Shown here: positions 1 to 64,000 of the stretch, in pieces
Position numbering within the stretch: position 1 is the first letter of the stretch
How the letters are laid out: the number at the start of each line of letters is the position of its first letter
NCBI GenBank assembly: GCA_965237415.1
Contig: CBDEFM010000002.1
Span: forward strand, 2,656,001 to 2,720,000
Direction of reading: 5' to 3'
DNA length: 64,000 nucleotides
From: Alphaproteobacteria bacterium
GTDB lineage: Bacteria; Pseudomonadota; Alphaproteobacteria; UBA828
Notes under the pieces: generated by a model
Databases searched by the model: none
What the model saw: the letters and a program-made list of their open reading frames with translations, nothing else
Told to the model about the DNA's origin: nothing
Translations under genes and position numbers: made by a program

Positions 1-824
1 ATCAGTGTCTCGCTATGCTCGGAGACGAAGGCGACCGGTACCACCACGACTGGCACGCGGTCGTGGCCAGCCCGCTCGATTTCCTCGGCGATAGAGGGTT
101 CCAGCCAGGCCAGCGGCCCCACCTTGCTCTGATAGCAAACTCTCCAGGCTAGCCCCTCCCGCCCCAAACGCGCAACGATCCCCCGCGCGGTCTCCTCCAC
201 CTGCCACTGATAGGGATCGCCGCGGGCGACTACGCGTTTGGGCAGGCCGTGGGCGGAGAATAGCAAGCGCGGCTCACCGGCCTCTGCTGCGGCCGCCAAC
301 AGCGGCTCGATCAGCGCCGCGTGGGCCGCCACCAAGCCTTCCGCCCGCGGGTAGCAGCAGACGGCATGCGTCGGTGCGGCAATTCCCACAGCCCCTGCCG
401 CCGACCGCCAGGCAGCAAGAGACGATGCCGTGGTCGTGGTCGAGAACTGGGGGTAGAGAGGCAACAGTACGATCCGATCCGGCCGGAAGGCGGCAATCTT
501 ACGTGCCGCCGCCTCGCTCATCGGGTGCCAGTAGCGCATGGCGACGACGACCTCGACCTCGCCGAGATCCTCCAACGTGCGACCAAGCGCAGCCGCCTGC
601 GCCTCGGTCTCGCCAAGCAGCGGCGAGCGCCCCCCGATCGTGCGATAGATGTCCCGTGCTCCCGGGCCGCGCCGGCGCGCGATCAGGCGAGCAATCAAAT
701 GGCGCACGAGTGTCGGCGCACGAATGATCGCCGGATCCCGGAACAGATTACGCAGAAAGGGTTCGACGGCATCGAGCGAGTCCGGCCCGCCCAGGTTGAA
801 CAGAACCACGGCAATGCGGCTCAT
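1..824 (-). CDS. hemH: Ferrochelatase, 5' part (runs off the left edge; missing from the ORF track)
   Basis: Manual translation from ATG at 824: MSRIAVVLFNLGGPDSLDAVEPFLRNLFRDP...GGRSPL...AMRYWHP...LPLYPQFSTTT...PVAFVSEHSETL, all ferrochelatase motifs; overlaps the hemE stop (ATGA). Confidence 0.95.
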   Translation of the reverse strand, partial: MSRIAVVLFNLGGPDSLDAVEPFLRNLFRDPAIIRAPTLVRHLIARLIARRRGPGARDIYRTIGGRSPLLGETEAQAAALGRTLEDLGEVEVVVAMRYWHPMSEAAARKIAAFRPDRIVLLPLYPQFSTTTTASSLAAWRSAAGAVGIAAPTHAVCCYPRAEGLVAAHAALIEPLLAAAAEAGEPRLLFSAHGLPKRVVARGDPYQWQVEETARGIVARLGREGLAWRVCYQSKVGPLAWLEPSIAEEIERAGHDRVPVVVVPVAFVSEHSETL

Positions 825-1873
825 TGTCCGTTCCCGTCAGGCCACCCACGCACAAGTTCCGAGAGCGCGGCGACGTGCTCAGGTGGGGTCTGAGGCACCA
901 CGCCCTCGCCGACGTTGAACACGAAGGGTCCGTGCCCGAGCGCATCCAGAATAACGCTGGCGGCACGGCGCAGCGCAGCGCCGCCCGCGACCAAAGCCGC
1001 GGGATCGAGGTTGCCCTGTACCGTGCATCGCGGTTGTAATTTCGCTGCGGCCCAGGCGGGCGCCACGGTGCTGTCGATGGAGACCGCATCCACGCCGGTC
1101 TCCGCCGCGAAGCGCTGGTAGGCGATACCAGCGCCGCGCGGATAGCCGATCACCGGGGCCGCCGGGTGCACCGCCTTCACGGCGGCCATGATCTTCGCCA
1201 CAGGCCCGGTACACCAACGCTGAAACTCACTCTCAGGCAACGCCCCAGCCCAGCTATCGAAGATCTGAACCGCGTCGGCGCCTGCGTCGAGCTGGGCGAT
1301 CAGGTGTGCAGCGACCGCCTCCTGCACTGTGTCGATCAGCCGTGCGAAGCTCTCAGGATCGCGATAGGCCCAGCCCTTCACGACCATGAAGTCTCTGCTC
1401 CTGCCGCCCCCGATCATGTACGTTGCGAGCGTCCACGGCGCTCCCGCAAAACCCAGAACCGTCGTCCCGGCCGGTGCAGCCGCAACGACCCGCTCCATGG
1501 CCTCGTAGACGGGCGCGAGATGCTGTCGCTGACGTCCCTCATCAAAGATCGGGAGGGAGTCTCCCTCCCGTATGGGCTCCAGGCACGGACCCTCGCCCTC
1601 CTGGAACCAGAGCTTCACTCCGAGCGCTTCCGCCACCACCAGAATGTCCGAAAAGAGAATCACACCGTCGAGGTCGAATCGCTTTAATGGCTGAATGCTT
1701 GCCTCCGCTGCCAACGCCGGGTCGTAGCAGAGGTCGAGGAAGGATCCGACCCTGGCCCGCAGCGCGCGATATTCCGGCAGATAGCGACCCGCCTGGCGCA
1801 TGAGCCAGAGCGGCGGCGGGTGCCGCACCTCACCCCGAAGAGCGGCGAGAAGCGGCTTGGTGCGTGCGTCCAT
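821..1873 (-). CDS. hemE: Uroporphyrinogen decarboxylase
   Basis: PLWLMRQAGRYLPEYR signature, FSDIL, GFAGAPWTLATY, QIFDSW, QGNLDP; alternative GTG start at 1879. Confidence 0.97.
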   Translation of the reverse strand: MDARTKPLLAALRGEVRHPPPLWLMRQAGRYLPEYRALRARVGSFLDLCYDPALAAEASIQPLKRFDLDGVILFSDILVVAEALGVKLWFQEGEGPCLEPIREGDSLPIFDEGRQRQHLAPVYEAMERVVAAAPAGTTVLGFAGAPWTLATYMIGGGRSRDFMVVKGWAYRDPESFARLIDTVQEAVAAHLIAQLDAGADAVQIFDSWAGALPESEFQRWCTGPVAKIMAAVKAVHPAAPVIGYPRGAGIAYQRFAAETGVDAVSIDSTVAPAWAAAKLQPRCTVQGNLDPAALVAGGAALRRAASVILDALGHGPFVFNVGEGVVPQTPPEHVAALSELVRGWPDGNGQ

Positions 1874-1879
1874 GATCAC

Positions 1880-2292
1880 GAATCGGCCTTTGTCCCCGGT
1901 TTTGGCAGACTATCTTCATTAAATGAATTTATAGAAGGATAGTTGATGTTGTAGGCAGGAAAGAGGGGATTGTCCCGTTCATCCCAGAGGGGGGGCTGGT
2001 GACGGATCAGGCCGGATGGGCGCGGCGGCAGTGGTGGAAAAGCGGCCAATAGCTGCCATTGCATGGGCTCCCAGCGTGGCTGAGAAAGCGGGAACAACGT
2101 GGAACGATGTGGAGTATGGTGGTGCTTTCACCGATATCCCCACTATGCCGAGCCTGCGGATTGGTTGATCCAGCAAGCTGGGGACAAGCTGCAAGGAGGC
2201 GGCAGTGGCTGCGTTGCTCACCGAATTTTCCATAGTTGAGCGTTGAGAGCACACGCTGCGAGAACTGCGTGACCGGGAACCCGAGCGAACCC
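1880..2292. other. Probable chromosomal replication origin (oriC)
   Basis: Divergent gap between hemE and the PPDK-regulator/maf/aroE/coaE/dnaQ operon (the known origin position in Caulobacter and rhizobia); AT-rich patch ~1911-1950; degenerate DnaA boxes (TTGTCCCCG 1890, GGTGGAAAA 2033, TGTGGAGTA 2108, TGGGGACAA 2179, TTTTCCATA 2226); GANTC at 1880. Confidence 0.7.
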
Positions 2293-3099
2293 ATGCGGCG
2301 CTTCCACCTGCACTTGGTCTCCGACGCCACCGGCGAGACCTGCATTACGATAGCGCGGGCCGCGGCGGCACAATTCCAGGGCGTGGATGCCGTCGAGCAT
2401 CTGTGGTCGCTCGTCCGCACGGAAAGCCAGCTCCGTCGCGTACTGGCCCATGTCGAGGCCGAGCCCGGGGTCGTCATGTTCACCCTGGTCGACCCGCAGC
2501 TTCGCGCCCTTCTGCATGAGGAATGTCGGCGCATCGATGTTCCCTGTATCCCCCTCCTCGACACGGTGATTGCGGCGTTGAGCGGCTTCCTCGGTATCGA
2601 GAGCCGCAATCAGCCGGGCCGCCAGCATGTCATGGATGCAGCGTATCTGAAGCGCATTGAGGCGATGAACTTCGCGCTCGGCCATGATGACGGCCGCTCG
2701 CCGGTGACGCTGGGCGAGGCGGATATCGTGCTCGTTGGCGTCTCTCGAACGTCAAAGACGCCCACCTGTTTCTACCTCGCAAACCGGGGCCTCAAGGCCG
2801 CGAACGTACCGGTGGTTCCTGCGTGCCCGTTACCGCGGGAGCTCGGGGGGTTGACGGATGCGTTGGTTGTCGGCCTCACCTGCCACCCGGAGCAACTGAT
2901 CGATGTCCGCCGCAGCCGCATGCGCATGATCGGCGACATTGGCGAGACCGGCTACGTCGATCCCCTCCAGGTCGAGGAGGAGGTGCGACAGGCGCGCCGA
3001 CTCTTCGCGGAGGCCGGGTGGCCGGTGATCGACGTGACCCGCCGCTCGATTGAGGAGACCGCCGCCGCAATCCTCCAGCTGCACGACCGCCGCGCTTAG
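2293..3099 (+). CDS. Pyruvate,phosphate dikinase/PEP synthase regulatory protein (DUF299 kinase/pyrophosphorylase)
   Basis: HLHLVSDATGET, HDDG, GVSRTSKTPT motifs; conserved synteny opposite hemE. Confidence 0.93.
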   Translation: MRRFHLHLVSDATGETCITIARAAAAQFQGVDAVEHLWSLVRTESQLRRVLAHVEAEPGVVMFTLVDPQLRALLHEECRRIDVPCIPLLDTVIAALSGFLGIESRNQPGRQHVMDAAYLKRIEAMNFALGHDDGRSPVTLGEADIVLVGVSRTSKTPTCFYLANRGLKAANVPVVPACPLPRELGGLTDALVVGLTCHPEQLIDVRRSRMRMIGDIGETGYVDPLQVEEEVRQARRLFAEAGWPVIDVTRRSIEETAAAILQLHDRRA

Positions 3100-3180
3100 G
3101 CCGCCCGAGCGGTTGGCGCGGCGCCGGAAGCGTATATTCTGCAATACGCCTGAGACCGGCGAGAGGGGAAAGGCGCATCC

Positions 3181-3822
3181 ATGGCAACGGCTGAGGCGGG
3201 TCCGGCTTCTCACGGAGAGATCGGTGACAGGCAACTCGTGCTCGCCTCTCAGGCGGCTGTGCGGGCGTCGATGCTGCAGGCAGTGGGACTCTCCTTCACG
3301 GTACAGCCGGCGCGGGTGCACGAGGGCGCGGTCAAGGACGCCATGCGGGCCGAGGATCCCGAGGGCCGGGAGACCGCGCGGGCGCTCGCGTCACTCAAGG
3401 CCCGCCGGGTCAGCGCCGGCGCGCCCGGTGCCTTCGTCATCGGCGCCGACCAACTTCTCGTCTGTGGCGATGAATGGTTCGACAAGCCGGTGGATGTGGA
3501 CGACGCGCGGGGGCAGCTGAAGCGGCTGAGGGGTCGCCGCCACACCCTGGTGACGGCCGTCTGCGTGGTCCGCGATGAGGCTGAGATCTGGAGCGATGTG
3601 GCATGTCCGCAGCTCACGATGCGACCTTTCTCCGATACCTTTCTGGAGCACTATCTGGAGCGGGCCGGCGATGGCATCCTTGCCTGCGTCGGGGGTTACG
3701 AGGCGGAGGGGCTGGGCGCGCAGCTTCTCGCGGAGATCGAGGGCGACTGGTTCGCGGTGCTGGGCCTGCCGCTGATGCCGCTTCTCGCCTTCCTCCGCGA
3801 GCACGGGCTGGTGGAAACGTGA
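3181..3822 (+). CDS. maf: Maf-family nucleoside triphosphate pyrophosphatase
   Basis: LVLASQ..R, IGADQ, DKP, GLPL motifs; synteny with aroE-coaE-dnaQ. Confidence 0.92.
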   Translation: MATAEAGPASHGEIGDRQLVLASQAAVRASMLQAVGLSFTVQPARVHEGAVKDAMRAEDPEGRETARALASLKARRVSAGAPGAFVIGADQLLVCGDEWFDKPVDVDDARGQLKRLRGRRHTLVTAVCVVRDEAEIWSDVACPQLTMRPFSDTFLEHYLERAGDGILACVGGYEAEGLGAQLLAEIEGDWFAVLGLPLMPLLAFLREHGLVET

Positions 3823-4658
3823 TCCTCTCGGGCGCGGCGCGGCTGGCAGGGGTCATGGGTTGGCCGGTCGCACACTCGCGTTCGCCGCGCATTCACGGCT
3901 ACTGGCTGGAGGAGAAGGGAATCGACGGTGCCTACCTGCCGCTTGCTGTGCGGCGCGAAGCGCTCGGTGCGGCGCTTGCGGCGCTGCCGGCTCTCGGATT
4001 TCGCGGCTGCAATCTGACCGCGCCGCACAAGGAGGCCGCGCTCGCCCACATGGCTTCACTGTCGGAGACCGCGCGCCGCATCGGCGCCGTGAACACCGTG
4101 ACGGTGGGCGAGGACGGCGCGCTCCACGGCGACAACACCGATGGCTTCGGCTTCATCGGCCACTTGCGTCAGGAGGCACCGTCGTGGGAGCCCGCTCTAC
4201 CGGTGGCGATGCTTGGCGCTGGCGGCGCAGCGCGCGCGGTCGTGGATGCACTCTCTGCCCAAGGGGTTAGGGAAATCCGCGTGGCCAACCGCTCGCCGGA
4301 GCGCGCGGGGGCGCTCGCTGCGGCGGTCGGCAACACGGTCCGCCCCGTCCCATGGGAGGACCGCGAAGCAGCGCTCGAGGACTGCGGCTTGCTCGTCAAC
4401 ACCACGACCCTCGGCCAAGTGGGTAAGCCTGCGCTCGATCTCGATCTCGGGCGGCTTCCGTCCGGGGCCGTGGTCTACGATCTGGTCTACGCGCCGCTGG
4501 AGACTGATTTGCTGAAGGCGGCAGGGGCGCGGGGCCATGTGGCGGTGGACGGGCTCGGCATGTTGATTCATCAGGCGCGGCCTGGCTTCGCTGCATGGTT
4601 CGGCGCCGTGGCCGAGGCCACGGCGGCGCTTCGCTCCTTCGCCGCAGACGGGCTCTGA
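3819..4658 (+). CDS. aroE: Shikimate dehydrogenase
   Basis: GTG start overlapping the maf stop; HSRSPRIH, NLTAPHKE, GAVNT, NTDGFGF, GAGGAARA, DGLGMLIHQA. Confidence 0.95.
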   Translation: MILSGAARLAGVMGWPVAHSRSPRIHGYWLEEKGIDGAYLPLAVRREALGAALAALPALGFRGCNLTAPHKEAALAHMASLSETARRIGAVNTVTVGEDGALHGDNTDGFGFIGHLRQEAPSWEPALPVAMLGAGGAARAVVDALSAQGVREIRVANRSPERAGALAAAVGNTVRPVPWEDREAALEDCGLLVNTTTLGQVGKPALDLDLGRLPSGAVVYDLVYAPLETDLLKAAGARGHVAVDGLGMLIHQARPGFAAWFGAVAEATAALRSFAADGL

Positions 4659-4670
4659 CGGGGGCCGGTC

Positions 4671-5339
4671 GTGGTCGTCCTCGGACTCACCGGGTCGATC
4701 GGCATGGGCAAGACGACCGTGGCTGCTGCCCTGAAGGCTTCGGGTGCCGCGGTCTACGACGCCGATGCGGCGGTTCACCGGCTGCTCGCGCCGGGCGGGG
4801 GGGCGGTGGCGCCGGTGCTCGCGCGCTTTCCCGCTGCCGCATCGGGCGAGGGCGCGTCGCGCGCGGTCGACCGAGGGGCGCTCGGCGCCCACGTCTTCGC
4901 GGACCCGGCGGCGTTGGCCGAGCTGGAGTCGATCCTGCATCCCCTTGTTCGCGCGGGCGAGCGGCGCTTCCTCGCGGCCAGCCAGCGCCAGGGCTGCCGT
5001 CTCGCGGTGCTGGACGTGCCGCTGCTCTTCGAGACCGGCGGCGAAGCCCGCTGCGATGCCACTCTGGTTGTGTCAGCCCCCGCCGTCGTGCAGCGCGCAC
5101 GGGTGCTGGGCCGGGCACGCATGACGGAGGAGCGCCTGGCCGCCATCCTCGCTCGCCAGATGCCGGATGGGGAGAAGCGGCGGCGCGCGGACTTCGTGAT
5201 CCGGACCGGGCTTGACAGGCGGGTCTCACGCCTGGCCGCGCGCAGAATCGCGGCCCGGCTCGCCGGCGCGCGCGGCACGTGCTGGCCCTCGTGTTGGGCG
5301 GGTGCGCTGAAACCTGCTCAGGGGGAAGCCCATGCGTGA
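4671..5339 (+). CDS. coaE: Dephospho-CoA kinase
   Basis: GLTGSIGMGKTT P-loop, DADAAVH, LESILHPLV, DVPLLFE. Confidence 0.95.
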   Translation: MVVLGLTGSIGMGKTTVAAALKASGAAVYDADAAVHRLLAPGGGAVAPVLARFPAAASGEGASRAVDRGALGAHVFADPAALAELESILHPLVRAGERRFLAASQRQGCRLAVLDVPLLFETGGEARCDATLVVSAPAVVQRARVLGRARMTEERLAAILARQMPDGEKRRRADFVIRTGLDRRVSRLAARRIAARLAGARGTCWPSCWAGALKPAQGEAHA

Positions 5340-6009
5340 GGTCGTGCTCGATACAGAGACGACCGGCCTGGAGCCGTCGGCGGGCCACAGGATCGTCGAA
5401 GTCGGCGCCGTCGAGCTGGTGAACCACATCCCGTCCGGCCGGCGCTTCCAGCGCTATCTCGACCCCGAGCGCGACATGCCGGAGGGCGCCGAGCGCGTGC
5501 ACGGACTAACCCGCGACTTTCTCGCAAAACATCGGCGTTTCGCCGAGGAGGCAGACGCGATCCTCGAATTCATCGGCGACGCGAAGCTCGTCATGCACAA
5601 TGCCCCCTTCGATCTCGGTTTCCTCAATGCCGAGCTGGAGCGCATCGGCAAGGCCCCTATCCCGCCGGAACGGACGGTGGACACGCTGGTCATCGCGCGG
5701 CGCAAGTATCCGGGTGCGCCGGCGAGCCTGGATGCGCTCTGCAAGCGCTTCGGCATCGACCGCTCCGCGCGCGAGAAGCACGGCGCCTTGCTGGACGCCG
5801 AGCTTCTGACCGACGTTTATCTGGAACTCACCGGCGGCCGCCAGCCGGCGCTCGGGCTGCAGCAGGCGGTGCGACCGCTCAACAACGCCGGGCGGGCGCC
5901 GCGCGCGGCCCGTGTCCGCCCGGCGCGCCCGCACGCGCCCAATGAGGCGGAGGCCGAGGCTCACGCCGCTTTCGTCGCGACCCTGAAGAACCCGATTTGG
6001 AACGCCTGA
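5332..6009 (+). CDS. dnaQ: DNA polymerase III epsilon subunit
   Basis: DTETTG, HNAPFD, HGALLDA exonuclease motifs; typical alphaproteobacterial C-terminus. Confidence 0.97.
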   Translation: MREVVLDTETTGLEPSAGHRIVEVGAVELVNHIPSGRRFQRYLDPERDMPEGAERVHGLTRDFLAKHRRFAEEADAILEFIGDAKLVMHNAPFDLGFLNAELERIGKAPIPPERTVDTLVIARRKYPGAPASLDALCKRFGIDRSAREKHGALLDAELLTDVYLELTGGRQPALGLQQAVRPLNNAGRAPRAARVRPARPHAPNEAEAEAHAAFVATLKNPIWNA

Positions 6010-6029
6010 GCGTCAGGCAGACGAGCCCG

Positions 6030-6881
6030 TCAGCCGACCCGGGCCATGACGCCGCCGTCCACCGGGAGTGCGACGCCGGTGATGAATCGGGCGGCGTCGG
6101 AGGCGAGAAAGAGCGAAGCCTGGGCGACGTCCCAGGCGCTGCCCATGCCGCCCCTGAGCGGGGTCCAGGTGTCGCGGGTGGCGGCGATCTCCTCGCGCGG
6201 GCGGCCGTAGCGGCGGGCTTGCGTGTCCACCGCCATGGGCGTGTCCATGTAGCCCGGCAGGATGGCGTTCACGCGCACGCCGTCGGGCGCGCAGTCTAGC
6301 GCGAGCTGGCGGGAGAAGGCGATCATCCCTGCCTTGCTCGTCTTGTAGGTCACGGACTTGTAGTCGACCACCGCCGCGATCGACGAGATATTGGTGATCA
6401 CGCCGCTACCCTGGCTTTGCATGACTGGGACGACGTGCTTGCAGGCCATCACCGTGCCGCGCAGGTTGATCGCCATCACCCGGTCGAAGCTCGCCTCGTC
6501 GAGGTCCGCGAGCGGCGAATCCCCGCCCGTATAGGCGACGCCCACGTTGTTCTGCAGCACGTCGATGCGCCCGTGGCGCTCCACGATGGCCTGGACGACC
6601 GCGATCAGTGCCGCCTCCTCGGTCACGTCGGCGACCAGTGCCTCGGCGCTGCCGCCGTCGGCCTCGATCATGGTGGCAGTTTCCTCGGCCGATGCGCGGT
6701 CCCGGTCGAGCGCAATAACGTGCGCGCCGGCGCGGGCGAAGAGCATGCACGTGGCTCGGCCGTTGCCGATCACCGGCCCCGGCGTCTGGCCGGCGCCGGC
6801 CACGATCGCGACCCGGCCGTCGAGGCTCAGCGTCGGGCTTTGCCAGGGTTCCGCGCTGGCGGCGGAGGCTTCGTCGGTCAT
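6030..6881 (-). CDS. Short-chain dehydrogenase/reductase
   Basis: GAGxxxxxxIGNG, NNVG, YKTSK catalytic motif, VNAILPG, LPVDGG; ATG at 6881 preferred over the ORF-track start. Confidence 0.9.
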   Translation of the reverse strand: MTDEASAASAEPWQSPTLSLDGRVAIVAGAGQTPGPVIGNGRATCMLFARAGAHVIALDRDRASAEETATMIEADGGSAEALVADVTEEAALIAVVQAIVERHGRIDVLQNNVGVAYTGGDSPLADLDEASFDRVMAINLRGTVMACKHVVPVMQSQGSGVITNISSIAAVVDYKSVTYKTSKAGMIAFSRQLALDCAPDGVRVNAILPGYMDTPMAVDTQARRYGRPREEIAATRDTWTPLRGGMGSAWDVAQASLFLASDAARFITGVALPVDGGVMARVG

Positions 6882-7124
6882 GGCGATGTCCGGGTTCGCG
6901 GTGGAAAGAGGACCAAGAGGCTCGACAGGGGCGCGCGGCTTGTCAAGGCGGACGATACATAGCAGGGAGGGTGGGCAAAGTGGATGCCGGTCCCCTGTCA
7001 GCCCACAGCCTACGATATGTTGGGAGCTGATCATTCACGATCCCCTCCAAAGCGCCGATGCCCCAAGTTGTCTGATCTAGGCTTCCGGTTGATACTTTCT
7101 AATGATGGCTTGATCTCAACGAGC

Positions 7125-7142
7125 ATTGACTTATATGTCAAT
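7125..7142. promoter_or_regulatory. Inverted repeat ATTGAC-N6-GTCAAT overlapping the start of the cassette (candidate autorepressor operator)
   Basis: Sequence attgacttatatgtcaat, with outer arms gagc(a) 7121 and tgctc ending 7150; covers the TTG/ATG starts of 7135-7683. Confidence 0.5.
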
Positions 7143-7683
7143 AGCTGCTCAAGTACAATCGCTGGTGAACGCCAAGCGTCTACATTACGTGGAACCCCTT
7201 GACGCCAGCTTGGAGGTGAAGCGCGTCATGGTGGTGTCAGATGAAGTCCAGGAATTGCTCGATGGTCCTTGGTCCACTGGAGGTCTAGCGCGGCGCGCAA
7301 ACCGCCTTCGGGCCGACTTAGAGATGTTCGTCAGGGGACAGGTTCTGGGAATCTCGATGACACCGTACAGACACAAATCAGCGTATATGGGGCTACTGGA
7401 TCCCCCTGAGCGAGGCTTCTGGGATATCAGAAGCCGCGATCCGAAACCTGCTTTGCGAGTCTTGGGGCATTTCGCGGACGTGAACTTGTTTGTAGCATTG
7501 GTTTGGCACCCACGATCTGTCGAGGTGGATGGTAAACCGCCTTTAGGCGAAGCGCGAGGGCTGAATTGGGAGATGGCTAAACTGCAGTGTGAAGAAATGT
7601 GGAAAGGGCTATTTCCAAACCACCTACCGAAAACCAGGGAGAAGATCGGTGACCTTATCGGCGAGAACACATTTTTGGTCTGA
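7135..7683 (+). CDS. Hypothetical protein, weak RelE/HigB-like toxin resemblance
   Basis: Clean ORF in lower-GC DNA; segment GFWDIRSRDPKPALRVLGHF resembles the W-E/D-x-R...R-V/I-x-x-F strands of RelE-superfamily RNases; precedes an HTH gene. Confidence 0.55.
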   Translation: MSIAAQVQSLVNAKRLHYVEPLDASLEVKRVMVVSDEVQELLDGPWSTGGLARRANRLRADLEMFVRGQVLGISMTPYRHKSAYMGLLDPPERGFWDIRSRDPKPALRVLGHFADVNLFVALVWHPRSVEVDGKPPLGEARGLNWEMAKLQCEEMWKGLFPNHLPKTREKIGDLIGENTFLV

Positions 7684-8092
7684 GATCGAGGACCTGGATG
7701 CTCGCATACCAGCGGAAAAGCTTGAGTACCTCAGCGAGCGGTTCCGCAATGACCTATACGACTTCGTTCTGCAGAAATTTATGGAGCAAGGGGAGAAGCG
7801 CGGACTAAACCAGGCGCAACTAGCGAGAAGGCTCTCTTACGACCCCGGTCGTCTCAACAGACTGCTGGGAGCGCCCGGGAATTGGACGCTGGGCACGGTG
7901 AGCGACTTGCTCGTAGGAATTTCCGGTGAGTCCTTGGACCTTCAAGCTACCGAAGTTCGGGGAAATACCGTGCGGAATTTTAGCGTACACGATCTGCTAG
8001 ACTCCGGGTCGGGCCTCACTATCGAGAGACGCAACCCGGAGTCGGTGGTAACAGGCAGCGTGAACACGATTAGGATAGCGCACGTCCAATGA
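7649..8092 (+). CDS. XRE/Cro-type helix-turn-helix protein (antitoxin-like) with C-terminal tail
   Basis: GLNQAQLARRLSYDPGRLNRLLGAPGNWTLGTVSDL is an XRE HTH; GTG at 7649 follows AGGGAG and overlaps the upstream gene. Confidence 0.75.
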   Translation: MTLSARTHFWSEIEDLDARIPAEKLEYLSERFRNDLYDFVLQKFMEQGEKRGLNQAQLARRLSYDPGRLNRLLGAPGNWTLGTVSDLLVGISGESLDLQATEVRGNTVRNFSVHDLLDSGSGLTIERRNPESVVTGSVNTIRIAHVQ

Positions 8093-8499
8093 CTGACAAG
8101 GATGCTCTAAAGGTGAAAATCCTGTCTGTCGTCGTGTGTGACGATGTGCGGGAGGAGAACAATGGAAAGGAAATCCTAATTGGAGTGTATAGTGGTGCGA
8201 TAACTGTTCATATGATTCCAAGTTTACCCTTACCTCTGAGATGTTGGGTTAATCTAACGATTCAAGGGCCGAGCAAGGTCAAATTGTATTTTAGAGCAAG
8301 GGATCATGACAATAAGGAGATATTTCAGGCACAATTAGAAACCGGGACGGAAGACGAGATAGGTATGGGAAGTATCCCCTTAGGACCGATCATATACACA
8401 CTTAGAGATCCTGAGGGGAGCCTAAAAGTCGACTATAAGGAAGGAGAAGGCGATTGGGCCAATATCATTACAAAGAGTGTAAAATACCAAAGTAAATGA
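8089..8499 (+). CDS. Hypothetical beta-rich protein (DUF6941-like)
   Basis: N-terminal VVCDDVREENNGKEILIGVY motif recalled as typical of DUF6941; ATGA coupling to the HTH gene; visibly the most AT-rich CDS in the window. Confidence 0.6.
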   Translation: MTDKDALKVKILSVVVCDDVREENNGKEILIGVYSGAITVHMIPSLPLPLRCWVNLTIQGPSKVKLYFRARDHDNKEIFQAQLETGTEDEIGMGSIPLGPIIYTLRDPEGSLKVDYKEGEGDWANIITKSVKYQSK

Positions 8500-8583
8500 A
8501 TTTCGGAATGCCACTCGCTACCGTTTGTTGCACAAACGTCGCGTGTAGACCCTAATCCGACACCGCACCCGGAGCATTGAGCC

Positions 8584-9420
8584 ATGAAAGTCGGCGTGAC
8601 CATCTTCGCCACCGACTATTGCATCGCGCTCACCGAGCTCGCACCGGCGTTGGAGGAGCGGGGGTTCGACGCCCTCTTCGTGCCGGAGCACACCCACATC
8701 CCCACCAGCCGCCGCTCGCCCTGGCGGGGCGGAGCGGAGTTGCCGCCGGAATACTCCCACACGCTCGATCCATTCGTGAGCCTCACCGCGGCAGCGGCGG
8801 TGACCAGCACGCTCCGCCTCGGCACCGGCATCTGTCTCGTCACCGAGCGCGACCCCATCGTCACCGCCAAGGCGGTGGCGAGCCTGGATCTGGTCTCCGG
8901 CGGGCGCTTCGAGTTCGGCATCGGCGCCGGCTGGAACGCCGAGGAGATGGAGCATCACGGCACCCGCTTCGAGACCCGCTTCCGCCTGATGGAAGACCGG
9001 GTCAAGGCCATGCAGGCGATCTGGGCCGCGGACGAGGCCAGCTACGAGGGCGAGTTCACCTCGTTCGAGCCGAGCTGGTCGTGGCCCAAGCCGGTGCAGA
9101 AGCCGCATCCGCCGATCTTGCTGGGGGGTGAGACCGTGCACACGATGCGCCGGGTGATGGATTTCTGCTCAGGCTGGTTCCCGCGCGGCGCGATGCTGCC
9201 CGATCCGGCCGAGGGCATGAACCGGCTGAGCGCCGCTGCCGCCGAGGCGGGCCGCGACCCGGCCACGGTCTCTGCCACGGTCTTCGGCGCGCCGGCCGAG
9301 GCCGGTTATCTGGATGCCTGCCGCGCGGCCGGAATGGATCGCGCGCTGCTGCTGTTGCCGTCCGAGGGGCGCGACGGGGTTATGCCGCTGGTCGACCGCT
9401 ACGCCGCTCTTATCGGATGA
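8584..9420 (+). CDS. Luciferase-like (LLM) oxidoreductase, probable F420-dependent family
   Basis: FVPEHTHIP, LDPFVSL, LRLGTGI, SGGRFEFGIGAGWN, PKPVQKPHPPILLGG. Confidence 0.88.
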   Translation: MKVGVTIFATDYCIALTELAPALEERGFDALFVPEHTHIPTSRRSPWRGGAELPPEYSHTLDPFVSLTAAAAVTSTLRLGTGICLVTERDPIVTAKAVASLDLVSGGRFEFGIGAGWNAEEMEHHGTRFETRFRLMEDRVKAMQAIWAADEASYEGEFTSFEPSWSWPKPVQKPHPPILLGGETVHTMRRVMDFCSGWFPRGAMLPDPAEGMNRLSAAAAEAGRDPATVSATVFGAPAEAGYLDACRAAGMDRALLLLPSEGRDGVMPLVDRYAALIG

Positions 9421-10891
9421 GCGGGCGTCGGCTGAGGTGAGCCGGCGTTAGAGAGCGAAAGGCTTCTCTTGCGGCCTCGGCGCCGAGCGCGCCCCAAAGC
9501 GCGCCGCCGAGTACGGCCCCGAGCGCGCCCCACGGCTTCTGTTCCGCGAGCGGCCGCTCCGCTCCCCGCCGTCCCTTGACGCGCACCTTGAAGGATTCGT
9601 CCGGCGCAGGCAGGGGTATCTGGGTGGTCTTCAGGCTGTAGTCGGTGCGGTCGAGGTCGAGGTCGACCTCGTGCAGGATGGTTGCCATGGTCGCGGCGAT
9701 CTGCACCTCGGCGAAGCCGTTGCCGAGGCAGCGATGGGGGCCGAGGCCAAAGGGCGCGTAGACGTAGGGCTGCTTGTGCTCCGCCCGCTCCGGACCGTAG
9801 CGGTCGACGTCGAAGCGCTCGGGCTCCGGGAAGAATTCGGGCAGGTAGTGGGGCACGGCGGTGGCGATCATCACCCGCTCGCCGGCGGCGATGCGATGGC
9901 CTGCGAATTCGAAGGAGTTGGTGGCGGTGCGGATGAGCAGCGGGGTTACCGGATACATCCGCATGGTTTCCAGCGCTGCGCGGTGCATCGTGTCCATCTC
10001 GCGCAGGCGCTCGCCCCGGGGCCTGGAGCCGGTGAAGAGCGCTTCCGCCTCCTCCCGCACCCGCTCCAGCACGTCCGGGTGCCGCAGCAGTGCGTAGAGC
10101 ATGAAGGCGCAGGTGCCCGCCACGGTGTCCAGCGCCGCGACGAAGGGGCCCATTGCCGCGATCTTCAGGTCCGCTTCGGGAAAAAACTTCGGGTCAGCGT
10201 CGTGCAGGTCAAGCAGGTCGTCGATCAGGTCCGGCTCGGCGCCGTGCCGCTCCCGCATCGTGCCCGAGTGGCACTCGATCACCTCGTGATAGAGCTTGTC
10301 CACCTGCGCCGAGGCGCGGCGGAAGCGCGGCGACCAGCGCAGGTAAGGCCTGGGCACCATGGTGGCCGACAGCAGGCTGTGGACGTAGCAGACCAGGTCG
10401 TCGTTGTAGGGGCGGGGCGAAACGCCGGCCACCAGGGTACCCACCTGGTCGGTGACGATCCGCTGCAGCGCCGGCACCGCCGACATGGGCCGCGTGAGCG
10501 GCCACGCCGCGATCTCCCGGCGGGCGATATCGACGAGGCCGTCAATGTGCTCCACGGCGTACTCGCGGGAATAGCCCCGCCTCAACGTGCGGCGAAATGC
10601 CGCGTGCTCCGGCCCGTCGGCGCTGAGCGTGGAGCGCGCGGCGCCGAACCAGGCGTTGAAGCCGCTCCAGAACTCGAAGGAGCGAAGGTGCTTCGTGCCC
10701 TCCCGCGCGAGGAAGCGGTTGGCCTCCATCCCGGCCAGCACGGTGAAGCGGCGGTTGAGCAGCCGCATGCCGAACACCGGCCCGTGCTCCATGTAGCTGT
10801 CGGTGAGGAAGGCGCGCGTGTCCCGCGCCATGTCGAAGGCGCTGCCGACGACCGGCAGGCCGCGCACCAGCGGAATCGTCGTGATGGCCAT
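9410..10891 (-). CDS. Cytochrome P450
   Basis: ETMR (ExxR), PERF, heme ligand FGLGPHRCLG, I-helix AALDT; overlaps the LLM gene 3' end by 11 bp. Confidence 0.93.
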   Translation of the reverse strand: MAITTIPLVRGLPVVGSAFDMARDTRAFLTDSYMEHGPVFGMRLLNRRFTVLAGMEANRFLAREGTKHLRSFEFWSGFNAWFGAARSTLSADGPEHAAFRRTLRRGYSREYAVEHIDGLVDIARREIAAWPLTRPMSAVPALQRIVTDQVGTLVAGVSPRPYNDDLVCYVHSLLSATMVPRPYLRWSPRFRRASAQVDKLYHEVIECHSGTMRERHGAEPDLIDDLLDLHDADPKFFPEADLKIAAMGPFVAALDTVAGTCAFMLYALLRHPDVLERVREEAEALFTGSRPRGERLREMDTMHRAALETMRMYPVTPLLIRTATNSFEFAGHRIAAGERVMIATAVPHYLPEFFPEPERFDVDRYGPERAEHKQPYVYAPFGLGPHRCLGNGFAEVQIAATMATILHEVDLDLDRTDYSLKTTQIPLPAPDESFKVRVKGRRGAERPLAEQKPWGALGAVLGGALWGALGAEAAREAFRSLTPAHLSRRPLIR

Positions 10892-11268
10892 CTCCCAGCC
10901 CTCTGCGGTTCGGCGCCGGCCCGCCACCGATCGAGGGTGGGCAGCCGCCAGTGCGCCGCCGCTCAGGGAGATAATGGGTCCGAATAGGCCTGAATTCCAG
11001 CTCTTCCTGTATGTCGGAAGGTGTTATTTGGTATGCCGCCGGACAATGGGGTGGACGCCAATGCAATTCCGGCACGTCCGAAGTGCCGGGCGGGCCGAAC
11101 GTTGGGCCGAGACGCGCAGCCCGGGGAAACTGGGGCTCCCAGCGTATGGCAGACGCCGCGCCGCGCCATCGTGTGGCAAATGCAGCCGGTTCGATCGCCC
11201 CGGCCTGACTAGGTGGAAATCGTTCGCGCGTGGTATAGGCGCGCGCCATCTTCAAAGGGGGGAACGCG

Positions 11269-11721
11269 GTGGAATTGAGCACCGAACGGCGTGACGGCGT
11301 GTTGTTGGCGAACGTGAGCGGGCGGATCGATCCGAAAAGCGCCGGGGCGCTCGAGACGGCGATCACCGGTGCGCTCCAGAACGGCGACCGCGCCGTGATC
11401 CTGGATTTCGAGCAACTCGTCTATATCGGCAACAGCGGCATTCGCGCGCTTCGAGTCATCGCCAGGATCCTTCGCGATCGTGATGCAGCCTTGGTCATTT
11501 GCTCGCCGCAGGGTGTCGTCGCCGCGGTCTTCTCGGGGAGCGGTGTGGACACGCTCATCACGGTCGACCCGACCAGGGCCGCCGCCTTTGAGGCCCTCAA
11601 CACCCGACCAGGTGCCGCCCTCTTCTCGGCCGCCCGCTCCGCGACGGATGCCGAGCCCGCCACGATGCGGGGGTGTATGGCACCGGACGACCAGCGCTTC
11701 CTCCATACCACTCGCGCATAG
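11269..11721 (+). CDS. STAS-domain anti-sigma-factor antagonist
   Basis: VSGRID...VILDFEQLVYIGNSGIRAL STAS pattern. Confidence 0.8.
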   Translation: MELSTERRDGVLLANVSGRIDPKSAGALETAITGALQNGDRAVILDFEQLVYIGNSGIRALRVIARILRDRDAALVICSPQGVVAAVFSGSGVDTLITVDPTRAAAFEALNTRPGAALFSAARSATDAEPATMRGCMAPDDQRFLHTTRA

Positions 11722-11854
11722 TTGATCGCCCGCGGGGTTGGCACGGCTAGCAATCGCTCGTATCGTTCGTCCACGCCGAGTACAGGGGCTGGGCGACGAC
11801 ATGCGATCCCCGACAAGGGCTGTGGACTGCGTCCGCTCATCCGGGAGCTAGAGC

Positions 11855-12067
11855 GTGGAAGCCGCGCGTATCGTTATCGAGGTCCTGCAGTACTACGGCT
11901 ATATCGGGCTCGCCGTCGCGGCCGCATTCCTGCTCTTCGGCATCGAGCGGGTGGATGCCGGCGCGCGACGCTCCTACGCCTTCCGCCCGCTCCTGATTCC
12001 GGGCTGTATCGTACTCTGGCCGCTGGTGATCGTCCGCTGGGTCGCGGCGGAACGGCAGCGCGGCTGA
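11855..12067 (+). CDS. Small membrane protein (2 TM)
   Basis: GGAG RBS, GTG start; hydrophobic segments and AFRPLLIPGCIVLWP; first gene of a tight cluster. Confidence 0.7.
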   Translation: MEAARIVIEVLQYYGYIGLAVAAAFLLFGIERVDAGARRSYAFRPLLIPGCIVLWPLVIVRWVAAERQRG

Positions 12068-12080
12068 GCGGTCTCTCGTC

Positions 12081-12260
12081 GTGCAGCGCCGCCACCGCAC
12101 CACCCACGCCTACATCTGGAAGGCGCTCGCCATTTTTCTGCCGGCGATGCTGATCGCGGCGCTTGCCGTTCGCCAGCACGGGCCGACCGAGAAAGCGGCC
12201 GTGCAGATCGAAAAGCCCGCCGCCGAGGTCGAGGCACCTGCCGAGGGAACCGAGCCGTGA
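12081..12260 (+). CDS. Small single-TM protein, 59 aa (not in the ORF track)
   Basis: Manual translation MQRRHRTTHAYIWKALAIFLPAMLIAALAVRQHGPTEKAAVQIEKPAAEVEAPAEGTEP; fills the gap between co-oriented genes. Confidence 0.65.
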   Translation: MQRRHRTTHAYIWKALAIFLPAMLIAALAVRQHGPTEKAAVQIEKPAAEVEAPAEGTEP

Positions 12261-12276
12261 GGCAAGGGGCTGAGCG

Positions 12277-13347
12277 ATGAGCGTGCGCTACGCGCCGGTC
12301 GGCTGGAACCGCAACAAGATCGTCTACGACGTCGTGTTGCTGGCGGCCGTCGTCGCGTACATCTTGCTCTTCATCAAGATCGCGCCGAGCTTCCAGGACG
12401 TCACGCGGCCGACCAGCGGGGCGATCCTCAGGGCGCAGGCTTTCGGCACCTGTGCCTTCCTGATGCTCACGTTCATCCTCTGCATCGGGCCGCTGGCGCG
12501 GCTGGATACGCGCTTTCTGCCGTTGCTCTACAACCGCCGCCACTTCGGTGTGATCACCTGCGCGGTGGCGTTCACCCACGCGAGCAGCGTCGTCAGCATC
12601 TATTTCTCGTTCAGCCCGCTCAACAAGTACGTGGCCGTGCTCGCGAGCAACTCGAGCTACGATCGCTTTCTCGGCTTCCCCTTCGAGACCTTCGGCATCT
12701 TCGCGTTGTTCCTGCTTTTGGTGCTTGCGGCGACGAGTCACGACTTCTGGCTCAAGTTCCTGACGCCGCCGATCTGGAAGGCGATCCACATTTCGGTCTA
12801 TGTCGCCTATGCGTCGATCGTTTGCCACGTGGCGCTCGGCTCGCTGCAGTCGAAGCAGAGCCCGCTCCTCGCCGTCATCGTCGGTTTGAGCGTGGTTGCG
12901 GTCACCGGCCTGCACCTCGTTGCCGGGCGCATCGAACGGCAGAAGGACCGGAATACTGCCGAAAACGCCGAGGAGGCGCCCTGGGTCGTCGCCGGCGATG
13001 TGGAGTCCGTGCCCGACGGGCGCGGCATCGTCGTGCCGCTGGAAGACGGCGAGCGGGTCGCGGTCTTCCGTTACGGCGACAAGCTGTCGGCCCTCGCCAA
13101 TGTCTGCGCCCATCAGAACGGGCCGCTCGGCGAGGGGCGCATCATGGACGGATGCGTGACCTGCCCGTGGCACGGCTTCCAGTACCGGCCAGAGGACGGC
13201 TGCTCGCCGCCGCCCTTTACCGAGAAGGTCGCAACCTATCGGCTCAAGCTCGACGGCAGGCGAATTTTGCTCGATCCCCGGCCGAACGCGCCCGGCACCT
13301 TTGTCGAGCCCGTGCGCGTCGAGCCCGCGAGCGTGACGGAGGCGTAA
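12277..13347 (+). CDS. Ferric-reductase/MsrQ-like heme membrane domain fused to a Rieske [2Fe-2S] domain
   Basis: RRHFG, TM His residues (FTH, WKAIH...CHV); Rieske CAHQNGPLGEG...CPWHG. Confidence 0.88.
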   Translation: MSVRYAPVGWNRNKIVYDVVLLAAVVAYILLFIKIAPSFQDVTRPTSGAILRAQAFGTCAFLMLTFILCIGPLARLDTRFLPLLYNRRHFGVITCAVAFTHASSVVSIYFSFSPLNKYVAVLASNSSYDRFLGFPFETFGIFALFLLLVLAATSHDFWLKFLTPPIWKAIHISVYVAYASIVCHVALGSLQSKQSPLLAVIVGLSVVAVTGLHLVAGRIERQKDRNTAENAEEAPWVVAGDVESVPDGRGIVVPLEDGERVAVFRYGDKLSALANVCAHQNGPLGEGRIMDGCVTCPWHGFQYRPEDGCSPPPFTEKVATYRLKLDGRRILLDPRPNAPGTFVEPVRVEPASVTEA

Positions 13348-13348
13348 A

Positions 13349-14137
13349 ATGGCAGGCCGCGCGCCAGACCCGGGCTTCTTCGTCGGCTACTTGAACACCG
13401 TGCCGCGCCCGCTCGCTATCTTCCTGGTGGTCGCAGCCGCTCTGCTCGTGGGCGGCATGGCCGGATTGGCCTTCGCGCTCGGCACCAACGTGAACGATCC
13501 CGGCGACGGTGCGTTCGCCCGCAAGCTCGGAAAGCAGGCGATGAGCGGCGTGCTGCTCGAGAATCCCTATCCGATCCTGCGGGTGCGCCCGGACGCGAAC
13601 AATCCCGAGCCCCGCACGATCATGCTCACCGTGCCCGGCAAGCGCAGCGTCAAGCGCCGCGGTCGCAAGCTCTTCGATCAAGTGGTCGATGTCAGCGGCT
13701 TCCTCTTCCAGCGCGGCGACATCGACATGCTGCAGGTCCAGGGCAAGAACTCGTTGATAGCGGCGGAGGCGGGCGAAGGCGAGCCGCCGCCCACCTTCAC
13801 CCCGGCGCCGGCTGAATCCCTCGGCCGCTGGCGCCTCATCGGCGAGATCTGCGACAGCAAGTGCCATCTGGGCGCCATGCGCCCGGGCGACGGGCTCGCG
13901 CACAAGGCCTGCGCCAATCTCTGCATTTCTTCTGGCGCCCCGCCGATCTTCGTCACGGAGGAGGAAGGTGCGGTCGAGGGCGAGACGTTTCTGTTGATGG
14001 CCGATCAGGATGGCGGGCCGCTCCCCGACGACTTCGGCGACTATGTCGCGGTCCTCGTCGAGCTCGAAGGCGAGGTCGAGCGCCTCGACGATCTCCTCGT
14101 CTTCAAGGTCGATATCGACAAGGCCGAGGTGCTCTGA
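13349..14137 (+). CDS. Membrane-anchored Cys-rich hypothetical protein
   Basis: N-terminal TM helix; GEICDSKCHLGAM...HKACANLCISSG motif; 1 bp from the upstream stop. Confidence 0.8.
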   Translation: MAGRAPDPGFFVGYLNTVPRPLAIFLVVAAALLVGGMAGLAFALGTNVNDPGDGAFARKLGKQAMSGVLLENPYPILRVRPDANNPEPRTIMLTVPGKRSVKRRGRKLFDQVVDVSGFLFQRGDIDMLQVQGKNSLIAAEAGEGEPPPTFTPAPAESLGRWRLIGEICDSKCHLGAMRPGDGLAHKACANLCISSGAPPIFVTEEEGAVEGETFLLMADQDGGPLPDDFGDYVAVLVELEGEVERLDDLLVFKVDIDKAEVL

Positions 14138-14140
14138 GCG

Positions 14141-14392
14141 ATGCGCAACGCCGCCTGGATCGTCGCCGGCATGATCGCGACCGCGGGCCTCGGCTACGCG
14201 TCCTACTGGGTCTATCTGGAGGTACAGCAGCAGATTCGCGGCACGCTGATCTCCGGTTTCGGCATCTTCGCAGGCGTCATGGGCGCCTTCGCCCTGCTCG
14301 GCGTGGCCCACGTGGTCTCCACTCAAGCCGAGCGTCTGCTATGCAGGCGCAAGACGCCCTCGGCCGAAGACAAGACGCCAGGGGGCGCGTGA
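14141..14392 (+). CDS. Small 2-TM membrane protein
   Basis: Two hydrophobic segments; 3 bp downstream of the previous gene. Confidence 0.6.
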   Translation: MRNAAWIVAGMIATAGLGYASYWVYLEVQQQIRGTLISGFGIFAGVMGAFALLGVAHVVSTQAERLLCRRKTPSAEDKTPGGA

Positions 14393-14444
14393 CGTTCGAT
14401 AAGGCGCCGCGCATGCCCAGCGCGGCGGCAGAAGGCACAAGTCG

Positions 14445-16055
14445 ATGAACAAGATCGCAATCAAGACGCTTGACGAATTGGGTGACCGAGAGCCGGCCTA
14501 CGCGCTAGTCGGCGACGTCGATCTCTGCGTCGTGCGCTACGACGACAACGTGTCGGTCTTCTACGGCCGCTGCCTGCACCGGGGCGCGCTCATGGCCGAC
14601 GGCCATGTCGACGGCGAGAACCTGATCTGCGGCGTCCACTACTGGGACTACCGCCTCGATACCGGCGTCAGCGAATACAATAACGAAGAAGTCCTGCCCA
14701 AGTTCACCTCGTGGACTGAGGACGGCCAGGTTTTGGTCGACGCGGACGAGATCGGCGCTTGGGGGCAGGACCACCCGCAGCCCTTCCAGCGGGACGAGTA
14801 TCTCGGCCTCTACGCCGACACGCACCCCGCGCCCGAGGAGCCCCATGTGGGGCTCATCCAGGGCTATGCCAGGGACGGGCTCAGCAAGACCGGCCACCAC
14901 GGAGTCGTCGTGGCCATGGGCGTGCCACGCCAGGATCTGCCGAGCTGGGACGACATCCAGTTCATCACGGCGCAACTTCACCGCATGCCGCACTTGGATG
15001 ACGAGGCCGTCGGCACCGAGGTGGTGATCGGGCCGAACGCCCAAAAACCGCTCACCCTCGACATTCCGCTCCTGGTCTCGGACATGAGCTTCGGCGCGCT
15101 CTCGGAGCCTGCAAAGGTCTCGCTCGCGCGGGGCGCGGAGCTCTCCGGCACCGGCATCTGCTCGGGCGAGGGCGGCATGCTGCCGGAGGAGCAGCAGGCC
15201 TGCAGCCGCTATTTCTACGAGCTCGCCTCCGGCCGGTTCGGCTTCTCCTGGGACAAGCTCGAGCACGTGCAGGCCTTCCACTTCAAGGGCGGCCAGGGCG
15301 CCAAGACCGGCACCGGCGGGCATCTGCCGGGCGACAAGGTAAGGGGCAAGATCGCAGAGGTGCGGGGGCTTCCGGAAGGCTCGCCCGCAGTCTCGCCACC
15401 GCGCTTCCCGGACTGGACGGACTGGCGCCAGGTGAGAGATTTCGCCGACGAGGTACGCAGCCAGACCGGCGGCATCCCCATCGGCTACAAGCTCTCGGCC
15501 CAGCATATCGAGAAGGATATCGACGCCGCGCTCGAGGTGGGGGTCGACTACATCATCCTGGATGGGCGCGGCGGCGGCACAGGTGCTGCGCCGCTCATCT
15601 TCCGCGACAACATCTCGGTGCCGACTATTCCGGCGCTGGCGCGCGCCAGGCGCCATCTCGGCGCGTCGGAGCGCCAGGACGTGACGCTGGTGATCACTGG
15701 CGGCTTGCGCAAGCCCGCCGATTTCGCCAAGGCGCTGGCGCTGGGTGCGGATGCGGTCGCGGTCTCCAACGCCGCGATCCAGGCGATCGGCTGCCTCGGC
15801 ATGCGCGCCTGTCACACCAACAACTGCCCGGTCGGCATCGCGACCCAGAAACCCCATCTCACCGCCCGGATCGAGGTCGAGAAGTCTGCACGGCGTCTCG
15901 CCAACTTCTTCGAGGCAAGCGTAGAGTTGATGAAGATCATGGCGCGCGCCTGCGGGCACGCGCACTTGAACGAGCTCGCGCTCGACGACCTCGTGACCTG
16001 GAAGGAGGATGTGTCGCGGCTTGCGGGCGTCGCCTACGGCGGGGTCGGCGGCTAA
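14445..16055 (+). CDS. Rieske domain fused to an FMN-binding glutamate-synthase-like domain
   Basis: Rieske CLH...CGVH; MSFGALS, SGEGG, QGAKTGTGGHLPG, DGRGGGTGA, [3Fe-4S] CLGMRACHTNNCP; no glutamine amidotransferase domain. Confidence 0.9.
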   Translation: MNKIAIKTLDELGDREPAYALVGDVDLCVVRYDDNVSVFYGRCLHRGALMADGHVDGENLICGVHYWDYRLDTGVSEYNNEEVLPKFTSWTEDGQVLVDADEIGAWGQDHPQPFQRDEYLGLYADTHPAPEEPHVGLIQGYARDGLSKTGHHGVVVAMGVPRQDLPSWDDIQFITAQLHRMPHLDDEAVGTEVVIGPNAQKPLTLDIPLLVSDMSFGALSEPAKVSLARGAELSGTGICSGEGGMLPEEQQACSRYFYELASGRFGFSWDKLEHVQAFHFKGGQGAKTGTGGHLPGDKVRGKIAEVRGLPEGSPAVSPPRFPDWTDWRQVRDFADEVRSQTGGIPIGYKLSAQHIEKDIDAALEVGVDYIILDGRGGGTGAAPLIFRDNISVPTIPALARARRHLGASERQDVTLVITGGLRKPADFAKALALGADAVAVSNAAIQAIGCLGMRACHTNNCPVGIATQKPHLTARIEVEKSARRLANFFEASVELMKIMARACGHAHLNELALDDLVTWKEDVSRLAGVAYGGVGG

Positions 16056-16061
16056 CGAGCG

Positions 16062-17120
16062 CTAGAGGTTCTTCGCGAACTCTCTATTCGCGGCCGGTAT
16101 CTCGGGGACCGTGCCTATGTAGGCGTGGCGGGACATGTCGGGCGAGTACTTGCTCGCCGACGGACGGCGGCCGAGCGCCTCCGCCATGCTGCGGATGTGA
16201 TGGGGTGCCGCGCCGCAACAGACCCCGAGATAGTTGACGCCGAGCGCCTGTGCCTGCCTTGTGAATTCCGAGATCTCGTAGCGGTTGCAGGCGAGGTTGT
16301 CGAGCGCGGTGGGGAAGGCGCGTCCCTCCGGCAGGCAGGCGCAATCCGGGTCGCTGAGCGACATGAAGGTCGGCTCGTCGGCGCGGGTGCGGTAGGCCAC
16401 CGGCAGCGCCGAGACGTGGCAGCTCACCGCCTCGCGGATGGCCCCCAACAGCGGCAGCATGGTCGCCGGGCCGCGCGCGCAGTTGAGCCCGACGACATCG
16501 GCGCCCGCGTCTTCCAGGCGCTTGCAGGCATCGGCCGGGGTCAGGCCCTCGCGGGTGTGCGGGTCGCGGAAGATGGCGAGGTTGATCACCGCGGGCAGGC
16601 CTGCCGCCTTGATCGCTGCGAGCGCGAGCAGGGCCTCGCTCACGTAGCCGATGGTCTCGGCGACGATGAAGTCCACGCCCTCGTCCACGGCCCAACCCAC
16701 CTGCTCGTCGAACATGGCACGCACCGTCCGCGCGGACTCAGGATCGCCGTCCACGAAAATGTTGGAGTTGCACACATTGCCGGCGACCAGCGCGCCGCCC
16801 TCTTGCGCCACCACCCGCGCGAGGCGGATCGCGGTGCGGTTCATTCTTTCGAGCCCATCTTCCTTGCCGATCAGCCTGAGCTTCTCCCGATGGGCGTAGT
16901 AGGTGAAGGCGAGCATGACGTCGGAGCCAGCGCGCAGGAAGTCCCGGTGCAGCCGTATCACCGCATCGGGGTGTTCGAGCACCGCCTCGGGCACGTAGGG
17001 GCCGGCGGTGACATAGCCCGCGCGCTCGAGCTCGAACAAATAGCCCTCGGCGCAAATGACCGGTCCCGCTTCGAGCCGTTCAAGAAGGCCCGGCGCTGCC
17101 GCCGCAACAGGGTCAGTCAT
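16062..17120 (-). CDS. Homocysteine S-methyltransferase (BHMT-like), paralog 2
   Basis: ICAEGYLFELERAGY, AFTYY, zinc ligands GLNC and GVCCG; true ATG at 17120 after GGAG. Confidence 0.9.
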   Translation of the reverse strand: MTDPVAAAAPGLLERLEAGPVICAEGYLFELERAGYVTAGPYVPEAVLEHPDAVIRLHRDFLRAGSDVMLAFTYYAHREKLRLIGKEDGLERMNRTAIRLARVVAQEGGALVAGNVCNSNIFVDGDPESARTVRAMFDEQVGWAVDEGVDFIVAETIGYVSEALLALAAIKAAGLPAVINLAIFRDPHTREGLTPADACKRLEDAGADVVGLNCARGPATMLPLLGAIREAVSCHVSALPVAYRTRADEPTFMSLSDPDCACLPEGRAFPTALDNLACNRYEISEFTRQAQALGVNYLGVCCGAAPHHIRSMAEALGRRPSASKYSPDMSRHAYIGTVPEIPAANREFAKNL

Positions 17121-17185
17121 GCAAGCATTCTCCTTAGTTCGCGCTGGCGGTGCGGCTGAGCGTCTCCCCTGAGCCCCGATCAGCG

Positions 17186-18244
17186 CTATAGGTGCTTCGA
17201 GAACGCCTTGTATTTGGACGGCACCTTCTCGGACGTGCCGTAAAAGGCGTGCGTGGTCATGTCGGGCGAGTACTTGCTCGCCGGCGGGCGGCGGCCGAGC
17301 GCTTCCGCCACGGCGCGGATGTGGTGGGGACCGGCGCCGCAGCAGACCCCGAGATAGTTCACGCCGAGCGCCTGAGCCTCCCTGGTGAACTCCTCGATCT
17401 CGTAGCGGTTGACGGTGAAGGGATCGAGCGCGGTCGGGAAGGGGCGCCCATCCGGCAGACAGCCGCAACCGGGATCGCTGAGCGACTGGAAGGTCGGCTC
17501 GTCGGCACTGGTGCGGTAGGCCACCGGGAGCGCCGCGACGTGGCAGCTCACCGCCTCGCGGATGGGGCCCAGCAGCGGCAGCATGGAGGCAGGGCCGCGG
17601 GCGCAGTTGAGCCCGATCACGTCGGCGCCCGCGTCCTCCAGCCGCTTGCCCGCTTCGGCCATGCTCAATCCATCCCGCGTGTGCGGCTCGCGGTGGACGG
17701 CGAGGTTGATCACCGCGGTCTGGCCGGCCGCCTTGATCGCTTCCAGTGCGAGCAGGGCCTCGCCGACAAAGGAGATGGTCTCGGCCACGATGAAATCCAC
17801 GCCCTCGTCGACGGCCCAGGCCACCTGCTCGTCGAACATGGCGCGCACTTCCCGTGCGGACTCGGCGTCGCCGTCCACGAAGATGTTGGAATTGCACACG
17901 TTGCCCGCGACCAGCGCATTGCCTTCCTGCGCTGCTTCCCGCGCGAGGCGGAGCGCGGTGCGGTTGATCTCCTCGAGCGCGCCTTCCTTGCCGATCACCC
18001 GGAGCTTCTCTCGATGGGCGTAGTAGGTGAAGGCCAGCATGACGTCCGAGCCCGCATGCAGGAAGTCGCGGTGCAATTGGGCCACGACCTCCGGGTGGTC
18101 CAGAACAGCCTCCGGCACATAGGCCCCGGCGGAGAGATAGCCGCGGCGCTCGATCTCGAACAGATAGCCCTCGGCGCAAATGACCGGCCCTGCCGCCAGC
18201 CGCTTGAGAAGACCTGGTCCGCCAGCCACCGTGGCGTCAGTCAT
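17186..18244 (-). CDS. Homocysteine S-methyltransferase (BHMT-like), paralog 1
   Basis: Same motifs and same length (352 aa) as 16062-17120. Confidence 0.9.
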   Translation of the reverse strand: MTDATVAGGPGLLKRLAAGPVICAEGYLFEIERRGYLSAGAYVPEAVLDHPEVVAQLHRDFLHAGSDVMLAFTYYAHREKLRVIGKEGALEEINRTALRLAREAAQEGNALVAGNVCNSNIFVDGDAESAREVRAMFDEQVAWAVDEGVDFIVAETISFVGEALLALEAIKAAGQTAVINLAVHREPHTRDGLSMAEAGKRLEDAGADVIGLNCARGPASMLPLLGPIREAVSCHVAALPVAYRTSADEPTFQSLSDPGCGCLPDGRPFPTALDPFTVNRYEIEEFTREAQALGVNYLGVCCGAGPHHIRAVAEALGRRPPASKYSPDMTTHAFYGTSEKVPSKYKAFSKHL

Positions 18245-18263
18245 GGTGCAGCCCTTCCTGTTG

Positions 18264-19205
18264 CTAACCGCCGGCTTGGCCGGGGTGCAGTGGCGAATCC
18301 TTCACCCGCCACAGGAACCGCCGCACGATATCGCCGTAGCCGGCGAACACGAAGCCTCCGTTGTCGGCGAGCACCCGCTCCCGCTCCGCGCGGTAAACGC
18401 GGGGCAGGTCGTACCACGGGATGCCGGGTCGCTCGTGGTGGAGCGCATGAAAATTGTTGCCGAGGAAGAGCAGCCTCATCAGGGGGCCGGCTTCGACGAT
18501 GACAGTGCTCTCTGCCTGGTCCGCCGCCGGGCGATGTTCGTAATAGGAGCGCAGCAGGATGAGCGCGGTGCCCGGATAGACGTAGAGCATGACATAGGCC
18601 CAGAGCGGGATGCCGCAGACGACCACTACCCAGACCAGCACCAGCGCCGTCAGCACCACATGTGTCGCCCAGATTTGCGCGCATCCCGGCTCACCGCGAA
18701 CGAGCCGGGCGCCTTCCTCCCGCCAGAAGGCGAGAATGGCCAACGCCGGCCCCAGCAGCAGCCGGCCGGCCAGCGTGTTGTGGACCCGTAACAAGAACCG
18801 CCGGCCCCGGCCCAGCCGCCGCCACCGCGCAGGGTCAACGTAGAAGCTTTCGGTGTCGGCCAGCGGGTCGGTCAGGTGCGGGGTGGCGTGGTGCCGGAGG
18901 TGCCGGCTGCGGTAAAGGGAGTACGGCAGCCACAACGCGATCGGCGCCATGGCCAGTGCTGTGTTGAGCTCGGGCCGCCGCGTCGGATGTCCGTGGATCA
19001 CCTCGTGCTGCAGGCTGCCGTGCCAGCCGATCAACCAGCCGCCGAGGGGCAGGACCAGCCACCACGGCAGCGCATGATGGTACCAGGTGAGCGCCAGCCA
19101 CCCGCCGTAGATCGCCGCCGCCACAAGCCACGTCGGCCCCTCGACACGTCGCCAGAGGGCAGGGAGTTCCGCTCGTGCGAGGGAATTGTCGAGATCTTGT
19201 TCCAC
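18264..19205 (-). CDS. Membrane di-iron fatty-acid-desaturase-family protein
   Basis: His boxes HGSLQHEVIHGH, HLRHH, HALHH; TM segments; start uncertain (GTG 19205 or further upstream). Confidence 0.85.
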   Translation of the reverse strand: MEQDLDNSLARAELPALWRRVEGPTWLVAAAIYGGWLALTWYHHALPWWLVLPLGGWLIGWHGSLQHEVIHGHPTRRPELNTALAMAPIALWLPYSLYRSRHLRHHATPHLTDPLADTESFYVDPARWRRLGRGRRFLLRVHNTLAGRLLLGPALAILAFWREEGARLVRGEPGCAQIWATHVVLTALVLVWVVVVCGIPLWAYVMLYVYPGTALILLRSYYEHRPAADQAESTVIVEAGPLMRLLFLGNNFHALHHERPGIPWYDLPRVYRAERERVLADNGGFVFAGYGDIVRRFLWRVKDSPLHPGQAGG

Positions 19206-19366
19206 GGCGACCCGGTTGTGGCGGCGACGACGGTCCACACTGCGACCTGCCCGCTGGTGAAACAACGTGGGAATTCGCTCGCTTCGTCACCTTATGCGAT
19301 AATATTGCGCTATCTATGATATAAAACGCCAAACGATGACTTGACGCCCAGTCAGGAGAAAGGCGC

Positions 19367-20224
19367 ATGGACCGGCGTGACACGGCGCAACGCTTCCGAG
19401 AGCGACTGCGCGAGGCCATGGAGAGGGCGCAAGTCAACCGTTCGGCCCTCGCCGCGCGCATCGGTATCGACCGTTCCACGCTTTCGCAGCTTCTCTCGCC
19501 GGAGGCGGATCGTCTGCCGCGCGCCGACACCGCCGCGGCGATCGCTTCCGCCCTTCATGTCAGCCTCGACTGGCTGCTCGGCCTCAGCCAGCAGCCGAAA
19601 CTCGGCGCCGACATCCTGCTCGAATCGGTGGAAGTGCGGGCGAGCGCGGACGAGCCGGCGGATGAAAGCCTCGCCGCCTGGTACGCCGAGGCGGTCGGCT
19701 ACAAGATCCGCCACGTACCCGCGACGCTGCCTGATCTGATGAAGACCGAAGAGGTGCTGGACTACGAATACCGTGACTTCGCCGCCAGATCGACCGACCG
19801 GGCCATCGCCATCTCCCACGGCCGCCTCGCCTATGTACGGCTGCCGGAGACGGACATCGAGATCTGTCAGTCGCGACAGTCCATGGAATCCTTTGCGCGC
19901 GCCGAAGGCATCTGGCGCGATCTCGCGCTAGCGGCCAGGCGTGAGCAGCTCGATCATATGATCGCGCTGATCGACGAGCTCTATCCCACCCTGCGGATGT
20001 TCTTCTTCGACGGCCTCGCCCACTTCTCCGTCCCCTACACGGTATTCGGGCCGCAGCGGGCGGTGGTCTACGTCGGTCAGATGTTCTTCACATTCAACAC
20101 GCTCGCGCACATCCGCGTGCTCACGCGGCACTTCGACGCCCTGGTGCGGGCCTCCACCGTGCCGGCCCATGTGGCCGTCGATTTCCTGCGCGAGCTGAGG
20201 GGCGGGTTGGGCGGGAGCGTTTAG
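19367..20224 (+). CDS. XRE-family transcriptional regulator
   Basis: NRSALAARIGIDRSTLSQLL...VSLDWLLG HTH; divergent from the desaturase; AGGAG RBS. Confidence 0.88.
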   Translation: MDRRDTAQRFRERLREAMERAQVNRSALAARIGIDRSTLSQLLSPEADRLPRADTAAAIASALHVSLDWLLGLSQQPKLGADILLESVEVRASADEPADESLAAWYAEAVGYKIRHVPATLPDLMKTEEVLDYEYRDFAARSTDRAIAISHGRLAYVRLPETDIEICQSRQSMESFARAEGIWRDLALAARREQLDHMIALIDELYPTLRMFFFDGLAHFSVPYTVFGPQRAVVYVGQMFFTFNTLAHIRVLTRHFDALVRASTVPAHVAVDFLRELRGGLGGSV

Positions 20225-20234
20225 CCACCCTGAA

Positions 20235-20252
20235 TGCCGCAATCTTGCGGCA
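20235..20252. promoter_or_regulatory. Perfect inverted repeat TGCCGCAA-tc-TTGCGGCA (operator or hairpin)
   Basis: Read directly; lies between the XRE stop and the shared 25-bp motif. Confidence 0.35.
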
Positions 20253-20256
20253 CAGG

Positions 20257-20281
20257 CCATGACCCCGGCGGGAATTCCGGG
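20257..20281 (+). promoter_or_regulatory. 25-bp promoter/operator motif, copy 1
   Basis: CCATGACCCCGGCGGGAATTCCGGG; 24/25 identical to the reverse complement of 28686-28710. Confidence 0.65.
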
Positions 20282-20350
20282 TAAAGACCTCAGATCGAAA
20301 CCGCATACGCTCGATCAGCTCGACGCTACGAACAGGGAAAGGTCAGCGCC

Positions 20351-21373
20351 ATGCCACGCATCGTACGCTTCGCCAGACATGGCGGGCCGGAGGTCCTTGA
20401 GGTTCGTGACGAGCCGCTCGAGGAACCGGGGGAGGGCGAGGTCCGCCTCAAGATCGAGGCGATCGGCCTCAACCGGGCGGAGATCATGTTCCGAAACGGC
20501 GCCTACGTGGCGACTCCGACCTTTCCCTCCCGCATCGGGATCGAGGCGAGCGGCGTAATCGATGCGCTGGGGCCCGGCGTCACGGACTTCGCGGTCGGCG
20601 ACCGCGCCGCCGCCGTGCCCTTCATCTCGTGGGACAAGTGGGGCAACTGGACCGCCGATTCGGTCATCAAGTACGGCGTCTATGGCGAGAGCGCGGTTGT
20701 GCCCGCGTTCTGCGTCGCCCGTAGTCCCGACGGGATCTCGGCAGTCGAGGCCGGCGCAATCTGGTGCCAGTATGCGACTGCCTGGGGAGGGCTCGTGGAC
20801 TACGGAGAGGTATCGGCCGACGACATCGTGCTGGTCACGGCGGCGAGCAGCAGCGCTGCTCTCGGCGGGTTGCAGATCGCGAAGAACGCCGGCGCCACGG
20901 TCATCGCTGCGACACGCAGGTCGGACAAGGCAGATTTCCTGCGGGGCGCCGGGGCCGATCACGTAGTCGCCACCGAGGAGGAGGACCTGGAGTCCTGCGT
21001 GAAGGAGATCACCGGCGGCCAAGGATTCACCATCGCCTACGATCCGGTGGGCGGCGCCTTCATCGGCGATCTCGTCGCGGCAGCGCAGCCCTATTCCCTC
21101 ATCGTCAACTACGGCAACCTCCGCACCGAGCCGATCGACATCCCCGTCCTGCCGATGCTCGCCAAGCGGCTGCGCTTCAAGTTCCACAGCCTGTACGACA
21201 CGATGCGCCTGCCCGAGAAGCGCGCCGCCTGCTTCGCCTTCGTCCACGACCAGGTGGCCAGCGGTGCGCTGAAGGTGATCGTCGACCGGACCTTCCCCCT
21301 CGAGGAAATCGTGGACGCGCACCGCTACATGGAATCCAACGTGCAGCGCGGCAAGATCGTCGTTACAACCTGA
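20351..21373 (+). CDS. MDR-family (quinone oxidoreductase-like) NAD(P)H oxidoreductase
   Basis: GGPEVL, AIGLNRAE, GIEASG, TAASSS, DPVGG, GKIVV. Confidence 0.88.
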   Translation: MPRIVRFARHGGPEVLEVRDEPLEEPGEGEVRLKIEAIGLNRAEIMFRNGAYVATPTFPSRIGIEASGVIDALGPGVTDFAVGDRAAAVPFISWDKWGNWTADSVIKYGVYGESAVVPAFCVARSPDGISAVEAGAIWCQYATAWGGLVDYGEVSADDIVLVTAASSSAALGGLQIAKNAGATVIAATRRSDKADFLRGAGADHVVATEEEDLESCVKEITGGQGFTIAYDPVGGAFIGDLVAAAQPYSLIVNYGNLRTEPIDIPVLPMLAKRLRFKFHSLYDTMRLPEKRAACFAFVHDQVASGALKVIVDRTFPLEEIVDAHRYMESNVQRGKIVVTT

Positions 21374-21463
21374 GGCACGCCGCCGGTGACGCCCGCCGGG
21401 TTGGCGCGTGCGAGGTGTAAGGGCAACATCGAGCTTCGAGGGATCAGGGGAACGGACGGATAG

Positions 21464-22378
21464 ATGGCACTTGCCGCCGCCCACGCGGGGCGCAGGCCCC
21501 CGCTGCCCGACCTTCGGCGCATTTTCGCCGACGCCAAGTTCTACTGGCTGGTGCTGCCGGCCTTCACCTTCTTTCTGATCTTCTTCGTCATCCCGACCGT
21601 CTCGCTGTTCCTGATCTCCTTCGACAAGTCGGTCGCGGGCGTGGTGGACATCCAGTGGGACTTCACGCTGAAGAACTACATCCGGTTCTTCAACCGCTCG
21701 CTCTACTACGAGGCGGCGATCCGTTCGATCGGGCTGGCGGCGCTGGTCTCGGTCTGCACGCTCGCGCTTGGCTACCCGCTGGCCTATTTCGTCGCCAAGA
21801 CCAAGCATCCCGGGCGCAACACCTTCTACATGATCCTCGTGCTGAGTGCGATGCAGCTCGACATGGTGATCCGCCTGTTCGGCCTGATGGTGCTGATGGG
21901 CGACAACGGGATCATCAACGGCATCCTGCGCGACGTCGGCGTCATCCGCGAGCCCTTGCCGCTCATGTACAATTTCTTCGGCGCAGTGGTCGGGCTCGTG
22001 CAGTTCACCTTGCCCTTCATGGTGTTGTCGTTGATCGGCATCATCAGAAGCATTCATCCGTCGCTGGAGGAGGCCGCGCGCAGTCTCGGCGCCAACCGCT
22101 GGACTACGTTCTGGCGAATCACCTTCCCGCTCAGCATGCCGGGCATCCTCGCCGGCACGCTGCTCGTCTTCGCCATCTCCATCTCGTCCTACGTGGTGCC
22201 GGCGCTGATGGGCGGCTGGAAGGTGATAGTGATGCCGCTCCACATCTATCAGCAGATCGCCGAGATGGGTAAGTGGCAGTACGGCGCGACCATTGCGGTC
22301 GTGCTCTTCGTCACCAGCATGATCGCGGTCTACATCTACCAGCGCTTCGCGGCGCGCACCGCAGGCGGGCGGGCCTGA
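21464..22378 (+). CDS. ABC transporter permease (PotB-like)
   Basis: LGYPLAY, EEAARSLGA EAA loop, PLSMPGI. Confidence 0.9.
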   Translation: MALAAAHAGRRPPLPDLRRIFADAKFYWLVLPAFTFFLIFFVIPTVSLFLISFDKSVAGVVDIQWDFTLKNYIRFFNRSLYYEAAIRSIGLAALVSVCTLALGYPLAYFVAKTKHPGRNTFYMILVLSAMQLDMVIRLFGLMVLMGDNGIINGILRDVGVIREPLPLMYNFFGAVVGLVQFTLPFMVLSLIGIIRSIHPSLEEAARSLGANRWTTFWRITFPLSMPGILAGTLLVFAISISSYVVPALMGGWKVIVMPLHIYQQIAEMGKWQYGATIAVVLFVTSMIAVYIYQRFAARTAGGRA

Positions 22379-22379
22379 G

Positions 22380-23267
22380 ATGGCAGAGATGGTGACGGAT
22401 ACGGGGCCCGCGCCGCGCGGCGGTGGCTGGCTGCCCTTCGGCCGGCGGAACGGCCCGCGCGAGGAGCCGGCGGTCGCGTGGCCGCTCCAGATCGGCGCCT
22501 GGCTCGCCTTCGTCGTGCTGCTGCTGCCGGTGGTCATCGTGGTGCTGGCCGGGCTCAACTCCGGCGAGCACCTGACCTGGCCGCCGGAGGGGCTCTCGCT
22601 CCGCTGGGTATTCGCGTTCTTCGAGGCGAGCGAGTTTCTGGACGCCTATGTGTTCAGCCTGTGGCTCGCGGTGGTGGTCATGGTGATCTCCACCACGCTC
22701 GGCACCATGGCGGCGATCTTCCTGACACGCATGACCTTCCCCGGCCGCAACCTGCTCAGGGCTTACTTCCTCTCGCCCCTGATCCTGCCGGGAATCGTGC
22801 TCGGCCTCGCGCTCTACGTCTTCTACGTAACCAGCGGCATCGGGCTCTCGCGCACGCTCCCGGGGCTCATCATCGGCCACGTGCTGGTGACGGCGCCCTA
22901 TGTGATCGGCACCGTGTCGGCGGCACTCTTCAACTTCGACATCGCGTTGGAGGAGGCTGCTCGCAGCCTCGGCGCCAGCCCGCTGACGGCGTTTCGCAAG
23001 GTGACGCTGCCGATCATCGGGCCGGGAGTCGCCGCCGGCGCGATCTTCGCCTTCATCGTGTCGTTCGGCCAGTTCGACGTCTCGCTCTTCCTGAGCACGC
23101 CGAACTATACGCCGCTGCCGATCGCGCTCTATATTTCGCTCAGGTACACCTTCGAGCCGACGGCGGCGGCGGCGGGCATCTTCGCGATCGCGCTGGTGGT
23201 GGTCTCGATGCTGCTCGCCTCGCGGCTCATCAACATCCGGCGCTTTGCCGGGATCAAGTTCTCGTAA
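22380..23267 (+). CDS. ABC transporter permease (PotC-like)
   Basis: GLSLRW, SPLILPGIV, EEAARSLGA, FIVSF. Confidence 0.9.
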   Translation: MAEMVTDTGPAPRGGGWLPFGRRNGPREEPAVAWPLQIGAWLAFVVLLLPVVIVVLAGLNSGEHLTWPPEGLSLRWVFAFFEASEFLDAYVFSLWLAVVVMVISTTLGTMAAIFLTRMTFPGRNLLRAYFLSPLILPGIVLGLALYVFYVTSGIGLSRTLPGLIIGHVLVTAPYVIGTVSAALFNFDIALEEAARSLGASPLTAFRKVTLPIIGPGVAAGAIFAFIVSFGQFDVSLFLSTPNYTPLPIALYISLRYTFEPTAAAAGIFAIALVVVSMLLASRLINIRRFAGIKFS

Positions 23268-23300
23268 CCGACGATGCAATCGACAAAAGGAGAATGAACG

Positions 23301-24425
23301 ATGACCGGCAAGCGCATTTCCAAACCGTCCCGGCGTACTGTCCTCAAGGGAGTGGCGGCGGGCGGCGCAGCGGCTGCCTCGACGCAATTCGGCCTCTTCA
23401 ACATCAACCACGCCTGGTCGCAGGACGTGCACTGGGACGGCGAGCCCTTCGACGCCGGCGGCGCCACCTTCATCCTCGGCGAGTGGGGCGGCTTCTGGGA
23501 GGAGTTCGTCCGAGGCGCCGTGATCGAGAACTTCGAGAAGACCTACAACTGCACGATCGCCTACGATTCCTCGTGGCCCTGGTTCCCGAAGTACGTCGCC
23601 AGCGGGCCGCAGGACCCCGCCTTCCACATGTGCAACTGGAACCTGCCCGAGATGATGAAGACAGCGCGGGCTGGCGATTACTTCCTGCCCATCGAGGACA
23701 TCAAGGCGAACGTGCCGCACGCGGCCGACTGCTGGGACTTCGCCTTCGCCAACGGCATCGGCGTGACCTGGGCCTTCGGCCAATACGCCTACGTGTACCG
23801 CACCGACCTGGTCGATCCGGCGCCCGCCGACTTCAAGTCGTTCTGGGAGGACCGTTTCGCCGGCAACCGCGCCACCTACATCACCTCCAACACCCTGCAG
23901 ATGGTGTTCTTCATCACCGCTAACGTTGCATGGGGCGACGGGCCGGAGGACATGGACGCGGGCTTCGACGCTATGCGGCGCGCCATGCCGATGAAGATCA
24001 GCGACTTCACCGGCAACATGCAGACCCTGGTGGAGCGCGGCGAGGTGCACCTCGGCGTGCAGTGGGAAGGCGAGGTCTACCTGCAGATGGACAAGGGCAT
24101 CTCCGTCGCCCCGGTGATCTGGGAGGTGCGCAAGCCGATCCTGACCCAGACCAAGACCATCAGCCGCTATTCCGACCCGGTGCAGAAGAAGCTCGGCTTC
24201 GCGCTGATGAACGAGGCGCTGAACCCGGCCTATCAGGCGAAGAGCGGCTCCACGTTCTACCTGCGGCCGACCAACGGCAAGGCGGAGGTGGCGGACAACC
24301 TCGCGAGCAAGGGCGTGGTCAACCAGGCCGGTGCCATGGAAGGGCTCTGGATCCCGGATTGGAACTGGTATCTCGACAACGAGGACGACATCGTCGAGAC
24401 CACCAACGAGATCTTCGGCGGCTAG
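23301..24425 (+). CDS. Extracellular solute-binding protein (polyamine/opine-like family), Tat signal
   Basis: SRRTVLK twin-arginine motif; WGG; flanked by ABC components. Confidence 0.85.
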   Translation: MTGKRISKPSRRTVLKGVAAGGAAAASTQFGLFNINHAWSQDVHWDGEPFDAGGATFILGEWGGFWEEFVRGAVIENFEKTYNCTIAYDSSWPWFPKYVASGPQDPAFHMCNWNLPEMMKTARAGDYFLPIEDIKANVPHAADCWDFAFANGIGVTWAFGQYAYVYRTDLVDPAPADFKSFWEDRFAGNRATYITSNTLQMVFFITANVAWGDGPEDMDAGFDAMRRAMPMKISDFTGNMQTLVERGEVHLGVQWEGEVYLQMDKGISVAPVIWEVRKPILTQTKTISRYSDPVQKKLGFALMNEALNPAYQAKSGSTFYLRPTNGKAEVADNLASKGVVNQAGAMEGLWIPDWNWYLDNEDDIVETTNEIFGG

Positions 24426-24458
24426 CGCTGTTTCCCGGGCGGCTGAACGGGACGGCAC

Positions 24459-25529
24459 GTGTCGGACGTCGAGCTTTCGGGCCTGACGAAGCGCTACGGC
24501 GAGACCCTCGCGGTCGACGATGTCTCGCTCCGGGTCGATGAGGGAGAGTTCTTCTCCCTCCTCGGCCCGTCCGGCTGCGGCAAGACCACGACGCTGCGCA
24601 TGATCGCGGGCTTCGTCCGCCCGAACGAGGGCCGCATCTTCATCGGCGGCGAGGACATGACCCTTCTGCCGCCGGAGAAGCGGGGGATCGGGATCGTCTT
24701 CCAGAACTACGCGATCTTTCCGCACATGACGGCGTTCGACAACATCGCCTTCGGCCTGAAGATGCGGAAGGTGCCGAAGCGGGAGATCCGCAGCCGCGTC
24801 GGCAAGGCCCTCGAACAGGTCAATCTCGACGGTTACGAGCGGCGCTATCAGCGCGAGCTGTCCGGCGGCGAGCAGCAGCGCGTGGCGCTCGCCCGTGTGC
24901 TGATCACCGAACCCAAGATCCTGCTTCTCGACGAGCCCTTGAGCGCGCTCGACAAGAAGCTCCGGGAGGAGATGAAGTACTGGATCAAGGGGCTGCAGCA
25001 CTCCCTCGGCATCACCACCGTCTACGTGACCCACGACCAGGGCGAGGCACTCACCATGTCGGACCGGATCGCGGTGATGAACCGGGCCCGGGTGGTGCAG
25101 ATCGGCGCGCCCGATACGATCTACGAGCATCCGACCGATCGTTTCGTTACCGACTTCATCGGCGAGTCCAACATTCTCGAAGCGCGGGTCGCGGCGGTGA
25201 GTGGGGATGAATGTCGCGTCGCCGTAGGCCGGGTCGAGTTCGCAGCACCGCGGCGCGACGGGATCGAGACCGGCCAGACGGTGGGCTTCGTGGTGCGGCC
25301 GGAGCGTGTGCTGATCGGCCCCGCCGCCCAGGCTGTTGACGGTCCGAAAGTCACCGCGACCGTGGTCGATCGCAGCTATCAGGGCGCGATTATCCGCTAC
25401 CGATTGCAGTTCGAAGGCCAGGAAATTGTTGCCGAGGTTCCCAACCGGCCCGATCAGCCCGATCTCGCCGACGGAGCCGAGGCCGTGATCGGCTGGACCG
25501 TGGCGAGCAGCGAATTGCTCGTCGACTGA
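24459..25529 (+). CDS. ABC transporter ATP-binding protein (PotA-like, TOBE domain)
   Basis: GPSGCGKT, LSGGEQQR, LLLDEP, YVTHDQ. Confidence 0.93.
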   Translation: MSDVELSGLTKRYGETLAVDDVSLRVDEGEFFSLLGPSGCGKTTTLRMIAGFVRPNEGRIFIGGEDMTLLPPEKRGIGIVFQNYAIFPHMTAFDNIAFGLKMRKVPKREIRSRVGKALEQVNLDGYERRYQRELSGGEQQRVALARVLITEPKILLLDEPLSALDKKLREEMKYWIKGLQHSLGITTVYVTHDQGEALTMSDRIAVMNRARVVQIGAPDTIYEHPTDRFVTDFIGESNILEARVAAVSGDECRVAVGRVEFAAPRRDGIETGQTVGFVVRPERVLIGPAAQAVDGPKVTATVVDRSYQGAIIRYRLQFEGQEIVAEVPNRPDQPDLADGAEAVIGWTVASSELLVD

Positions 25530-25583
25530 TTCCTGCGGCTCCCGCGCGCAACCCGCGGGACGCGCGCAAACTAAAATTTAGGC

Positions 25584-25629
25584 GGGATTCGCCGGGATTA
25601 AGTGGGATTAAGTGGGATAACTGGGATTC
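25584..25629. repeat. Array of five GGGAT(T/A) units at ~10-bp spacing
   Basis: gggattcgcc gggattaagt gggattaagt gggataact gggattc; GGGAT starts at 25584, 25594, 25604, 25614, 25623. Confidence 0.8.
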
Positions 25630-25883
25630 TGGAGGCACGCGGCGGCCGTCCCGAATTCTTCTATCGTCGTCGCGGCGCCCGGATGGCAGCCGCTCGACCG
25701 ACGAACGCCCGCTCGCCTCACCTCCCGAGGCCTGCTCGCTCTCGGGCTGCGTCTCGCGGATACGCGCGCGGGAAATTGATCTACGCATGGCGCGATCCTG
25801 GCGCAACCGGCGCGCATCGTGCACCGCACCATCGTTCGGAGAGTCGGGGAGGAGAGGGAAATGAGGGTGGCGCAGCCTGCGTC

Positions 25884-25931
25884 CCCTCTCCGCCCCCGGG
25901 GGCGGAGAGGGTCAGGGCGAGGTGGGGGGGA
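25884..25931. repeat. REP-like palindromic element
   Basis: Perfect 28-bp palindrome ccctctccgccccc/gggggcggagaggg (25884-25911) followed by tcagggcgaggtgggggg. Confidence 0.6.
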
Positions 25932-25970
25932 TGAGGAGCAAAGTGGGGTGGAAATTCGGCCGCGCCGCGC

Positions 25971-27074
25971 TCAGACGAGCTCTTCGATCGGCGTATAGAC
26001 GTCCGCGATCCCGAAATATTTTGGGCCGAACACGTCGAGCGCCTCGGGCGTGCGCATCACCGGCGGCACGCTGACTCCCACCACGCGCACCCGCTGGCCG
26101 TACTTGAGCCCCTCGGTGGTGATGGGCTCGGCGTTTTCCTGATCGAGGATGCAGATCAGGTCCGGCACCATGCCGAGCGTGCGCTCGCCCTGCTGGGCGA
26201 CCAGGAACTCGTTTTGGAAGCGCACTTCCAGTTGCTCCCCCGTGCTCCCGCCGATGCCCTCGAAGATCACCCGCCCGATGGCCCAGCCCCGCGTGGTCTC
26301 GCGCAACAGGTCCACCACCTTGCCTTCGAAGAGCACCTTGCAGAAGCGCTTGTCGCGCGAGGTCTCGAAATAGCGCGCAAGCCCGGCGAAGGGGTCGCTC
26401 TGCGTCTCCCGCGCCTCGCGGATCGAGCGGCCGATCTCCATGGCGAGCGTGGTCGTGTAGAGCACGCCGGTCTCCTTCGCCTCCTTGCCCGACATCGAGT
26501 AGAGCGCGATCTCCGACTTGGTGCCCATGCAGGTGCACACCGCCCGCGCGAACCATTCGGATTCGAGGTTGCTGCGGGCGCGGACGATGACCTCGTTGTC
26601 GTGCTCGTCGCGGAGCACGATGGGTGAAGCCGGCACGCCGTAGACGCCGAAGGTGCACATCTGCAGCTCGGGGAAGGCGCGCCCCATGCCGTCGCCGTCC
26701 ACAACGGGCAAGCCGGTCAGGGCGCCGATCACCATGGGGAGCGTGCCGTTGATGCCGCCGGCCTCTGCGGCAATCAGCGCGTCCGCCTTGCGGCCCTTCT
26801 CGCGCTCGATCGAGCGCAGGCATTTCACCATGGAGAGCGCGCTCGGGATCTTCTCGACCATCACGGTCGGCGCGCCCATGTTGGCGACCGAGACGACGAA
26901 GTCGTCGTCGTCGAGGTCCATCGGGTCCATGATCGTGATGTCGGCGCCTTCCTCCAGCTTCTGCCTGAGGATCAGCCCGCCGACGTAGGGATCGCCACCG
27001 CCGCCGGTGCCGAGAAAGGCGGTGCCGCGCAGGAAGTCCGGCAGCAGGTCGAGGTGCATCTTCATCGTTGGCAT
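25971..27074 (-). CDS. DUF917-family protein
   Basis: GTAFLGTGGGGDP, MGAPT, EAGGIN, DGDGMGRAFPELQM, FQNE, VPDLI; ATG at 27074 after AAGGA. Confidence 0.88.
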   Translation of the reverse strand: MPTMKMHLDLLPDFLRGTAFLGTGGGGDPYVGGLILRQKLEEGADITIMDPMDLDDDDFVVSVANMGAPTVMVEKIPSALSMVKCLRSIEREKGRKADALIAAEAGGINGTLPMVIGALTGLPVVDGDGMGRAFPELQMCTFGVYGVPASPIVLRDEHDNEVIVRARSNLESEWFARAVCTCMGTKSEIALYSMSGKEAKETGVLYTTTLAMEIGRSIREARETQSDPFAGLARYFETSRDKRFCKVLFEGKVVDLLRETTRGWAIGRVIFEGIGGSTGEQLEVRFQNEFLVAQQGERTLGMVPDLICILDQENAEPITTEGLKYGQRVRVVGVSVPPVMRTPEALDVFGPKYFGIADVYTPIEELV

Positions 27075-27111
27075 TTCCTTGCTTTCGCTCCTGCTTGCTC
27101 GCTGCTCAGCC

Positions 27112-28650
27112 TTAGGCGAGATCGCCCACCGCCTTGACCCGCACCCGGCAGGCGGCGCCCGGCAGGTAGGCGAGGGGGATCTCCTCGACCTCGATGATCT
27201 CGATGCTGGCGGGCTCGGCGCCGGCATCGACCGCCTTGGCCTGCGCCTCGTCCTTGGCCTGGGCGATGGCGTTCTCCCGCCCCTCCTGCTCATAGGAGAA
27301 GACGCGGTCGACCTCGCCGCCAACCTGGGCGATGGCGGCGCCGATGGCGTTGGCGACCGCCGAATGCTCGGGAATGCTGAGGGTCGAAACGCCGGCGAGT
27401 TCGCGCTCCATCAGGATGCTGCCGCCGCCCACCAGGATCGCAGGCACCGGCTCTGCGCTCGTCTTCATACGATCGATCGCGTCCTCCACCATAACGTGGA
27501 TTTTCTCGAGCGCACGCCCCACGGCCGCGCCGTCCAGCCCGGCGACGGCCTCACGGTTGCCGATATCGGCGAGGCCCGCCGCGACGGCGATGTCGGTGGC
27601 GGTGAGCGTGCGGCCGCCGAAGACCAGCGCCTTCTCGGTGAGCTCGAAGCCGACGGAATCGGGGCCGACTGTGACCGGATCGTCGCCCCGCACCAGGCTG
27701 CCGCCGCCCAGCCCGATCGCCAGCACGTCGGGCATGCGGAAATTGGTCCGCACCCCGCCGACATCGACGGCAACCGCCGATTCCCGCGGGAAGCCCCGGG
27801 CCAGCACGCCGACATCGGTGGTGGTGCCGCCGATATCGACCACTACGGCGTTCTCCTGGTCGGAGAGGAAGGCCGCGCCCCGCATGCTGTTGGTGGGGCC
27901 GGAGGCGAAGGTCAGCACCGGATAGCGCTCGACGTAAGCCGCGCTCATCAGAGTGCCGTCGTTCTGGCTAATGAAGAAGGGGGCCTCGATTGAAAGCTCC
28001 TTCAACGCCTCGCTAAAGGAGCCCACCACCTTGGCGGAGAGCGAGACCAGGGCTGCGTTCATCACCGCCGCGTTCTCGCGCTCGATCAGCCCCACCCGGC
28101 CAATCTCGTTGGAGAGCGTGATCTGGGCATCCGGGTGTTCGGCCCGGATGATCTCGGCGGCCCGGTCCTCCTGAGCGCTGTTGAGGGGGGCGAAGACCGA
28201 GGAAATTGCGATCGATTCCAGTCCCTTGGCGGCAATGTCCCGGGCGATGCCGGCGATCTCGGCTTCGTCGAGGGGCGAGATCTCGCGCCCGTCCACCTCG
28301 TAGCCGCCCTTCGCCATGTAGACGTGGCGCCCGATGACATCTACCAGGTCGCGTGGCCAGTCGATCAGGGGGTTGAGGCTCTCGGTCGCCGGCAGCGCGA
28401 GACGAACGATGGCCACCGGCACCAGGCGCCGGCGCTCGACGATCGCGTTGGTGAACTGGGTGGTGCCGATCATTACCCCGGCGATGGCTCCGGGTGCGAT
28501 CGCCGATTGGGCCATCACGCCCTCGATCGCAGCCACCACGCCTGCGCCCACATCGGCGGTGGTCGGTGCCTTGATGGAAGCGACGACCGTCGCGCCGTCC
28601 ATCAGCACCGCATCGGTGTTGGTTCCGCCGACATCGACACCGATTCTCAT
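27112..28650 (-). CDS. Hydantoinase/oxoprolinase A-family protein
   Basis: IGVDVGGTNTDA, GTTQFTNA, ERENA, SGPTNS, DIGGTTTD, GLGGGS, ANAIGAA. Confidence 0.92.
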   Translation of the reverse strand: MRIGVDVGGTNTDAVLMDGATVVASIKAPTTADVGAGVVAAIEGVMAQSAIAPGAIAGVMIGTTQFTNAIVERRRLVPVAIVRLALPATESLNPLIDWPRDLVDVIGRHVYMAKGGYEVDGREISPLDEAEIAGIARDIAAKGLESIAISSVFAPLNSAQEDRAAEIIRAEHPDAQITLSNEIGRVGLIERENAAVMNAALVSLSAKVVGSFSEALKELSIEAPFFISQNDGTLMSAAYVERYPVLTFASGPTNSMRGAAFLSDQENAVVVDIGGTTTDVGVLARGFPRESAVAVDVGGVRTNFRMPDVLAIGLGGGSLVRGDDPVTVGPDSVGFELTEKALVFGGRTLTATDIAVAAGLADIGNREAVAGLDGAAVGRALEKIHVMVEDAIDRMKTSAEPVPAILVGGGSILMERELAGVSTLSIPEHSAVANAIGAAIAQVGGEVDRVFSYEQEGRENAIAQAKDEAQAKAVDAGAEPASIEIIEVEEIPLAYLPGAACRVRVKAVGDLA

Positions 28651-28685
28651 GCCCACGCCCTCCGAATCGTGCGGGCGCATCCTAG

Positions 28686-28710
28686 CCCGGAATTCTCGCC
28701 GGGGTCATGG
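28686..28710 (-). promoter_or_regulatory. 25-bp promoter/operator motif, copy 2
   Basis: Reverse complement CCATGACCCCGGCGAGAATTCCGGG followed by cTAGGAT, 35 bp upstream of the hydantoinase ATG. Confidence 0.65.
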
Positions 28711-28851
28711 TCTGCACGGCACTTTCCGGCCGGCATGATCCACGTCATACCGGAGGCTGCGATTGCTCGCCTAAACTGCACAATCCCGAACTGGCACGGT
28801 CCTCGGGCCTAGGTGCCAGGCAACGGGCGCTGCGGAGAAGGAGGCTTGACC

Positions 28852-29673
28852 ATGGCGTACAAGGAAATCGTCGTGCACGTGGGTCCCGACGAGCGGTCGG
28901 CGGTGCGGCTCGATGCCGCAGTCGAGCTGGCCGAACGCCACGAAGGCAAGGTGACCGGCGTCTACGTGCTGTCTCGTCTCATCGTCCCCGGTTTCGCCAG
29001 CTTCGAGCTCTCCACGGAGGTCTACAAGCGGCTGGATACCGAACAGCGTGCGCTTGCCGAAGAAGCCGAGCGGCAGTTCGCAGAGCGGATGGCGAAGTCG
29101 ACGGCGCCTTCCGAATGGCGGCTCACGACGGGCGACCCCGTCGATGCGCTCACGACGAGCGCGCACTACGCCGACATCGCCGTCGTCGGCCAGACCGACC
29201 CCGACGATGCCAACAGCCTCTCCGGGCTGGCGGACAGCGTGGTGCTGGGCGCGGGTGGCCCCGTGCTGGTCTGGCCCTACGCCGGCTCGTTCAGCGCCAA
29301 CGCGGAGACGGTTGTGCTCGCCTGGAACAGCACCCGCGAGGCGAAGCGTGCGCTCTCCGACGCGCTGCCCATCATGCAGCAGGCGAGCAGGGTTATCGTC
29401 CTCGGCATCGACACCGGCGACGGCAAGCACATAGCGGGTGCCGACGTCAGCGCATACCTGGCACGGCACGGGGTCAGCGCAGAGGCCCGGCACACGGTCA
29501 GCTCGTCGGACCTCGGCGCCAGCGACGCCCTCCTCTCGGAGATCAGCGATCTCGGGGCCGGCCTCCTCGTCATGGGCGGCTACGGCCATCACCGCATGCG
29601 GGAGGTTCTGCTGGGCGGCGTGACCCGCGACATCCTGCGCCAGATGACCGTGCCGGTCGTGATGTCGCATTAG
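28852..29673 (+). CDS. Universal stress protein (tandem UspA domains)
   Basis: YKEIVVHV, AWNSTREA, LVMGGYGH...LGGVTR...PVVMSH; GGAGG RBS. Confidence 0.92.
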   Translation: MAYKEIVVHVGPDERSAVRLDAAVELAERHEGKVTGVYVLSRLIVPGFASFELSTEVYKRLDTEQRALAEEAERQFAERMAKSTAPSEWRLTTGDPVDALTTSAHYADIAVVGQTDPDDANSLSGLADSVVLGAGGPVLVWPYAGSFSANAETVVLAWNSTREAKRALSDALPIMQQASRVIVLGIDTGDGKHIAGADVSAYLARHGVSAEARHTVSSSDLGASDALLSEISDLGAGLLVMGGYGHHRMREVLLGGVTRDILRQMTVPVVMSH

Positions 29674-29697
29674 CCGGGAGGCTGTGACCGAGGCGGC

Positions 29698-30600
29698 CTA
29701 GTAGTCGCGAAGCTCGGAGGCTTCGGTTGCGGCCTTCGCGCCGCCCCGCATCCGCCCGCTGGTCCAGACGCCGAGGATCGTCGCGAGATAGGGCAGCGAG
29801 AGCAGCACGTCATGCGGAATGCTCGCGCCGAAGAGAAGCTGCAGCCTGATCCCCGCGACGCCCACCAGGCTGAAGAACATCGCGGCGAAGGCGGCGCCGA
29901 TGGGGTGGGACGCGCCGAAGATGACGGCGGCGAAGCTCATGAAGCCCCGGCCCGCCGTCATGTTCTGCGCGAAGATGTGGAGGCCGCCTGCCGCAAGCTC
30001 GCCGCCGCCGATGGCGCAGAGAACACCGCCTGCCGCGAGCGCGATGAGGCGCGCGCGGGCCGGATTGGTGCCCACGCTGCGCGCTGCTAACGGATGCTCG
30101 CCTGCGGCGGCGAGCCGCAGGCCGAAGCGCGTGCGCCGCAGCAGCACCCACATGCCCCAGACGACGAAGGGCATCATCAGCACGAAGATGGAGAGTCCGC
30201 CATAGGTGCCAAAGGCATCGCCGAGCCGGGGCACGCCGAAGGGCGCGGTCACCGCGGCGAGGCTGCCGAAGAGGGCCTGCACGGCGAGCGCCGTGCCACC
30301 GATCCCAAGTCCCGTGAGGCCGAGTCCGGCGATGATCGGATTGGCGCCCAGCTTCTCGATCACGAACCAGAGCAGGACCGAGGCGGCGACGCAGAGCACG
30401 CAAGCGATCGCGATGGCAGCCGGGAACGAGCCGGTGAGCACGATGCCGAGGATCGTCGCGCAGGCGCCGATGATCATTACGCCTTCGAGGCCGAGGTGCC
30501 AGACGCCCGCGCGCTGCGCGATGACGCCTGCCATGGTGACGTAGACCAGCGGGGTGCCGGAGCGCAGGATCGCCACCATGAGCTCGTGAAACTCGGTCAT
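29698..30600 (-). CDS. ABC permease (nucleoside/BMP-type, second subunit)
   Basis: TPL, GLEG, RTRFGLRLAAAGEHP, GRGF, LPYLATI. Confidence 0.88.
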   Translation of the reverse strand: MTEFHELMVAILRSGTPLVYVTMAGVIAQRAGVWHLGLEGVMIIGACATILGIVLTGSFPAAIAIACVLCVAASVLLWFVIEKLGANPIIAGLGLTGLGIGGTALAVQALFGSLAAVTAPFGVPRLGDAFGTYGGLSIFVLMMPFVVWGMWVLLRRTRFGLRLAAAGEHPLAARSVGTNPARARLIALAAGGVLCAIGGGELAAGGLHIFAQNMTAGRGFMSFAAVIFGASHPIGAAFAAMFFSLVGVAGIRLQLLFGASIPHDVLLSLPYLATILGVWTSGRMRGGAKAATEASELRDY

Positions 30601-31634
30601 GTGGGCAGCCTGGCTGCCCGCAGGAGGCGGTCCAACAATCCTGACTTCGCGGTGATGAACAGCGCGACGGAGGCGTTGAAGATGTCGATGGCGGCGGCCG
30701 GAAGGCCGGCCAGGATCGGCAGATAGAGCGCGGCGTACGCAAGGCCGCCAAAGAAAATGCTGACGACCGCCGTCGCGAGCACCGAGAGGTTGGCGACCAG
30801 CGCGATCAGCACAGCGGTAAAGCCATGGCCCGGCAGAAATCCGCTGGCGATGCGCCCGGTCGGGCCGAGCAACTCGATGGTGCCGGCAAGCCCGGCGAGC
30901 GCCCCTGAGATCAGGAAGCTCGAAAGACCCAGCGTCCAGAGCCGCGCGCCCTGAAACCGCACCATGGTCGGATTGCGCCCGGCGAGGCTCGCGAGCATGC
31001 CGAAGGGCGTGCGGTTGACCAGCACCCACATGGTGAGCGCGACGACGGCGGCGATACCGATGATGGCGGGCGAGATGCCCTGGGAATCGCTGATGCGGTA
31101 GAGCGCCGGCAGCATTGGGCTCGCTGCCTGCTGGCCGGTGCCGGACGGGTCCTTGAGCGGACCAGAGGTGACGTAGACCAGCACAAGGGCTGCGATGAAG
31201 TTGCCCATGAGCGTCGTGATGACCTCGTCGGTGCCCGAGCGGAGCCTGAGATAGCCCGGCCAGAGCGCCCAGAGCGCGCCGCCGGCCATGCCGGCGAGGA
31301 AGGACGCCGGTAGCACCACGGCTGCCGACGCACCGCCGAGCAGATCCGTGACGAAGGCGGCCGAGATGGCGCCGATATAGAACTGGCCCTGCGCGCCGAT
31401 GTTGAAGAAACCGCAGCGGAAGGAGATCGCGACGCCCGTTGCGGTGATGAAGAGCGGCAAGGCCCAGCGCAGGCTCTGCGCCCAGCCACCCGCGCGCAGG
31501 AAGGCGCCTTCGACGATGGCCTCGAACATTAGCAGGGCCGAGTAGCCCGCAAGCTCGAAGATGACGCCGCAGAGTGCGAGCGCGAGCACGATGAAGGCGA
31601 GTGTGCGGATCACCGCGCCCGCGCGGATGTTCAT
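30597..31634 (-). CDS. ABC permease (nucleoside/BMP-type, first subunit)
   Basis: FNIGAQGQ, EVITTLM.NF, SGALAGLAG, GF.AVLIAL; alternative GTG start 31643. Confidence 0.88.
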   Translation of the reverse strand: MNIRAGAVIRTLAFIVLALALCGVIFELAGYSALLMFEAIVEGAFLRAGGWAQSLRWALPLFITATGVAISFRCGFFNIGAQGQFYIGAISAAFVTDLLGGASAAVVLPASFLAGMAGGALWALWPGYLRLRSGTDEVITTLMGNFIAALVLVYVTSGPLKDPSGTGQQAASPMLPALYRISDSQGISPAIIGIAAVVALTMWVLVNRTPFGMLASLAGRNPTMVRFQGARLWTLGLSSFLISGALAGLAGTIELLGPTGRIASGFLPGHGFTAVLIALVANLSVLATAVVSIFFGGLAYAALYLPILAGLPAAAIDIFNASVALFITAKSGLLDRLLRAARLPT

Positions 31635-31639
31635 GCCGC

Positions 31640-33220
31640 TCACGCGGACGCCCCGGTCATGGCGCGTCCCACCGCCGCGATGTCATAGGGCGGTACGAAC
31701 TCGGCGACGATACGGCCCGAGAGCATGACCACAAGGCGGTGGCCGATGTCGAACAGCTCGTCGAGATCGGACGAGATCAGCAGCACGCCGCAGCCCTGCC
31801 CGGCCGCCTCGCGGAGCGCCGACCAGACGAAGTCCGTGGCGCCGATATCGAGCCCGCGCGCCGGCTGGGCTGCGATGATAAGGCGCGCATCCCTGTCGAT
31901 CTCGCGCGCGAGGATGATTTTTTGGGCGTTGCCGCCGGAGAGCGCGCCGGCGTTCTGGCTCGCCGACGCGTAACGCACCCCCCAGGCCTTGAGGGACTCG
32001 TCGCATCGGCGCTGCAAGGCGGCCGGATCGACGAGGCTGAACAGCGGCCTCTGAAGCAGGTCGCGGACAGACCAGTTCTCCCAAAGCGCGCTGGTGAGGC
32101 TCAGGCCCTCGCTGTTGCGCTCGAACGGGATGACCCGCAAGCCCAGCGCGCGGCGTTGGGCGGGGCTCGCGCGTCGCGCGTCTGTGCCGCTCAGGTGGAT
32201 GTCGCCGCCCGTGACATCGGCGAGGCCGGCGACCGCCTTCACCAGAGTCCGCTGGCCGTTGCCCTGGACCCCGGCGACGCCCACGATCTCCCCCGGCGCG
32301 ACACTGAGGGAGACGCGGTCCAGAGCCGGTTCCTCCGGCTCCTTGGCCGTGCTGACCGATGCGAGCGCGAGGACCGCCCCGCGCGAGGCGGGGGGTGGCT
32401 CCTCGTGCGTGTCGCGCGCCCCCCCACCGCTAAACGGCGCCGCCCCGACGAGGGCGACGGTATCGTCGGCGTCGGCTGAGGCGGCCGTGGCCCCGCCGAT
32501 AATCGTCTCGGCGATACTCGTCTCGTCGGCCCCGGCCCGGGGGAGGGGGCCTGCGACCAGCCGGCCGCCGCGCAGGACCGAGATCGTGTCGGCGACCGCC
32601 AGCACCTCGCGGATCTTGTGCAGGATCAGGATCACCGTGACCCCGTGCCGCCTGAGCCCGCGAATGCGCTCGAACAGCGCCTCGATGCCGGAAGGCGGGA
32701 GCACCGCCGTTGGCTCGTCCAGGATCAGCACGCGTGCGTCGGTGACCAGCGCACGGGCGATCTCCACGCCCTGCTGCGCCTCGACCGGCAGGTCGCGGAT
32801 GCGTCGGCGCGGATCGACGTCGAGGTCGAGGGCGGCGAGACGTTCGCGGCAGCGCCTCAGGAGCTGGCGCCGGCCGTAGAGGCCGATACCGCCGCTGGCG
32901 CCGAACTCCAGCGCCTCCGCCACGGTGAAGGAGGGGGGCAGCGCGAAGCTCTGGTGAACCAGCTCGACCCCGGCCGCCCGCGCGCCGGCGACACGGCCGA
33001 GGCGCAGCGGGCGCCCGTCGATGTGGAGCGAGCCGGCGTCGGGCCGGATAAGACCGGCCGCGACGCGGGCGAAGGTCGTCTTTCCGGCGCCGTTTTGGCC
33101 CACCACGGCGTGAATGGCGCCGCGCTCGAAGGCGATCGAGAGCTCGGCGAGTGCCGTGACCTCGCCGTATGTGACGCGAATCCCGCGGCAGTGGAGGGCC
33201 GGCGGGTCCGCAGCAATCAT
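31640..33220 (-). CDS. ABC ATP-binding protein, two-domain carbohydrate/nucleoside (CUT2) type
   Basis: GQNGAGKT, LILDEPTAVL, GVQGNGQ, LSGGNAQK, GLDIGA; start approximate. Confidence 0.9.
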   Translation of the reverse strand: MIAADPPALHCRGIRVTYGEVTALAELSIAFERGAIHAVVGQNGAGKTTFARVAAGLIRPDAGSLHIDGRPLRLGRVAGARAAGVELVHQSFALPPSFTVAEALEFGASGGIGLYGRRQLLRRCRERLAALDLDVDPRRRIRDLPVEAQQGVEIARALVTDARVLILDEPTAVLPPSGIEALFERIRGLRRHGVTVILILHKIREVLAVADTISVLRGGRLVAGPLPRAGADETSIAETIIGGATAASADADDTVALVGAAPFSGGGARDTHEEPPPASRGAVLALASVSTAKEPEEPALDRVSLSVAPGEIVGVAGVQGNGQRTLVKAVAGLADVTGGDIHLSGTDARRASPAQRRALGLRVIPFERNSEGLSLTSALWENWSVRDLLQRPLFSLVDPAALQRRCDESLKAWGVRYASASQNAGALSGGNAQKIILAREIDRDARLIIAAQPARGLDIGATDFVWSALREAAGQGCGVLLISSDLDELFDIGHRLVVMLSGRIVAEFVPPYDIAAVGRAMTGASA

Positions 33221-33254
33221 ATGTTCCGAGAGGGTTTCCCCCCTATGGCCTGGA

Positions 33255-34328
33255 TCAGAGTTCCGTGTTGAACGGCACCGCGACCGATCCGTCGAGGATA
33301 CCCGCGCGTGCCGCCTCGACATGCGGCCACGCGTCTGCGGACCTTGCGACGATAGCCGCCGGCCCCTGCTCCTGATAGAGCGGCGACAAGAGGAAGTCGA
33401 TCACCCCGCTGCCGAGGCCGGTCGGCACGTGCCGGCCGCCTTGCCAATCCGCGCCGAGCGCGGCGCTCGCCTCGTTGTGGAGCGACTGGCCGAAGTGCAG
33501 GCTCACGACCCCGATCACCGAGGCGGGACCCAGCGGGTATTGAGCCGGGTCGAGCGCGCTCACCATGGCGCCCTCGCGCTCGTTGGCCGCCTGGATGATG
33601 CCGCCGTCGGTCGCGGCGGAATCGGTCTGGATGTAGTCGATCCCGTCCAGGAACATCTGGCTCGCGATCTCGTACCCCTTCGCCGGGTCCTGGAAAGAGC
33701 CTGCGAAGGCGGCGGTGACGGTCGCCTCCGGGTTGACCGCGTGAACGCCGGCCTGGAGCGCATTGAAGTCGGCGTTGAGCGGCGGAATGCTGATGCCGCC
33801 GATATAGCCGATCTGCTTCGACTGCGAGACGTGGGCGGCGAAGATGCCGGACAGGTAGCAGCCGAGATAGTAGTCGTAGGAGACCGTCACCAGGTTGGGG
33901 ATCGGCGGCTCGACCGCATCGCCGAAGAGCTGGATCCACTTGGTCTCGGGATAAAGCGGGGCCACCGCCTTGAAGGCCTCGGAGATGACCGGGAAGGTGC
34001 CCAGCACGATGGAAGCGCCGGCGTCGCCGAGGATTCTGAGCACGGTCTCGTAGGTCGCCGGGTCCTGGGCGTAGATGGCGCGGGTCTCGAATCCCTCCGC
34101 TTCGGAGAGCTGCTGCAGGCGCCCCATCATGGAATCGATGGGGCCGCTGTCGCCCGCCGCCTGGGTGTGCACGAGCGCGACCAGGCCGGTCCCTGCGCGC
34201 GCGGAGAGCGAAAACGCACCGCCCGCGCCGACAACTGCCGAGACTCCTGCAGTGACCGCCAGAAATCGGCGGCGGCTGACGAGGGCACGCATCGCACTCC
34301 GATCCTTCAACGTCGGCTTGTTCGACAT
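33255..34328 (-). CDS. BMP-family (nucleoside-type) substrate-binding protein, Tat signal
   Basis: SRRRFL twin-arginine motif; IGYIGG, GSFQDPAKG typical of BMP/PnrA-like proteins. Confidence 0.85.
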   Translation of the reverse strand: MSNKPTLKDRSAMRALVSRRRFLAVTAGVSAVVGAGGAFSLSARAGTGLVALVHTQAAGDSGPIDSMMGRLQQLSEAEGFETRAIYAQDPATYETVLRILGDAGASIVLGTFPVISEAFKAVAPLYPETKWIQLFGDAVEPPIPNLVTVSYDYYLGCYLSGIFAAHVSQSKQIGYIGGISIPPLNADFNALQAGVHAVNPEATVTAAFAGSFQDPAKGYEIASQMFLDGIDYIQTDSAATDGGIIQAANEREGAMVSALDPAQYPLGPASVIGVVSLHFGQSLHNEASAALGADWQGGRHVPTGLGSGVIDFLLSPLYQEQGPAAIVARSADAWPHVEAARAGILDGSVAVPFNTEL

Positions 34329-34419
34329 GGCCTTTCTCCTCCTCTCCCAAGGGCGCCCACTGCGCCCTTCAGTTCATCGTGGGCAAACCCCACGAGGCGA
34401 AACCGCCGGGCTACACGAC

Positions 34420-34746
34420 TCATGCGCCGATCGGCGGCGAGCACGGCGCCGGGTTCATCACCATCACGTCTTGTTCCTGGATCGCGTCGAGCGCCCACAC
34501 CGACTGGATGAAGGCCTGCCACGCGGGGTCCACGCTCATCGCGGCCCGCCGCCGCTCGCGGTCGGCCAGGCTCTCGTAGGCCCAGATCAGGACGATCCGG
34601 TGCAGCCGGCCGATCTCAGACACGTAGAGGCCCACGAAGTGACCGAGATGGCGCTTCTGGATCGGCAGGCCTTCCGTCTCGTAACGCTTCAGCCAGCCGC
34701 CCACCGTGCCGGGACGGAACGTGTAGGTCCGATGCTCGACGATCAT
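34420..34746 (-). CDS. NIPSNAP-family protein
   Basis: MIVEHRTYTFRPG...IWAYESLADRERRRAAM..DPAW...PCSP; ATGA overlap with the GMC gene. Confidence 0.88.
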   Translation of the reverse strand: MIVEHRTYTFRPGTVGGWLKRYETEGLPIQKRHLGHFVGLYVSEIGRLHRIVLIWAYESLADRERRRAAMSVDPAWQAFIQSVWALDAIQEQDVMVMNPAPCSPPIGA

Positions 34747-36404
34747 TCTCGGTATTCCTCGGATAGTGCGTCTGCGGGCGGCGCGGCCCCGCGAATGAAC
34801 TCGGCCGCCTTCTCGCCGATCATGATGGCGGGCGCGTTGGTGTTGCCGCTGACAATGACGGGCATGACGGACGCGTCGGCGACCCGGAGCCCTTCGATGC
34901 CGTGGACGGCGAGCCGGGCGTCCACCACCGCCATCGGGTCCCAGCCCATGCGGCAGGTGCCGACGGGATGAAAGGTCGTCATCGCATTGGCGCGGAGCCA
35001 CGCGGTGAGCTCTTTGTCGCTCTGCATATCGCCGCCGGGCGTGAGCTCGCGGCCGCGAAAGGCGGCGAAGGCCGGCTGCCCGATGACGTCGCGGACCATG
35101 CGGATGCCCGTGATCGTTGTCCGGCAATCGGCTTCGTCCTGCAGATAGTTGGGCTGGATCAGCGGCGGCGCGGCGGGGTCGGCGGAGTTAAGACCGATCC
35201 AGCCTCGGCTCTCGGGGTTGAGCGGGCCCACGCGCAGGCTGAATCCGTGGGTGTCCTCGACCGACGCCTTCTCGAAGGGTGTCGGCAGGTGCAGGTTCGC
35301 CGTCTTCTCCAGCGCCGGCATGAAGTGCACCTGGATATCCGGCGCCAACAGGTCCGCCCGGCTCTTGAGGAAGGCGCCGGCTTCGTAGGGGAAGGTCGTC
35401 GCCACCCCGCGGCCGAAGAGCATCCCCTCGGCCACCGAGCGGATCATTCTGTCGGCCCGGAGGTCGCGGTAGAGGGTGACCGGCTTGGTGCAGGCGTAGG
35501 CGAGGACGCAGTCGACGTGATCCTGGAGGTTCCGGCCGACGCCGGGGAGCTCGTGCACCACGGGGATGCCGTGCCGCTTCAACTCTTCGCCGGGCCCGAT
35601 GCCCGAGAGCATGAGGAGCTGGGGCGAGTTGACTGTGCCGGCGCAGAGGATGACCTCGCGCTCCGCGTGGATCGTGCGCGTTGCGCTTCCCTCCGCCACC
35701 TCGACTCCGGTCGCACGGCCGCCGTCCAAGACCACGCGGCGCACCAGGCAGCCGGTGGCGATCGCCAAATTGCGCCGATGCCGGATGGGGCGCAGAAAGG
35801 CGGCGGAGGTGGAGCAACGTTTGCCCCGCCTGATGGTGAAGTCGTAGCGCCCAAAACCCTGCTGCTCCGCACCGTTGAAGTCGTCGTTGACGGGCCAGCC
35901 GGCCTGACGGCCCGCCTCGACAAAAACGTCGAACAGCGGGTTCGCACCGCGTGCGCGGCAGACCGTGAGCTCGCCGCCTGTCCCGTGATAGGCGCCGTCG
36001 CGCTCCACATGCCCTTCGGAGCGGCAAAAGGCCGGCAGCAGGTCATCGTAGGACCAGCCGCCAAGGCCCATTTGCGCCCATCGGTCATAGTCGTGGCGGT
36101 TGCCGCGCACGTAGATCATGCCGTTGATGGTCGAGGAGCCGCCCAGCACCTTGCCGCGCGGCCAGTAGAGCGCGCGGCCGCCCAGGCTCGGCACCGGCTC
36201 GGTGTGGTAGCGCCAGTTGTAGATGCCGGAGTGGAACAGCCGACCCATCAGCATGGGCAGTCGGAACAGAGGGTTGCGGTCCTTGCCGCCGGCCTCGATG
36301 AGGAGGACCGAACGCTCAGGGTCGGCCGAGAGCCTGTTGGCGAGCACGCATCCGGCGGAGCCCGCGCCGACGATGACGGAGTCGAAGAAGCGCCCGCGCG
36401 GCAT
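34743..36404 (-). CDS. GMC-family FAD oxidoreductase (choline dehydrogenase-like)
   Basis: GAGSAG, RGKVLGGSSTINGM.Y.RG, SPQLLMLSGIG, NLQDH, HPVGTCRMG, GNTNAP. Confidence 0.93.
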   Translation of the reverse strand: MPRGRFFDSVIVGAGSAGCVLANRLSADPERSVLLIEAGGKDRNPLFRLPMLMGRLFHSGIYNWRYHTEPVPSLGGRALYWPRGKVLGGSSTINGMIYVRGNRHDYDRWAQMGLGGWSYDDLLPAFCRSEGHVERDGAYHGTGGELTVCRARGANPLFDVFVEAGRQAGWPVNDDFNGAEQQGFGRYDFTIRRGKRCSTSAAFLRPIRHRRNLAIATGCLVRRVVLDGGRATGVEVAEGSATRTIHAEREVILCAGTVNSPQLLMLSGIGPGEELKRHGIPVVHELPGVGRNLQDHVDCVLAYACTKPVTLYRDLRADRMIRSVAEGMLFGRGVATTFPYEAGAFLKSRADLLAPDIQVHFMPALEKTANLHLPTPFEKASVEDTHGFSLRVGPLNPESRGWIGLNSADPAAPPLIQPNYLQDEADCRTTITGIRMVRDVIGQPAFAAFRGRELTPGGDMQSDKELTAWLRANAMTTFHPVGTCRMGWDPMAVVDARLAVHGIEGLRVADASVMPVIVSGNTNAPAIMIGEKAAEFIRGAAPPADALSEEYRE

Positions 36405-36407
36405 CGG

Positions 36408-37259
36408 CTACCAGTCCACCGGCGCCGCGCCCATGGCACGCAGCCGCCGGTTGCAGAGCGCGAACGGGTTCTCTTGCGCGAGGACCTCTCGGGCTTGGGC
36501 CGGGTGGGGGCGAAGGATGACGCGCTCGTCGCCTGCGTCGGACCCGCACAGCCCCGCCGTCCGGAGTGTCTCCACTGCCGCATCGCCGAAGCCCAGGATA
36601 ACGACGGGTGTGCCCCTCTCCGCGAGATGGGTGAGCACCCGGATCATCAAGGGGCGCCAGAGCGGCAGGTGGCCCTGCACCTGGTGCGGATCGCCCTCGC
36701 GCAGGAAGCGCGTGAGCGTGAGCGAGGCATTCAGGAGCAGCACGCCGGAGGCGACCCAGCGATCGGCCAGCGCCTCGGGCGCCTCCAGATCGACCGCGCC
36801 CTGTTCGATGGCCGCGAGAGTCGCGGGCCACTGCGCGACGCCTTGGGCGTGTCGCGCCTCGCCGGGCCGCGCGGCGAGGATCATCTGGATGAACGCGCGG
36901 ACGCTCGGGGAGAACATCTTGTCGAGCTCGCGCCAGCGCGCGACGTTGCCGGCCTCGAAGGCCCGGCCGGTGGCGAAGGCGGGGCAGGGATAAGGGTCCT
37001 GCCCCAGGATCACGCAGCGCACATCCCCGGGCGCGATCCCATCGAAGGCGCGGAGCATGTGCGCGCCTGCCGGCGCGCCGGGGAAGACCATTCCGCGCCG
37101 AGCCGGGAAGATCGGCTCCCAGGGCTCCAATTCGAGCGTGGGGTCGACATCGTCGAATGCCAGCGAAACAGTGCGGACGACAGCGCGCCAGGGAGGATCG
37201 ATATCCTCGCGCCAGCCGCGCAGCGTGTCCTGGAGCGCCGCTTGCAGTGGCATGACCAT
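36408..37259 (-). CDS. Uracil-DNA glycosylase family-1-like protein (divergent DNA-binding loops)
   Basis: VILGQDPYP, ATGRAF, GVLLLNASLT, HPA; start at ATG 37259 or 37253. Confidence 0.8.
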   Translation of the reverse strand: MVMPLQAALQDTLRGWREDIDPPWRAVVRTVSLAFDDVDPTLELEPWEPIFPARRGMVFPGAPAGAHMLRAFDGIAPGDVRCVILGQDPYPCPAFATGRAFEAGNVARWRELDKMFSPSVRAFIQMILAARPGEARHAQGVAQWPATLAAIEQGAVDLEAPEALADRWVASGVLLLNASLTLTRFLREGDPHQVQGHLPLWRPLMIRVLTHLAERGTPVVILGFGDAAVETLRTAGLCGSDAGDERVILRPHPAQAREVLAQENPFALCNRRLRAMGAAPVDW

Positions 37260-37288
37260 GGCGTCCGCTTGCTCCCGCCCGCCCCAAA

Positions 37289-37344
37289 AACCTGACATGC
37301 GTGTCAGGTTCAACGATTCGGCAACCGGACACGCGCGTCAAGTT
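37289..37344. promoter_or_regulatory. Two related 22-bp inverted repeats (candidate TetR operators)
   Basis: AACCTGACAtgcgTGTCAGGTT (37289-37310) and AACCGGACAcgcgCGTCAAGTT (37323-37344) in the divergent gap. Confidence 0.7.
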
Positions 37345-37425
37345 TTTTCTTATGTCCCGTCCGGGCCGCGCGGCTAGACTGCATGCGTCGCCGGCATACG
37401 CAGGGAGTACTCTGCGACACGAGGG

Positions 37426-38094
37426 ATGAGCATGACGAAGACGATGCGGGCAGAAGCGGGAAACGACGCCCCGGAGCCGAGAATCCGGGCCAGGAACAAG
37501 GAGCGGATCCTGCGCGCCGCCGTCGATCTCTTCGCCGACAAGAGCTTCCACGGCACGCACGTCAAGGAGATCGCGCAGGCGAGCGGCCTGCCGAAGACCA
37601 ACGTCTACTACTACTTCCCCACCAAGGAGAGCATCTACACGGCCGTGATCGAGCGGCTGATCGAGGGCTGGGACCGCGCCTTCGAGCATATCGTGCCCGA
37701 GCGCGAGCCGCGCGAGGCCATTGCCGCCTACATCCGTGCGAAGCTGGAATATTCGCGCCGCCACGCCGCAGAATCCCGCTTCTTCGCCAACGAGATCCTG
37801 CGCGGCGCTCAGTTTCTGGAGCGGCGCCAGCGCCAGCATATCCGCGACGTGACCACCCAACGCGCCCATGTGGTGGAGGAATGGATCCGGCGGGGGCAGA
37901 TGGCACCGGTGGATGCGCGCCACTTCTTCATCATGCTGTGGTCGGCGACCCAGTTCTATGCGGATTTCGGGGCGCTGGCCGCCGATGTGCTGGAGAAGCG
38001 GAGTCTCACGAAGAAGGATTTCGACGCCGCGGCGGAGACGATGACACGGGTTATCCTGGACGGGTGCTGCGCTCCGCCGCGGTCTTTGCGTTGA
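37426..38094 (+). CDS. TetR-family regulator, RutR-like
   Basis: IRARNKERILRAA...GLPKTNVYYYF; YIRAKLEYSR, SRFFANEI, IMLWSATQFYADF resemble the RutR C-terminal domain. Confidence 0.88.
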   Translation: MSMTKTMRAEAGNDAPEPRIRARNKERILRAAVDLFADKSFHGTHVKEIAQASGLPKTNVYYYFPTKESIYTAVIERLIEGWDRAFEHIVPEREPREAIAAYIRAKLEYSRRHAAESRFFANEILRGAQFLERRQRQHIRDVTTQRAHVVEEWIRRGQMAPVDARHFFIMLWSATQFYADFGALAADVLEKRSLTKKDFDAAAETMTRVILDGCCAPPRSLR

Positions 38095-38187
38095 AGCCAG
38101 GGACGCGCCTCGACGGGAGCCATTTGGCGGCTCTCACACCGGCCGTCGCGCGTGCGATCCAATCCGGATGTACCGCTGCCGCACCGC

Positions 38188-38215
38188 TTGCGAAGCGGGA
38201 GCGATGATGTATAGT
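38188..38215 (+). promoter_or_regulatory. Sigma-70-type promoter of rpsF-rpsR-rplI
   Basis: TTGCGA-16 bp-TATAGT about 85 bp upstream of rpsF. Confidence 0.55.
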
Positions 38216-38299
38216 CCGCCGCTTGGGTTTTCCGCCCTGCCTCAGCGGGGCGGGTGAGCCTCCACGCGCAGCGACCGATACTCAGGAGAACAGCGCCGC

Positions 38300-38878
38300 A
38301 TGCCGCTCTACGAGAGCACGTTTATCGCGCGTCCCGATATCTCGTCCCAACAGGTGGACGGCCTTGCCGAGCAGTTTCGCGAGATTGTGACGGAGGCCGG
38401 TGGCGAGGTCGCCAAGACCGAATATTGGGGGCTGCGCAGCCTTGCGTATCGCATCAAGAAGAACCGCAAGGGCCACTACTATTTCATGAACATCGATGCG
38501 CCGGCGGAAGCGATCAACGCCATGGAGCACACGATGCGCATCAACGAGGACGTCATTCGCTACCTCACGGTGCGGGTCGAGGAGCACGACCCCAACCCGG
38601 CGCCGCTCACGCAGTCGCGCGGACGCGGACGCGATGGGCGCGGCGGTCGCGGTGGACGGTGGGAGAGCCGCGGCGGCGAAGGACGGCGCCGGGAGGACGG
38701 CGGCGAGCGCGGCGAACGCAGGGAACGTGATGGGCCCCGTGAGCGCCAAGACGCCGCGCCGGCGGACGCCGCACCGGCAGATGCGGGCGCTGAGCCCAGC
38801 GCGGCCGCCCCAGTCGGCGATGCGGTAGGCGGCAGCGAGGCAGGCAGCGGCGGCGCCGAGGAGAAGAGCGATGGCTGA
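38300..38878 (+). CDS. rpsF: 30S ribosomal protein S6 with long C-terminal tail
   Basis: [33 protein letters not shown]. Confidence 0.97.
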
Positions 38879-39257
38879 AGGCGAACGGACCGAGAGCGGC
38901 CCGCCACCCGCCGGTGCAAGTCGGCCGGAGCCGAGCGGCGGCGGGCGCAGCCAGCATCCCTTTGGCGGCCCGCGCCACGGCGGCGGGCATGGCGGCGGTC
39001 GCGGCGGCGGGGGCGTGCCCGTGGTCTCGTTCCCCAGGCGCCCGTTCTTCCGCCGCAAGAAGTCCTGCCCCTTCAGTGGGGCCAATGCGCCGAAGATCGA
39101 CTATCGCGACGTGAAGCTGCTTCAGCGCTTCCTCTCCGAGCGGGGCAAGATCGTGCCGAGCCGCATCACCGCAGTGTCGGCCAAGAAGCAGCGGGAGCTC
39201 GCACGCGCGATCAAGCGTGCGCGTCATCTGGCGCTGCTGCCCTACGTCATCAAATAG
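38871..39257 (+). CDS. rpsR: 30S ribosomal protein S18 with Gly-rich N-terminal extension
   Basis: [36 protein letters not shown]. Confidence 0.97.
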
Positions 39258-39326
39258 CCAGGTAGCCGGTCTTCGCCCGGTACCGGCGCTTCGGGCCGGG
39301 CGATCCGCCAAGCGGAGAACAAGGGC

Positions 39327-39989
39327 ATGGAAATCATCTTGCTCGAGAGGATCGAGAAGCTCGGCGGGATGGGCGATATCGTCGGGGTGAAGGACGGCTA
39401 TGCCCGCAACTTCTTGCTTCCCCGCAAGAAGGCTCTCCGCGCCACGCCCGAGAACATGGAGCGCTTCGAGCGCGAGCGCGAAGCGCTGGAGAATCTGAAC
39501 AGCGACCGGCGCGATGCCGCGAGCTCGGCCGCGACACGGTTGGAGGGGGAGAGCATCGTCCTCATCCGCCAGGCAAGCGACACGCTGCAACTCTACGGCT
39601 CCGTCAACGCGCGCGATGTCGCCGAGGCGATGGCCGAGCGGGGCGCCGAGGTCAGGCGCCAGCAGGTGCGTTTGGATCGCCCCATCAAGTCGCTCGGCAT
39701 GCATGACGTGCGCATCGCGCTCCACCCGGAGGTGATGGTGACGGTCAAGGTCAATGTCGCCCGCTCGCCCGAGGAAGCGAAGATCCAGGCTCGAGGCGGC
39801 ACGATCCTCGACGAGGCTGAGGATTTGGCGGAGGAGGCTGCAGAGGGCGATACGCCAAAGTGGGAGCACCCGGCGAACGAAGACGGTGATGCGCCGGATG
39901 CCGCGGCGGCCACAGATGAGGCCACCGAAACCGCCGATGCGGGCGTCGGCACCGACGGCGGCGCAGACGAAGACCTGCCCAGCGCCTAG
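39327..39989 (+). CDS. rplI: 50S ribosomal protein L9
   Basis: VKDGYARNFLLP, LYGSV, LHPEV, VNVARS; acidic tail. Confidence 0.97.
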   Translation: MEIILLERIEKLGGMGDIVGVKDGYARNFLLPRKKALRATPENMERFEREREALENLNSDRRDAASSAATRLEGESIVLIRQASDTLQLYGSVNARDVAEAMAERGAEVRRQQVRLDRPIKSLGMHDVRIALHPEVMVTVKVNVARSPEEAKIQARGGTILDEAEDLAEEAAEGDTPKWEHPANEDGDAPDAAAATDEATETADAGVGTDGGADEDLPSA

Positions 39990-40014
39990 GCTGGAATCCA
40001 CGAGGCCCTGAACC

Positions 40015-41229
40015 ATGCTGGTCGCGCCCCTGCTCAAGATATTGATGAGGCGGGGCACGCTCGGCGTGGTCGATGCACGGGGCAAACTCCACACCTTCAA
40101 GGGCGCGCCGGGGCCCAGCGTCACCATCCGGCTGCACGACCGCTCGCTTCACTGGAAGCTCCTGTGGAACTCGCGCCTCGTCGTCGGCGAAGCCTACATG
40201 GACGGCACGCTGACGCTGGAGGACGACGCGACCATCCGCGATTTCCTGCACCTGGTCGGCGCGAACATCCACCTGCTCGACGAGAACGCGGTGGTCAAGG
40301 CGCGCAACTGGCTCGCGCAATGGGTCCGCCCGCTGCAGCAGCACAACCCCATCGGCCGTGCTCGGCAGAACGTGGCCCATCACTACGATCTATCGGACGA
40401 CCTCTACGACCTCTTCCTCGATCCCGATCGGCAGTATTCCTGCGCCTACTTCGACACGCCCAACCACTCGCTGGAGCAGGCCCAGCACGCCAAGAAGCGC
40501 CATCTCGCGTCGAAGCTGCTGCTCGACCGGCCCGGCCTCAGCGTGCTCGACATCGGCTCCGGCTGGGGCGGCCTCGGCATCTACCTGCACGAGCAAGCCG
40601 GCGTGGCCGTGACGGGTCTCACGCTGTCGCGCGAGCAGCAGGCCTATGCGTCGGCGCGCGCGCAAAAGCTCGGCATTCAGGAGCACGTGGCCTTCCATCT
40701 GCGCGACTATCGCGAGGACACCGGCACTTACGATCGCGTCGTCTCGGTCGGCATGTTCGAGCATGTGGGCGTCAAACACTACGTCGAGTTCTTTCGCACG
40801 CTGGAGCGGCTGCTAAAGGAGGATGGCGTCGCCCTGCTCCACACCATCGCCCGCTGGGACGGGCCGAGCGTCACCAATCCGTGGCTGCGCAAGTACATAT
40901 TCCCCGGCGGCTATTGCCCGTCGCTCTCCGAGATGTTCGCCGCGCTGGAGCAGACCGGGCTCAAGTCCCTCGATGTGGAGATGCTGCGCCTGCACTACGC
41001 CAATACGCTCAAGCATTGGTCGCGCAACTTCCAGGCGAGCCGCGAGCGGGTGAAGGAATTCTACGACGAGCGCTTCTGCCGGATGTGGGAGTTCTACCTC
41101 GCGGGCGCCGAGGCGGCCTTCCGCCACCAGGATCACATGGTGGCCCAGATCCAGCTCGCCCGGAGCCAGGACGCGGCGCCGCTGACCCGCGACTACATGG
41201 TCGATTGGGAGCGCGCCCACGCCGCCTGA
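40015..41229 (+). CDS. cfa: Cyclopropane-fatty-acyl-phospholipid synthase family methyltransferase
   Basis: HHYDLS, QYSCAYF, LDIGSGWGG, SVGMFEHVG, YIFPGG, RMWEFYL. Confidence 0.9.
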   Translation: MLVAPLLKILMRRGTLGVVDARGKLHTFKGAPGPSVTIRLHDRSLHWKLLWNSRLVVGEAYMDGTLTLEDDATIRDFLHLVGANIHLLDENAVVKARNWLAQWVRPLQQHNPIGRARQNVAHHYDLSDDLYDLFLDPDRQYSCAYFDTPNHSLEQAQHAKKRHLASKLLLDRPGLSVLDIGSGWGGLGIYLHEQAGVAVTGLTLSREQQAYASARAQKLGIQEHVAFHLRDYREDTGTYDRVVSVGMFEHVGVKHYVEFFRTLERLLKEDGVALLHTIARWDGPSVTNPWLRKYIFPGGYCPSLSEMFAALEQTGLKSLDVEMLRLHYANTLKHWSRNFQASRERVKEFYDERFCRMWEFYLAGAEAAFRHQDHMVAQIQLARSQDAAPLTRDYMVDWERAHAA

Positions 41230-41262
41230 GCCCGCAGGGCTCCGCAGACCGGTTCCAACTGG

Positions 41263-41466
41263 TTTTCCACAATCTTTCCTCGTCTGTGGTGTTGTGAGTC
41301 AGCCAGATAGGGAGCGTACTCCCCGCTTCTCACAGCCTGTAGGACAAATTTCTCCCCGCAATTCACCTCCGTGTCGTGTACCGGCGGTTTCTCACACCCG
41401 ACTCGGCGCTAGGAGTTTGTCCGGCAACCGAAAGCTGCGTTTTCCACATATTCCGGCTGTGGATGT
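41263..41466. promoter_or_regulatory. DnaA-box-like cluster upstream of dnaB
   Basis: TTTTCCACA at 41263 and 41440, TGTGGATGT at 41458, plus weaker boxes between. Confidence 0.5.
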
Positions 41467-41546
41467 TTGAAAAATTGCGAACGAATCCAATATCTTAAAC
41501 GCCTCTTCGAGTAGCCGCCTCAGTGTGTACGGTGTATAAATCAGGC

Positions 41547-43043
41547 ATGGCCACGCGCGTCCCCCTTGAAGAAGCAACAACCGAGACGCCGGGCTACCGC
41601 TCGCCGCCCAGCAACCTCGAGGCCGAACAGGCGCTCCTCGGCGCGCTGCTGGTCAACAACGAGGCCGCCAGCCTGGTGAGCGCCTTCCTGCTGCCGGAAC
41701 ATTTCTTTCTGCCGGTGCATGGCCGCATCTACGACGCCATCCTCCGCATGATCGAACGCGGGCAGATCGCCAACCCCGTGACCCTCAAGCACTATTTCGA
41801 GCGGGACGAGGCGCTGGAGGAAGCCGGCGGTGGGCGGTATCTGGCGCGGCTTGCGGGCTCCGCCGTGACGGTGATCAACGCCGAGCACTATGGGCGCGCG
41901 ATCCACGACCTGGCGATGCGCCGCGCGCTGGTCTCCATCGGCGAAGAGGTGGTGAACGACGCCTACGACGGGCCGCTCGATCAGCCCGCGTCGGACCAGA
42001 TCGAGGAGGCCGAACACCGGCTCTATCAGCTCGCCGAAGACGGCCGCGTCGACCCCGGCGGGCAGCAGTTCGCCGCGCCCCTCGCCAGCGCCGTGGAGAT
42101 GATCGAGCAGGCCTACAAGCGCGACAGGCCGCTCACCGGCGCGCCGACCGGCTTCGTCGATCTCGACCGCCTGCTGGGCGGGCTGCACGCCTCCGACCTG
42201 ATCATCCTGGCCGGCCGCCCCGGCATGGGGAAGACGGCGCTCGCGACCAATATCGCCTTCAACGCCGCAACGCGCTTCAGCGCCGGCGGCGAGGGGCCGG
42301 ACGGCGCAGGACCGCCCGACGGCGCCAAGGTCGCGTTCTTCTCGCTCGAAATGTCGGCCGAGCAGCTCGCGACGAGGATCCTCGCCGAGCAGACCGAAAT
42401 CTCGTCGGACAGGCTGCGGCGCGGCGAGGTGCGCGATACGGATTTCGACCGGATTGTCCGGGCCTGCCGAACGATGGAGGATCTGCCGCTCTTCATCGAC
42501 GATTCGCCCGCGCTCACCATCGCGGGCCTTCGCGCCCGGTCCCGCCGACTCAAGCGGCGCCACGGCGTCTCGATGATCGTCGTCGACTATCTGCAGCTCA
42601 TGCGGCCGACCACCAGCATGCGGCTCAACAACCGCGTCCAGGAAGTCTCGGAGGTGACGCAAGGCCTCAAGGCGCTCGCCAAGGATCTCGATTTGCCGGT
42701 GCTGGCGCTGGCGCAGCTCAGCCGCGCCGTCGAGCAGCGCGACGACAAGCGGCCGCAGCTCGCGGACTTGCGGGAATCGGGCTCCATCGAGCAGGACGCG
42801 GACGTGGTCATGTTCATCTACCGCGAGCAGTACTACCTTGCGCGCAAGGAGCCCGAGGAGGGCACCGCCGACCACGCCGAGTGGCAGGAGAAGATGGACA
42901 AGGTCCACAACAAGGCCGAGGTCATCATCGCCAAGCAGCGCCACGGCCCGATCGGCAAGGTGGAGCTCTACTTCAACGCCCTGCTGACCAAATTCGACAA
43001 CCTCGACAAGATCCACGAGCCGGCGGACGATCCTCCATTCTGA
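41547..43043 (+). CDS. dnaB: Replicative DNA helicase
   Basis: EAEQALLG, AGRPGMGKT, FSLEMS, VDYLQL, QLSR, DLRESGSIEQDAD, KQRHGP. Confidence 0.98.
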   Translation: MATRVPLEEATTETPGYRSPPSNLEAEQALLGALLVNNEAASLVSAFLLPEHFFLPVHGRIYDAILRMIERGQIANPVTLKHYFERDEALEEAGGGRYLARLAGSAVTVINAEHYGRAIHDLAMRRALVSIGEEVVNDAYDGPLDQPASDQIEEAEHRLYQLAEDGRVDPGGQQFAAPLASAVEMIEQAYKRDRPLTGAPTGFVDLDRLLGGLHASDLIILAGRPGMGKTALATNIAFNAATRFSAGGEGPDGAGPPDGAKVAFFSLEMSAEQLATRILAEQTEISSDRLRRGEVRDTDFDRIVRACRTMEDLPLFIDDSPALTIAGLRARSRRLKRRHGVSMIVVDYLQLMRPTTSMRLNNRVQEVSEVTQGLKALAKDLDLPVLALAQLSRAVEQRDDKRPQLADLRESGSIEQDADVVMFIYREQYYLARKEPEEGTADHAEWQEKMDKVHNKAEVIIAKQRHGPIGKVELYFNALLTKFDNLDKIHEPADDPPF

Positions 43044-43188
43044 GGACAGCACCCCGGCCAGGCAGAAGAAAGCCGTTCGGACTCACCGCGTTTACGGCGG
43101 CCGAGCCGTTGACTACAGTTCCCCGCGCTTGGCGCCGAGTCGGGGCCTGGACGGATCGGCCCGTAGGCGTCATCGACGGGAACGCTGC

Positions 43189-43968
43189 GTGAAGAGCAAT
43201 CCGCTGCAGGCGATCGGCCATGGCGTCCTGGCACTGTTCGGGGCCATCGGCCGCCTCTCCCTCTTCGCGATGGAGGCGACCTCGCACTGCGCGAGGCCGC
43301 CGTTCTACCCGCGGTTCCTGCTGCGCCAGATGGTCGAGATCGGCTTCTATTCCCTGCCGGTGGTCGGGCTGACCGGCCTCTTCGCCGGCATGGTGCTGGC
43401 GCTGCAAAGCCATACCGGGTTCTCCCGATTCTCGGCCGAGAGCACGATTCCGACCGTTGTGGTGCTCTCGATCACCCGCGAGCTCGGGCCGGTGCTGGCA
43501 GGTCTCATGGTTGCCGGCCGGGTCGGCGCCGCAATGGCGGCCGAACTCGGCACCATGCGGGTCACCGAGCAGATCGACGCGCTCACCACGCTGTCGACCA
43601 ATCCGTACAAGTACCTGATCGTGCCGCGCCTCGTCGCCGGCTTTTTCATGCTGCCGTTCCTCGTCCTGGTTGCCGATATCATCGGCGTCTTCGGCGGCTA
43701 TCTGGTCGGCGTCTACAAGCTCGGCTTTAACCCGGATGCCTACATCACCAACACCCTCGAATATCTGGAGACGATGGACGTGGTCTCCGGCCTCGTCAAA
43801 GCCGCCGTCTTCGGATACCTGATCGCGCTGATGGGCTGCTACCACGGCTTTTATTCGAAGGGTGGCGCCCAGGGCGTGGGCAAGGCCACCACCAATGCCG
43901 TCGTGACCGGCGCGATTCTGGTGCTGATCTTCAACTACATCATCACGGAGGCGTTCTTCGCCCGATGA
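43189..43968 (+). CDS. mlaE: MlaE-family ABC permease
   Basis: RELGPVL, AELGTMRVTEQIDAL, GVGKATT; GTG at 43189. Confidence 0.9.
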   Translation: MKSNPLQAIGHGVLALFGAIGRLSLFAMEATSHCARPPFYPRFLLRQMVEIGFYSLPVVGLTGLFAGMVLALQSHTGFSRFSAESTIPTVVVLSITRELGPVLAGLMVAGRVGAAMAAELGTMRVTEQIDALTTLSTNPYKYLIVPRLVAGFFMLPFLVLVADIIGVFGGYLVGVYKLGFNPDAYITNTLEYLETMDVVSGLVKAAVFGYLIALMGCYHGFYSKGGAQGVGKATTNAVVTGAILVLIFNYIITEAFFAR

Positions 43969-44780
43969 GTGAGCCCGCGAAAGACCGCGCCGGCCAGGGC
44001 GCGAACGAACCCAAGATCGCCCTTCGCGGCGTGCGCAAGGCGTTCAACGGCACGGTCGTGCTCGACGGCCTCGACCTCGAGGTCGGGACCGGGGAATCGG
44101 TCGTTGTCATCGGCTGTTCGGGCGTCGGCAAGTCGGTCATGCTCAAGTGCCTGCTCGGCCTGCTGCGCCCCGATGCGGGCAGTGTGACGATCGACGGCGA
44201 GGAGCTCGCCGGCAACCGCACGGCGCGCGAGGCCGCCATGCGCAAGATCGGCATGCTGTTCCAGAACTCAGCGCTCTTCGACAGCCTGCCGGTGTGGGAG
44301 AACGTCGCGTTTGGGCTGATCCAGGCGCACGGTACGCCGCGCCGCGAAGCGCGGGAAATCGCCATCGAGACCCTCGCCCAGGTGGGTCTCGGTGAGGATT
44401 CGGCCGATCTCTATCCGGCCGCGCTTTCGGGCGGTATGCGCAAGCGCGTCGGCCTCGCCCGCGCGATTGCGACCCGGCCCGAGATCATCCTCTTCGATGA
44501 GCCGACGACCGGGCTCGATCCGATCATGGCCGATGTCATCAACGATCTTATCGTCGCGTGCACCCACGAGCTCGGCGCGACCGCGCTCACCATCACCCAC
44601 GACATGAGAAGCGCGCGCAAGATCGCCGACCGCTTCGCCATGATTCATGACGGCACGATCATCTGGCAGGGCCCAGCCGACGAGATCGACAGCAGCGGGA
44701 ATGCCTATGTTGAGCAGTTCATCAACGGCCGGGCGGAGGGGCCAATTCGGCTTCCGGTCGCCGATATCGCGCCGGGCTGA
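43965..44780 (+). CDS. mlaF: MlaF-family ABC ATPase
   Basis: GCSGVGKS, FQNSALFDS, LSGGMRKRV, DEPTTGLDP. Confidence 0.9.
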   Translation: MSEPAKDRAGQGANEPKIALRGVRKAFNGTVVLDGLDLEVGTGESVVVIGCSGVGKSVMLKCLLGLLRPDAGSVTIDGEELAGNRTAREAAMRKIGMLFQNSALFDSLPVWENVAFGLIQAHGTPRREAREIAIETLAQVGLGEDSADLYPAALSGGMRKRVGLARAIATRPEIILFDEPTTGLDPIMADVINDLIVACTHELGATALTITHDMRSARKIADRFAMIHDGTIIWQGPADEIDSSGNAYVEQFINGRAEGPIRLPVADIAPG

Positions 44781-44823
44781 GCGCCGCCGTCCGGTCGCGT
44801 CGCTGACAGGCTGACGGGGACCC

Positions 44824-46206
44824 GTGGCAAAGGCGGAGAAACGCCATGTGTGCAGCGCCTGCGGTGCCACGCGGACGCGCTGGGCCGGCCGCTGCGACGC
44901 CTGCGGGGCCTGGAACAGCATCTCCGAAGAGGTGCCGCGCGCCGCACCGCCGCGCGGTCTCGGGGGGGCCAAGGGCCGGGTTATCGATTTCCTGCCTCTC
45001 GACGGGCCGGGCGGCGTGCTCGCCAGGCGGCCCTGCGGTATCGGCGAGATCGACAGGGTCGTGGGCGGCGGCTTCGTGCCGGGATCGGTCGTCCTGCTCG
45101 CGGGCGATCCGGGCATCGGCAAATCGACGCTGCTGCTGCAGGCCGCCGCCGCTTTGGCCGGGCGCGGCGGGCGGATCGCCTACATATCGGGCGAGGAGAG
45201 CCTGGAGCAGATCCGTATGCGCGCCGCCCGGCTCGGTCTCGCCGGTGCGCCGGTAGGGCTCGCCGCGGCCATCGACGTCCGCGATATCGCGACGAGCGTG
45301 GAGGAGGGGACGCCGCCCGACATGGTGGTGATCGATTCCATCCAGACCATGTATCTCGACACCCTGGATTCGGCGCCGGGGACGGTCGCCCAGGTGCGGG
45401 GTTCAGCCCAGGAGCTGATCCGTCTCGCCAAGCGCACCGGCACGGTGCTCGTGCTCGTCGGCCACGTCACCAAGGAGGGGCAGATCGCGGGCCCCCGCGT
45501 GCTCGAGCACATGGTCGATTGCGTGCTCTACTTCGAGGGCGAGCGCGGCCATCAGTTCCGCATCGTGCGCGCCATCAAGAACCGCTTCGGGCCGACCGAC
45601 GAGATCGGCGTGTTCGAGATGACCGACCGCGGCCTCGTGGAAATACCCAATCCCTCCAGCCTGTTCGTCGATCCCGAACGGGGGCCGGTGCCGGGTGCTG
45701 CGGTCTTCGCCGGGGTCGAGGGCTCGCGGCCGGTCCTGGTCGAGATTCAGGCCCTGGTGGCACCGGGGCCGGGGGGCTCGCCGCGGCGCACCGTGGTGGG
45801 GTGGGATGCCGGGCGGCTCGCCATGGTGCTCGCGGTGCTGGAGGCCCGCGCAGGGCTCCGGCTCAGCGTCTGCGACGTCTACCTCAACGTCGCAGGCGGC
45901 TTCCGCATTACCGAGCCCGCTGCCGACCTCGCGGTCGCCGCCGCGCTCGCGTCATCGGCCGCGGATCGGGCGCTCGACCACGGCGCAGTCATCTTCGGCG
46001 AGGTCGGCCTCGCCGGCGAGGTCCGGCCCGTGAGCCAGGGCGAGGCCAGGCTCAAGGAGGCCGCGAAGCTCGGCTTTACCCATGCGCTTGCGCCGGTGCC
46101 GGACCGTGCCCAGGGAGGCGAGGCGGAGGGCCAGGGGATCGCGGTGCGGCGGCTCACCCATGTGCGCGACCTGGTGGCGCTCTTTCCCCCGCAGACGCGC
46201 CCATAG
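44824..46206 (+). CDS. radA: DNA repair protein RadA/Sms
   Basis: CxxC..CxxC zinc finger, GDPGIGKST, IDSIQT, KNRFG, Lon-like C-terminus. Confidence 0.97.
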   Translation: MAKAEKRHVCSACGATRTRWAGRCDACGAWNSISEEVPRAAPPRGLGGAKGRVIDFLPLDGPGGVLARRPCGIGEIDRVVGGGFVPGSVVLLAGDPGIGKSTLLLQAAAALAGRGGRIAYISGEESLEQIRMRAARLGLAGAPVGLAAAIDVRDIATSVEEGTPPDMVVIDSIQTMYLDTLDSAPGTVAQVRGSAQELIRLAKRTGTVLVLVGHVTKEGQIAGPRVLEHMVDCVLYFEGERGHQFRIVRAIKNRFGPTDEIGVFEMTDRGLVEIPNPSSLFVDPERGPVPGAAVFAGVEGSRPVLVEIQALVAPGPGGSPRRTVVGWDAGRLAMVLAVLEARAGLRLSVCDVYLNVAGGFRITEPAADLAVAAALASSAADRALDHGAVIFGEVGLAGEVRPVSQGEARLKEAAKLGFTHALAPVPDRAQGGEAEGQGIAVRRLTHVRDLVALFPPQTRP

Positions 46207-46224
46207 CCCGATGATCGCGAGCGA

Positions 46225-46887
46225 ATGGAAGACCTGCCGGTCAATCTGATCGACATCCTGGTGGCGCTGATCATCGTCATCTCGGCGCTGCTCGCCTTCG
46301 GGCGGGGAGCCGCGCGCGAGGTACTCGGCATCGGCGCCTGGGTCGGCTCGGGCGTCGCCACCTTCTTCGCCTTCCCACATGCCAGGCCCATCGCCCGCGA
46401 TCTCATCCCGTCCTCCATGCTGATCGCTGACGTGGTCGCGGGCGTCGCGGTCTTCGTCGTCGTGCTGGTGATTCTCACGATCATCAACCAGATGATCTCT
46501 GGCCGCATCCAGCGAAGCCGGGGCGGGGCGCTGGACCGCACGCTGGGTTTCATCTTCGGTATCCTGCGCGGCGCGGCGCTGGTCTGCATCGCCTACATGC
46601 TGTTCGGTTCGGTCGTGCAGCAGAGCGATTGGCCGCCCTGGGTCGACGAAGCCAGGACCTTGCCCTATATCAAGCAGGGCGTAGCGGCGTTGCGCGAAGT
46701 GGTTCCCGAAGAAGTCGCCGAGGAAGGAACCAAGCACATCGAAGAGACCTTCGAGGATGGCCGGGAGCGAAGCGTGAAGGAGCTCACCGAGCCGGTGCCG
46801 GCCGAGCGCCGCGAAGAGGCCGGCGAGACCGGCTACAGCGACCGCGAGCGAAACCAGCTCGACGGGCTGAGCGAGAGCGTCGAGTGA
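46225..46887 (+). CDS. cvpA: CvpA (colicin V production) family protein
   Basis: RG..RE, DRTLGFIFGILRG; between radA and purF. Confidence 0.9.
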   Translation: MEDLPVNLIDILVALIIVISALLAFGRGAAREVLGIGAWVGSGVATFFAFPHARPIARDLIPSSMLIADVVAGVAVFVVVLVILTIINQMISGRIQRSRGGALDRTLGFIFGILRGAALVCIAYMLFGSVVQQSDWPPWVDEARTLPYIKQGVAALREVVPEEVAEEGTKHIEETFEDGRERSVKELTEPVPAERREEAGETGYSDRERNQLDGLSESVE

Positions 46888-48377
46888 TGGCGGTATCCGG
46901 GGCAGACGTGGCGGCCAACATCGGTGCCGGGGGCATCGCGCCCGACGACGACAAGCTGCGGGAGGAGTGCGGGGTCTTCGGCATCTTCGGGCACCCCGAC
47001 GCTGCCGCCCACGCGGCACTAGGCCTGCATGCGCTGCAGCACCGGGGGCAGGAATCGGCCGGCATCGTCAGCACCGACGGCACGCTCTTCCATTCGCACA
47101 GGGCGCTCGGTCGGGTCGGCGATATTTTCTCCTCGAGCGAGGTGATCGACGCGCTCACGGGGCCATCGGCCATCGGCCACAACCGCTATTCCACGCAGGG
47201 CGCGCCCGAAGTGCGCAACATCCAGCCGCTCTTCGCCGACCTCGCCCTCGGCGGGCTCAGCATCGCGCACAACGGCAACCTCACCAACGCGCTCTCGCTT
47301 CGCGCCGCTCTCGTCTCGCGCGGCTGCATCTTCCATTCCACATCCGATACCGAGGTCATGGTCCACCTGATCGCCATCAGCCGGCGCGCACGCCTGGTGG
47401 AGCGCATGATCGAGGCGCTGGGCCGGGTGCGCGGCGCTTATTCGCTGGTGGCGCTGACGAAAGATTCGCTCATCGGCGTGCGCGACCCCCACGGCGTGCG
47501 CCCGCTGGTGCTGGGCCAGCTCGACGGGGCGATGATCCTGGCGTCGGAGACGGTGGCGTTCGACATCATCGGCGCCCGCTTCGTGCGCGATATCGAGCCG
47601 GGCGAGATGGTCATCGTCACCGACAGAGGGGTTGAGAGCATCAAGCCGTTCAGCCCCGTCGCGAAGCGCTTCTGCATTTTCGAATACATCTACTTCGCGA
47701 GGCCGGACAGCGTGTCCGAGGGGATCGGCGTCTACGAAGCGCGGCGCCGCATCGGAGCCGAGCTTGCCCGCGAGGCGCCGGCTCCGGCTGACGTGGTGGT
47801 GCCGGTGCCGGATTCCGGCGTGCCAGCCGCAATCGGCTTCGCCGCCGAGGCGGGTCTTCCCTTCGAGCTAGGCATCATCCGCAACCACTATGTCGGGCGC
47901 ACCTTCATCGAGCCGACCGACCGGATCAGGCATCTCGGCGTCAAGCTCAAGCACAACGCCAACCGCCGCCTCATCGAAGGCAGGCGGATCGTGCTCGTCG
48001 ACGACAGCATCGTGCGCGGCACCACGTCGACCAAGATCGTGGAGATGGTGCGCTCGGCAGGCGCCAAGACGGTCCACATGCGGATCGCGAGTCCGCCAAC
48101 GGCCCATTCCTGCTTCTACGGTGTCGATACGCCGGCCCGCGAGGCGCTCCTCGCCGCGCGTCACGACGTGGACGCCATGGCGCGCTCCATCGGTGTCGAC
48201 AGCCTCAAGTTCCTCACCATCGACGGCCTCTACCGGGCCATGGGCGAGCCAGGCCGCGATCCGGAGCGCCCACGCTACTGCGACGCCTGTTTCTCCGGCG
48301 ACTACCCGATCCCACTATCGGATCAACAGTTTGGCGAGCCGCCGGCGCAGCTCTCCCTGCTGACGGAATCGGGATAG
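46887..48377 (+). CDS. purF: Amidophosphoribosyltransferase
   Basis: EECGVFG, LQHRGQE, HNRYST, HNGN, VDDSIVRGTT; ATG at 46887. Confidence 0.97.
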   Translation: MAVSGADVAANIGAGGIAPDDDKLREECGVFGIFGHPDAAAHAALGLHALQHRGQESAGIVSTDGTLFHSHRALGRVGDIFSSSEVIDALTGPSAIGHNRYSTQGAPEVRNIQPLFADLALGGLSIAHNGNLTNALSLRAALVSRGCIFHSTSDTEVMVHLIAISRRARLVERMIEALGRVRGAYSLVALTKDSLIGVRDPHGVRPLVLGQLDGAMILASETVAFDIIGARFVRDIEPGEMVIVTDRGVESIKPFSPVAKRFCIFEYIYFARPDSVSEGIGVYEARRRIGAELAREAPAPADVVVPVPDSGVPAAIGFAAEAGLPFELGIIRNHYVGRTFIEPTDRIRHLGVKLKHNANRRLIEGRRIVLVDDSIVRGTTSTKIVEMVRSAGAKTVHMRIASPPTAHSCFYGVDTPAREALLAARHDVDAMARSIGVDSLKFLTIDGLYRAMGEPGRDPERPRYCDACFSGDYPIPLSDQQFGEPPAQLSLLTESG

Positions 48378-48385
48378 GCGGCGCC

Positions 48386-49099
48386 GTGGCGCCGCCGCGT
48401 CTTGAAGGCCGGATTGCGCTCGTGACCGGCGCCTCGCGCGGCATCGGCGCGGCCGTCGCCCGCCGCTTCGCCGCCGAGGGCGCGAGGCTCATGCTCGTCG
48501 CCCGCACCACCGGCGGCCTGGAGGAGGTCGATGACGCCGTGCAGTGCGCATCGGGCGAGCCCGCGACGCTGGTGCCGATGGACCTTCGCGACGGCGAGCA
48601 GATCGACCGGCTGGGCGGCGCGCTCGCCGAGCGTTTCGGCCGCCTCGACATCCTCGTCGCCAACGCAGGCATGTTGGGCCAGCTGAGCCCGGTCGGGCAC
48701 TACGCCCCCGACGATTGGGAAGAGACGCTCGCGCTCAACCTCGGCGCCAACTGGCGCCTGATCCGGAGCCTCGATCCCCTGCTGCGGGCCTCGCCGGCGG
48801 GCCGGGCAATCTTCGTGACCGCTGCCGCGGCGGAGGCCGCGCCCGCCTTCTGGGGCCCCTACGCGGCGAGCAAGGCGGGGCTGGAGGCGCTGGTCCGCTG
48901 CTATGCGGCCGAAGTCCGCCGCAGCACGCTCCGGGTCAACCTGCTCGACCCCGGCCCGGTGGCGACGGAGCTCCGTCGGCGGGCCTATCCCGGCGAGGAT
49001 CCGAGCAAGCTGCCCGCACCGGACGCGGTGACCGACCCCTTCGTCGCACTCGCCGAAGCGTCGTGCACCGAGCATGGCGCGCGCATCGGCCCCGCCTGA
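48386..49099 (+). CDS. SDR oxidoreductase (YciK-like)
   Basis: TGASRGIG, NAG, YAASK; conserved position after purF. Confidence 0.88.
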   Translation: MAPPRLEGRIALVTGASRGIGAAVARRFAAEGARLMLVARTTGGLEEVDDAVQCASGEPATLVPMDLRDGEQIDRLGGALAERFGRLDILVANAGMLGQLSPVGHYAPDDWEETLALNLGANWRLIRSLDPLLRASPAGRAIFVTAAAAEAAPAFWGPYAASKAGLEALVRCYAAEVRRSTLRVNLLDPGPVATELRRRAYPGEDPSKLPAPDAVTDPFVALAEASCTEHGARIGPA

Positions 49100-49140
49100 A
49101 CTCACCCCGTCCGCAACTGAGACCAACGGAGCATCGAGCC

Positions 49141-50067
49141 ATGAAGATCGGAATCGTCGGCGCCGGCGCTATGGGCTGCGTCTATGCGGCGCTCATGGCC
49201 GATGCCGGCAACGAGGTCTGGGCCATCGACACCTGGCAGGCGCATGTCGACGCGATTTCCGCCAATGGGCTCCGGCTCGAGGGCGCGAGCGGCGATCGCA
49301 CGGTGGCGCTGGGCGCCACCACCGACTCCGCCGCGGTCGGCCCCTGCGACCTCGTCATCATCGCGACCAAAGCAGCGCAGGTGGAGGCGGCGGCGACCGG
49401 TGCCCGTGCCCTGCTCGGGCCTGAGGCGGCGGTGCTGACAATCCAGAACGGCCTCGGCAGTGCCGCGAAGGTCGCCGGCGTCCTGGGGCAGGAGCGCGTG
49501 ATCATCGGCGTGGTCGGGGGCTTCGGCGCCTCGATCAAGGCGCCGGGCCACGCCCACCACAACGGCATGGAGCTGGTGCGGCTCGGCGAGGCGAGCGGCG
49601 CGGTGACGCCCCGGCTCGAGCGTATCGCCGCGCTCTGGCAGGACGCGGGCTTCACGGTCAAGTGCTTCGACGATATCGACCAGCTCGTCTGGGAGAAGCT
49701 TATCTGCAACGTCTGCTACAGCGGCACGGCGACGCTCACGGGGCTCACCGTGGGCGAGATCATGGCGGATACGGACGCCTGGCCCATCGCCTGCGGCTGC
49801 GCCGCCGAGGCCTATCGGGTCGCTCGCGCCAAGGGCATCCGGCTCGATTTCGACGACCCCGTGGCTTACGTGCGGGACTTCGGCGCCAAGATCCCCGGCG
49901 CACGCCCCTCGATGCTGCTGGACCACCTCGCTGGCCGCCGCTCGGAGATCGACGCGATCAACGGCGCGATCCCGCCTGAAGCGCTGGCACTCGGCCTGGA
50001 GGCGCCCTACAACAGCCTTGTTTCGGCGCTGGTCCGAGCCAAGGAGACAGGCTTCGACAGGCCATAG
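49141..50067 (+). CDS. Ketopantoate reductase family protein
   Basis: GAGAMG, QNGLG, WEKL..N, SMLLD, EIDAING; ATG at 49141. Confidence 0.88.
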   Translation: MKIGIVGAGAMGCVYAALMADAGNEVWAIDTWQAHVDAISANGLRLEGASGDRTVALGATTDSAAVGPCDLVIIATKAAQVEAAATGARALLGPEAAVLTIQNGLGSAAKVAGVLGQERVIIGVVGGFGASIKAPGHAHHNGMELVRLGEASGAVTPRLERIAALWQDAGFTVKCFDDIDQLVWEKLICNVCYSGTATLTGLTVGEIMADTDAWPIACGCAAEAYRVARAKGIRLDFDDPVAYVRDFGAKIPGARPSMLLDHLAGRRSEIDAINGAIPPEALALGLEAPYNSLVSALVRAKETGFDRP

Positions 50068-50081
50068 CAACAGGAGCGATC

Positions 50082-50768
50082 ATGACCGCCGCTGACCTCA
50101 GGGAGTTGGTCGAGGGCTACCGGCGCCTCTCCACCGCGAACGTCTCGGACGGTCTCGACCGGGCCGGGATCGCGGGCGCGCCGCACGGCATCGGCCCGCT
50201 CTGGGACAGTTGCCACAAGATCGTCGGCCCCGCCGCGACGCTGAAGCTCGTGCCGGTGGGCGAAGCCGACGAATCGCCTGTACTCGGCACGCTGGAGGCG
50301 GTCAAGCGGGGCAATCCCGGCGACGTTCTGGTGATCGACCAGGGCGGCCGGATGGACGTGAACAGCTATGGCGGCGTGGCCGGCTTCACGACCCGGCATT
50401 TCGGCCTCGTCGGCACCGTGATCGACGGCGTAACCCGCGACATCGACGAGTACAAGGCGCTGAACCTGCCGGTCTATGGCCGGGGCTTCATCCAGCAGTC
50501 GATTCGCAACCGTTGCGCCTGCGCCGGCTACGGCATCCCCGTGAGGCTCGGCGGCGTGCCGGTGGACCCCGGCGACATCATCGTTGCTGACGAGAACGGG
50601 GTCTGCGTCGTGCCCCGCGCCAGCGCTACCGAGGTGTTGGAGCACGCGACGCTCTTCAAGAACATCGAGGAAGGCATCATCGAGGCGGTGCGCCAGGGCG
50701 TGGACCCGGTCGAGGCCCATGACCGGGTGCGCTACGACATGATGACGAAGGCGGGCGCCGGCACATGA
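50082..50768 (+). CDS. RraA/HMG-aldolase family protein
   Basis: STANVSD, PGDVLVID, IDGVTRD, PGDIIVADENG. Confidence 0.88.
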   Translation: MTAADLRELVEGYRRLSTANVSDGLDRAGIAGAPHGIGPLWDSCHKIVGPAATLKLVPVGEADESPVLGTLEAVKRGNPGDVLVIDQGGRMDVNSYGGVAGFTTRHFGLVGTVIDGVTRDIDEYKALNLPVYGRGFIQQSIRNRCACAGYGIPVRLGGVPVDPGDIIVADENGVCVVPRASATEVLEHATLFKNIEEGIIEAVRQGVDPVEAHDRVRYDMMTKAGAGT

Positions 50769-51868
50769 AGGTCGACGGCCGGCCCTATCGCAGCATCTGG
50801 CTGGACCAGGACGGGCGCACGATCGTCGTGATCGACCAGACGCGGCTCCCCCACAGCTTCGGGACACGCCGGCTGAATACGGTCGAGGATGCGGCAGACG
50901 CCATCAGGACGATGGTGGTGCGCGGCGCACCGCTGATCGGTGCGACGGCGGCATACGGTCTGGCCCTTGCGCTTGCCGACGACCCCGGCGATGCGAACTT
51001 GGAGAGCGCCATCACGCTCCTGGCCGGGACCCGGCCGACGGCAGTCAACCTGCACTGGGCGCTCGAGGATCTCGGCCGGAGGCTCCGCCCCTTGAATGCC
51101 GAAGACCGCGCTGCCACCGCCTACCGGCGGGCAAGCGACATCTGCGGCGAGGACGTCGCCATCAACCGGGCGATCGGGGAGAACGGGCTCGCCCTGGTGG
51201 AGCAAGCGGCAAGGGGCAAGAACGGCCCGGTCAACGTGCTGACCCACTGCAATGCCGGCTGGCTCGCCACGGTCGACTGGGGCACGGCGCTGGCACCGCT
51301 CTACATGGCCCACGACAAGGGCATTCCGGTTCATGTCTGGGTCGACGAGACCAGGCCGCGCAACCAGGGCGCCGCGCTCACTGCCTGGGAGTTGGCCCGC
51401 CACGGCGTGCCGCACACGGTGATCGTGGACAATGCCGGCGGCCACCTGATGCAGCGCGGCATGGTCGATCTCTGCATCACCGGCACCGACCGCACGACTG
51501 CCCGCGGCGATGTGTGCAACAAGATCGGCACCTATCTGAAGGCGTTGGCCGCCAGCGACAACGACGTCCCATTCTACGTCGCACTGCCCCATCCGACCAT
51601 CGACTGGTCCTTGGCAGACGGTGCCGACATCCCGATCGAGCAGCGGGACGAGGACGAGGTGCTGACGATCACTGGCCGCGACGAGGCGGGTCAGGAGACG
51701 AAAGTGGCGCTCACGCCCGCAGGCAGCCGCGCCGCCAACTACGCCTTCGACGTGACGCCGGCGCGGCTCGTGACCGCGCTCATCACCGATCGCGGCGTCT
51801 GCGATGCCTCCGAAGAGGGGCTGCAGAGCCTGTTTCCGGACCGCGCCGCCGAGGCGCCCTCGTCATAG
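50765..51868 (+). CDS. mtnA: S-methyl-5-thioribose-1-phosphate isomerase
   Basis: IDQTRLP, VRGAPLIG, RPTAVNL, THCNAG, DETRPRNQG, NKIGTY, FDVTP. Confidence 0.95.
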   Translation: MKVDGRPYRSIWLDQDGRTIVVIDQTRLPHSFGTRRLNTVEDAADAIRTMVVRGAPLIGATAAYGLALALADDPGDANLESAITLLAGTRPTAVNLHWALEDLGRRLRPLNAEDRAATAYRRASDICGEDVAINRAIGENGLALVEQAARGKNGPVNVLTHCNAGWLATVDWGTALAPLYMAHDKGIPVHVWVDETRPRNQGAALTAWELARHGVPHTVIVDNAGGHLMQRGMVDLCITGTDRTTARGDVCNKIGTYLKALAASDNDVPFYVALPHPTIDWSLADGADIPIEQRDEDEVLTITGRDEAGQETKVALTPAGSRAANYAFDVTPARLVTALITDRGVCDASEEGLQSLFPDRAAEAPSS

Positions 51869-52801
51869 CGCCATAGGCTGCGCCGGCGGGAGGTCGCCAA
51901 GTCGCGCCTCGATTTCTGCTGCCGACGGCATCGCCGGAGCGGCGCCCTCGACAAGGCAGGCGAGGCCGCCTACGACGCTCGCCCGGTGGAGCATCGCCGG
52001 CAGCGGCGCCGCTGCCGCAAGCCCGAGGGCGAGGCCCGCGACGAAGGCATCGCCCGCGCCCACCGTGTCCACAGGCTCGATCGCCAGCGCGCCGCAGCGC
52101 CAGGCCGCATCGGGGGCGAAGGCTGCGGCGCCGGCGCTTCCGAGGCTCACCACCGTCGTCACGCCAAAACGCGCGGCGATGGCGCGGCCGGCCTCCTCGC
52201 CCGATGCCGCGTCAAGTCCCTGTGCGCCGGCAAGCATCCCTGCCTCGATCTCGTTCAGCACCAGGAGGTCGAAGGACGGCAGCAGCGCCGTCGGCGCGGG
52301 CTTGGCCGGGGCCAGATTGAGCACGACCCGCGCCCCCCGCGCCTTGGCCCGCCGGGCGACCGCCCAGTTCGACTCAAGCGGAACCTCCATCTGCAAAACG
52401 AGCACCGTCTCCGGCCCGAGCCACTCCTCGGGCAGCGCCTCTGGCGGCAGGTCCGTATTGGCGCCACTCGCCACGGCAATCTGGTTCTCGCCCGCGCGGT
52501 CCACGATCACCGCGGCGCAGCCGGTGGGCAGCGCGCTCTCCGTGATCGCCTCGGTCCCGACGCCCGCGTCTTTCAGGGCCTGGAGCGCGAGCGGGGCGAA
52601 GCCGTCGGGGCCGACGCGGCCGACCATCTGCACCGAGTCCGCCGGGTCTGTGTTGGCCCGCGCGGCGGCGACCGCCTGATTAAGGCCCTTGCCGCCGGCC
52701 ACGGCACGATGGCCGGGGCACAGCACCGTCTCGCCCGCGCGCGGCAGGGCATCGACGTTGAACAGGAGATCAGCGTTCATTGAGCCGAAGACGACGATCA
52801 T
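51863..52801 (-). CDS. rbsK: Ribokinase (PfkB family)
   Basis: GS.NAD, GGKG.NQA, GENQIAV, NEIE, DTVGAGDAF. Confidence 0.85.
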   Translation of the reverse strand: MIVVFGSMNADLLFNVDALPRAGETVLCPGHRAVAGGKGLNQAVAAARANTDPADSVQMVGRVGPDGFAPLALQALKDAGVGTEAITESALPTGCAAVIVDRAGENQIAVASGANTDLPPEALPEEWLGPETVLVLQMEVPLESNWAVARRAKARGARVVLNLAPAKPAPTALLPSFDLLVLNEIEAGMLAGAQGLDAASGEEAGRAIAARFGVTTVVSLGSAGAAAFAPDAAWRCGALAIEPVDTVGAGDAFVAGLALGLAAAAPLPAMLHRASVVGGLACLVEGAAPAMPSAAEIEARLGDLPPAQPMAL

Positions 52802-52813
52802 CGGAAGGCCCGC

Positions 52814-54409
52814 CTAGTGACGGAAGTGACGGAGGCCGGTGAAGACCATGGCGAGGCCCTGCTCGTCGGCCGCGGCGATGACCTCGGCGTCGCGCTTCGA
52901 CCCGCCCGGCTGAATCACGGCCGTGGCCCCGGCCGCGGCGGCGGCCAAGAGCCCGTCCGCAAACGGAAAAAACGCGTCCGACGCCACCACGCAGCCCTCC
53001 GCGCGCGAGCGTTCCTCGCCAGCGGCCGCCGACGCGTCGGCGGCCTTCTGCGCTGCGATCCGTGAGGAATCGACACGGCTCATCTGGCCTGCGCCGATGC
53101 CGACCGTGGCGCCGTCCTTTGCATAGACAATAGCGTTCGACTTCACGTGCTTGGCGACGGTAAAGGCGAACAGAAGGTCCGCGCGCTCCTGCTCCGTCGG
53201 CGTGCGCCTGGTCACGGTCTTGAGTGCATCCGGCGTCACCCGCGCAGTGTCCTGAGTCTGCACGAGAAAACCGTCGTCGAGAGTGCGCACCATGAGCCGT
53301 TCGCTGCTCGCATCGGCACTCGCGCCGGTCAGGAGAAGGCGCAGGTCGCCCTTTACGGCGAGGATGGCGCGCGCCTCCTCGTCGGCCTCGGGCGCCACCA
53401 CGACCTCGGTGAAGAGGCCGGCGATCGAGCGCGCGGTTGCGCCGTCGAGCAGCCGATTGGCGGCGACCACGCCGCCGAAGGCGCTCACCGGATCGCAGGC
53501 CCGCGCCTTCTCGTAAGCGGCTGCGAGGGTACCGCCGAGGCCGACGCCGCAGGGGTTGCCGTGTTTGATGATGGCGATTGCGGGCGGATCGAACTCGCGC
53601 ACCAGACCATAGGCCGCGTCGGCATCGGCCAGATTGTTGTAGCTCGGCTCCTTGCCCTGGATCAGCGCGGCCTGGGCCACGCCGGGCGGGGCCGTGGGAT
53701 CGACATAGAGAGCGGCGATCTGATGGGGATTCTCACCGTAGCGCAGCACCTGGCGGCGGGAGCCGCCGAACGCGAAGCGGTCGGGAAGGCGGTTATCGCC
53801 CGCTTCGGTCTCGGCTGCGAGACGGCGGGCGATGGCGGCGTCGTAGGCGGCCGTGCGTGCGAAGGCCGTCGCCGCCAGGCGTCGGCGCAGGGCGAGGCTG
53901 GTGACGCCGCCCAGTGCCTCCATTTCGTCCACCACGGCTTGGTAGTCCGAAGGCTGCACCACCACCGTCACGTCCTCATGGTTCTTGGCCGCCGCCCGGA
54001 TCATGGCGGGGCCCCCGATATCGATGGTCTCGATGCACGTGTCGAGCGCGGCGCCCTCCCGCACCGCCTCCTCGAAGGGGTAGAGGTTGACCGCCACAAG
54101 ATCGATGCCAGCGATCCCGTGCGCCTCCAGCGCCGCGCGATGGTCGGCGTCTCCCCTCCGGGCGAGAATCCCGCCGTGGATCGCCGGGTGCAGGGTCTTC
54201 ACCCGCCCGCCCATGATCTCGGGAAAGCCGGTGTGGTCGGAGACATCGGTGACCGCGATCCCGGCATCGCGCAGGACCCGCGCAGTGCCGCCGGTTGAGA
54301 GAATGGCGACGCCCAGGCGCGCCAGCGCGGACGCAAACGCCTCGAGCCTCGTCTTGTCGGAGACCGAGACGAGTGCGCGTGCAATGGGCCGGCCTTGCGT
54401 GTCGGGCAT
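52814..54409 (-). CDS. purH: Bifunctional AICAR transformylase/IMP cyclohydrolase
   Basis: [39 protein letters not shown]. Confidence 0.98.
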
Positions 54410-54441
54410 TGGGATGCTCCCTGATGCGGCGTCGGAACCGG

Positions 54442-56385
54442 CTAAAGCGCGAGTCCGGCGTCAGCCGGGGCGGCCGAGAGAGCGGCGTCGCTCGACTGGT
54501 ATTCAGGGACCATCGCCGCCACCAGCGCCAACGCGTCCCGCGTGCGCCGGTCCTGTGCGGCGGCTGCCAACTGGTCGAGCCGGCGCCGCATGAGGGTGAT
54601 GTCGGCGGGGCGCGACTGGGCCCTGAGAATACCCGGCGTCTCGGTCGCGACCATCGGCTCGGCCGGGTGAAACAGGCTCTCGTCCTTCTTTTCGCCCGGG
54701 CGCAGCCCCGTGAACACGATTTCGATGTCCTTATCGGGCGTAAGCCCGGCGAGGCGGATCATCTGCCGCGCGAGATCGACGATCTTGATGGGCTTGCCCA
54801 TGTCGAGCACATAGATGCCGCCGCCCTCTTCGCCGGCACCGAGCGCCGACGCTTGAAGAAGGAGCTGCACCGCCTCCCGCGTCGTCATGAAGTAGCGCGC
54901 GACATCGGGGTCGGTGACGGTGACCGGCCCGCCGTCGGCGATCTGGCGCTGGAAGAGCGGTACGACCGAGCCCGAGGAGCCGATCACGTTGCCGAAGCGC
55001 ACCGTCACCAGCCGCAATCCCCCGGCCGCCTGCGAGTCGGCGAGCGCCTGGCAGTAGCTCTCCGCTATGCGCTTGGTCGCTCCCATCACGCTCGTCGGGT
55101 TGACCGCCTTGTCGGTCGAGACCAGCACCATCGTCCGCGTGCCGTCGGCGATACAGGCATCGGCCACATTGCGTGTGCCCACGGCATTGGTGAGCACGCC
55201 CTCGTTGGGGTTGGCCTCGACCATGTGCACATGCTTGAGCGCCGCCGCATGGAACACCAGTTCCGGGCGCTCGCGGGCGAAGGTCGAGGCGAGGCGGCCG
55301 GGATCGCGCACGTCCCCCAGTACGGTGCTGCGCGAGAGGCCCGGATGCGCCCCCTCTAGCTCGAGATCGATCTGGTAGAGGTTGTATTCGGCGTTGTCGA
55401 TCAGGGTGAGGTGCGTGGGCTCATCGTCAGCGATCTGCCGTGCAAGCTCGGCACCGATGGTGCCGCCGGCGCCGGTGATGCAGACCCGACGGCCATTGAC
55501 CAGGGCCCGCATGGCGGCGCGATCGGGTGCGGCTTGCGGGCGGCCGAGCAGGTCTTCGAGGCGGATCGGGCGCACATCGATGTCGCGTGCGCCGCCGGGG
55601 CGGAAATCGGTCAACTCGGGCAGGCGGGAGAGCGGAAGCCCGATCGCCTCGCATGACGCAAGCAAGGTGCCGAGATGGTCAGGGTCGGGGTCCGGCGCCG
55701 TGAGCACCGCGTGGTGGGGGCCCGCACCACGAGCGCGGAGCCCGCGCACGATCTCCGGCAGCTCGGCCGTTGTCCCCAGTATCCGGATACCGTGGATGTG
55801 ACGCCTTGTCTTGCTTGCGTCGTCGTCAACGATGCCGACGACGCGGTAGTTCGAGGACGAGCCGCGCGTCGTGGCGCTGATGAAGAGCTCGGCATTGTCG
55901 CCAGCGCCCAGCAGCAGCACTGGTATGCGCCGTGCCGCGCCGCCGCCGCGCCGCAGCACGCCTGCGAGGCCGCCGTCCAGGACGGCCCGGTAAACGACCC
56001 GCGGTCCGACCAAAAGCGCAATCAGGATGAACCAGTTGATGAGGAAGGCCGAGCGGGGATAGCCTTCGAGGCGCGTGAGCGCAAAGAGGATCGGCACGAA
56101 GATCAGCACTGCGAGGCTCACGGTCTGTACGACCAGCACGACGTCGCGGAGCGCAGTGTAGCGCCAGACCCCGCGGTAGATGCGCATACGCCAGAAGACG
56201 AGCGCCGCGACCGCCGAGAAGAGCAACATCCCCTCGATGATGAAGCTGCTCGAGAGCTCCCAAAACGAGCCGAGCCCGTAGCGCAGCAGCAGAGCAAGCG
56301 CGAACGACGCGCCCGCCATGGCCACGTCGTGGGCCGCCACTATGTACGCGCGGCGGACGATCAAGCGTGTCCCGATGCGCCGCAT
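54442..56385 (-). CDS. Membrane nucleoside-diphosphate-sugar 4,6-dehydratase (CapD/PglF/WbpM family)
   Basis: N-terminal TMs; [38 protein letters not shown]; start approximate. Confidence 0.92.
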
Positions 56386-56386
56386 A

Positions 56387-57424
56387 TCAAGCCTGTTTCG
56401 ACGCGCCGCATGTTGCCCGAGCGGCAGCGTGAAGATACCACAGGAGCGCTGCAACGAGCAGCGCGCCTGCGGCGAGTGCGGCGCCGGCAGCGGTACTGCC
56501 CTGCTGCGACGCGAGCGCCAAACCGATGAGCAGGAGATTGTGGCCTGCGATCAGTGCGGCCGTGCGTCCGTGGCTCCAGCCCGCTGCGACGACCCGCTGA
56601 TAGAGGTGCTCGCGATGCGCTTCCCATATGCGCCGGCCGCGGAGGAGGCGGCGCGTCAGCGTAAACGTTGCATCTGCAAGGTAATAGGCCGGTAGCAGCA
56701 GCGCCGCCTGCCATGCGCCCGCCGACGCCAGCGCCAGCAGGAGCCATCCGGCCAGGTAACCGAGCGGGACGCTGCCGACATCGCCGAGAAAGATCTTGGC
56801 GGGATTCCAGTTCCAGAGCAGAAAACCGAGCGAGACGCCGGCGAGAGCCAGCCCCAGCGGGCCCAGACCCGCCGGCGCCACGCCCAACAGCACCAGCAGG
56901 AACGTGCCGAGCCCGAGGCTCGCGCCCTCGGCGCCGCTGATCCCGTCGATCCCGTCCATGAAGTTGAACAGGTTCACGAACCAGAGCCAGGCCGCGGCCG
57001 CCAGCGCGTGATCGACGAGGGGCGTAAGGGTGCCCTGAAAGACGAGAGCGTCGCCGGGAAGCGAGGCGATCCCGGCGGCAACCGCCGCGATCTGCGCCAG
57101 GAGGCGCAGCAGGGCCGAGAGACCGCCGCGCAGATCGTCGAGCCAGGAAATCGCGGCGAGCCCAAGCGCGCCCGCAATAGCGACCCAGAAGAGCGACCCG
57201 CAGCCTTGGCAGGCGTCTGACAGCCAGAGGGCGAGCCAGGCTGCGATCAGGACGCCGACCACGGCGATGCCGCCGCCGCGGGGTACGGGCCCAGCGTGGC
57301 TTGAGCGCTCGTTGGGGCGGTCCATGACTCCGTGGCGCCTGAGAACCGCCCGCACGAGACCGGTCAGAGCCGCCACCGCCGCGAAGCTGACGCCGCCCGC
57401 TGCGAGGGACGCCGTGAGGCTCAC
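56387..57424 (-). CDS. MraY/WecA-like polyprenyl-phosphate glycosyl-1-phosphate transferase
   Basis: RSSH, PRGGG, LDD, NFMDGIDG, FLGDVGS, HREH. Confidence 0.92.
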   Translation of the reverse strand: MSLTASLAAGGVSFAAVAALTGLVRAVLRRHGVMDRPNERSSHAGPVPRGGGIAVVGVLIAAWLALWLSDACQGCGSLFWVAIAGALGLAAISWLDDLRGGLSALLRLLAQIAAVAAGIASLPGDALVFQGTLTPLVDHALAAAAWLWFVNLFNFMDGIDGISGAEGASLGLGTFLLVLLGVAPAGLGPLGLALAGVSLGFLLWNWNPAKIFLGDVGSVPLGYLAGWLLLALASAGAWQAALLLPAYYLADATFTLTRRLLRGRRIWEAHREHLYQRVVAAGWSHGRTAALIAGHNLLLIGLALASQQGSTAAGAALAAGALLVAALLWYLHAAARATCGASKQA

Positions 57425-57766
57425 CGCGCTAGCCAGGGCGCCACCTCTGCCGGCCTCCCGCCATCTGTCATGCTCAAGGCTCCCCGCCTTCCGTCATTTG
57501 GTGCCGCGCCGACACCCGGTGCGGCGCGCCAATCGCACCGCTCGCTCTTACACCCGGATTCCCTTCGCCCACAGGCGAATTGCAACGTCAATTCCGATTG
57601 TATTGGAACTCGGAGCGTCATACCCGGCCTGTTACGGCGAGCTAACGTGATCGGGCGTGGCGGTAGCGCCTGCGATATGACATACTGGCGACAGAGTTGC
57701 AGATGCTGCCCGGTACACCTCGCAGAATGCTCACATTGAGACCGTCCCAGTGAGATTCACCGACTG

Positions 57767-58015
57767 ATGTACACGCGAATCGACCCTCTTATGCTGACCT
57801 ATGAGGTCGGGGTCGACGAGTATCTCGCGACACTTGCCGCGAGGCATGCTGGGCTCGAACGGGCTATCCAGGAAGAGGCCGGGAGACCGGCACCCGACGG
57901 ACTGTCTCTAACCGATTTGAAGCGACGCAAGCTCAAGGTCAAGGACGAGATAGAGAGGCTGCGAACGGAGGCGGCGGGCGCGGATCGTCGCTCGGGCGTT
58001 CAAAGTCGGCGTTAG
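57767..58015 (+). CDS. DUF465/YdcH-family small coiled-coil protein
   Basis: RHAGLE.AI.EE..RP.PD...LKRRKLKVKDEI; start uncertain. Confidence 0.8.
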   Translation: MYTRIDPLMLTYEVGVDEYLATLAARHAGLERAIQEEAGRPAPDGLSLTDLKRRKLKVKDEIERLRTEAAGADRRSGVQSRR

Positions 58016-58199
58016 CCGCCCCAGGCGGTGGCGCGCGCCAACCGAGCATCCCCAACGCCGGAATGCGGGGCATTTCCGGAGGGGGATGTTCACGCTGCGA
58101 TTGACAGAGGGCCATCGCACCGCCAGGGTCGGCAATCGATCGCCGCTCCTGACTGACGAAACGACGTACGCGCGTATGGTGTAGGGACTTATTCGGGGT

Positions 58200-61187
58200 A
58201 TGGATCGCCAGTCTCGCCGTTGGGTCGGCCGCATTGCGGCGCTCGCGCTGATCGCGGCGTTCGCGGCCAGCGCGCCCGCGCCGATGCAGGCGGCGCTCGG
58301 GGCCACGGCGGTTGAAGTCGAGACGGAACTGGAGACCCTCCGCGTCGGGCGTGGCGACAGCCTGTCCGTCCTGTTGAGCAGGGCCGGTGTGCGCGCCGTG
58401 GACGCTGACAGAATCAGCAAGGCAATCCAGAAGAAGACGAACCTGCGGCGCATGAGTATCGGCCGCGAGGTGCGGCTCCTGTTCAGAGTGGAAGACGAGC
58501 GCCAGCGCATCCCGGTTGCGGTCAGCGTCGAGACAGGGCAGGGCCGGTTCGTCGAGGCGACACGGAGCGCAAACGGCCGCTACACCGCGCACCGCACCAG
58601 GCTCCCCCTTACTCGACCCATCCCGCTGACAGAGGTCGCGCTCGGCGACGATGGCCACAGCGTGACGGTGCGGCGCAACGATACGATCGGTGGCATCCTG
58701 CGCCGTCATGGCGTCGACGGCACCACAATGGACGCCATCGTGAGCGCGCTGCGCGGGAGCTTCGACCCGCGCGACCTCATGCCGGGCCACGCCATCACCA
58801 TTGCCGCCGGGCGTAGCGCCGACGGTGCGCCCGTTGTGAACGCCATCGCACTCCACCTCGACGGCGACAAGGCGGTGGCCGTCGTCCGCACCGATAGCGG
58901 AGGGTTCGCCGCGCAACGCACCACTGGCACTGCGCTGCAATCCGTGGCGCTTGCATCCGCAGCTGTACCTGCGGTGGAATACTATGCAACGCCGCCGGCA
59001 AAGCCGGTCCTCAAGAGTGTCGAAGCCAGTCCCGCGGTCGCCGATCAGCCTCGCGGCACCACCCCCGCCTACGATGGCCCGGAGCACCCCGCAGAGCCCG
59101 AACTCTTCGAGCTGCGCCGCACCCTGCGCGCGGGCAGCACCCTGATGGATTTGTTGCTCGACGCCGACGTGCGGAGACCCGAGGCGGATGCCCTCGTGCA
59201 GAGCCTGCGCCGGGTGTTCAACCCGCGGCGCCTCCCCGCCGGTATCACGGTGAGGGTCGCGAAGCGGCCCGTGCCCGGTTTCGAGCCGCGCATCGCATGG
59301 CTCGACATCGAACTGCCGCATGGGCGGCGTATTCTGATGGAGCGGGAAGAGAAGGGGCGTTTCTCCAGCCGAATCACGAACGAGCCGCCACCGCCGCCCG
59401 CGCAGCCGCGCGCGGTGGCCGACGCCGCCGCGGCGGACCGCGCCGGCGTCGCTCCCGCACCGAGCGCGAGGCCTGTAGCGCCGGAGCCTCTGCCGCCGTC
59501 CGCCACACGCATCACGGTGCGATCAGGCGATACCCTGATGGCCATCTTGCGACGGCAAGGGATCGATCGCGTGGAGGCGGATCGCGCCATTCAGGCGGCC
59601 CGCACACTGTTTAATTTGAGGCGCCTCAGAATCGGACAGGAAATCACGTTGGTGACCGGCATCGACGAGACGGGTGCGGACACCCTCAAGACCGTCGCGC
59701 TGCGCGTTGGCGACGATCGCTTCGTCAAGGTGACCCGCACTGCCGACAACCATTTCGAAGCGGCGCGGGTGGACCGGCTCGGGCTCATGACCGCCTCGCT
59801 TGAGCGCGTCCGCGCGGCGAGCGAACAGCCCGACGGCGAGCTGCGCCGCGAACGGGCGGACGCCGCGGACCGCGGGCACGTGATGAACGCTGCCTTTGTC
59901 GCCGCCGCCGCACCGATTGCGAGCGTCCCCCCCGGGCTTGAGCCCCAAGGCGCGGCGGATCCCCACAGCGGTGCCGTCAACGGCGTCGTCAATGGCACCG
60001 TCAACGGCGCCGTCATCGGCACTCTCGACGGCAGCGCCGGCGCTCACCTCGATCCCGACGACGGCTTGGTGCGGAAGGCGGTGGTCATTCGCAGGGGGGA
60101 CACGCTGTCGGCCGCGCTCGCCCGGGCGGGCGGCACGCGCAAGGAGGCGGAGGCGGCAATCGTCGCCTTCCGCAAGGTTCACAATCCACGCCAGCTGCGG
60201 GTCGGCCAGACGCTCTCCCTCTCGTTCGATCCGGCGAGCGGGTCGGACGGTGCCCCGCAGCTCGCCTCGCTTGCCCTCGACGTGGCGGCAGATCGCGATG
60301 TCGTGGTGACGCGCGGCGGTGACGGCATTTTCTTGTCGAGCGTGGTGGACCGGCCGCTCGAGCGCATCCTGCAAAGGACGGTCGGCACGATCGATGCCAA
60401 TCTCTATGACACGGCGCTCGCCGCGGGAATGCCGAACCAGGTCCTCATGGAGATGGTGCACATCTTCAGCTTCGACGTGGACTTCCAGCGCGAAATCCAG
60501 CCCGGCGACCGCTTCGAGGTTCTCTACGAAGCGGTTTTCAACACGGCCGGCGAGTTCGTGGAGAACGGCCCGATCCTTTATGCCTTGCTCGAGGTTGGCG
60601 AGCGCGAGGTGGAGCTCTTCCGCTACGAGCCCGACGAGGGGCCGGCGGACCACCTGGACACCAAGGGCGCGAGCGTGCGCAAGGCCCTCATGCGTACGCC
60701 GATCAACGGTGCCCGCCTCTCGTCCGGCTACGGCATGCGCAGGCACCCGATCCTGGGCTACACCAAGAAGCACCTGGGCGTCGATTTCGCGGCGCCCGCA
60801 GGCACGCTAATCTATGCCGGAGGCGACGGGACGATCACGATGATCGGCCGCCACGGCAACTTCGGCAAATACATCCGCATCCGACACAACGGCACCTACA
60901 GCACCGGCTATGCCCACCTCAATGGCTATGCGAGCGGCATAAAGAAGGGCAAGCGGGTGCGCCAGGGGCAGGTCATCGCCTATGTCGGTTCCACCGGAAT
61001 GTCGACCGGGCCGCACCTCCACTACGAGGTGATGCAGGGCAACAAGCGGATCAACCCGATGACGCTCAAGCTGCCCTCCGGACGCAAGCTGGAAGGCCAC
61101 GAGCTCGCCGCGTTCCAGCAGCAAGTGCAGAAGATCACGGTCCTGCTCGCCGAGGTGCCTGCGGTCACGCGCGTCGCCCAGCGCTAA
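58200..61187 (+). CDS. M23 family peptidoglycan endopeptidase with five LysM-like repeats
   Basis: Signal/TM at N-terminus; C-terminal RRHPILG..KHLGVDFAAP, YAHL, STGPHLHYE. Confidence 0.9.
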   Translation: MDRQSRRWVGRIAALALIAAFAASAPAPMQAALGATAVEVETELETLRVGRGDSLSVLLSRAGVRAVDADRISKAIQKKTNLRRMSIGREVRLLFRVEDERQRIPVAVSVETGQGRFVEATRSANGRYTAHRTRLPLTRPIPLTEVALGDDGHSVTVRRNDTIGGILRRHGVDGTTMDAIVSALRGSFDPRDLMPGHAITIAAGRSADGAPVVNAIALHLDGDKAVAVVRTDSGGFAAQRTTGTALQSVALASAAVPAVEYYATPPAKPVLKSVEASPAVADQPRGTTPAYDGPEHPAEPELFELRRTLRAGSTLMDLLLDADVRRPEADALVQSLRRVFNPRRLPAGITVRVAKRPVPGFEPRIAWLDIELPHGRRILMEREEKGRFSSRITNEPPPPPAQPRAVADAAAADRAGVAPAPSARPVAPEPLPPSATRITVRSGDTLMAILRRQGIDRVEADRAIQAARTLFNLRRLRIGQEITLVTGIDETGADTLKTVALRVGDDRFVKVTRTADNHFEAARVDRLGLMTASLERVRAASEQPDGELRRERADAADRGHVMNAAFVAAAAPIASVPPGLEPQGAADPHSGAVNGVVNGTVNGAVIGTLDGSAGAHLDPDDGLVRKAVVIRRGDTLSAALARAGGTRKEAEAAIVAFRKVHNPRQLRVGQTLSLSFDPASGSDGAPQLASLALDVAADRDVVVTRGGDGIFLSSVVDRPLERILQRTVGTIDANLYDTALAAGMPNQVLMEMVHIFSFDVDFQREIQPGDRFEVLYEAVFNTAGEFVENGPILYALLEVGEREVELFRYEPDEGPADHLDTKGASVRKALMRTPINGARLSSGYGMRRHPILGYTKKHLGVDFAAPAGTLIYAGGDGTITMIGRHGNFGKYIRIRHNGTYSTGYAHLNGYASGIKKGKRVRQGQVIAYVGSTGMSTGPHLHYEVMQGNKRINPMTLKLPSGRKLEGHELAAFQQQVQKITVLLAEVPAVTRVAQR
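59973..60020 (+). repeat. 4 x 12-bp in-frame tandem repeat (xVNG)
   Basis: gccgtcaacggc gtcgtcaatggc accgtcaacggc gccgtcatcggc = AVNG VVNG TVNG AVIG. Confidence 0.75.
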
Positions 61188-61280
61188 CCGAAGCTAACCA
61201 GAGGCCGGTCGCCACGCGCGGCGGCAAACCCACCACGCAATCCTCTTCGATTTAACGCGCGAGCGCCTGAGGTGCTGTCG

Positions 61281-63884
61281 CTACGCCGCGCTGGCGAGGG
61301 CGTCGGCGTCCTGCCCGTCGATGATGAGGCTGTCACCGCCCGCCGAGACATGCACTGTCTCGCCGTCGCCGAGCCGGCCGGCGATGATGAGCTGGGCGAG
61401 CGGGTTCTGCAGGCTGCGTTGGATCACCCGCTGCAGTGGCCGCGCGCCGTAAGTGGGGTCGTAGCCCGCGTCGCCGAGCCATGCGCGCGCGTCATCGTCG
61501 AGCTCGAGTGCGATCTTGCGATCGCTCAGCCGTTGGGCGAGGCGGGCGATCTGAATGTCCACGATGGCACCCATGTGCGTGCGATCCAGCCGGTGGAAGA
61601 GGATGACCTCATCAAGCCGGTTGAGGAACTCCGGTCTGAAGCTCGCCCGCACGAGCTCCATAACAGGCTCGCGCACCGCGCTCGACGGCTCGCCCTCGGG
61701 CTGCGCCGCCATGATCTCGCCGCCGAGATTCGAGGTCATGATGATCACGGTGTTGCGGAAATAGACCGTGCGCCCGTGTCCGTCGGTGAGGCGCCCGTCG
61801 TCGAGCACCTGCAGCAGCAGGTTGAAGACGTCGCCATGCGCCTTTTCGATCTCGTCGAACAGGATCACCTGGTAAGGACGGCGGCGCACCGCCTCGGTGA
61901 GCGTGCCGCCCTCGTCGTAGCCGACATAGCCGGGCGGAGCGCCGATCAGCCGGGCGACGGCGTGCTTTTCCATGAACTCAGACATGTCGATGCGGATCAT
62001 CGCCGCCTCGTCGTCGAACAGGAACGCGGCGAGCGTCTTGGCGAGCTCGGTCTTGCCCACCCCGGTCGGGCCCAGGAAGAGGAATGAGCCGGTCGGGCGG
62101 TCGGCGTCCTGAAGGCCGGCGCGGGCGCGGCGCACGGCGTTGCTCACCGCCACCACGGCTTCCTCCTGCCCCACCACACGCTCGCGAAGCGAGCGCTCCA
62201 TGTGCAAGAGCTTCTCGCGCTCGCCCTCCAGCATCTTGTCCACCGGGATGCCGGTCCAGCGCGAGACGATGGCGGCGATGTGGGAGGATCTCACTGCTTC
62301 GTCGAGAAGCGGTTCGTGGGTCGCGGTTTCGAGCGCACCCAGCTCCCGCTCGAGGTCGGGAATAACCCCGTAGGCGAGCTCGCCCGCGCGCGCCAGGTCG
62401 CCGTTCCGCTGTGCGATCTCGAGCGCGCTGCGAGCGGAGTCGAGCTGCTCCTTGATCCGCTGCCCGCCTGCGAGGCGCTCCTTCTCGGCGCGCCAGACAG
62501 CCGTCTGATCGGCCGAGCGCTTCTCCAACGCGTCGAGTTCCTCGCCCAGCCCCTGGAGCCGATCGCGCGAGCGCTCGTCGGTCTCCTTCTTGAGCGCCTC
62601 CCGCTCGATCTTGAGCTGGATAATGCGCCGATCGAGCTCGTCGAGCTCCTCTGGCTTGGAATCGATCTCCATCCTGAGCCTGCTCGCCGCCTCGTCGACG
62701 AGGTCGATCGCCTTGTCAGGCAGGAAGCGATCGGTGATGTAGCGATTGGAGAGCGCCGCGGCCGAGACGATCGCGTTGTCCGTGATGGCGACGCCGTGAT
62801 GCACCTCGTACTTCTCCTTGAGGCCGCGCAGGATCGATACCGTGTCCTCGACGGTGGGCTCCGACACGTAGACGGGCTGGAAGCGCCGTGCCAGCGCCGC
62901 GTCCTTTTCCACATGCTTGCGGTACTCGTCGAGGGTCGTGGCGCCGACGCAGCGCAGCTCACCCCTGGCGAGGGCGGGCTTAAGCAGGTTGGAGGCGTCC
63001 ATTGCGCCCTCGGCCGCACCGGCGCCGACAAGCGTGTGCAGCTCGTCGATGAACATGACGACCTCGCCAGCCGCCGCGTTGACCTCGGTCAGCACGGCCT
63101 CCACGCGTTCCTCGAACTCGCCGCGAAACTTGGCGCCGGCCACCATGGCGCCGAGATCGAGGGCCAGAAGCCGCTTGTCCTGCAGCGATTCGGGGACGTC
63201 GCCATTGACGATGCGCTGGGCCAAGCCTTCGACGATCGCCGTTTTGCCGACTCCCGGCTCGCCTATGATGACCGGGTTGTTTTTCGTCCGCCGAGAGAGG
63301 ACCTGCATGATGCGGCGGATTTCCTCATCCCGGCCGATCACCGGATCGACCGTGCCGCCCCGCGCCGCCTCGGTCAGATCGCGCGCATACTTCTTGAGCG
63401 CGTCGTATCCGGACTCGGCGGAGGCGCTGTCCGCCGTTCTTCCCTTGCGCAGGTCGTTGATCGCGGCATTCAGTGTCTGGGGGCTTACGCCGGCGTCTGC
63501 CAGGATGCGAGCGGCGTGGGTTCCCTTGGCGAGCGCGAGCGCCAGCAGCAGGCGCTCGGCGGTGACATAGCTATCGCCGGCCTTCTTCGCGATTTCCACG
63601 GCGGAATCGAAGAGGCGTGCTGTCTCCGGCGCGAGGTAGATTTGGCCTGCGCCGTCCCCCTCTACCCTCGGCAGCGCGTCGAGAGCTGCCTCGGTCTTCT
63701 CCAGCGCGTCTTCCGGCCTACCGCCGGCTGCTCGGATGAGATTGGCGGCGAGGCCCTCTCCGTCATCGAGAAGAACCTTGAGCAAGTGCTCCGGCGCGAA
63801 GCGCTGATGGCCGCGCGCGGCCGCGAGGCCCTGTGCCGCCTGCACGAAGCCGCGCGAGCGCTCGGTAAACTTGTCGAAATCCAT
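61281..63884 (-). CDS. clpB: ATP-dependent chaperone ClpB
   Basis: Two AAA+ modules ([16 protein letters not shown]), coiled-coil middle domain, GYVGY, GARPL; ATG at 63884. Confidence 0.98.
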
Positions 63885-63991
63885 GCGCCTTCCCTCGTTG
63901 GCCATCCGCTGCCGAGAGCCGAACGGGGTCGCACTCTCATGGCCTCATGCGAGGCCCGCAGGCGGATGCCGGGTATTCAAGCAACCGCTTC

Positions 63992-64000
63992 CTATATGGG
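63992..64000 (-). promoter_or_regulatory. Possible RpoH (sigma-32) -10 element for clpB
   Basis: Minus strand begins CCCATATAG ~110 bp upstream of clpB; the -35 would lie outside the window. Confidence 0.4.

Follow-up and report, generated by a model that had tools for sequence, protein, structure and literature searches.

The uracil-DNA glycosylase (UDG) superfamily is known for DNA-acting enzymes, and family-1 Ung is encoded by a stand-alone repair gene. Among the regulators of pyrimidine metabolism, E. coli RutR has been described at the level of its ligand contacts. According to PMC4325133, it binds uracil through L74, W77, L78, K101, W167, Q171 and Q179: W77 and W167 stack, K101 reads O4, Q171 reads O2/N3 and Q179 binds N1/O2, while L78 abuts C5 of uracil and clashes with the methyl group of thymine. 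Oxidation at C5 is known from fungal thymidine salvage, in which thymine-7-hydroxylase, followed by isoorotate decarboxylase, acts via 5-hydroxymethyl-, 5-formyl- and 5-carboxyuracil (PMC4787775).

The operon analysed here brings elements of these systems together. In contrast to Ung, its UNG-like protein (UDGL) is encoded by the first gene of an operon for transport and oxidation, which a RutR-type repressor would control. We found no publication describing this operon.

Gene arrangement and distribution

Pfam and NCBIfam searches of the window (the whole analysed stretch of 64,000 nucleotides) identified seven tightly packed genes on the minus strand, at positions 29698-38094 together with a divergent regulator gene:

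37426-38094, plus strand: RutR-like TetR repressor, 222 aa, with TetR_N and TetR_C_3 (YcdC/RutR-type) domains (Pfam TetR_C_3, 5e-41)
37327-37340, no strand: putative operator 2, an imperfect copy, GGAC-N6-GTCA, 34 bp from operator 1
37293-37306, no strand: putative operator 1, a perfect palindrome, AACCTGACA-TGCG-TGTCAGGTT, with the core TGAC-N6-GTCA
36408-37259, minus strand: UNG-like protein UDGL, 283 aa (Pfam UDG E=0.005, under the gathering score)
34743-36404, minus strand: GMC flavin oxidoreductase of the choline-dehydrogenase-like subgroup, 553 aa (GMC_oxred_N 1e-59, GMC_oxred_C 4e-38)
34420-34746, minus strand: NIPSNAP-family protein, 108 aa (Pfam NIPSNAP 6e-28)
33255-34328, minus strand: BMP/PnrA-type periplasmic binding protein with a twin-arginine leader, 357 aa (Pfam Bmp 3e-33)
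31640-33220, minus strand: double ABC ATPase, 526 aa, comprising two nucleotide-binding domains (ABC_tran matched at two places)
30597-31643, minus strand: ABC permease 1, 348 aa (BPD_transp_2 7e-37)
29698-30600, minus strand: ABC permease 2, 300 aa (BPD_transp_2 5.5e-26)

Start codons were refined, including those of the NIPSNAP, ATPase and permease 2 genes (the last at 30600). UDGL and GMC are separated by 3 bp, and overlaps of 4 nt occur between the NIPSNAP start and the GMC stop, between permease 1 and the ATPase stop, and between the permease 2 start and the permease 1 stop; the NIPSNAP/BMP and BMP/ATPase gaps measure 91 and 34 bp. This confirms the arrangement given in the earlier note, namely seven co-oriented genes, several of them overlapping or 3 bp apart, divergent from a RutR-like TetR gene. 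Both putative operators lie in the 166-bp divergent region between UDGL and TetR. The unit lies between a convergent universal-stress-protein gene (28813-29673, plus strand) and rpsF-rpsR-rplI (from 38300). Two studies provided RNA-library contigs, 90-99% alike, that match portions of most genes (NIPSNAP is not in the pieces listed) and span the UDGL/GMC, NIPSNAP/BMP and BMP/ATPase junctions; being contigs only, from a type of library that DNA can contaminate, they give weak support for joint transcription.

The neighbourhood was compared across the 80 closest loci in other genomes (Alphaproteobacteria and Variovorax), with each count restricted to loci having enough flanking sequence. TetR was divergent from the UNG-like gene in 69/76 loci, and GMC came next after the UNG-like gene in 77/79. 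NIPSNAP and BMP genes were each present in 70/75 loci, the ABC ATPase in 68/70, permease 1 in 67/69 and permease 2 in 66/68, while the genes flanking the unit were common to the nearest relative only. The arrangement is far beyond what chance would give, and the core held constant consists of TetR, UNG-like protein, GMC and NIPSNAP. Cluster-associated UNG-like proteins form one side of a branch with an SH-aLRT support of 100. Around more distant homologues (26-44% identity), however, the neighbourhood of this operon was found in 0/51 loci. Thus, the expectation that GMC, NIPSNAP, BMP-ABC and TetR recur beside homologues holds for the closest loci, and the association marks one clade rather than the whole family. 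The distant members adjoin deaminase-type amidohydrolases in 10/51 loci and GDPD-like phosphodiesterases in 4-5/51; no repair genes recurred among their conserved neighbours in these 51 loci. The spread of the cluster is patchy, with a full-length member in 2/401 sampled genomes of the phylum. Many S. meliloti strains carry it on the megaplasmid pSymA (45 plasmid records, with strain 1021 not represented).

A second copy of the core trio of UNG-like, GMC and NIPSNAP genes is present in the same genome with its own TetR gene. It differs from the first by another ABC importer and by additional genes for a CDA-fold deaminase and a VOC protein. The genome encodes only two TetR_C_3 proteins, and each adjoins one trio. 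Overall, the trio occurs with three importer types, BMP, SBP_bac_8/PotD-like and, nearby in some genomes, NMT1-type, which points to a metabolic enzyme set. Among the 67 permease-2-bearing loci, 18 contain a RihA-like pyrimidine nucleoside hydrolase and 24 a TRZ/ATZ deaminase-type amidohydrolase; both are annotated on pT173d of Ensifer canadensis. These accessory genes encode pyrimidine enzymes. Together with the deaminase of the second copy and the uracil-ring contacts that the repressor probably keeps (see below), they support the pyrimidine theme proposed at the outset.

Repressor and putative operators

With E. coli RutR and Pseudomonas PydR the repressor shares the TetR_N plus TetR_C_3 architecture, and its best PDB matches were structures of E. 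coli RutR (6z1b/3loc, 1e-38). Assignment as a RutR equivalog was rejected since both NCBIfam RutR cut-offs were missed (TIGR03613, 171.9 bits against 368; NF011584, 147.2 against 230). At the level of individual residues, the stacking tryptophan pair, the lysine for O4 and the glutamine for O2/N3 are kept, with equivalents of W77 in 73/73, K101 in 73/73, W167 in 71/71 and Q171 in 69/71 cluster repressors, and the L74 equivalent is I or L in 73/73. Unlike in RutR and PydR, the L78 equivalent is Asp in 73/73 and the Q179 equivalent is L, V, I, M or T in 71/71. Judged by alignment, the ring contacts are probably preserved and those at C5 and N1 altered. With respect to the NCBIfam RutR cut-offs and to these two ligand positions, the likeness to RutR had been overstated.

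The arms and spacing of operator 1 match the E. coli RUT box TTGACCANNTGG- (PMC2952853), a 16-bp palindrome, with TGAC-N6-GTCA arms at RUT-box spacing. The operator motif was detected in the TetR/UNG-like intergenic region of 68/70 related loci, compared with a background of 0.107 per kb, and many copies read TTGAC...TGGTCA. Exactly two sites were present in 49/70 related loci, mostly 33-34 bp apart. The paired putative operators, here about 34 bp apart, and the lack of adjoining rut genes distinguish this system from RutR and PydR. RUT-box-like motifs were also found upstream of the second trio and 14 bp ahead of the alternative binding-protein gene in the same genome. The recurring neighbourhood in the closest loci and the shared operator motif bear out the view that the genes form one conserved, co-regulated unit.

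Enzymes and importer

UDGL had been assigned to family-1 UNG. As a curated member of this family it was rejected, since all Pfam and NCBIfam thresholds were missed (PF03167, 17.4 bits against 24.3; TIGR00628, 62 against 185.75; NF003588, 65.5 against 143; PRK05254 models), and the NCBIfam family-1 ung models, matched at E-values of 1e-17 to 1e-18, scored far under their cut-offs. It is nevertheless a relative by sequence and fold. Its AF2 model (pLDDT 95.8) retrieved the family-1 UNG fold in Foldseek (E-values of 2.7e-11 for 5x3g to 1e-8; TMt up to 0.74, for 4wpk); the best matches listed were all family-1 UNGs, with 117 matches at E<=0.001. UDGL is approximately 55 residues longer than E. coli Ung and shares with 5x3g additional helices between the Phe and Asn motifs.

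The catalytic and uracil-pocket residues in E. coli numbering, which we take to be D64, Y66, F77, N123 and H187, align with D88, Y90, F101, N177 and H252 of UDGL; these and the Q63 equivalent are unchanged in 81/81 members of the UDGL clade. The GQDPY, F, GVLLLN and HP motifs, carrying the catalytic Asp, the Tyr, the stacking Phe, the uracil-reading Asn and the His, are thus those of family-1 UNG, and the Pro-loop serine is kept in 81/81. Two other elements differ. At the position of the Gly-Ser-loop serine, Ser never occurs (D 61, A 8, G 3, E 3, T 2 and N 2 of 81), and the Leu-intercalation loop (HPSPLS...R) is three residues shorter in UDGL and variable in length, with no conserved Leu, in 55 family members. 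This agrees with the suggestion that the UDG fold departs here from the DNA-repair type, as pocket and catalytic set are kept and the conserved Leu-intercalation loop is gone. The nearest solved relative by fold, 5x3g from Nitratifractor salsuginis, is nevertheless a DNA glycosylase, an 'unconventional family 1' UNG according to its deposited title and citation, so that loss of the canonical Leu loop is no proof of lost DNA activity.

The GMC protein exceeded the cut-off of the PRK02106 subfamily (670 bits against 605) and stayed below that of the betA equivalog TIGR01810 (583.9 against 732.1). Neither betB nor betI was found beside its gene, and the candidate BetA was rejected on both grounds. 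Its best PDB matches were choline dehydrogenase (9lq0, 1.8e-140) and a chloramphenicol-inactivating oxidoreductase (8b7s), while glucose and pyranose oxidases in the PDB list were much more distant. Sequence comparison thus places it probably in the choline-dehydrogenase-like subgroup, within a primary-alcohol-oxidising group; the subgroup does not name the substrate. The NIPSNAP protein scored 97.4 bits against PF07978 (cut-off 22.3), and its PDB relatives are all uncharacterised structural-genomics proteins. NIPSNAP and rhamnose mutarotase have a dimeric alpha/beta-barrel fold in common. No signal peptide was seen in UDGL, GMC or NIPSNAP.

The importer has the architecture of BMP/PnrA-type (CUT2-like) nucleoside systems, with a Bmp binding protein (leader SRRRFLAV), a fused two-domain ATPase and two BPD_transp_2 permeases. 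The RihA-like hydrolase and the deaminase added downstream in other genomes also resemble nucleoside importer operons. In contrast to these, the fixed enzymes are UNG-like, GMC and NIPSNAP and not phosphorylases, Cdd or Deo enzymes, and the binding protein is distant (<=72 bits) from any solved BMP protein. The ligands of these relatives are nucleosides, riboflavin or atrazine; the statement that BMP systems import nucleosides therefore fits some of the nearest solved proteins but is too general. That BMP-family binding proteins are not limited to nucleosides was counted against the explanation preferred below, as was the full catalytic apparatus of a true uracil-DNA glycosylase, with the Pro-loop serine, in the UNG-like protein.

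Possible substrate and competing explanations

We consider it somewhat more probable than the opposite that these genes form an independent operon, governed by its own repressor, through which a uracil-ring compound is taken up and then degraded or salvaged inside the cell; the compound would most likely be a pyrimidine (deoxy)nucleoside or a close analogue. From the make-up of the operon, a fold known from DNA repair seems to have been co-opted for degrading an imported uracil-containing compound. The substrate is most likely a uracil-ring N-glycoside and possibly C5-hydroxymethylated. The BMP-type ABC system would import the compound; a deaminase, where present (in other genomes and in the second copy here), would convert a cytosine form to the uracil form, and the GMC flavoenzyme would oxidise an alcohol group. 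Via its intact uracil pocket and Asp/His/Asn set, the UNG-like protein might cleave the N-glycosidic bond of a small molecule, not of DNA, and release the base, and NIPSNAP might assist, for example by isomerisation, mutarotation or decarboxylation. The TetR repressor would bind the two operators between the divergent promoters until released by a uracil-ring effector, whose recognition presumably differs from that of plain uracil around both C5 and N1.

The specific version we favour is a 5-hydroxymethyl-pyrimidine nucleoside, with GMC oxidising the 5-CH2OH group. This had been guessed earlier and gains indirect support from the invariant Asp (73/73) at the RutR position that abuts C5 (PMC4325133), and from the placement of GMC in a primary-alcohol-oxidising group. 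In its full form, which we regard as quite unlikely, the UNG-fold clade left DNA repair to become a small-molecule N-glycosidase working with GMC and NIPSNAP on 5-hydroxymethyl-pyrimidine (deoxy)nucleosides, in a bacterial pathway not described before; the C5 side chain would be oxidised and removed, uracil freed, and the C5 hydroxymethyl group read by the Asp of the RutR paralogue. Substrates might then include 5hmdU, 5hmU and deaminated forms of 5hmC, from phage, dinoflagellate or oxidised DNA. In canonical UNG, the conserved Tyr of GQDPY shuts out 5-substituted uracils. Its retention speaks against a 5-hydroxymethyl base being attacked directly and dictates the sequence in which the steps would have to follow. 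Should the favoured substrate be correct, the pathway would resemble fungal thymidine salvage in the stepwise oxidation of a hydroxymethyl group on uracil C5 (PMC4787775). The enzymes are unrelated, however, with a GMC flavoenzyme in the operon and a 2-oxoglutarate dioxygenase in fungi, and the operon core is without an amidohydrolase-type decarboxylase.

The invariant family-1 catalytic and uracil-pocket residues, the Pro-loop serine, the family-1 fold and the deposition of its nearest solved relative 5x3g as a UNG would also fit a genuine DNA glycosylase, co-expressed with pyrimidine uptake and oxidation to clear wrong bases when pools of dUTP or analogues climb. Consistent with such a safeguard, no canonical family-1 Ung above cut-off was found in this genome or in 2/5 other carriers. 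Yet one coexists in 3/5 other cluster-bearing genomes, and three further UDG-superfamily genes in this genome exceed the Pfam cut-off. The unconserved Leu-intercalation loop and the replacement of the Gly-Ser-loop serine, mostly by Asp, also argue against a DNA glycosylase. The same holds for the position of the gene, which heads the operon 3 bp ahead of GMC, is directly followed by GMC across two proteobacterial classes and was duplicated jointly with GMC and NIPSNAP, and for the pairing of distant relatives with amidohydrolases and phosphodiesterases. We thus consider this role unlikely, though deserving some weight.

An unsubstituted substrate would suit the intact pocket with its C5-blocking Tyr. 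In that case the UNG-like protein would hydrolyse 2'-deoxyuridine or uridine to uracil and sugar, NIPSNAP would act like a mutarotase, and GMC would oxidise C1 of the (deoxy)ribose to a lactone, or the 5'- or 3'-hydroxyl of the nucleoside before cleavage. IUNH-type nucleoside hydrolases require a 2'-OH and are accessory only in these loci; an enzyme derived from UDG would take over the deoxynucleosides that they leave. Oxidases of sugar C1 and other sugar oxidases in the PDB list of GMC enzymes, and the fold that NIPSNAP shares with rhamnose mutarotase, also favour this reading. However, a uracil or uridine signal would make the C5-side and N1-side changes present in every repressor needless, GMC is closest to primary-alcohol oxidisers and much further from glucose and pyranose oxidases, and no lactonase or deoxyribonate genes recur beside the cluster. 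A plain (deoxy)uridine pathway is hence improbable. Still more so, and very improbable in our view, is the detoxification or consumption of a cytosine- or uracil-type nucleoside antibiotic or xenobiotic N-glycoside from neighbours by deamination, oxidation and deglycosylation. Two unrelated deaminase types and a VOC protein (bleomycin/fosfomycin-resistance fold) recur as accessories, an antibiotic-inactivating oxidoreductase (8b7s) is among the closest solved relatives of GMC, and both the rarity of the cluster in the phylum and its pSymA location would fit. The conserved transporter is an importer and not an exporter, though, both RutR-type control and a RihA-like hydrolase are features usually seen where nutrients are catabolised, and no resistance phenotype is known.

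If uptake and breakdown of a uracil-ring compound is indeed the function, a UDG-fold clade fixed in a transport and oxidation operon would represent a new non-repair use of this fold, and the operon would offer a first access to the function of bacterial NIPSNAP proteins and a new route of pyrimidine catabolism or salvage in rhizobia, roseobacter-type marine bacteria and Variovorax. The systematic labels 'uracil-DNA glycosylase' and 'choline dehydrogenase', under which the UNG-like and GMC genes are annotated today, would be corrected. Cultured carriers, among them Ensifer canadensis, many S. meliloti strains, Mesorhizobium and Variovorax boronicumulans, make the system open to direct tests.

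Gene content and conservation of the operon

The genes of the unit at window 29698-38094 (approximately 68% G+C) were identified by Pfam and NCBIfam scans and their starts were set by start-codon inspection. The unit consists of seven minus-strand genes, headed by the gene of the UNG-like protein UDGL, and one divergent regulator. Both the gene content and the coordinates read from the sequence in the earlier note were correct.

Genes of the unit in window coordinates (assignments from Pfam/NCBIfam)
36408-37259, -, UDGL, UNG-like protein, 283 aa
34743-36404, -, GMC flavin oxidoreductase
34420-34746, -, NIPSNAP protein
33255-34328, -, Bmp-type periplasmic binding protein (BMP) with twin-arginine leader
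31640-33220, -, ABC ATPase with two nucleotide-binding domains
30597-31643, -, BPD_transp_2 permease 1
29698-30600, -, BPD_transp_2 permease 2
37426-38094, +, regulator (TetR), TetR_N and TetR_C_3 domains

UDGL and GMC are separated by a 3-bp gap. Three gene pairs overlap by 4 nt: GMC/NIPSNAP, ATPase/permease 1 and permease 1/permease 2. One border of the unit is formed by a convergent universal-stress-protein (Usp) gene, 28813-29673 (+). A minus-strand ORF at 28771-29670 was rejected as an eighth gene, as GC content by codon position agrees with the Usp ORF on the plus strand. The opposite border is formed by rpsF-rpsR-rplI; window 38300-41229 contains these three genes after the TetR gene, followed by a cyclopropane-fatty-acyl-phospholipid-synthase-like methyltransferase, all of them ordinary genes. 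Just past the operon, at 25971-28680 (-), lie a hydantoinase/oxoprolinase-A-like gene and an S-Me-THD-like (DUF917) gene, which were rejected as operon members since they are common only to the nearest relative.

A search for related loci yielded 80 loci with UDGL relatives of 53-93% identity. Their sources are Alphaproteobacteria (Mesorhizobium, Rhizobium, Ensifer/Sinorhizobium, Hoeflea, Devosia, Shinella, Paracoccaceae and uncultured lineages) and, outside this class, Variovorax. The cluster is also located on pSymA in many S. meliloti strains. Neighbourhoods were counted by tblastn with the eight window proteins, using as denominators the loci with enough flank. TetR was divergent in 69/76 loci and GMC lay directly 3′ of UDGL in 77/79; NIPSNAP and BMP were each found in 70/75, the ATPase in 68/70, permease 1 in 67/69 and permease 2 in 66/68. 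The complete set of eight genes was present in 65 of the 80 loci. Real exceptions include L033, where UDGL stands without any of its usual partners, L010, which lacks GMC, and L008, L011 and L014, in which the trio of UDGL, GMC and NIPSNAP occurs without the BMP system. The recurrence of GMC, NIPSNAP, BMP and TetR around UDGL homologues, expected from the proposal of a nucleoside uptake and oxidation operon in the earlier note, was borne out by these counts. Because the flanking genes of the window are common only to its nearest relative (L001), the conserved module is exactly the eight genes.

The same genome carries a second trio, UDGL2-GMC2-NIPSNAP2, with 72%, 85% and 79% identity to the first (G000:C2:2130231-2141687 in genome coordinates, corresponding to L093 7726-19188). 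Its TetR is 90% identical to the window TetR and lies approximately 8 kb from the trio. The interval is occupied by GMC pseudogene fragments (L093 ~12427-12949), a PotD-like SBP_bac_8 ABC importer, a CDA-fold deaminase and a VOC-family protein. Outside this genome, a VOC gene follows the BMP-type operon in at least five loci; of the 67 loci holding permease 2, 18 have a gene for a RihA-like pyrimidine ribonucleoside hydrolase and 24 have one for a TRZ/ATZ deaminase-type amidohydrolase (23 by stricter clustering). Ensifer canadensis pT173d carries annotated genes of all three kinds. TetR, UDGL, GMC and NIPSNAP thus make up the invariant core, whereas the importer differs between loci; accessory genes encode a VOC protein, a pyrimidine nucleoside hydrolase and aminohydrolases of two unrelated kinds. 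This pattern of fixed core, variable importer and accessories, typical of a metabolic enzyme set, points to cytosine/uracil chemistry.

Several further genes were noted around the trios or their homologues. Directly downstream of the second trio (L093 4378-6909, -) lie SMODS-domain (second-messenger nucleotidyltransferase) and QueC-like genes, which may be a defence-type pair and have no visible tie to the UDGL operon. A third, solitary NIPSNAP (G000:C2:3371075-3371392; 92.7% identity over 82 aa), with no intact GMC or UDGL alongside, is probably the leftover of another duplication. At G000:C2:570396-578304, a region without UDGL, a homologue of the PotD-like binding protein (31%) is accompanied by a CDA-fold deaminase (44%) and a TRZ/ATZ amidohydrolase with 48% identity to the operon-associated one of Mesorhizobium; this may be a related cluster for cytosine-type uptake and deamination. 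A LysR regulator, an enoyl-CoA hydratase and a family-III CoA-transferase recur beside the trio in unrelated genomes (L008 2579-9849; L004 17658-20691; upstream flanks of L074, L075 and L078), as do, in some genomes, an NMT1/THI5-type ABC importer and a PF12831 FAD oxidoreductase.

The UNG-like protein and its wider family

The earlier note had assigned UDGL to family-1 UNG. The relationship held in sequence and fold; membership did not, and UDGL is a relative of this family that falls outside it by every curated threshold. A phmmer search of the PDB matched UNG of M. tuberculosis (1.8e-12) and 5x3g, the 'unconventional family 1' UNG of Nitratifractor (7e-12). For the AlphaFold2 model of UDGL (pLDDT 95.8; input alignment of 55 sequences) the best Foldseek matches were exclusively family-1 UNGs, and the ESM Atlas returned nothing but UDG-named clusters. 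The model contains additional helices (residues ~109-170) between the Phe and Asn motifs.

Alignment to E. coli Ung showed that UDGL retains, in GQDPY, the Asp that activates water and the Tyr, that the stacking Phe and the HP-motif His are also present, and that GVLLLN still supplies the Asn that reads uracil. This catalytic and pocket set is invariant, together with the Pro-loop serine, in 81/81 members of the operon clade. The position of the Gly-Ser-loop serine is occupied by Asp in 61/81 members and by Ser in none (0/81). In the window protein, the Leu-intercalation loop that follows the His is shorter by three residues; across the family it varies in length and has no conserved Leu. These two DNA-gripping elements, the Gly-Ser-loop serine and the Leu-intercalation loop, are not conserved. 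The isoelectric point was dismissed as a guide to DNA binding, as the family spans 4.8-11.5.

No family-1 Ung above cut-off was found in the window's genome. Because this genome holds three other UDG-superfamily genes and canonical Ung is also present in 3/5 other carrier genomes examined, UDGL is not simply the host's Ung.

Among 1.84 billion representatives searched, UDGL relatives numbered 228 at E<=1e-10, of which 80 also passed E<=1e-30. A full-length member occurred in only 2/401 evenly sampled genomes of the phylum, namely the window's genome and one other. The remaining 38 matches in this sample (57-70 bits, part of the model, frames of 221-345 aa) were taken to be canonical UNGs. A maximum-likelihood tree placed the operon set (82 rows) on one side of a branch with an SH-aLRT of 100; the set had been chosen by similarity retrieval and gene context was counted only afterwards.

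Among distant relatives (26-44% identity), GMC, NIPSNAP, TetR or BMP was nearby in 0/51 loci. Homologues outside the neighbourhood, which the earlier note had considered damaging to its proposal, thus exist as distant paralogues and not as a feature of the orthologous clade. The distant relatives, too, adjoin small-molecule hydrolases. In 10/51 loci (Variovorax and other Burkholderiales) the UDGL relative overlaps the gene of a 551-aa deaminase-type amidohydrolase, and in 4-5/51 its coupled partners are a GDPD-like phosphodiesterase and a 949-aa protein with an amidohydrolase domain (e.g. L133 8001-14497). Recurrent repair genes were not found among the conserved neighbours in the 51 loci, and these subfamilies look like further uncharacterised small-molecule pathways on the same fold. 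Both subfamilies are translationally coupled to their partners; in that with the 551-aa amidohydrolase (L143 5091-8858), genes for a P460-like protein and an S41 peptidase lie upstream. On Azospirillum plasmid p5 (L087), partners of the same kind are joined by a GMC oxidoreductase and a gluconate-dehydrogenase-subunit-3-like protein.

Operators and ligand pocket of the repressor

Inspection of the 166-bp divergent region between UDGL and TetR revealed two putative operators.

Operators in window coordinates
37293-37306 (core), operator 1, perfect palindrome AACCTGACA-TGCG-TGTCAGGTT
37327-37340 (core), operator 2, imperfect copy, 34 bp from operator 1

The core TGAC-N6-GTCA has the same arms and spacing as the E. 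coli RUT box, given in PMC2952853 as TTGACCANNTGG-. It is present in the TetR/UDGL intergenic region of 68/70 related loci, 49 loci having exactly two sites, mostly 33-34 bp apart; the background over all locus sequence is 0.107 sites per kb. A genome-wide scan with a stricter form gave 23 matches in the window's own genome, including the window operon, two sites 5′ of the second trio and another 14 bp 5′ of the gene that encodes the binding protein of the importer beside the second trio. The only two TetR_C_3 proteins of this genome are those adjoining the two trios. Of two further operator-like TGACR-N4-YGTCA sites, the one at G000:C2:319738 precedes an amidase gene by 20 bp, and the one at G000:C2:3418130 is ~630 bp away from a gene of the NCS2 (xanthine/uracil permease) family; these may mark additional regulon members or be chance matches.

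TetR and E. coli RutR align without gaps. According to PMC4325133, W77 and W167 of RutR sandwich the uracil ring, K101 binds O4, Q171 binds O2/N3, Q179 from the partner subunit binds N1/O2, and the thymine methyl clashes with L78, which determines specificity. The equivalents of W77, K101, W167 and Q171 are kept in 69-73 of 73 cluster TetRs. The L78 position is Asp in 73/73, and the Q179 position is Leu, Val, Ile, Met or Thr in 71/71. We infer from this alignment that the effector would still offer the Watson-Crick edge of uracil and would be unlike plain uracil beside C5, where a polar group would face the Asp, and beside N1. Both changes would suit a 5-hydroxymethyl-uracil nucleoside.

Partner proteins, expression and proposed function of the operon

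GMC passes the NCBIfam choline-dehydrogenase subfamily model and fails the betA equivalog. Among its solved relatives, a choline dehydrogenase and a chloramphenicol-inactivating alcohol oxidoreductase rank highest; oxidases of hydroxymethyl-heteroaromatic compounds (pyridoxine 4-oxidase, HMF oxidase, aryl-alcohol oxidase) follow lower in the PDB list and sugar oxidases come last. This rank order favours a primary alcohol as the candidate substrate. The PDB sequence search gave NIPSNAP only uncharacterised matches, and for BMP the solved members were too distant for a ligand to be read.

Metatranscriptome contigs from two studies, 90-99% alike, cover parts of most of the genes, among the pieces listed those of the permeases, ATPase, BMP gene, GMC, UDGL and TetR. 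They span the UDGL/GMC junction (36309-36455), the NIPSNAP/BMP gap (34258-34473) and the BMP/ATPase junction (33117-33333 and 33216-33510); such contigs prove no single transcript, ends or level, the libraries may contain DNA, and uncovered parts are uninformative. They hint only weakly at expression of the cluster in close relatives. Run labels such as 'sponge metagenome' (runs with 44-46% of sampled words) were not used as evidence of habitat.

The best-supported reading, which we consider somewhat probable, is an operon under repressor control that serves the import of a uracil-ring N-glycoside and its degradation or salvage, with UDGL as a small-molecule glycosidase. Its most specific version, with a 5-hydroxymethyl-pyrimidine nucleoside as substrate, would suit the pocket of the repressor and is in our view rather unlikely. 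In canonical UNG the conserved Tyr shuts out C5 substituents, and its presence in UDGL argues against direct cleavage of a 5-substituted nucleoside. Should the 5-hydroxymethyl version hold, the side chain would have to be oxidized and removed before glycosidic cleavage, or the pocket would have to be unlike that of UNG beyond what the alignment reveals.

The main rival, in which UDGL would be a genuine DNA glycosylase whose co-expression provides a safeguard, draws on the retention of the entire catalytic set and on the closest solved relative, which was deposited as a UNG; in view of the unconserved DNA-gripping elements, among other points, we hold it to be improbable. Plain (deoxy)uridine hydrolysis with a sugar-oxidation route, to be weighed with the last place of sugar oxidases among the relatives of GMC and with the altered positions in the repressor pocket, seems quite improbable, and detoxification of antibiotic nucleosides very improbable. 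With uptake and cleavage of a uracil-ring N-glycoside as the preferred reading, the operon would be of a nucleoside/pyrimidine catabolic type with an unexpected enzyme set at its centre, and its interest hinges on the biochemistry.

Published work on the cluster, or on a UDG-fold enzyme with free-nucleoside substrates, was not found in full-text searches, which covered only a minority of subscription journals; a paper may exist. Phage aGPT-Pplase was rejected as a parallel, as PMC8989533 describes a helix-hairpin-helix fold and not a UDG fold. In public annotation, genes of the cluster are named 'uracil-DNA glycosylase', 'choline dehydrogenase' and 'NIPSNAP family protein'.

Follow-up and report, generated by a model that had tools for sequence, protein, structure and literature searches.

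We propose that a UNG-like gene in an alphaproteobacterial genome, here called UDGL, encodes a uracil-releasing N-glycosidase that was recruited from DNA repair and acts on an imported compound resembling a pyrimidine nucleoside or nucleotide, a proposal in which our confidence stands at about the halfway mark. That a small molecule may be the source of the uracil is suggested by the acidity of UDGL, by the loss of most of its grip on DNA, by its place in an operon with an oxidase, a helper protein and an uptake system, and by the uracil-type regulator that accompanies this operon. We know of no member of the UDG superfamily that acts on anything but nucleic acid, so that the prior is against such a substrate, and literature searches found no report of a UDG-superfamily enzyme acting off nucleic acid.

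The features considered here lie in the following positions of the window, by which we mean the whole stretch of 64,000 nucleotides that was analysed:

29698..31643, minus strand: two ABC permease genes (ORFs 30597..31643 and 29698..31029)
31640..33322 (ORF limits), minus strand: ABC transporter ATPase with two ATPase domains, its start probably further downstream
33255..34328, minus strand: BMP/PnrA-like ABC substrate-binding protein (Pfam PF02608, 3e-33)
34420..34746, minus strand: NIPSNAP-domain protein, 108 amino acids (Pfam PF07978, 5.5e-29)
34743..36404, minus strand: GMC oxidoreductase of the choline-dehydrogenase subfamily, 553 amino acids (Pfam GMC_oxred_N/C)
36408..37259, minus strand: UDGL, first gene of the operon, 283 amino acids, pI 5.7
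37293..37306: operator box 1, TGACATGCGTGTCA, a RUT-box-like palindrome at the centre of an inverted repeat (37286-37310)
37327..37340: operator box 2, GGACACGCGCGTCA, 34 bp from box 1
37426..38094, plus strand: RutR-like TetR-family regulator, divergent from UDGL

Fold and catalytic site

The open reading frame of UDGL (36408..37313, minus strand) opens at a TTG upstream of the ATG at 37259, but it is this ATG that is the start in homologues and in database entry P0002, giving the protein of 283 amino acids. The AF2 model of UDGL has a pLDDT of 96.1 and is predicted to adopt the family-1 UNG fold; it superimposes on M. tuberculosis Ung with a Z of 21.7 and an rmsd of 2.8 Å over 214 residues and on hUNG-DNA complexes with a Z of 20.9, while the canonical family-1 UNGs of E. 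coli, M. tuberculosis and human taken together give Z values of 19-21.7 over 207-219 of about 225 residues. Foldseek matches the model to UNGs with a probability of 1.00, and the UDGL profile finds UNG homology in the PDB at 1e-27. On this predicted structure UDGL is a UNG-fold member of the UDG superfamily, although its Pfam sequence score would not place it there (17.4 bits against PF03167, under the gathering cut-off of 24.3). It is also not an ung equivalog, as it scores 46-66 bits against TIGR00628/PRK05254, where the cut-offs are 143-237 (62 bits against 185.75 for the curated ung cut-off). Matches in the ESM Atlas were solely to 'uracil-DNA glycosylase family protein' clusters, and a PHROGs search returned a single weak family of unknown function. 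The relatives of UDGL fall into 228 clusters (50% identity level, E<=1e-10), which together with a GC3 of 0.86 and the confidently predicted fold argues that the gene is not a chance observation.

The initial annotation held that the catalytic and pocket residues are retained, and this is borne out by a MAFFT alignment of UDGL with E. coli Ung and 78 family members. GQDPY (residues 86-90) corresponds to the segment carrying D64 and Y66 of the E. coli enzyme, the Phe of ATGRAFE to F77, the Asn of LLLN to N123 and the His of HP to H187. Within the subfamily in which UDGL accompanies GMC and NIPSNAP genes (the trio subfamily), none of the six residues (Q87, D88, Y90, F101, N177 and H252) varies among the 30 members, and motif A, GQDPY, is likewise kept in all 30. 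As far as sequence can tell, glycosidase chemistry is plausibly retained. Further invariant polar residues are E48, R54, H67, D73, R99, R121, D190, H192, Q193 and H197, and the motif D190-P191-H192-Q193 is specific to the subfamily.

UDGL thus shares with canonical UNGs the GQDPY motif, the stacking Phe, the LLLN Asn, the catalytic His-Pro and the Ser of the PPS loop, but it has DPYP where they have DPYH, new invariant residues Arg99 and Glu102 (in ATGRAFE), and some 60 extra residues, made up of an N-terminal insertion and three helices. The AF2 model places these helices at residues 109-114, 135-138 and 141-152, ahead of WVASG, in agreement with the helical insert first described there. The other insertion had been located at RRGMVFPGAPAG, which the alignment does not support: MAFFT puts the extra residues before this segment, so that the exact site of the N-terminal insertion is ambiguous.

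Backbone-contacting loops and unconventional relatives

The same alignment confirms that the Gly-Ser loop WGS has become FGD and that the Leu-intercalation loop HPSPLS has become HPAQAR, the latter being 2-3 residues shorter and containing neither Leu nor Ser. Asp is frequent at the last position of FGD without being fixed: subfamily members have D, A, E, N or Q there, and in the wider family any residue occurs. HPAQAR, for its part, is an uncommon form of the motif, for which the subfamily consensus is HPAxAD. Motif B was located in 114 of the 120 closest homologues of UDGL; 97 of these end it with D, 10 with Q, 4 with R and 3 with E. This Asp at the loop tip (D257) is present in at least 90% of the subfamily and in 2% of the rest of the family; the copy in the window has Arg here, an observation that speaks against a small-molecule substrate. 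The paralogue of this copy carries the Asp.

It had also been claimed that the DNA-gripping loops are lost, and this went too far: the third pinch motif, PPS, was overlooked and survives as SPS at residues 117-119, with S119 invariant in all 30 subfamily members and present in at least 90% of the wider family. Three of the four backbone-contact features of UNG that were examined are therefore gone (the Ser of Gly-Ser, the Ser of motif B and the intercalating Leu) and the PPS Ser stays. The invariance of both S119 and R121 in this backbone-pinching loop is a point against a small-molecule substrate, as it would fit DNA or an oligonucleotide too.

The top Foldseek match to UDGL is the UNG of Nitratifractor salsuginis (5x3g/5x3h), which can also be aligned structurally over the greatest length (225 of 249 residues, Z 18.5). 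The alignment to 5x3g spans the extra helical insert of UDGL, an S-L-R motif after PPS is shared, and UDGL has the extra secondary-structure elements in the UNG core that mark the Nitratifractor type. Nitratifractor-type UNG has a salt-bridge network, and in 2017 Li et al. reportedly described the Nitratifractor enzyme as an unconventional family 1 UDG, a DNA glycosylase that is not inhibited by Ugi. Its identity to UDGL is about 25%, however, with AIGYAF in place of ATGRAFE, and the C-terminal half of UDGL is nearer to canonical UNGs (4.9e-18) than to the Nitratifractor protein (2.5e-9); whole-profile scores are about equal, at 91 bits for Nitratifractor UNG and 100 for canonical UNG.

Another relevant comparison is BdiUng (Blr0248) from Bradyrhizobium diazoefficiens. 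BdiUng has VGT for PPS and GG for GS, lacks the classical motif B, and still cuts uracil from both ssDNA and dsDNA while resisting Ugi (PMC5449639). It resembles UDGL in having a family-1-like motif A without motif B or the Ser of GS and in belonging to an alphaproteobacterium without canonical Ung, but differs in having GQDPA rather than GQDPY and a fold that resembles family 4 and bears an extended protrusion (PMC5449639). UDGL, with its GQDPY, is not a member of the BdiUng family, and BdiUng chains are absent from the PDB sequence matches of UDGL and of its profile. Since BdiUng cuts DNA without these same motifs, a loss of DNA activity cannot be predicted from the loop changes alone, and its activity also counts against a small-molecule substrate, as does that of the Nitratifractor enzyme on DNA. 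The prediction originally drawn from the loops, that UDGL can no longer flip bases from duplex DNA, does not follow from the loops by themselves, given BdiUng and the retained PPS Ser; it does agree with the acidity of the protein, the Asp at the loop tip and the operon. The genomic surroundings add decisive information beyond the loop changes.

Charge, phylogeny and distribution

UDGL is acidic and lies in a metabolic operon, in contrast to the basic canonical UNGs. The subfamily has a median pI of 5.35 and a net charge of -8, compared with a pI of 8.5 for 61 other family representatives, 8.6 for 69 canonical UNGs and 8.7-9.7 for the three further UDGs that this genome encodes, although whole-protein pI is a crude proxy. 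The lowest pI among the 69 canonical UNGs is 5.19, and E. coli-type UNGs can be mildly acidic. The three other UDG-superfamily genes of the genome pass the Pfam cut-off, and canonical ung is absent from it at the TIGR00628 cut-off.

In a quick IQ-TREE tree the trio subfamily forms one clade (SH-aLRT 100) within the ATGRAFE family and separate from canonical UNG. The family is rare, being found in 3 of 401 genomes sampled from the class and 2 of 401 from the phylum. A profile scan of genome contigs gave about 6 family members in 80 loci and mostly canonical UNGs, as expected of its search pattern, GQDPY. Among more distant family members the settings are unrelated (a prophage head module; an HNH/nucleotidyltransferase/WYL neighbourhood), and their partly DNA-centred character is a further observation against a small-molecule substrate.

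Operon and conserved neighbourhood

The GMC gene starts 3 nt past the stop codon of UDGL, and the ATG of the NIPSNAP gene overlaps the GMC stop codon (ATGA). The GMC protein scores 670 bits against NF002550, over the cut-off of 605, and its best PDB match is 9lq0 (1.8e-140). The PDB relatives of the NIPSNAP protein are all structural-genomics entries of unknown function, and those of the BMP protein are basic membrane proteins and lipoproteins of the TmpC/PnrA type. A predicted complex of GMC, NIPSNAP and UDGL returned a score of 0.00, which gives no answer and is evidence neither way.

This arrangement is conserved. GMC lies immediately 3' of UDGL in 23 of 24 loci of the same order and in 30 of the 31 metagenome loci with at least 500 bp downstream. 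In the metagenome loci NIPSNAP follows (26/26), and the BMP binding protein (18/23), the ABC ATPase (18/21), a TRZ/ATZ deaminase-type amidohydrolase (13/17) and a divergent RutR-like gene (25/33) are frequent. The linkage of the trio persists where UDGL identity is as low as 48% and at GC contents from 0.54 to 0.71, and two further families of Alphaproteobacteria also have the entire cassette (L114, L116). Identities per locus are 48-78% for UDGL, 61-85% for GMC and 52-93% for NIPSNAP, with UDGL the lowest in every locus. A variant locus (L206) additionally carries a pyrimidine-nucleoside phosphorylase and a luciferase-like monooxygenase; as for the TRZ/ATZ amidohydrolase of other cassettes, the present genome has only a 49%-identical homologue, located elsewhere. 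Two metatranscriptomic runs contain short, low-depth contigs over parts of the locus, for example one of 216 nt covering 37058-37273 with 1 difference, although such libraries can contain DNA; none of these records crosses from one gene into another with 31 nt or more in both.

Taken with the charge and the loop-tip Asp, these surroundings point to a protein that would not bind DNA and whose substrate would be something other than DNA.

A RutR-like regulator and its operators

The divergent regulator is homologous to E. coli RutR over its full length (1e-38 against the RutR structures), but scores 171.9 bits against the RutR model TIGR03613, under the cut-off of 368; by these sequence scores it is RutR-like and not the RutR equivalog. 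Both stacking Trp residues are present, as the equivalents of W77 and W167, and the equivalent of L74 is Ile, Leu or Phe. In contrast, Leu78, which provides uracil specificity at C5 in E. coli RutR, is replaced by Asp in 31 of 31 orthologues of the UDGL-linked regulator (6/6 and 25/25).

Boxes of the form TGAC-N6-GTCA, two or three to a region and 34 bp apart, were found in 19 of 19 intergenic regions, with 42 boxes observed against 1.3 in shuffles. Their half-sites agree with those of the 16-bp RUT box of the E. coli rut system, whose consensus was taken from PMC2952853. The present regulator would control the UDGL-GMC-NIPSNAP-ABC operon and not rutABCDEFG; the only two RutR-like genes of the genome flank the two UDGL copies, and RutA has no match at cut-off in the genome.

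Proposed mechanism and alternatives

We suggest that a compound resembling a pyrimidine nucleoside or nucleotide enters the cell through the BMP-type ABC transporter, that in many relatives it may first be deaminated by the TRZ/ATZ-type amidohydrolase, and that UDGL would then release a uracil-type base. The translationally coupled GMC flavoenzyme, as the flavin oxidase of the module, and NIPSNAP, possibly a mutarotase- or isomerase-like protein, would handle the alcohol or sugar part before or after cleavage. The RutR-like repressor, acting on the two RUT-box-like operators, would turn the operon on in the presence of a pyrimidine effector, and this effector is probably not plain uracil because the C5-gate residue Leu78 is replaced by Asp. 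In canonical UNG the DNA phosphates assist catalysis by stabilising the transition state, and in UDGL carboxylates (the loop-tip Asp, Asp226 and Glu102) may take their place. Each of these three residues falls within, or next to, a motif whose equivalent in canonical UNG touches the DNA backbone or stacks against uracil. Base release from free nucleosides or nucleotides in salvage or catabolism is the task of IUNH, PyNP, LOG/PpnN and DNPH1, whose reaction is the one proposed here and whose folds are unrelated; we know of no enzyme with the UDG fold in such a role. With rather less than even confidence, we further suggest that UDGL would be the first UDG-superfamily enzyme to work on a free imported pyrimidine compound, using rebuilt carboxylate chemistry within a three-enzyme module under a re-tuned RutR-type repressor.

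The main alternative, less likely than our proposal, is that UDGL is still a DNA glycosylase, of an unconventional, Ugi-insensitive family-1 type that would probably prefer ssDNA, since it has no wedge residue. Its co-expression with pyrimidine uptake would then remove uracil misincorporated when the pool rises, which would make a uracil-type regulator physiologically sensible. Such a role would be in keeping with the UNG homology (1e-27 for the profile, Z about 21), with the invariance of the catalytic and pocket residues and of S119, and with a genome in which nothing scores over the TIGR00628 cut-off for ung; the activity of BdiUng on ssDNA and dsDNA without PPS, GS or motif B, and its resistance to Ugi, add to this (PMC5449639). 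However, a DNA glycosylase would leave the translationally coupled GMC (30/31) and NIPSNAP (26/26) without a role, the subfamily is acidic where each other UDG class compared is basic, and a conserved Asp occupies the tip of the former intercalation loop. Moreover, uracil repair in DNA is already covered by the three other UDG-superfamily genes, and the distribution is sporadic and cassette-like.

We consider it quite improbable that UDGL has no glycosidase function and is instead a pyrimidine-binding subunit, a scaffold or a provider of other uracil-ring chemistry for GMC. The many invariant polar residues beyond the catalytic needs of a UNG, and the position of UDGL as the least conserved of the trio in every locus, would be in line with this, but invariant Asp88 and His252 (30/30) are unexpected in a mere binding protein and the interaction with GMC is only putative. 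Brig1 is an anti-phage DNA glycosylase that acts on modified phage bases, and a similar function for UDGL seems to us very improbable indeed. What speaks for it is the prophage, HNH, nucleotidyltransferase or WYL company of some distant relatives and a scan of viral contigs in which 6 of 80 loci match a loose ATGxxFE, about 4 of them with ATGR[AS]FE; none of the 80 belongs to the trio subfamily. Against it, PADLOC has no match for UDGL, GMC or NIPSNAP, the trio is set among transport and metabolic genes with a RutR-type repressor rather than in a defence island, and Tyr90, the C5 gate in UNG, is invariant, which favours plain uracil over bulky modified bases.

Implications

To our knowledge the UDG superfamily is regarded as a group of DNA, and occasionally RNA, base-excision enzymes. 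If UDGL were a DNA glycosylase after all, it would be a UNG that is acidic, insensitive to Ugi and able to engage DNA in a new way, which would also be of interest, though less so. If instead UDGL releases uracil from an imported pyrimidine compound as we propose, a repair fold would have been recruited to metabolism, and the UDG-like, GMC and NIPSNAP proteins would make up an unrecognised module of pyrimidine salvage or catabolism, providing a first lead on the function of bacterial NIPSNAP proteins. The label 'uracil-DNA glycosylase' is accordingly unsafe for these genes, and in ung-less genomes UDGL genes should not be counted as DNA-repair capacity.

Gene, fold and motifs

The UNG-like protein of the window (UDGL) is, judged by its sequence, a distant relative of the family-1 uracil-DNA glycosylases. 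Its gene can be read from an upstream TTG, although in homologues and in its database entry P0002 it starts at the ATG at 37259, giving 283 aa.

36408..37313, (-), UDGL open reading frame, from the upstream TTG

Family models score it low, with only 17.4 bits for Pfam UDG (cut-off 24.3) and between 46 and 66 bits for the ung equivalogs of NCBIfam (cut-offs 143-237). All 39 PDB matches found with phmmer are uracil-DNA glycosylases, the top ones being M. tuberculosis Ung (1.5e-12) and chain 5x3g (6.6e-12). With an AlphaFold2 model (mean pLDDT 96.1; input alignment of 66 sequences), Foldseek returned Nitratifractor salsuginis UNG (5x3g) first and canonical UNGs next. VIA-align superimposed the model on Mtb Ung with Z 21.7 (rmsd 2.8 Å, 214 residues), on human UNG-DNA complexes with Z 20.9, and on 5x3g with Z 18.5 over the longest alignment of all, 225 residues. 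On these structural alignments (Z 18.5-21.7), the whole UNG core is present, together with about 60 additional residues.

A MAFFT alignment of UDGL with E. coli Ung and 78 family members bears out the residue mapping of the initial annotation: the pocket and catalytic motifs GQDPY, the Phe of ATGRAFE, LLLN and His-Pro are retained, the Gly-Ser loop has changed from WGS to FGD and the Leu loop from HPSPLS to HPAQAR, and additional helices precede WVASG. The N-terminal insertion also exists, with its exact site ambiguous in this alignment. The DNA-gripping loops had been described as lost, which needs correcting in that the PPS 'pinch' motif is retained as SPS, its S119 being invariant across the subfamily of UDGLs linked to a GMC oxidoreductase and a NIPSNAP protein (the trio). 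The HPAQAR loop is 2-3 residues shorter than HPSPLS and is a minority form; the motif is found in 114 of the 120 closest homologues, with a last residue of Asp (97), Gln (10), Arg (4) or Glu (3), and HPAxAD is the consensus in the subfamily. In FGD the Asp is common, not fixed.

From this pattern the annotation had predicted loss of base flipping from duplex DNA, with glycosidase chemistry retained. The Nitratifractor enzyme is reportedly an active DNA glycosylase that is insensitive to Ugi. BdiUng, too, excises uracil from both ssDNA and dsDNA and is insensitive to Ugi, although it has none of the PPS, GS and motif-B features (PMC5449639). The replacement of the loops therefore stands, but does not by itself show that DNA activity has been lost.

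Subfamily residues, charge and a second copy

Among 30 trio-linked UDGLs, the pocket and catalytic residues Q87, D88, Y90, F101, N177 and H252 are invariant, as are R99, R121 and D190-P191-H192-Q193. The former Leu loop carries a subfamily-specific residue at its tip, D257 (2% elsewhere), and other such positions include the DPHQ motif, F224 and C269. The subfamily is acidic, with a median pI of 5.35 and a net charge of -8 (range -17 to +2); the medians are pI 8.5 and charge +2 for 61 other family representatives, and pI 8.6 and charge +2 for 69 canonical UNGs from the fetched loci. In the window's genome UDGL has a pI of 5.7 and its paralogue 5.2, while three other UDG-superfamily proteins (family-4-like, a 220-aa one and MUG-like) have pIs of 8.7, 9.3 and 9.7.

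The paralogue belongs to a second, diverged cassette copy outside the window (locus L008, G000:C2:2124000-2142000), where UDGL is 74% identical, GMC 85% and NIPSNAP 92% (L008 6232-9110). Farther along the locus are a GMC fragment (10927-11449) and, 8 kb off from this copy, a RutR-like gene (90% identical; 17023-17685). The copy has no BMP transporter next to it; the arrangement looks like a segmental duplication afterwards split by inserted DNA. The loop tip is Arg in the window copy versus Asp in the paralogue and the subfamily, and a difference in function between the copies is possible.

Operon and cassette conservation

Downstream of UDGL on the same strand follow a GMC oxidoreductase of the choline-dehydrogenase subfamily (gap 3 nt), a NIPSNAP gene (ATGA overlap), a BMP/PnrA-type substrate-binding protein, a two-domain ABC ATPase and two permeases. 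Just past the operon end lie a hydantoinase/oxoprolinase-A-like gene (27112-28680, (-)) and a tandem universal-stress-protein gene (28813-29673, (+)), neither conserved with the cassette elsewhere. A TetR regulator with a YcdC/RutR C-terminal domain is divergent to UDGL, and is adjoined by an rpsF-rpsR-rplI operon (38300-39989) whose S6 reading frame has a long C-terminal tail rich in Arg, Gly and Glu, and whose S18 frame as listed, with a putative start, has a Gly-rich N-terminal extension.

Within its own order UDGL occurs in 20 of 49 genomes (own genus 18/20, a second genus 1/1, 12 others none), and it is rare in wider samples (3/401 sampled genomes of the class, 2/401 of the phylum). GMC directly follows it in 23 of the order's 24 loci, truncated in one, and NIPSNAP does so in the 24th. 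Natural deletion variants of the trio occur in two genomes of the window's genus (the L095/L094 pair): one lacks GMC and has NIPSNAP next to UDGL, and in the other the GMC match is confined to residues 1-192. The entire cassette is present in L114 and L116, loci from other families (UDGL 65-66% identical).

A metagenome scan gave 41 loci, in which UDGL shares 48-78% identity with the query. Among those with enough flanking sequence, GMC is next in 30/31 (the exception being L208), NIPSNAP is next in 26/26, and a BMP binding protein lies downstream in 18/23, an ABC ATPase in 18/21 and a TRZ/ATZ-type amidohydrolase in 13/17, the amidohydrolase being closest, among solved structures, to MTA/SAH deaminase and 8-oxoguanine deaminase; a divergent RutR-like gene occurs in 25/33. 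Near-duplicate loci (e.g. L215/L216, L198/199/201, L224/226/229) make these counts overstate independence, although the loci range over GC 0.54-0.71. The trio is kept and the ABC importer swapped in L206 (4273-12312; TonB-dependent receptor, pyrimidine-nucleoside phosphorylase, luciferase-like monooxygenase) and L198 (46-5255; DUF480 and DUF3604 proteins).

Regulator and predicted operators

Over its whole length the regulator aligns with structures of E. coli RutR (1e-38). TGAC-N6-GTCA boxes occur in all 19 of the UDGL-regulator intergenic regions examined, two in 15 and three in 4, 42 boxes against 1.3 expected from shuffles, with 34 bp between the two main ones. Their half-sites are those of the 16-bp RUT box, in the consensus that PMC2952853 quotes.

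37293-37306, window intergenic region, RUT-box-like TGAC-N6-GTCA box, predicted operator
37327-37340, window intergenic region, RUT-box-like TGAC-N6-GTCA box, predicted operator

The window's genome has only two RutR-like genes, each beside a UDGL copy, and no RutA above the cut-off. PMC4325133 names L74, W77, L78 and W167 of E. coli RutR as uracil-binding, L78 setting uracil specificity because it clashes with a C5 substituent. In the regulator of the UDGL operon the W77 and W167 equivalents are kept, the L74 equivalent is I, L or F, and that of L78 is Asp in 6/6 genome loci and 25/25 metagenome loci. Since the stacking Trp residues are kept but L78 is replaced, the effector is probably a pyrimidine other than plain uracil.

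The wider family

Among 1.84 billion cluster representatives, 1104 proteins match at E<=1e-3, of which 228 reach E<=1e-10 and 80 reach E<=1e-30. A signature absent from canonical UNGs is common to the full-length members (ATGRAFE; invariant W16, W24, P52, T97 and G98; DPYP replacing DPYH). Across the family the stretch following His-Pro differs in both sequence and length, and the Ser of the Gly-Ser loop is unconserved. In a quick IQ-TREE tree of 108 sequences, canonical UNGs are set apart from the ATGRAFE family (support 99) and trio-linked members form a single clade (SH-aLRT 100). Remoter members (29-39% identity) have neighbours unrelated to the cassette: amidohydrolase and S8 peptidase genes, a prophage head module, or HNH, nucleotidyltransferase and WYL genes. 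Two genomes carrying such members also have canonical ung, among them Paracoccus albicereus, whose member (L012:10001-10798, 36% identity) lies on the opposite strand between the lambda-type portal and major capsid protein E genes of a prophage. In Roseobacter sp. MED193 (L013:8820-12627, 29% identity) the member is flanked by an HNH endonuclease gene on one side and a nucleotidyltransferase/WYL-domain gene pair on the other, a neighbourhood that looks mobile or defence-like.

Discussion

In the main-text literature searched, which included a study of the RutR regulon in Proteobacteria (PMC5343134), neither the UDGL-GMC-NIPSNAP gene association nor a UDG-fold enzyme acting on anything but nucleic acid came up, and no published link between the UDG superfamily and Brig1 was found. 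PADLOC gave no matches, PHROGs and Atlas nothing informative, and RNA-library contigs no proof of transcription.

We hypothesise, at about even confidence, that UDGL is an N-glycosidase which releases uracil from an imported compound resembling a pyrimidine nucleoside or nucleotide. The main rival, a Ugi-insensitive DNA or ssDNA glycosylase, seems to us rather unlikely; it has a precedent in BdiUng, active on DNA despite its missing motifs (PMC5449639). We favour the metabolic enzyme because six features fit it and are hard to fit to repair: UDGL is almost always coupled to GMC and NIPSNAP; an importer and a deaminase-type gene go with it; a RutR-type repressor is dedicated to it, with conserved predicted operators; the subfamily has turned acidic and has a conserved Asp at the wedge position; the distribution is sporadic and cassette-like; and the genome encodes three basic UDGs besides. 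DNA phosphates assist catalysis by canonical UNG, and for a metabolic N-glycosidase we speculate that carboxylates of UDGL could stand in for them. Equally speculatively, NIPSNAP might serve as a mutarotase-like partner between an inverting glycosidase and the oxidase.
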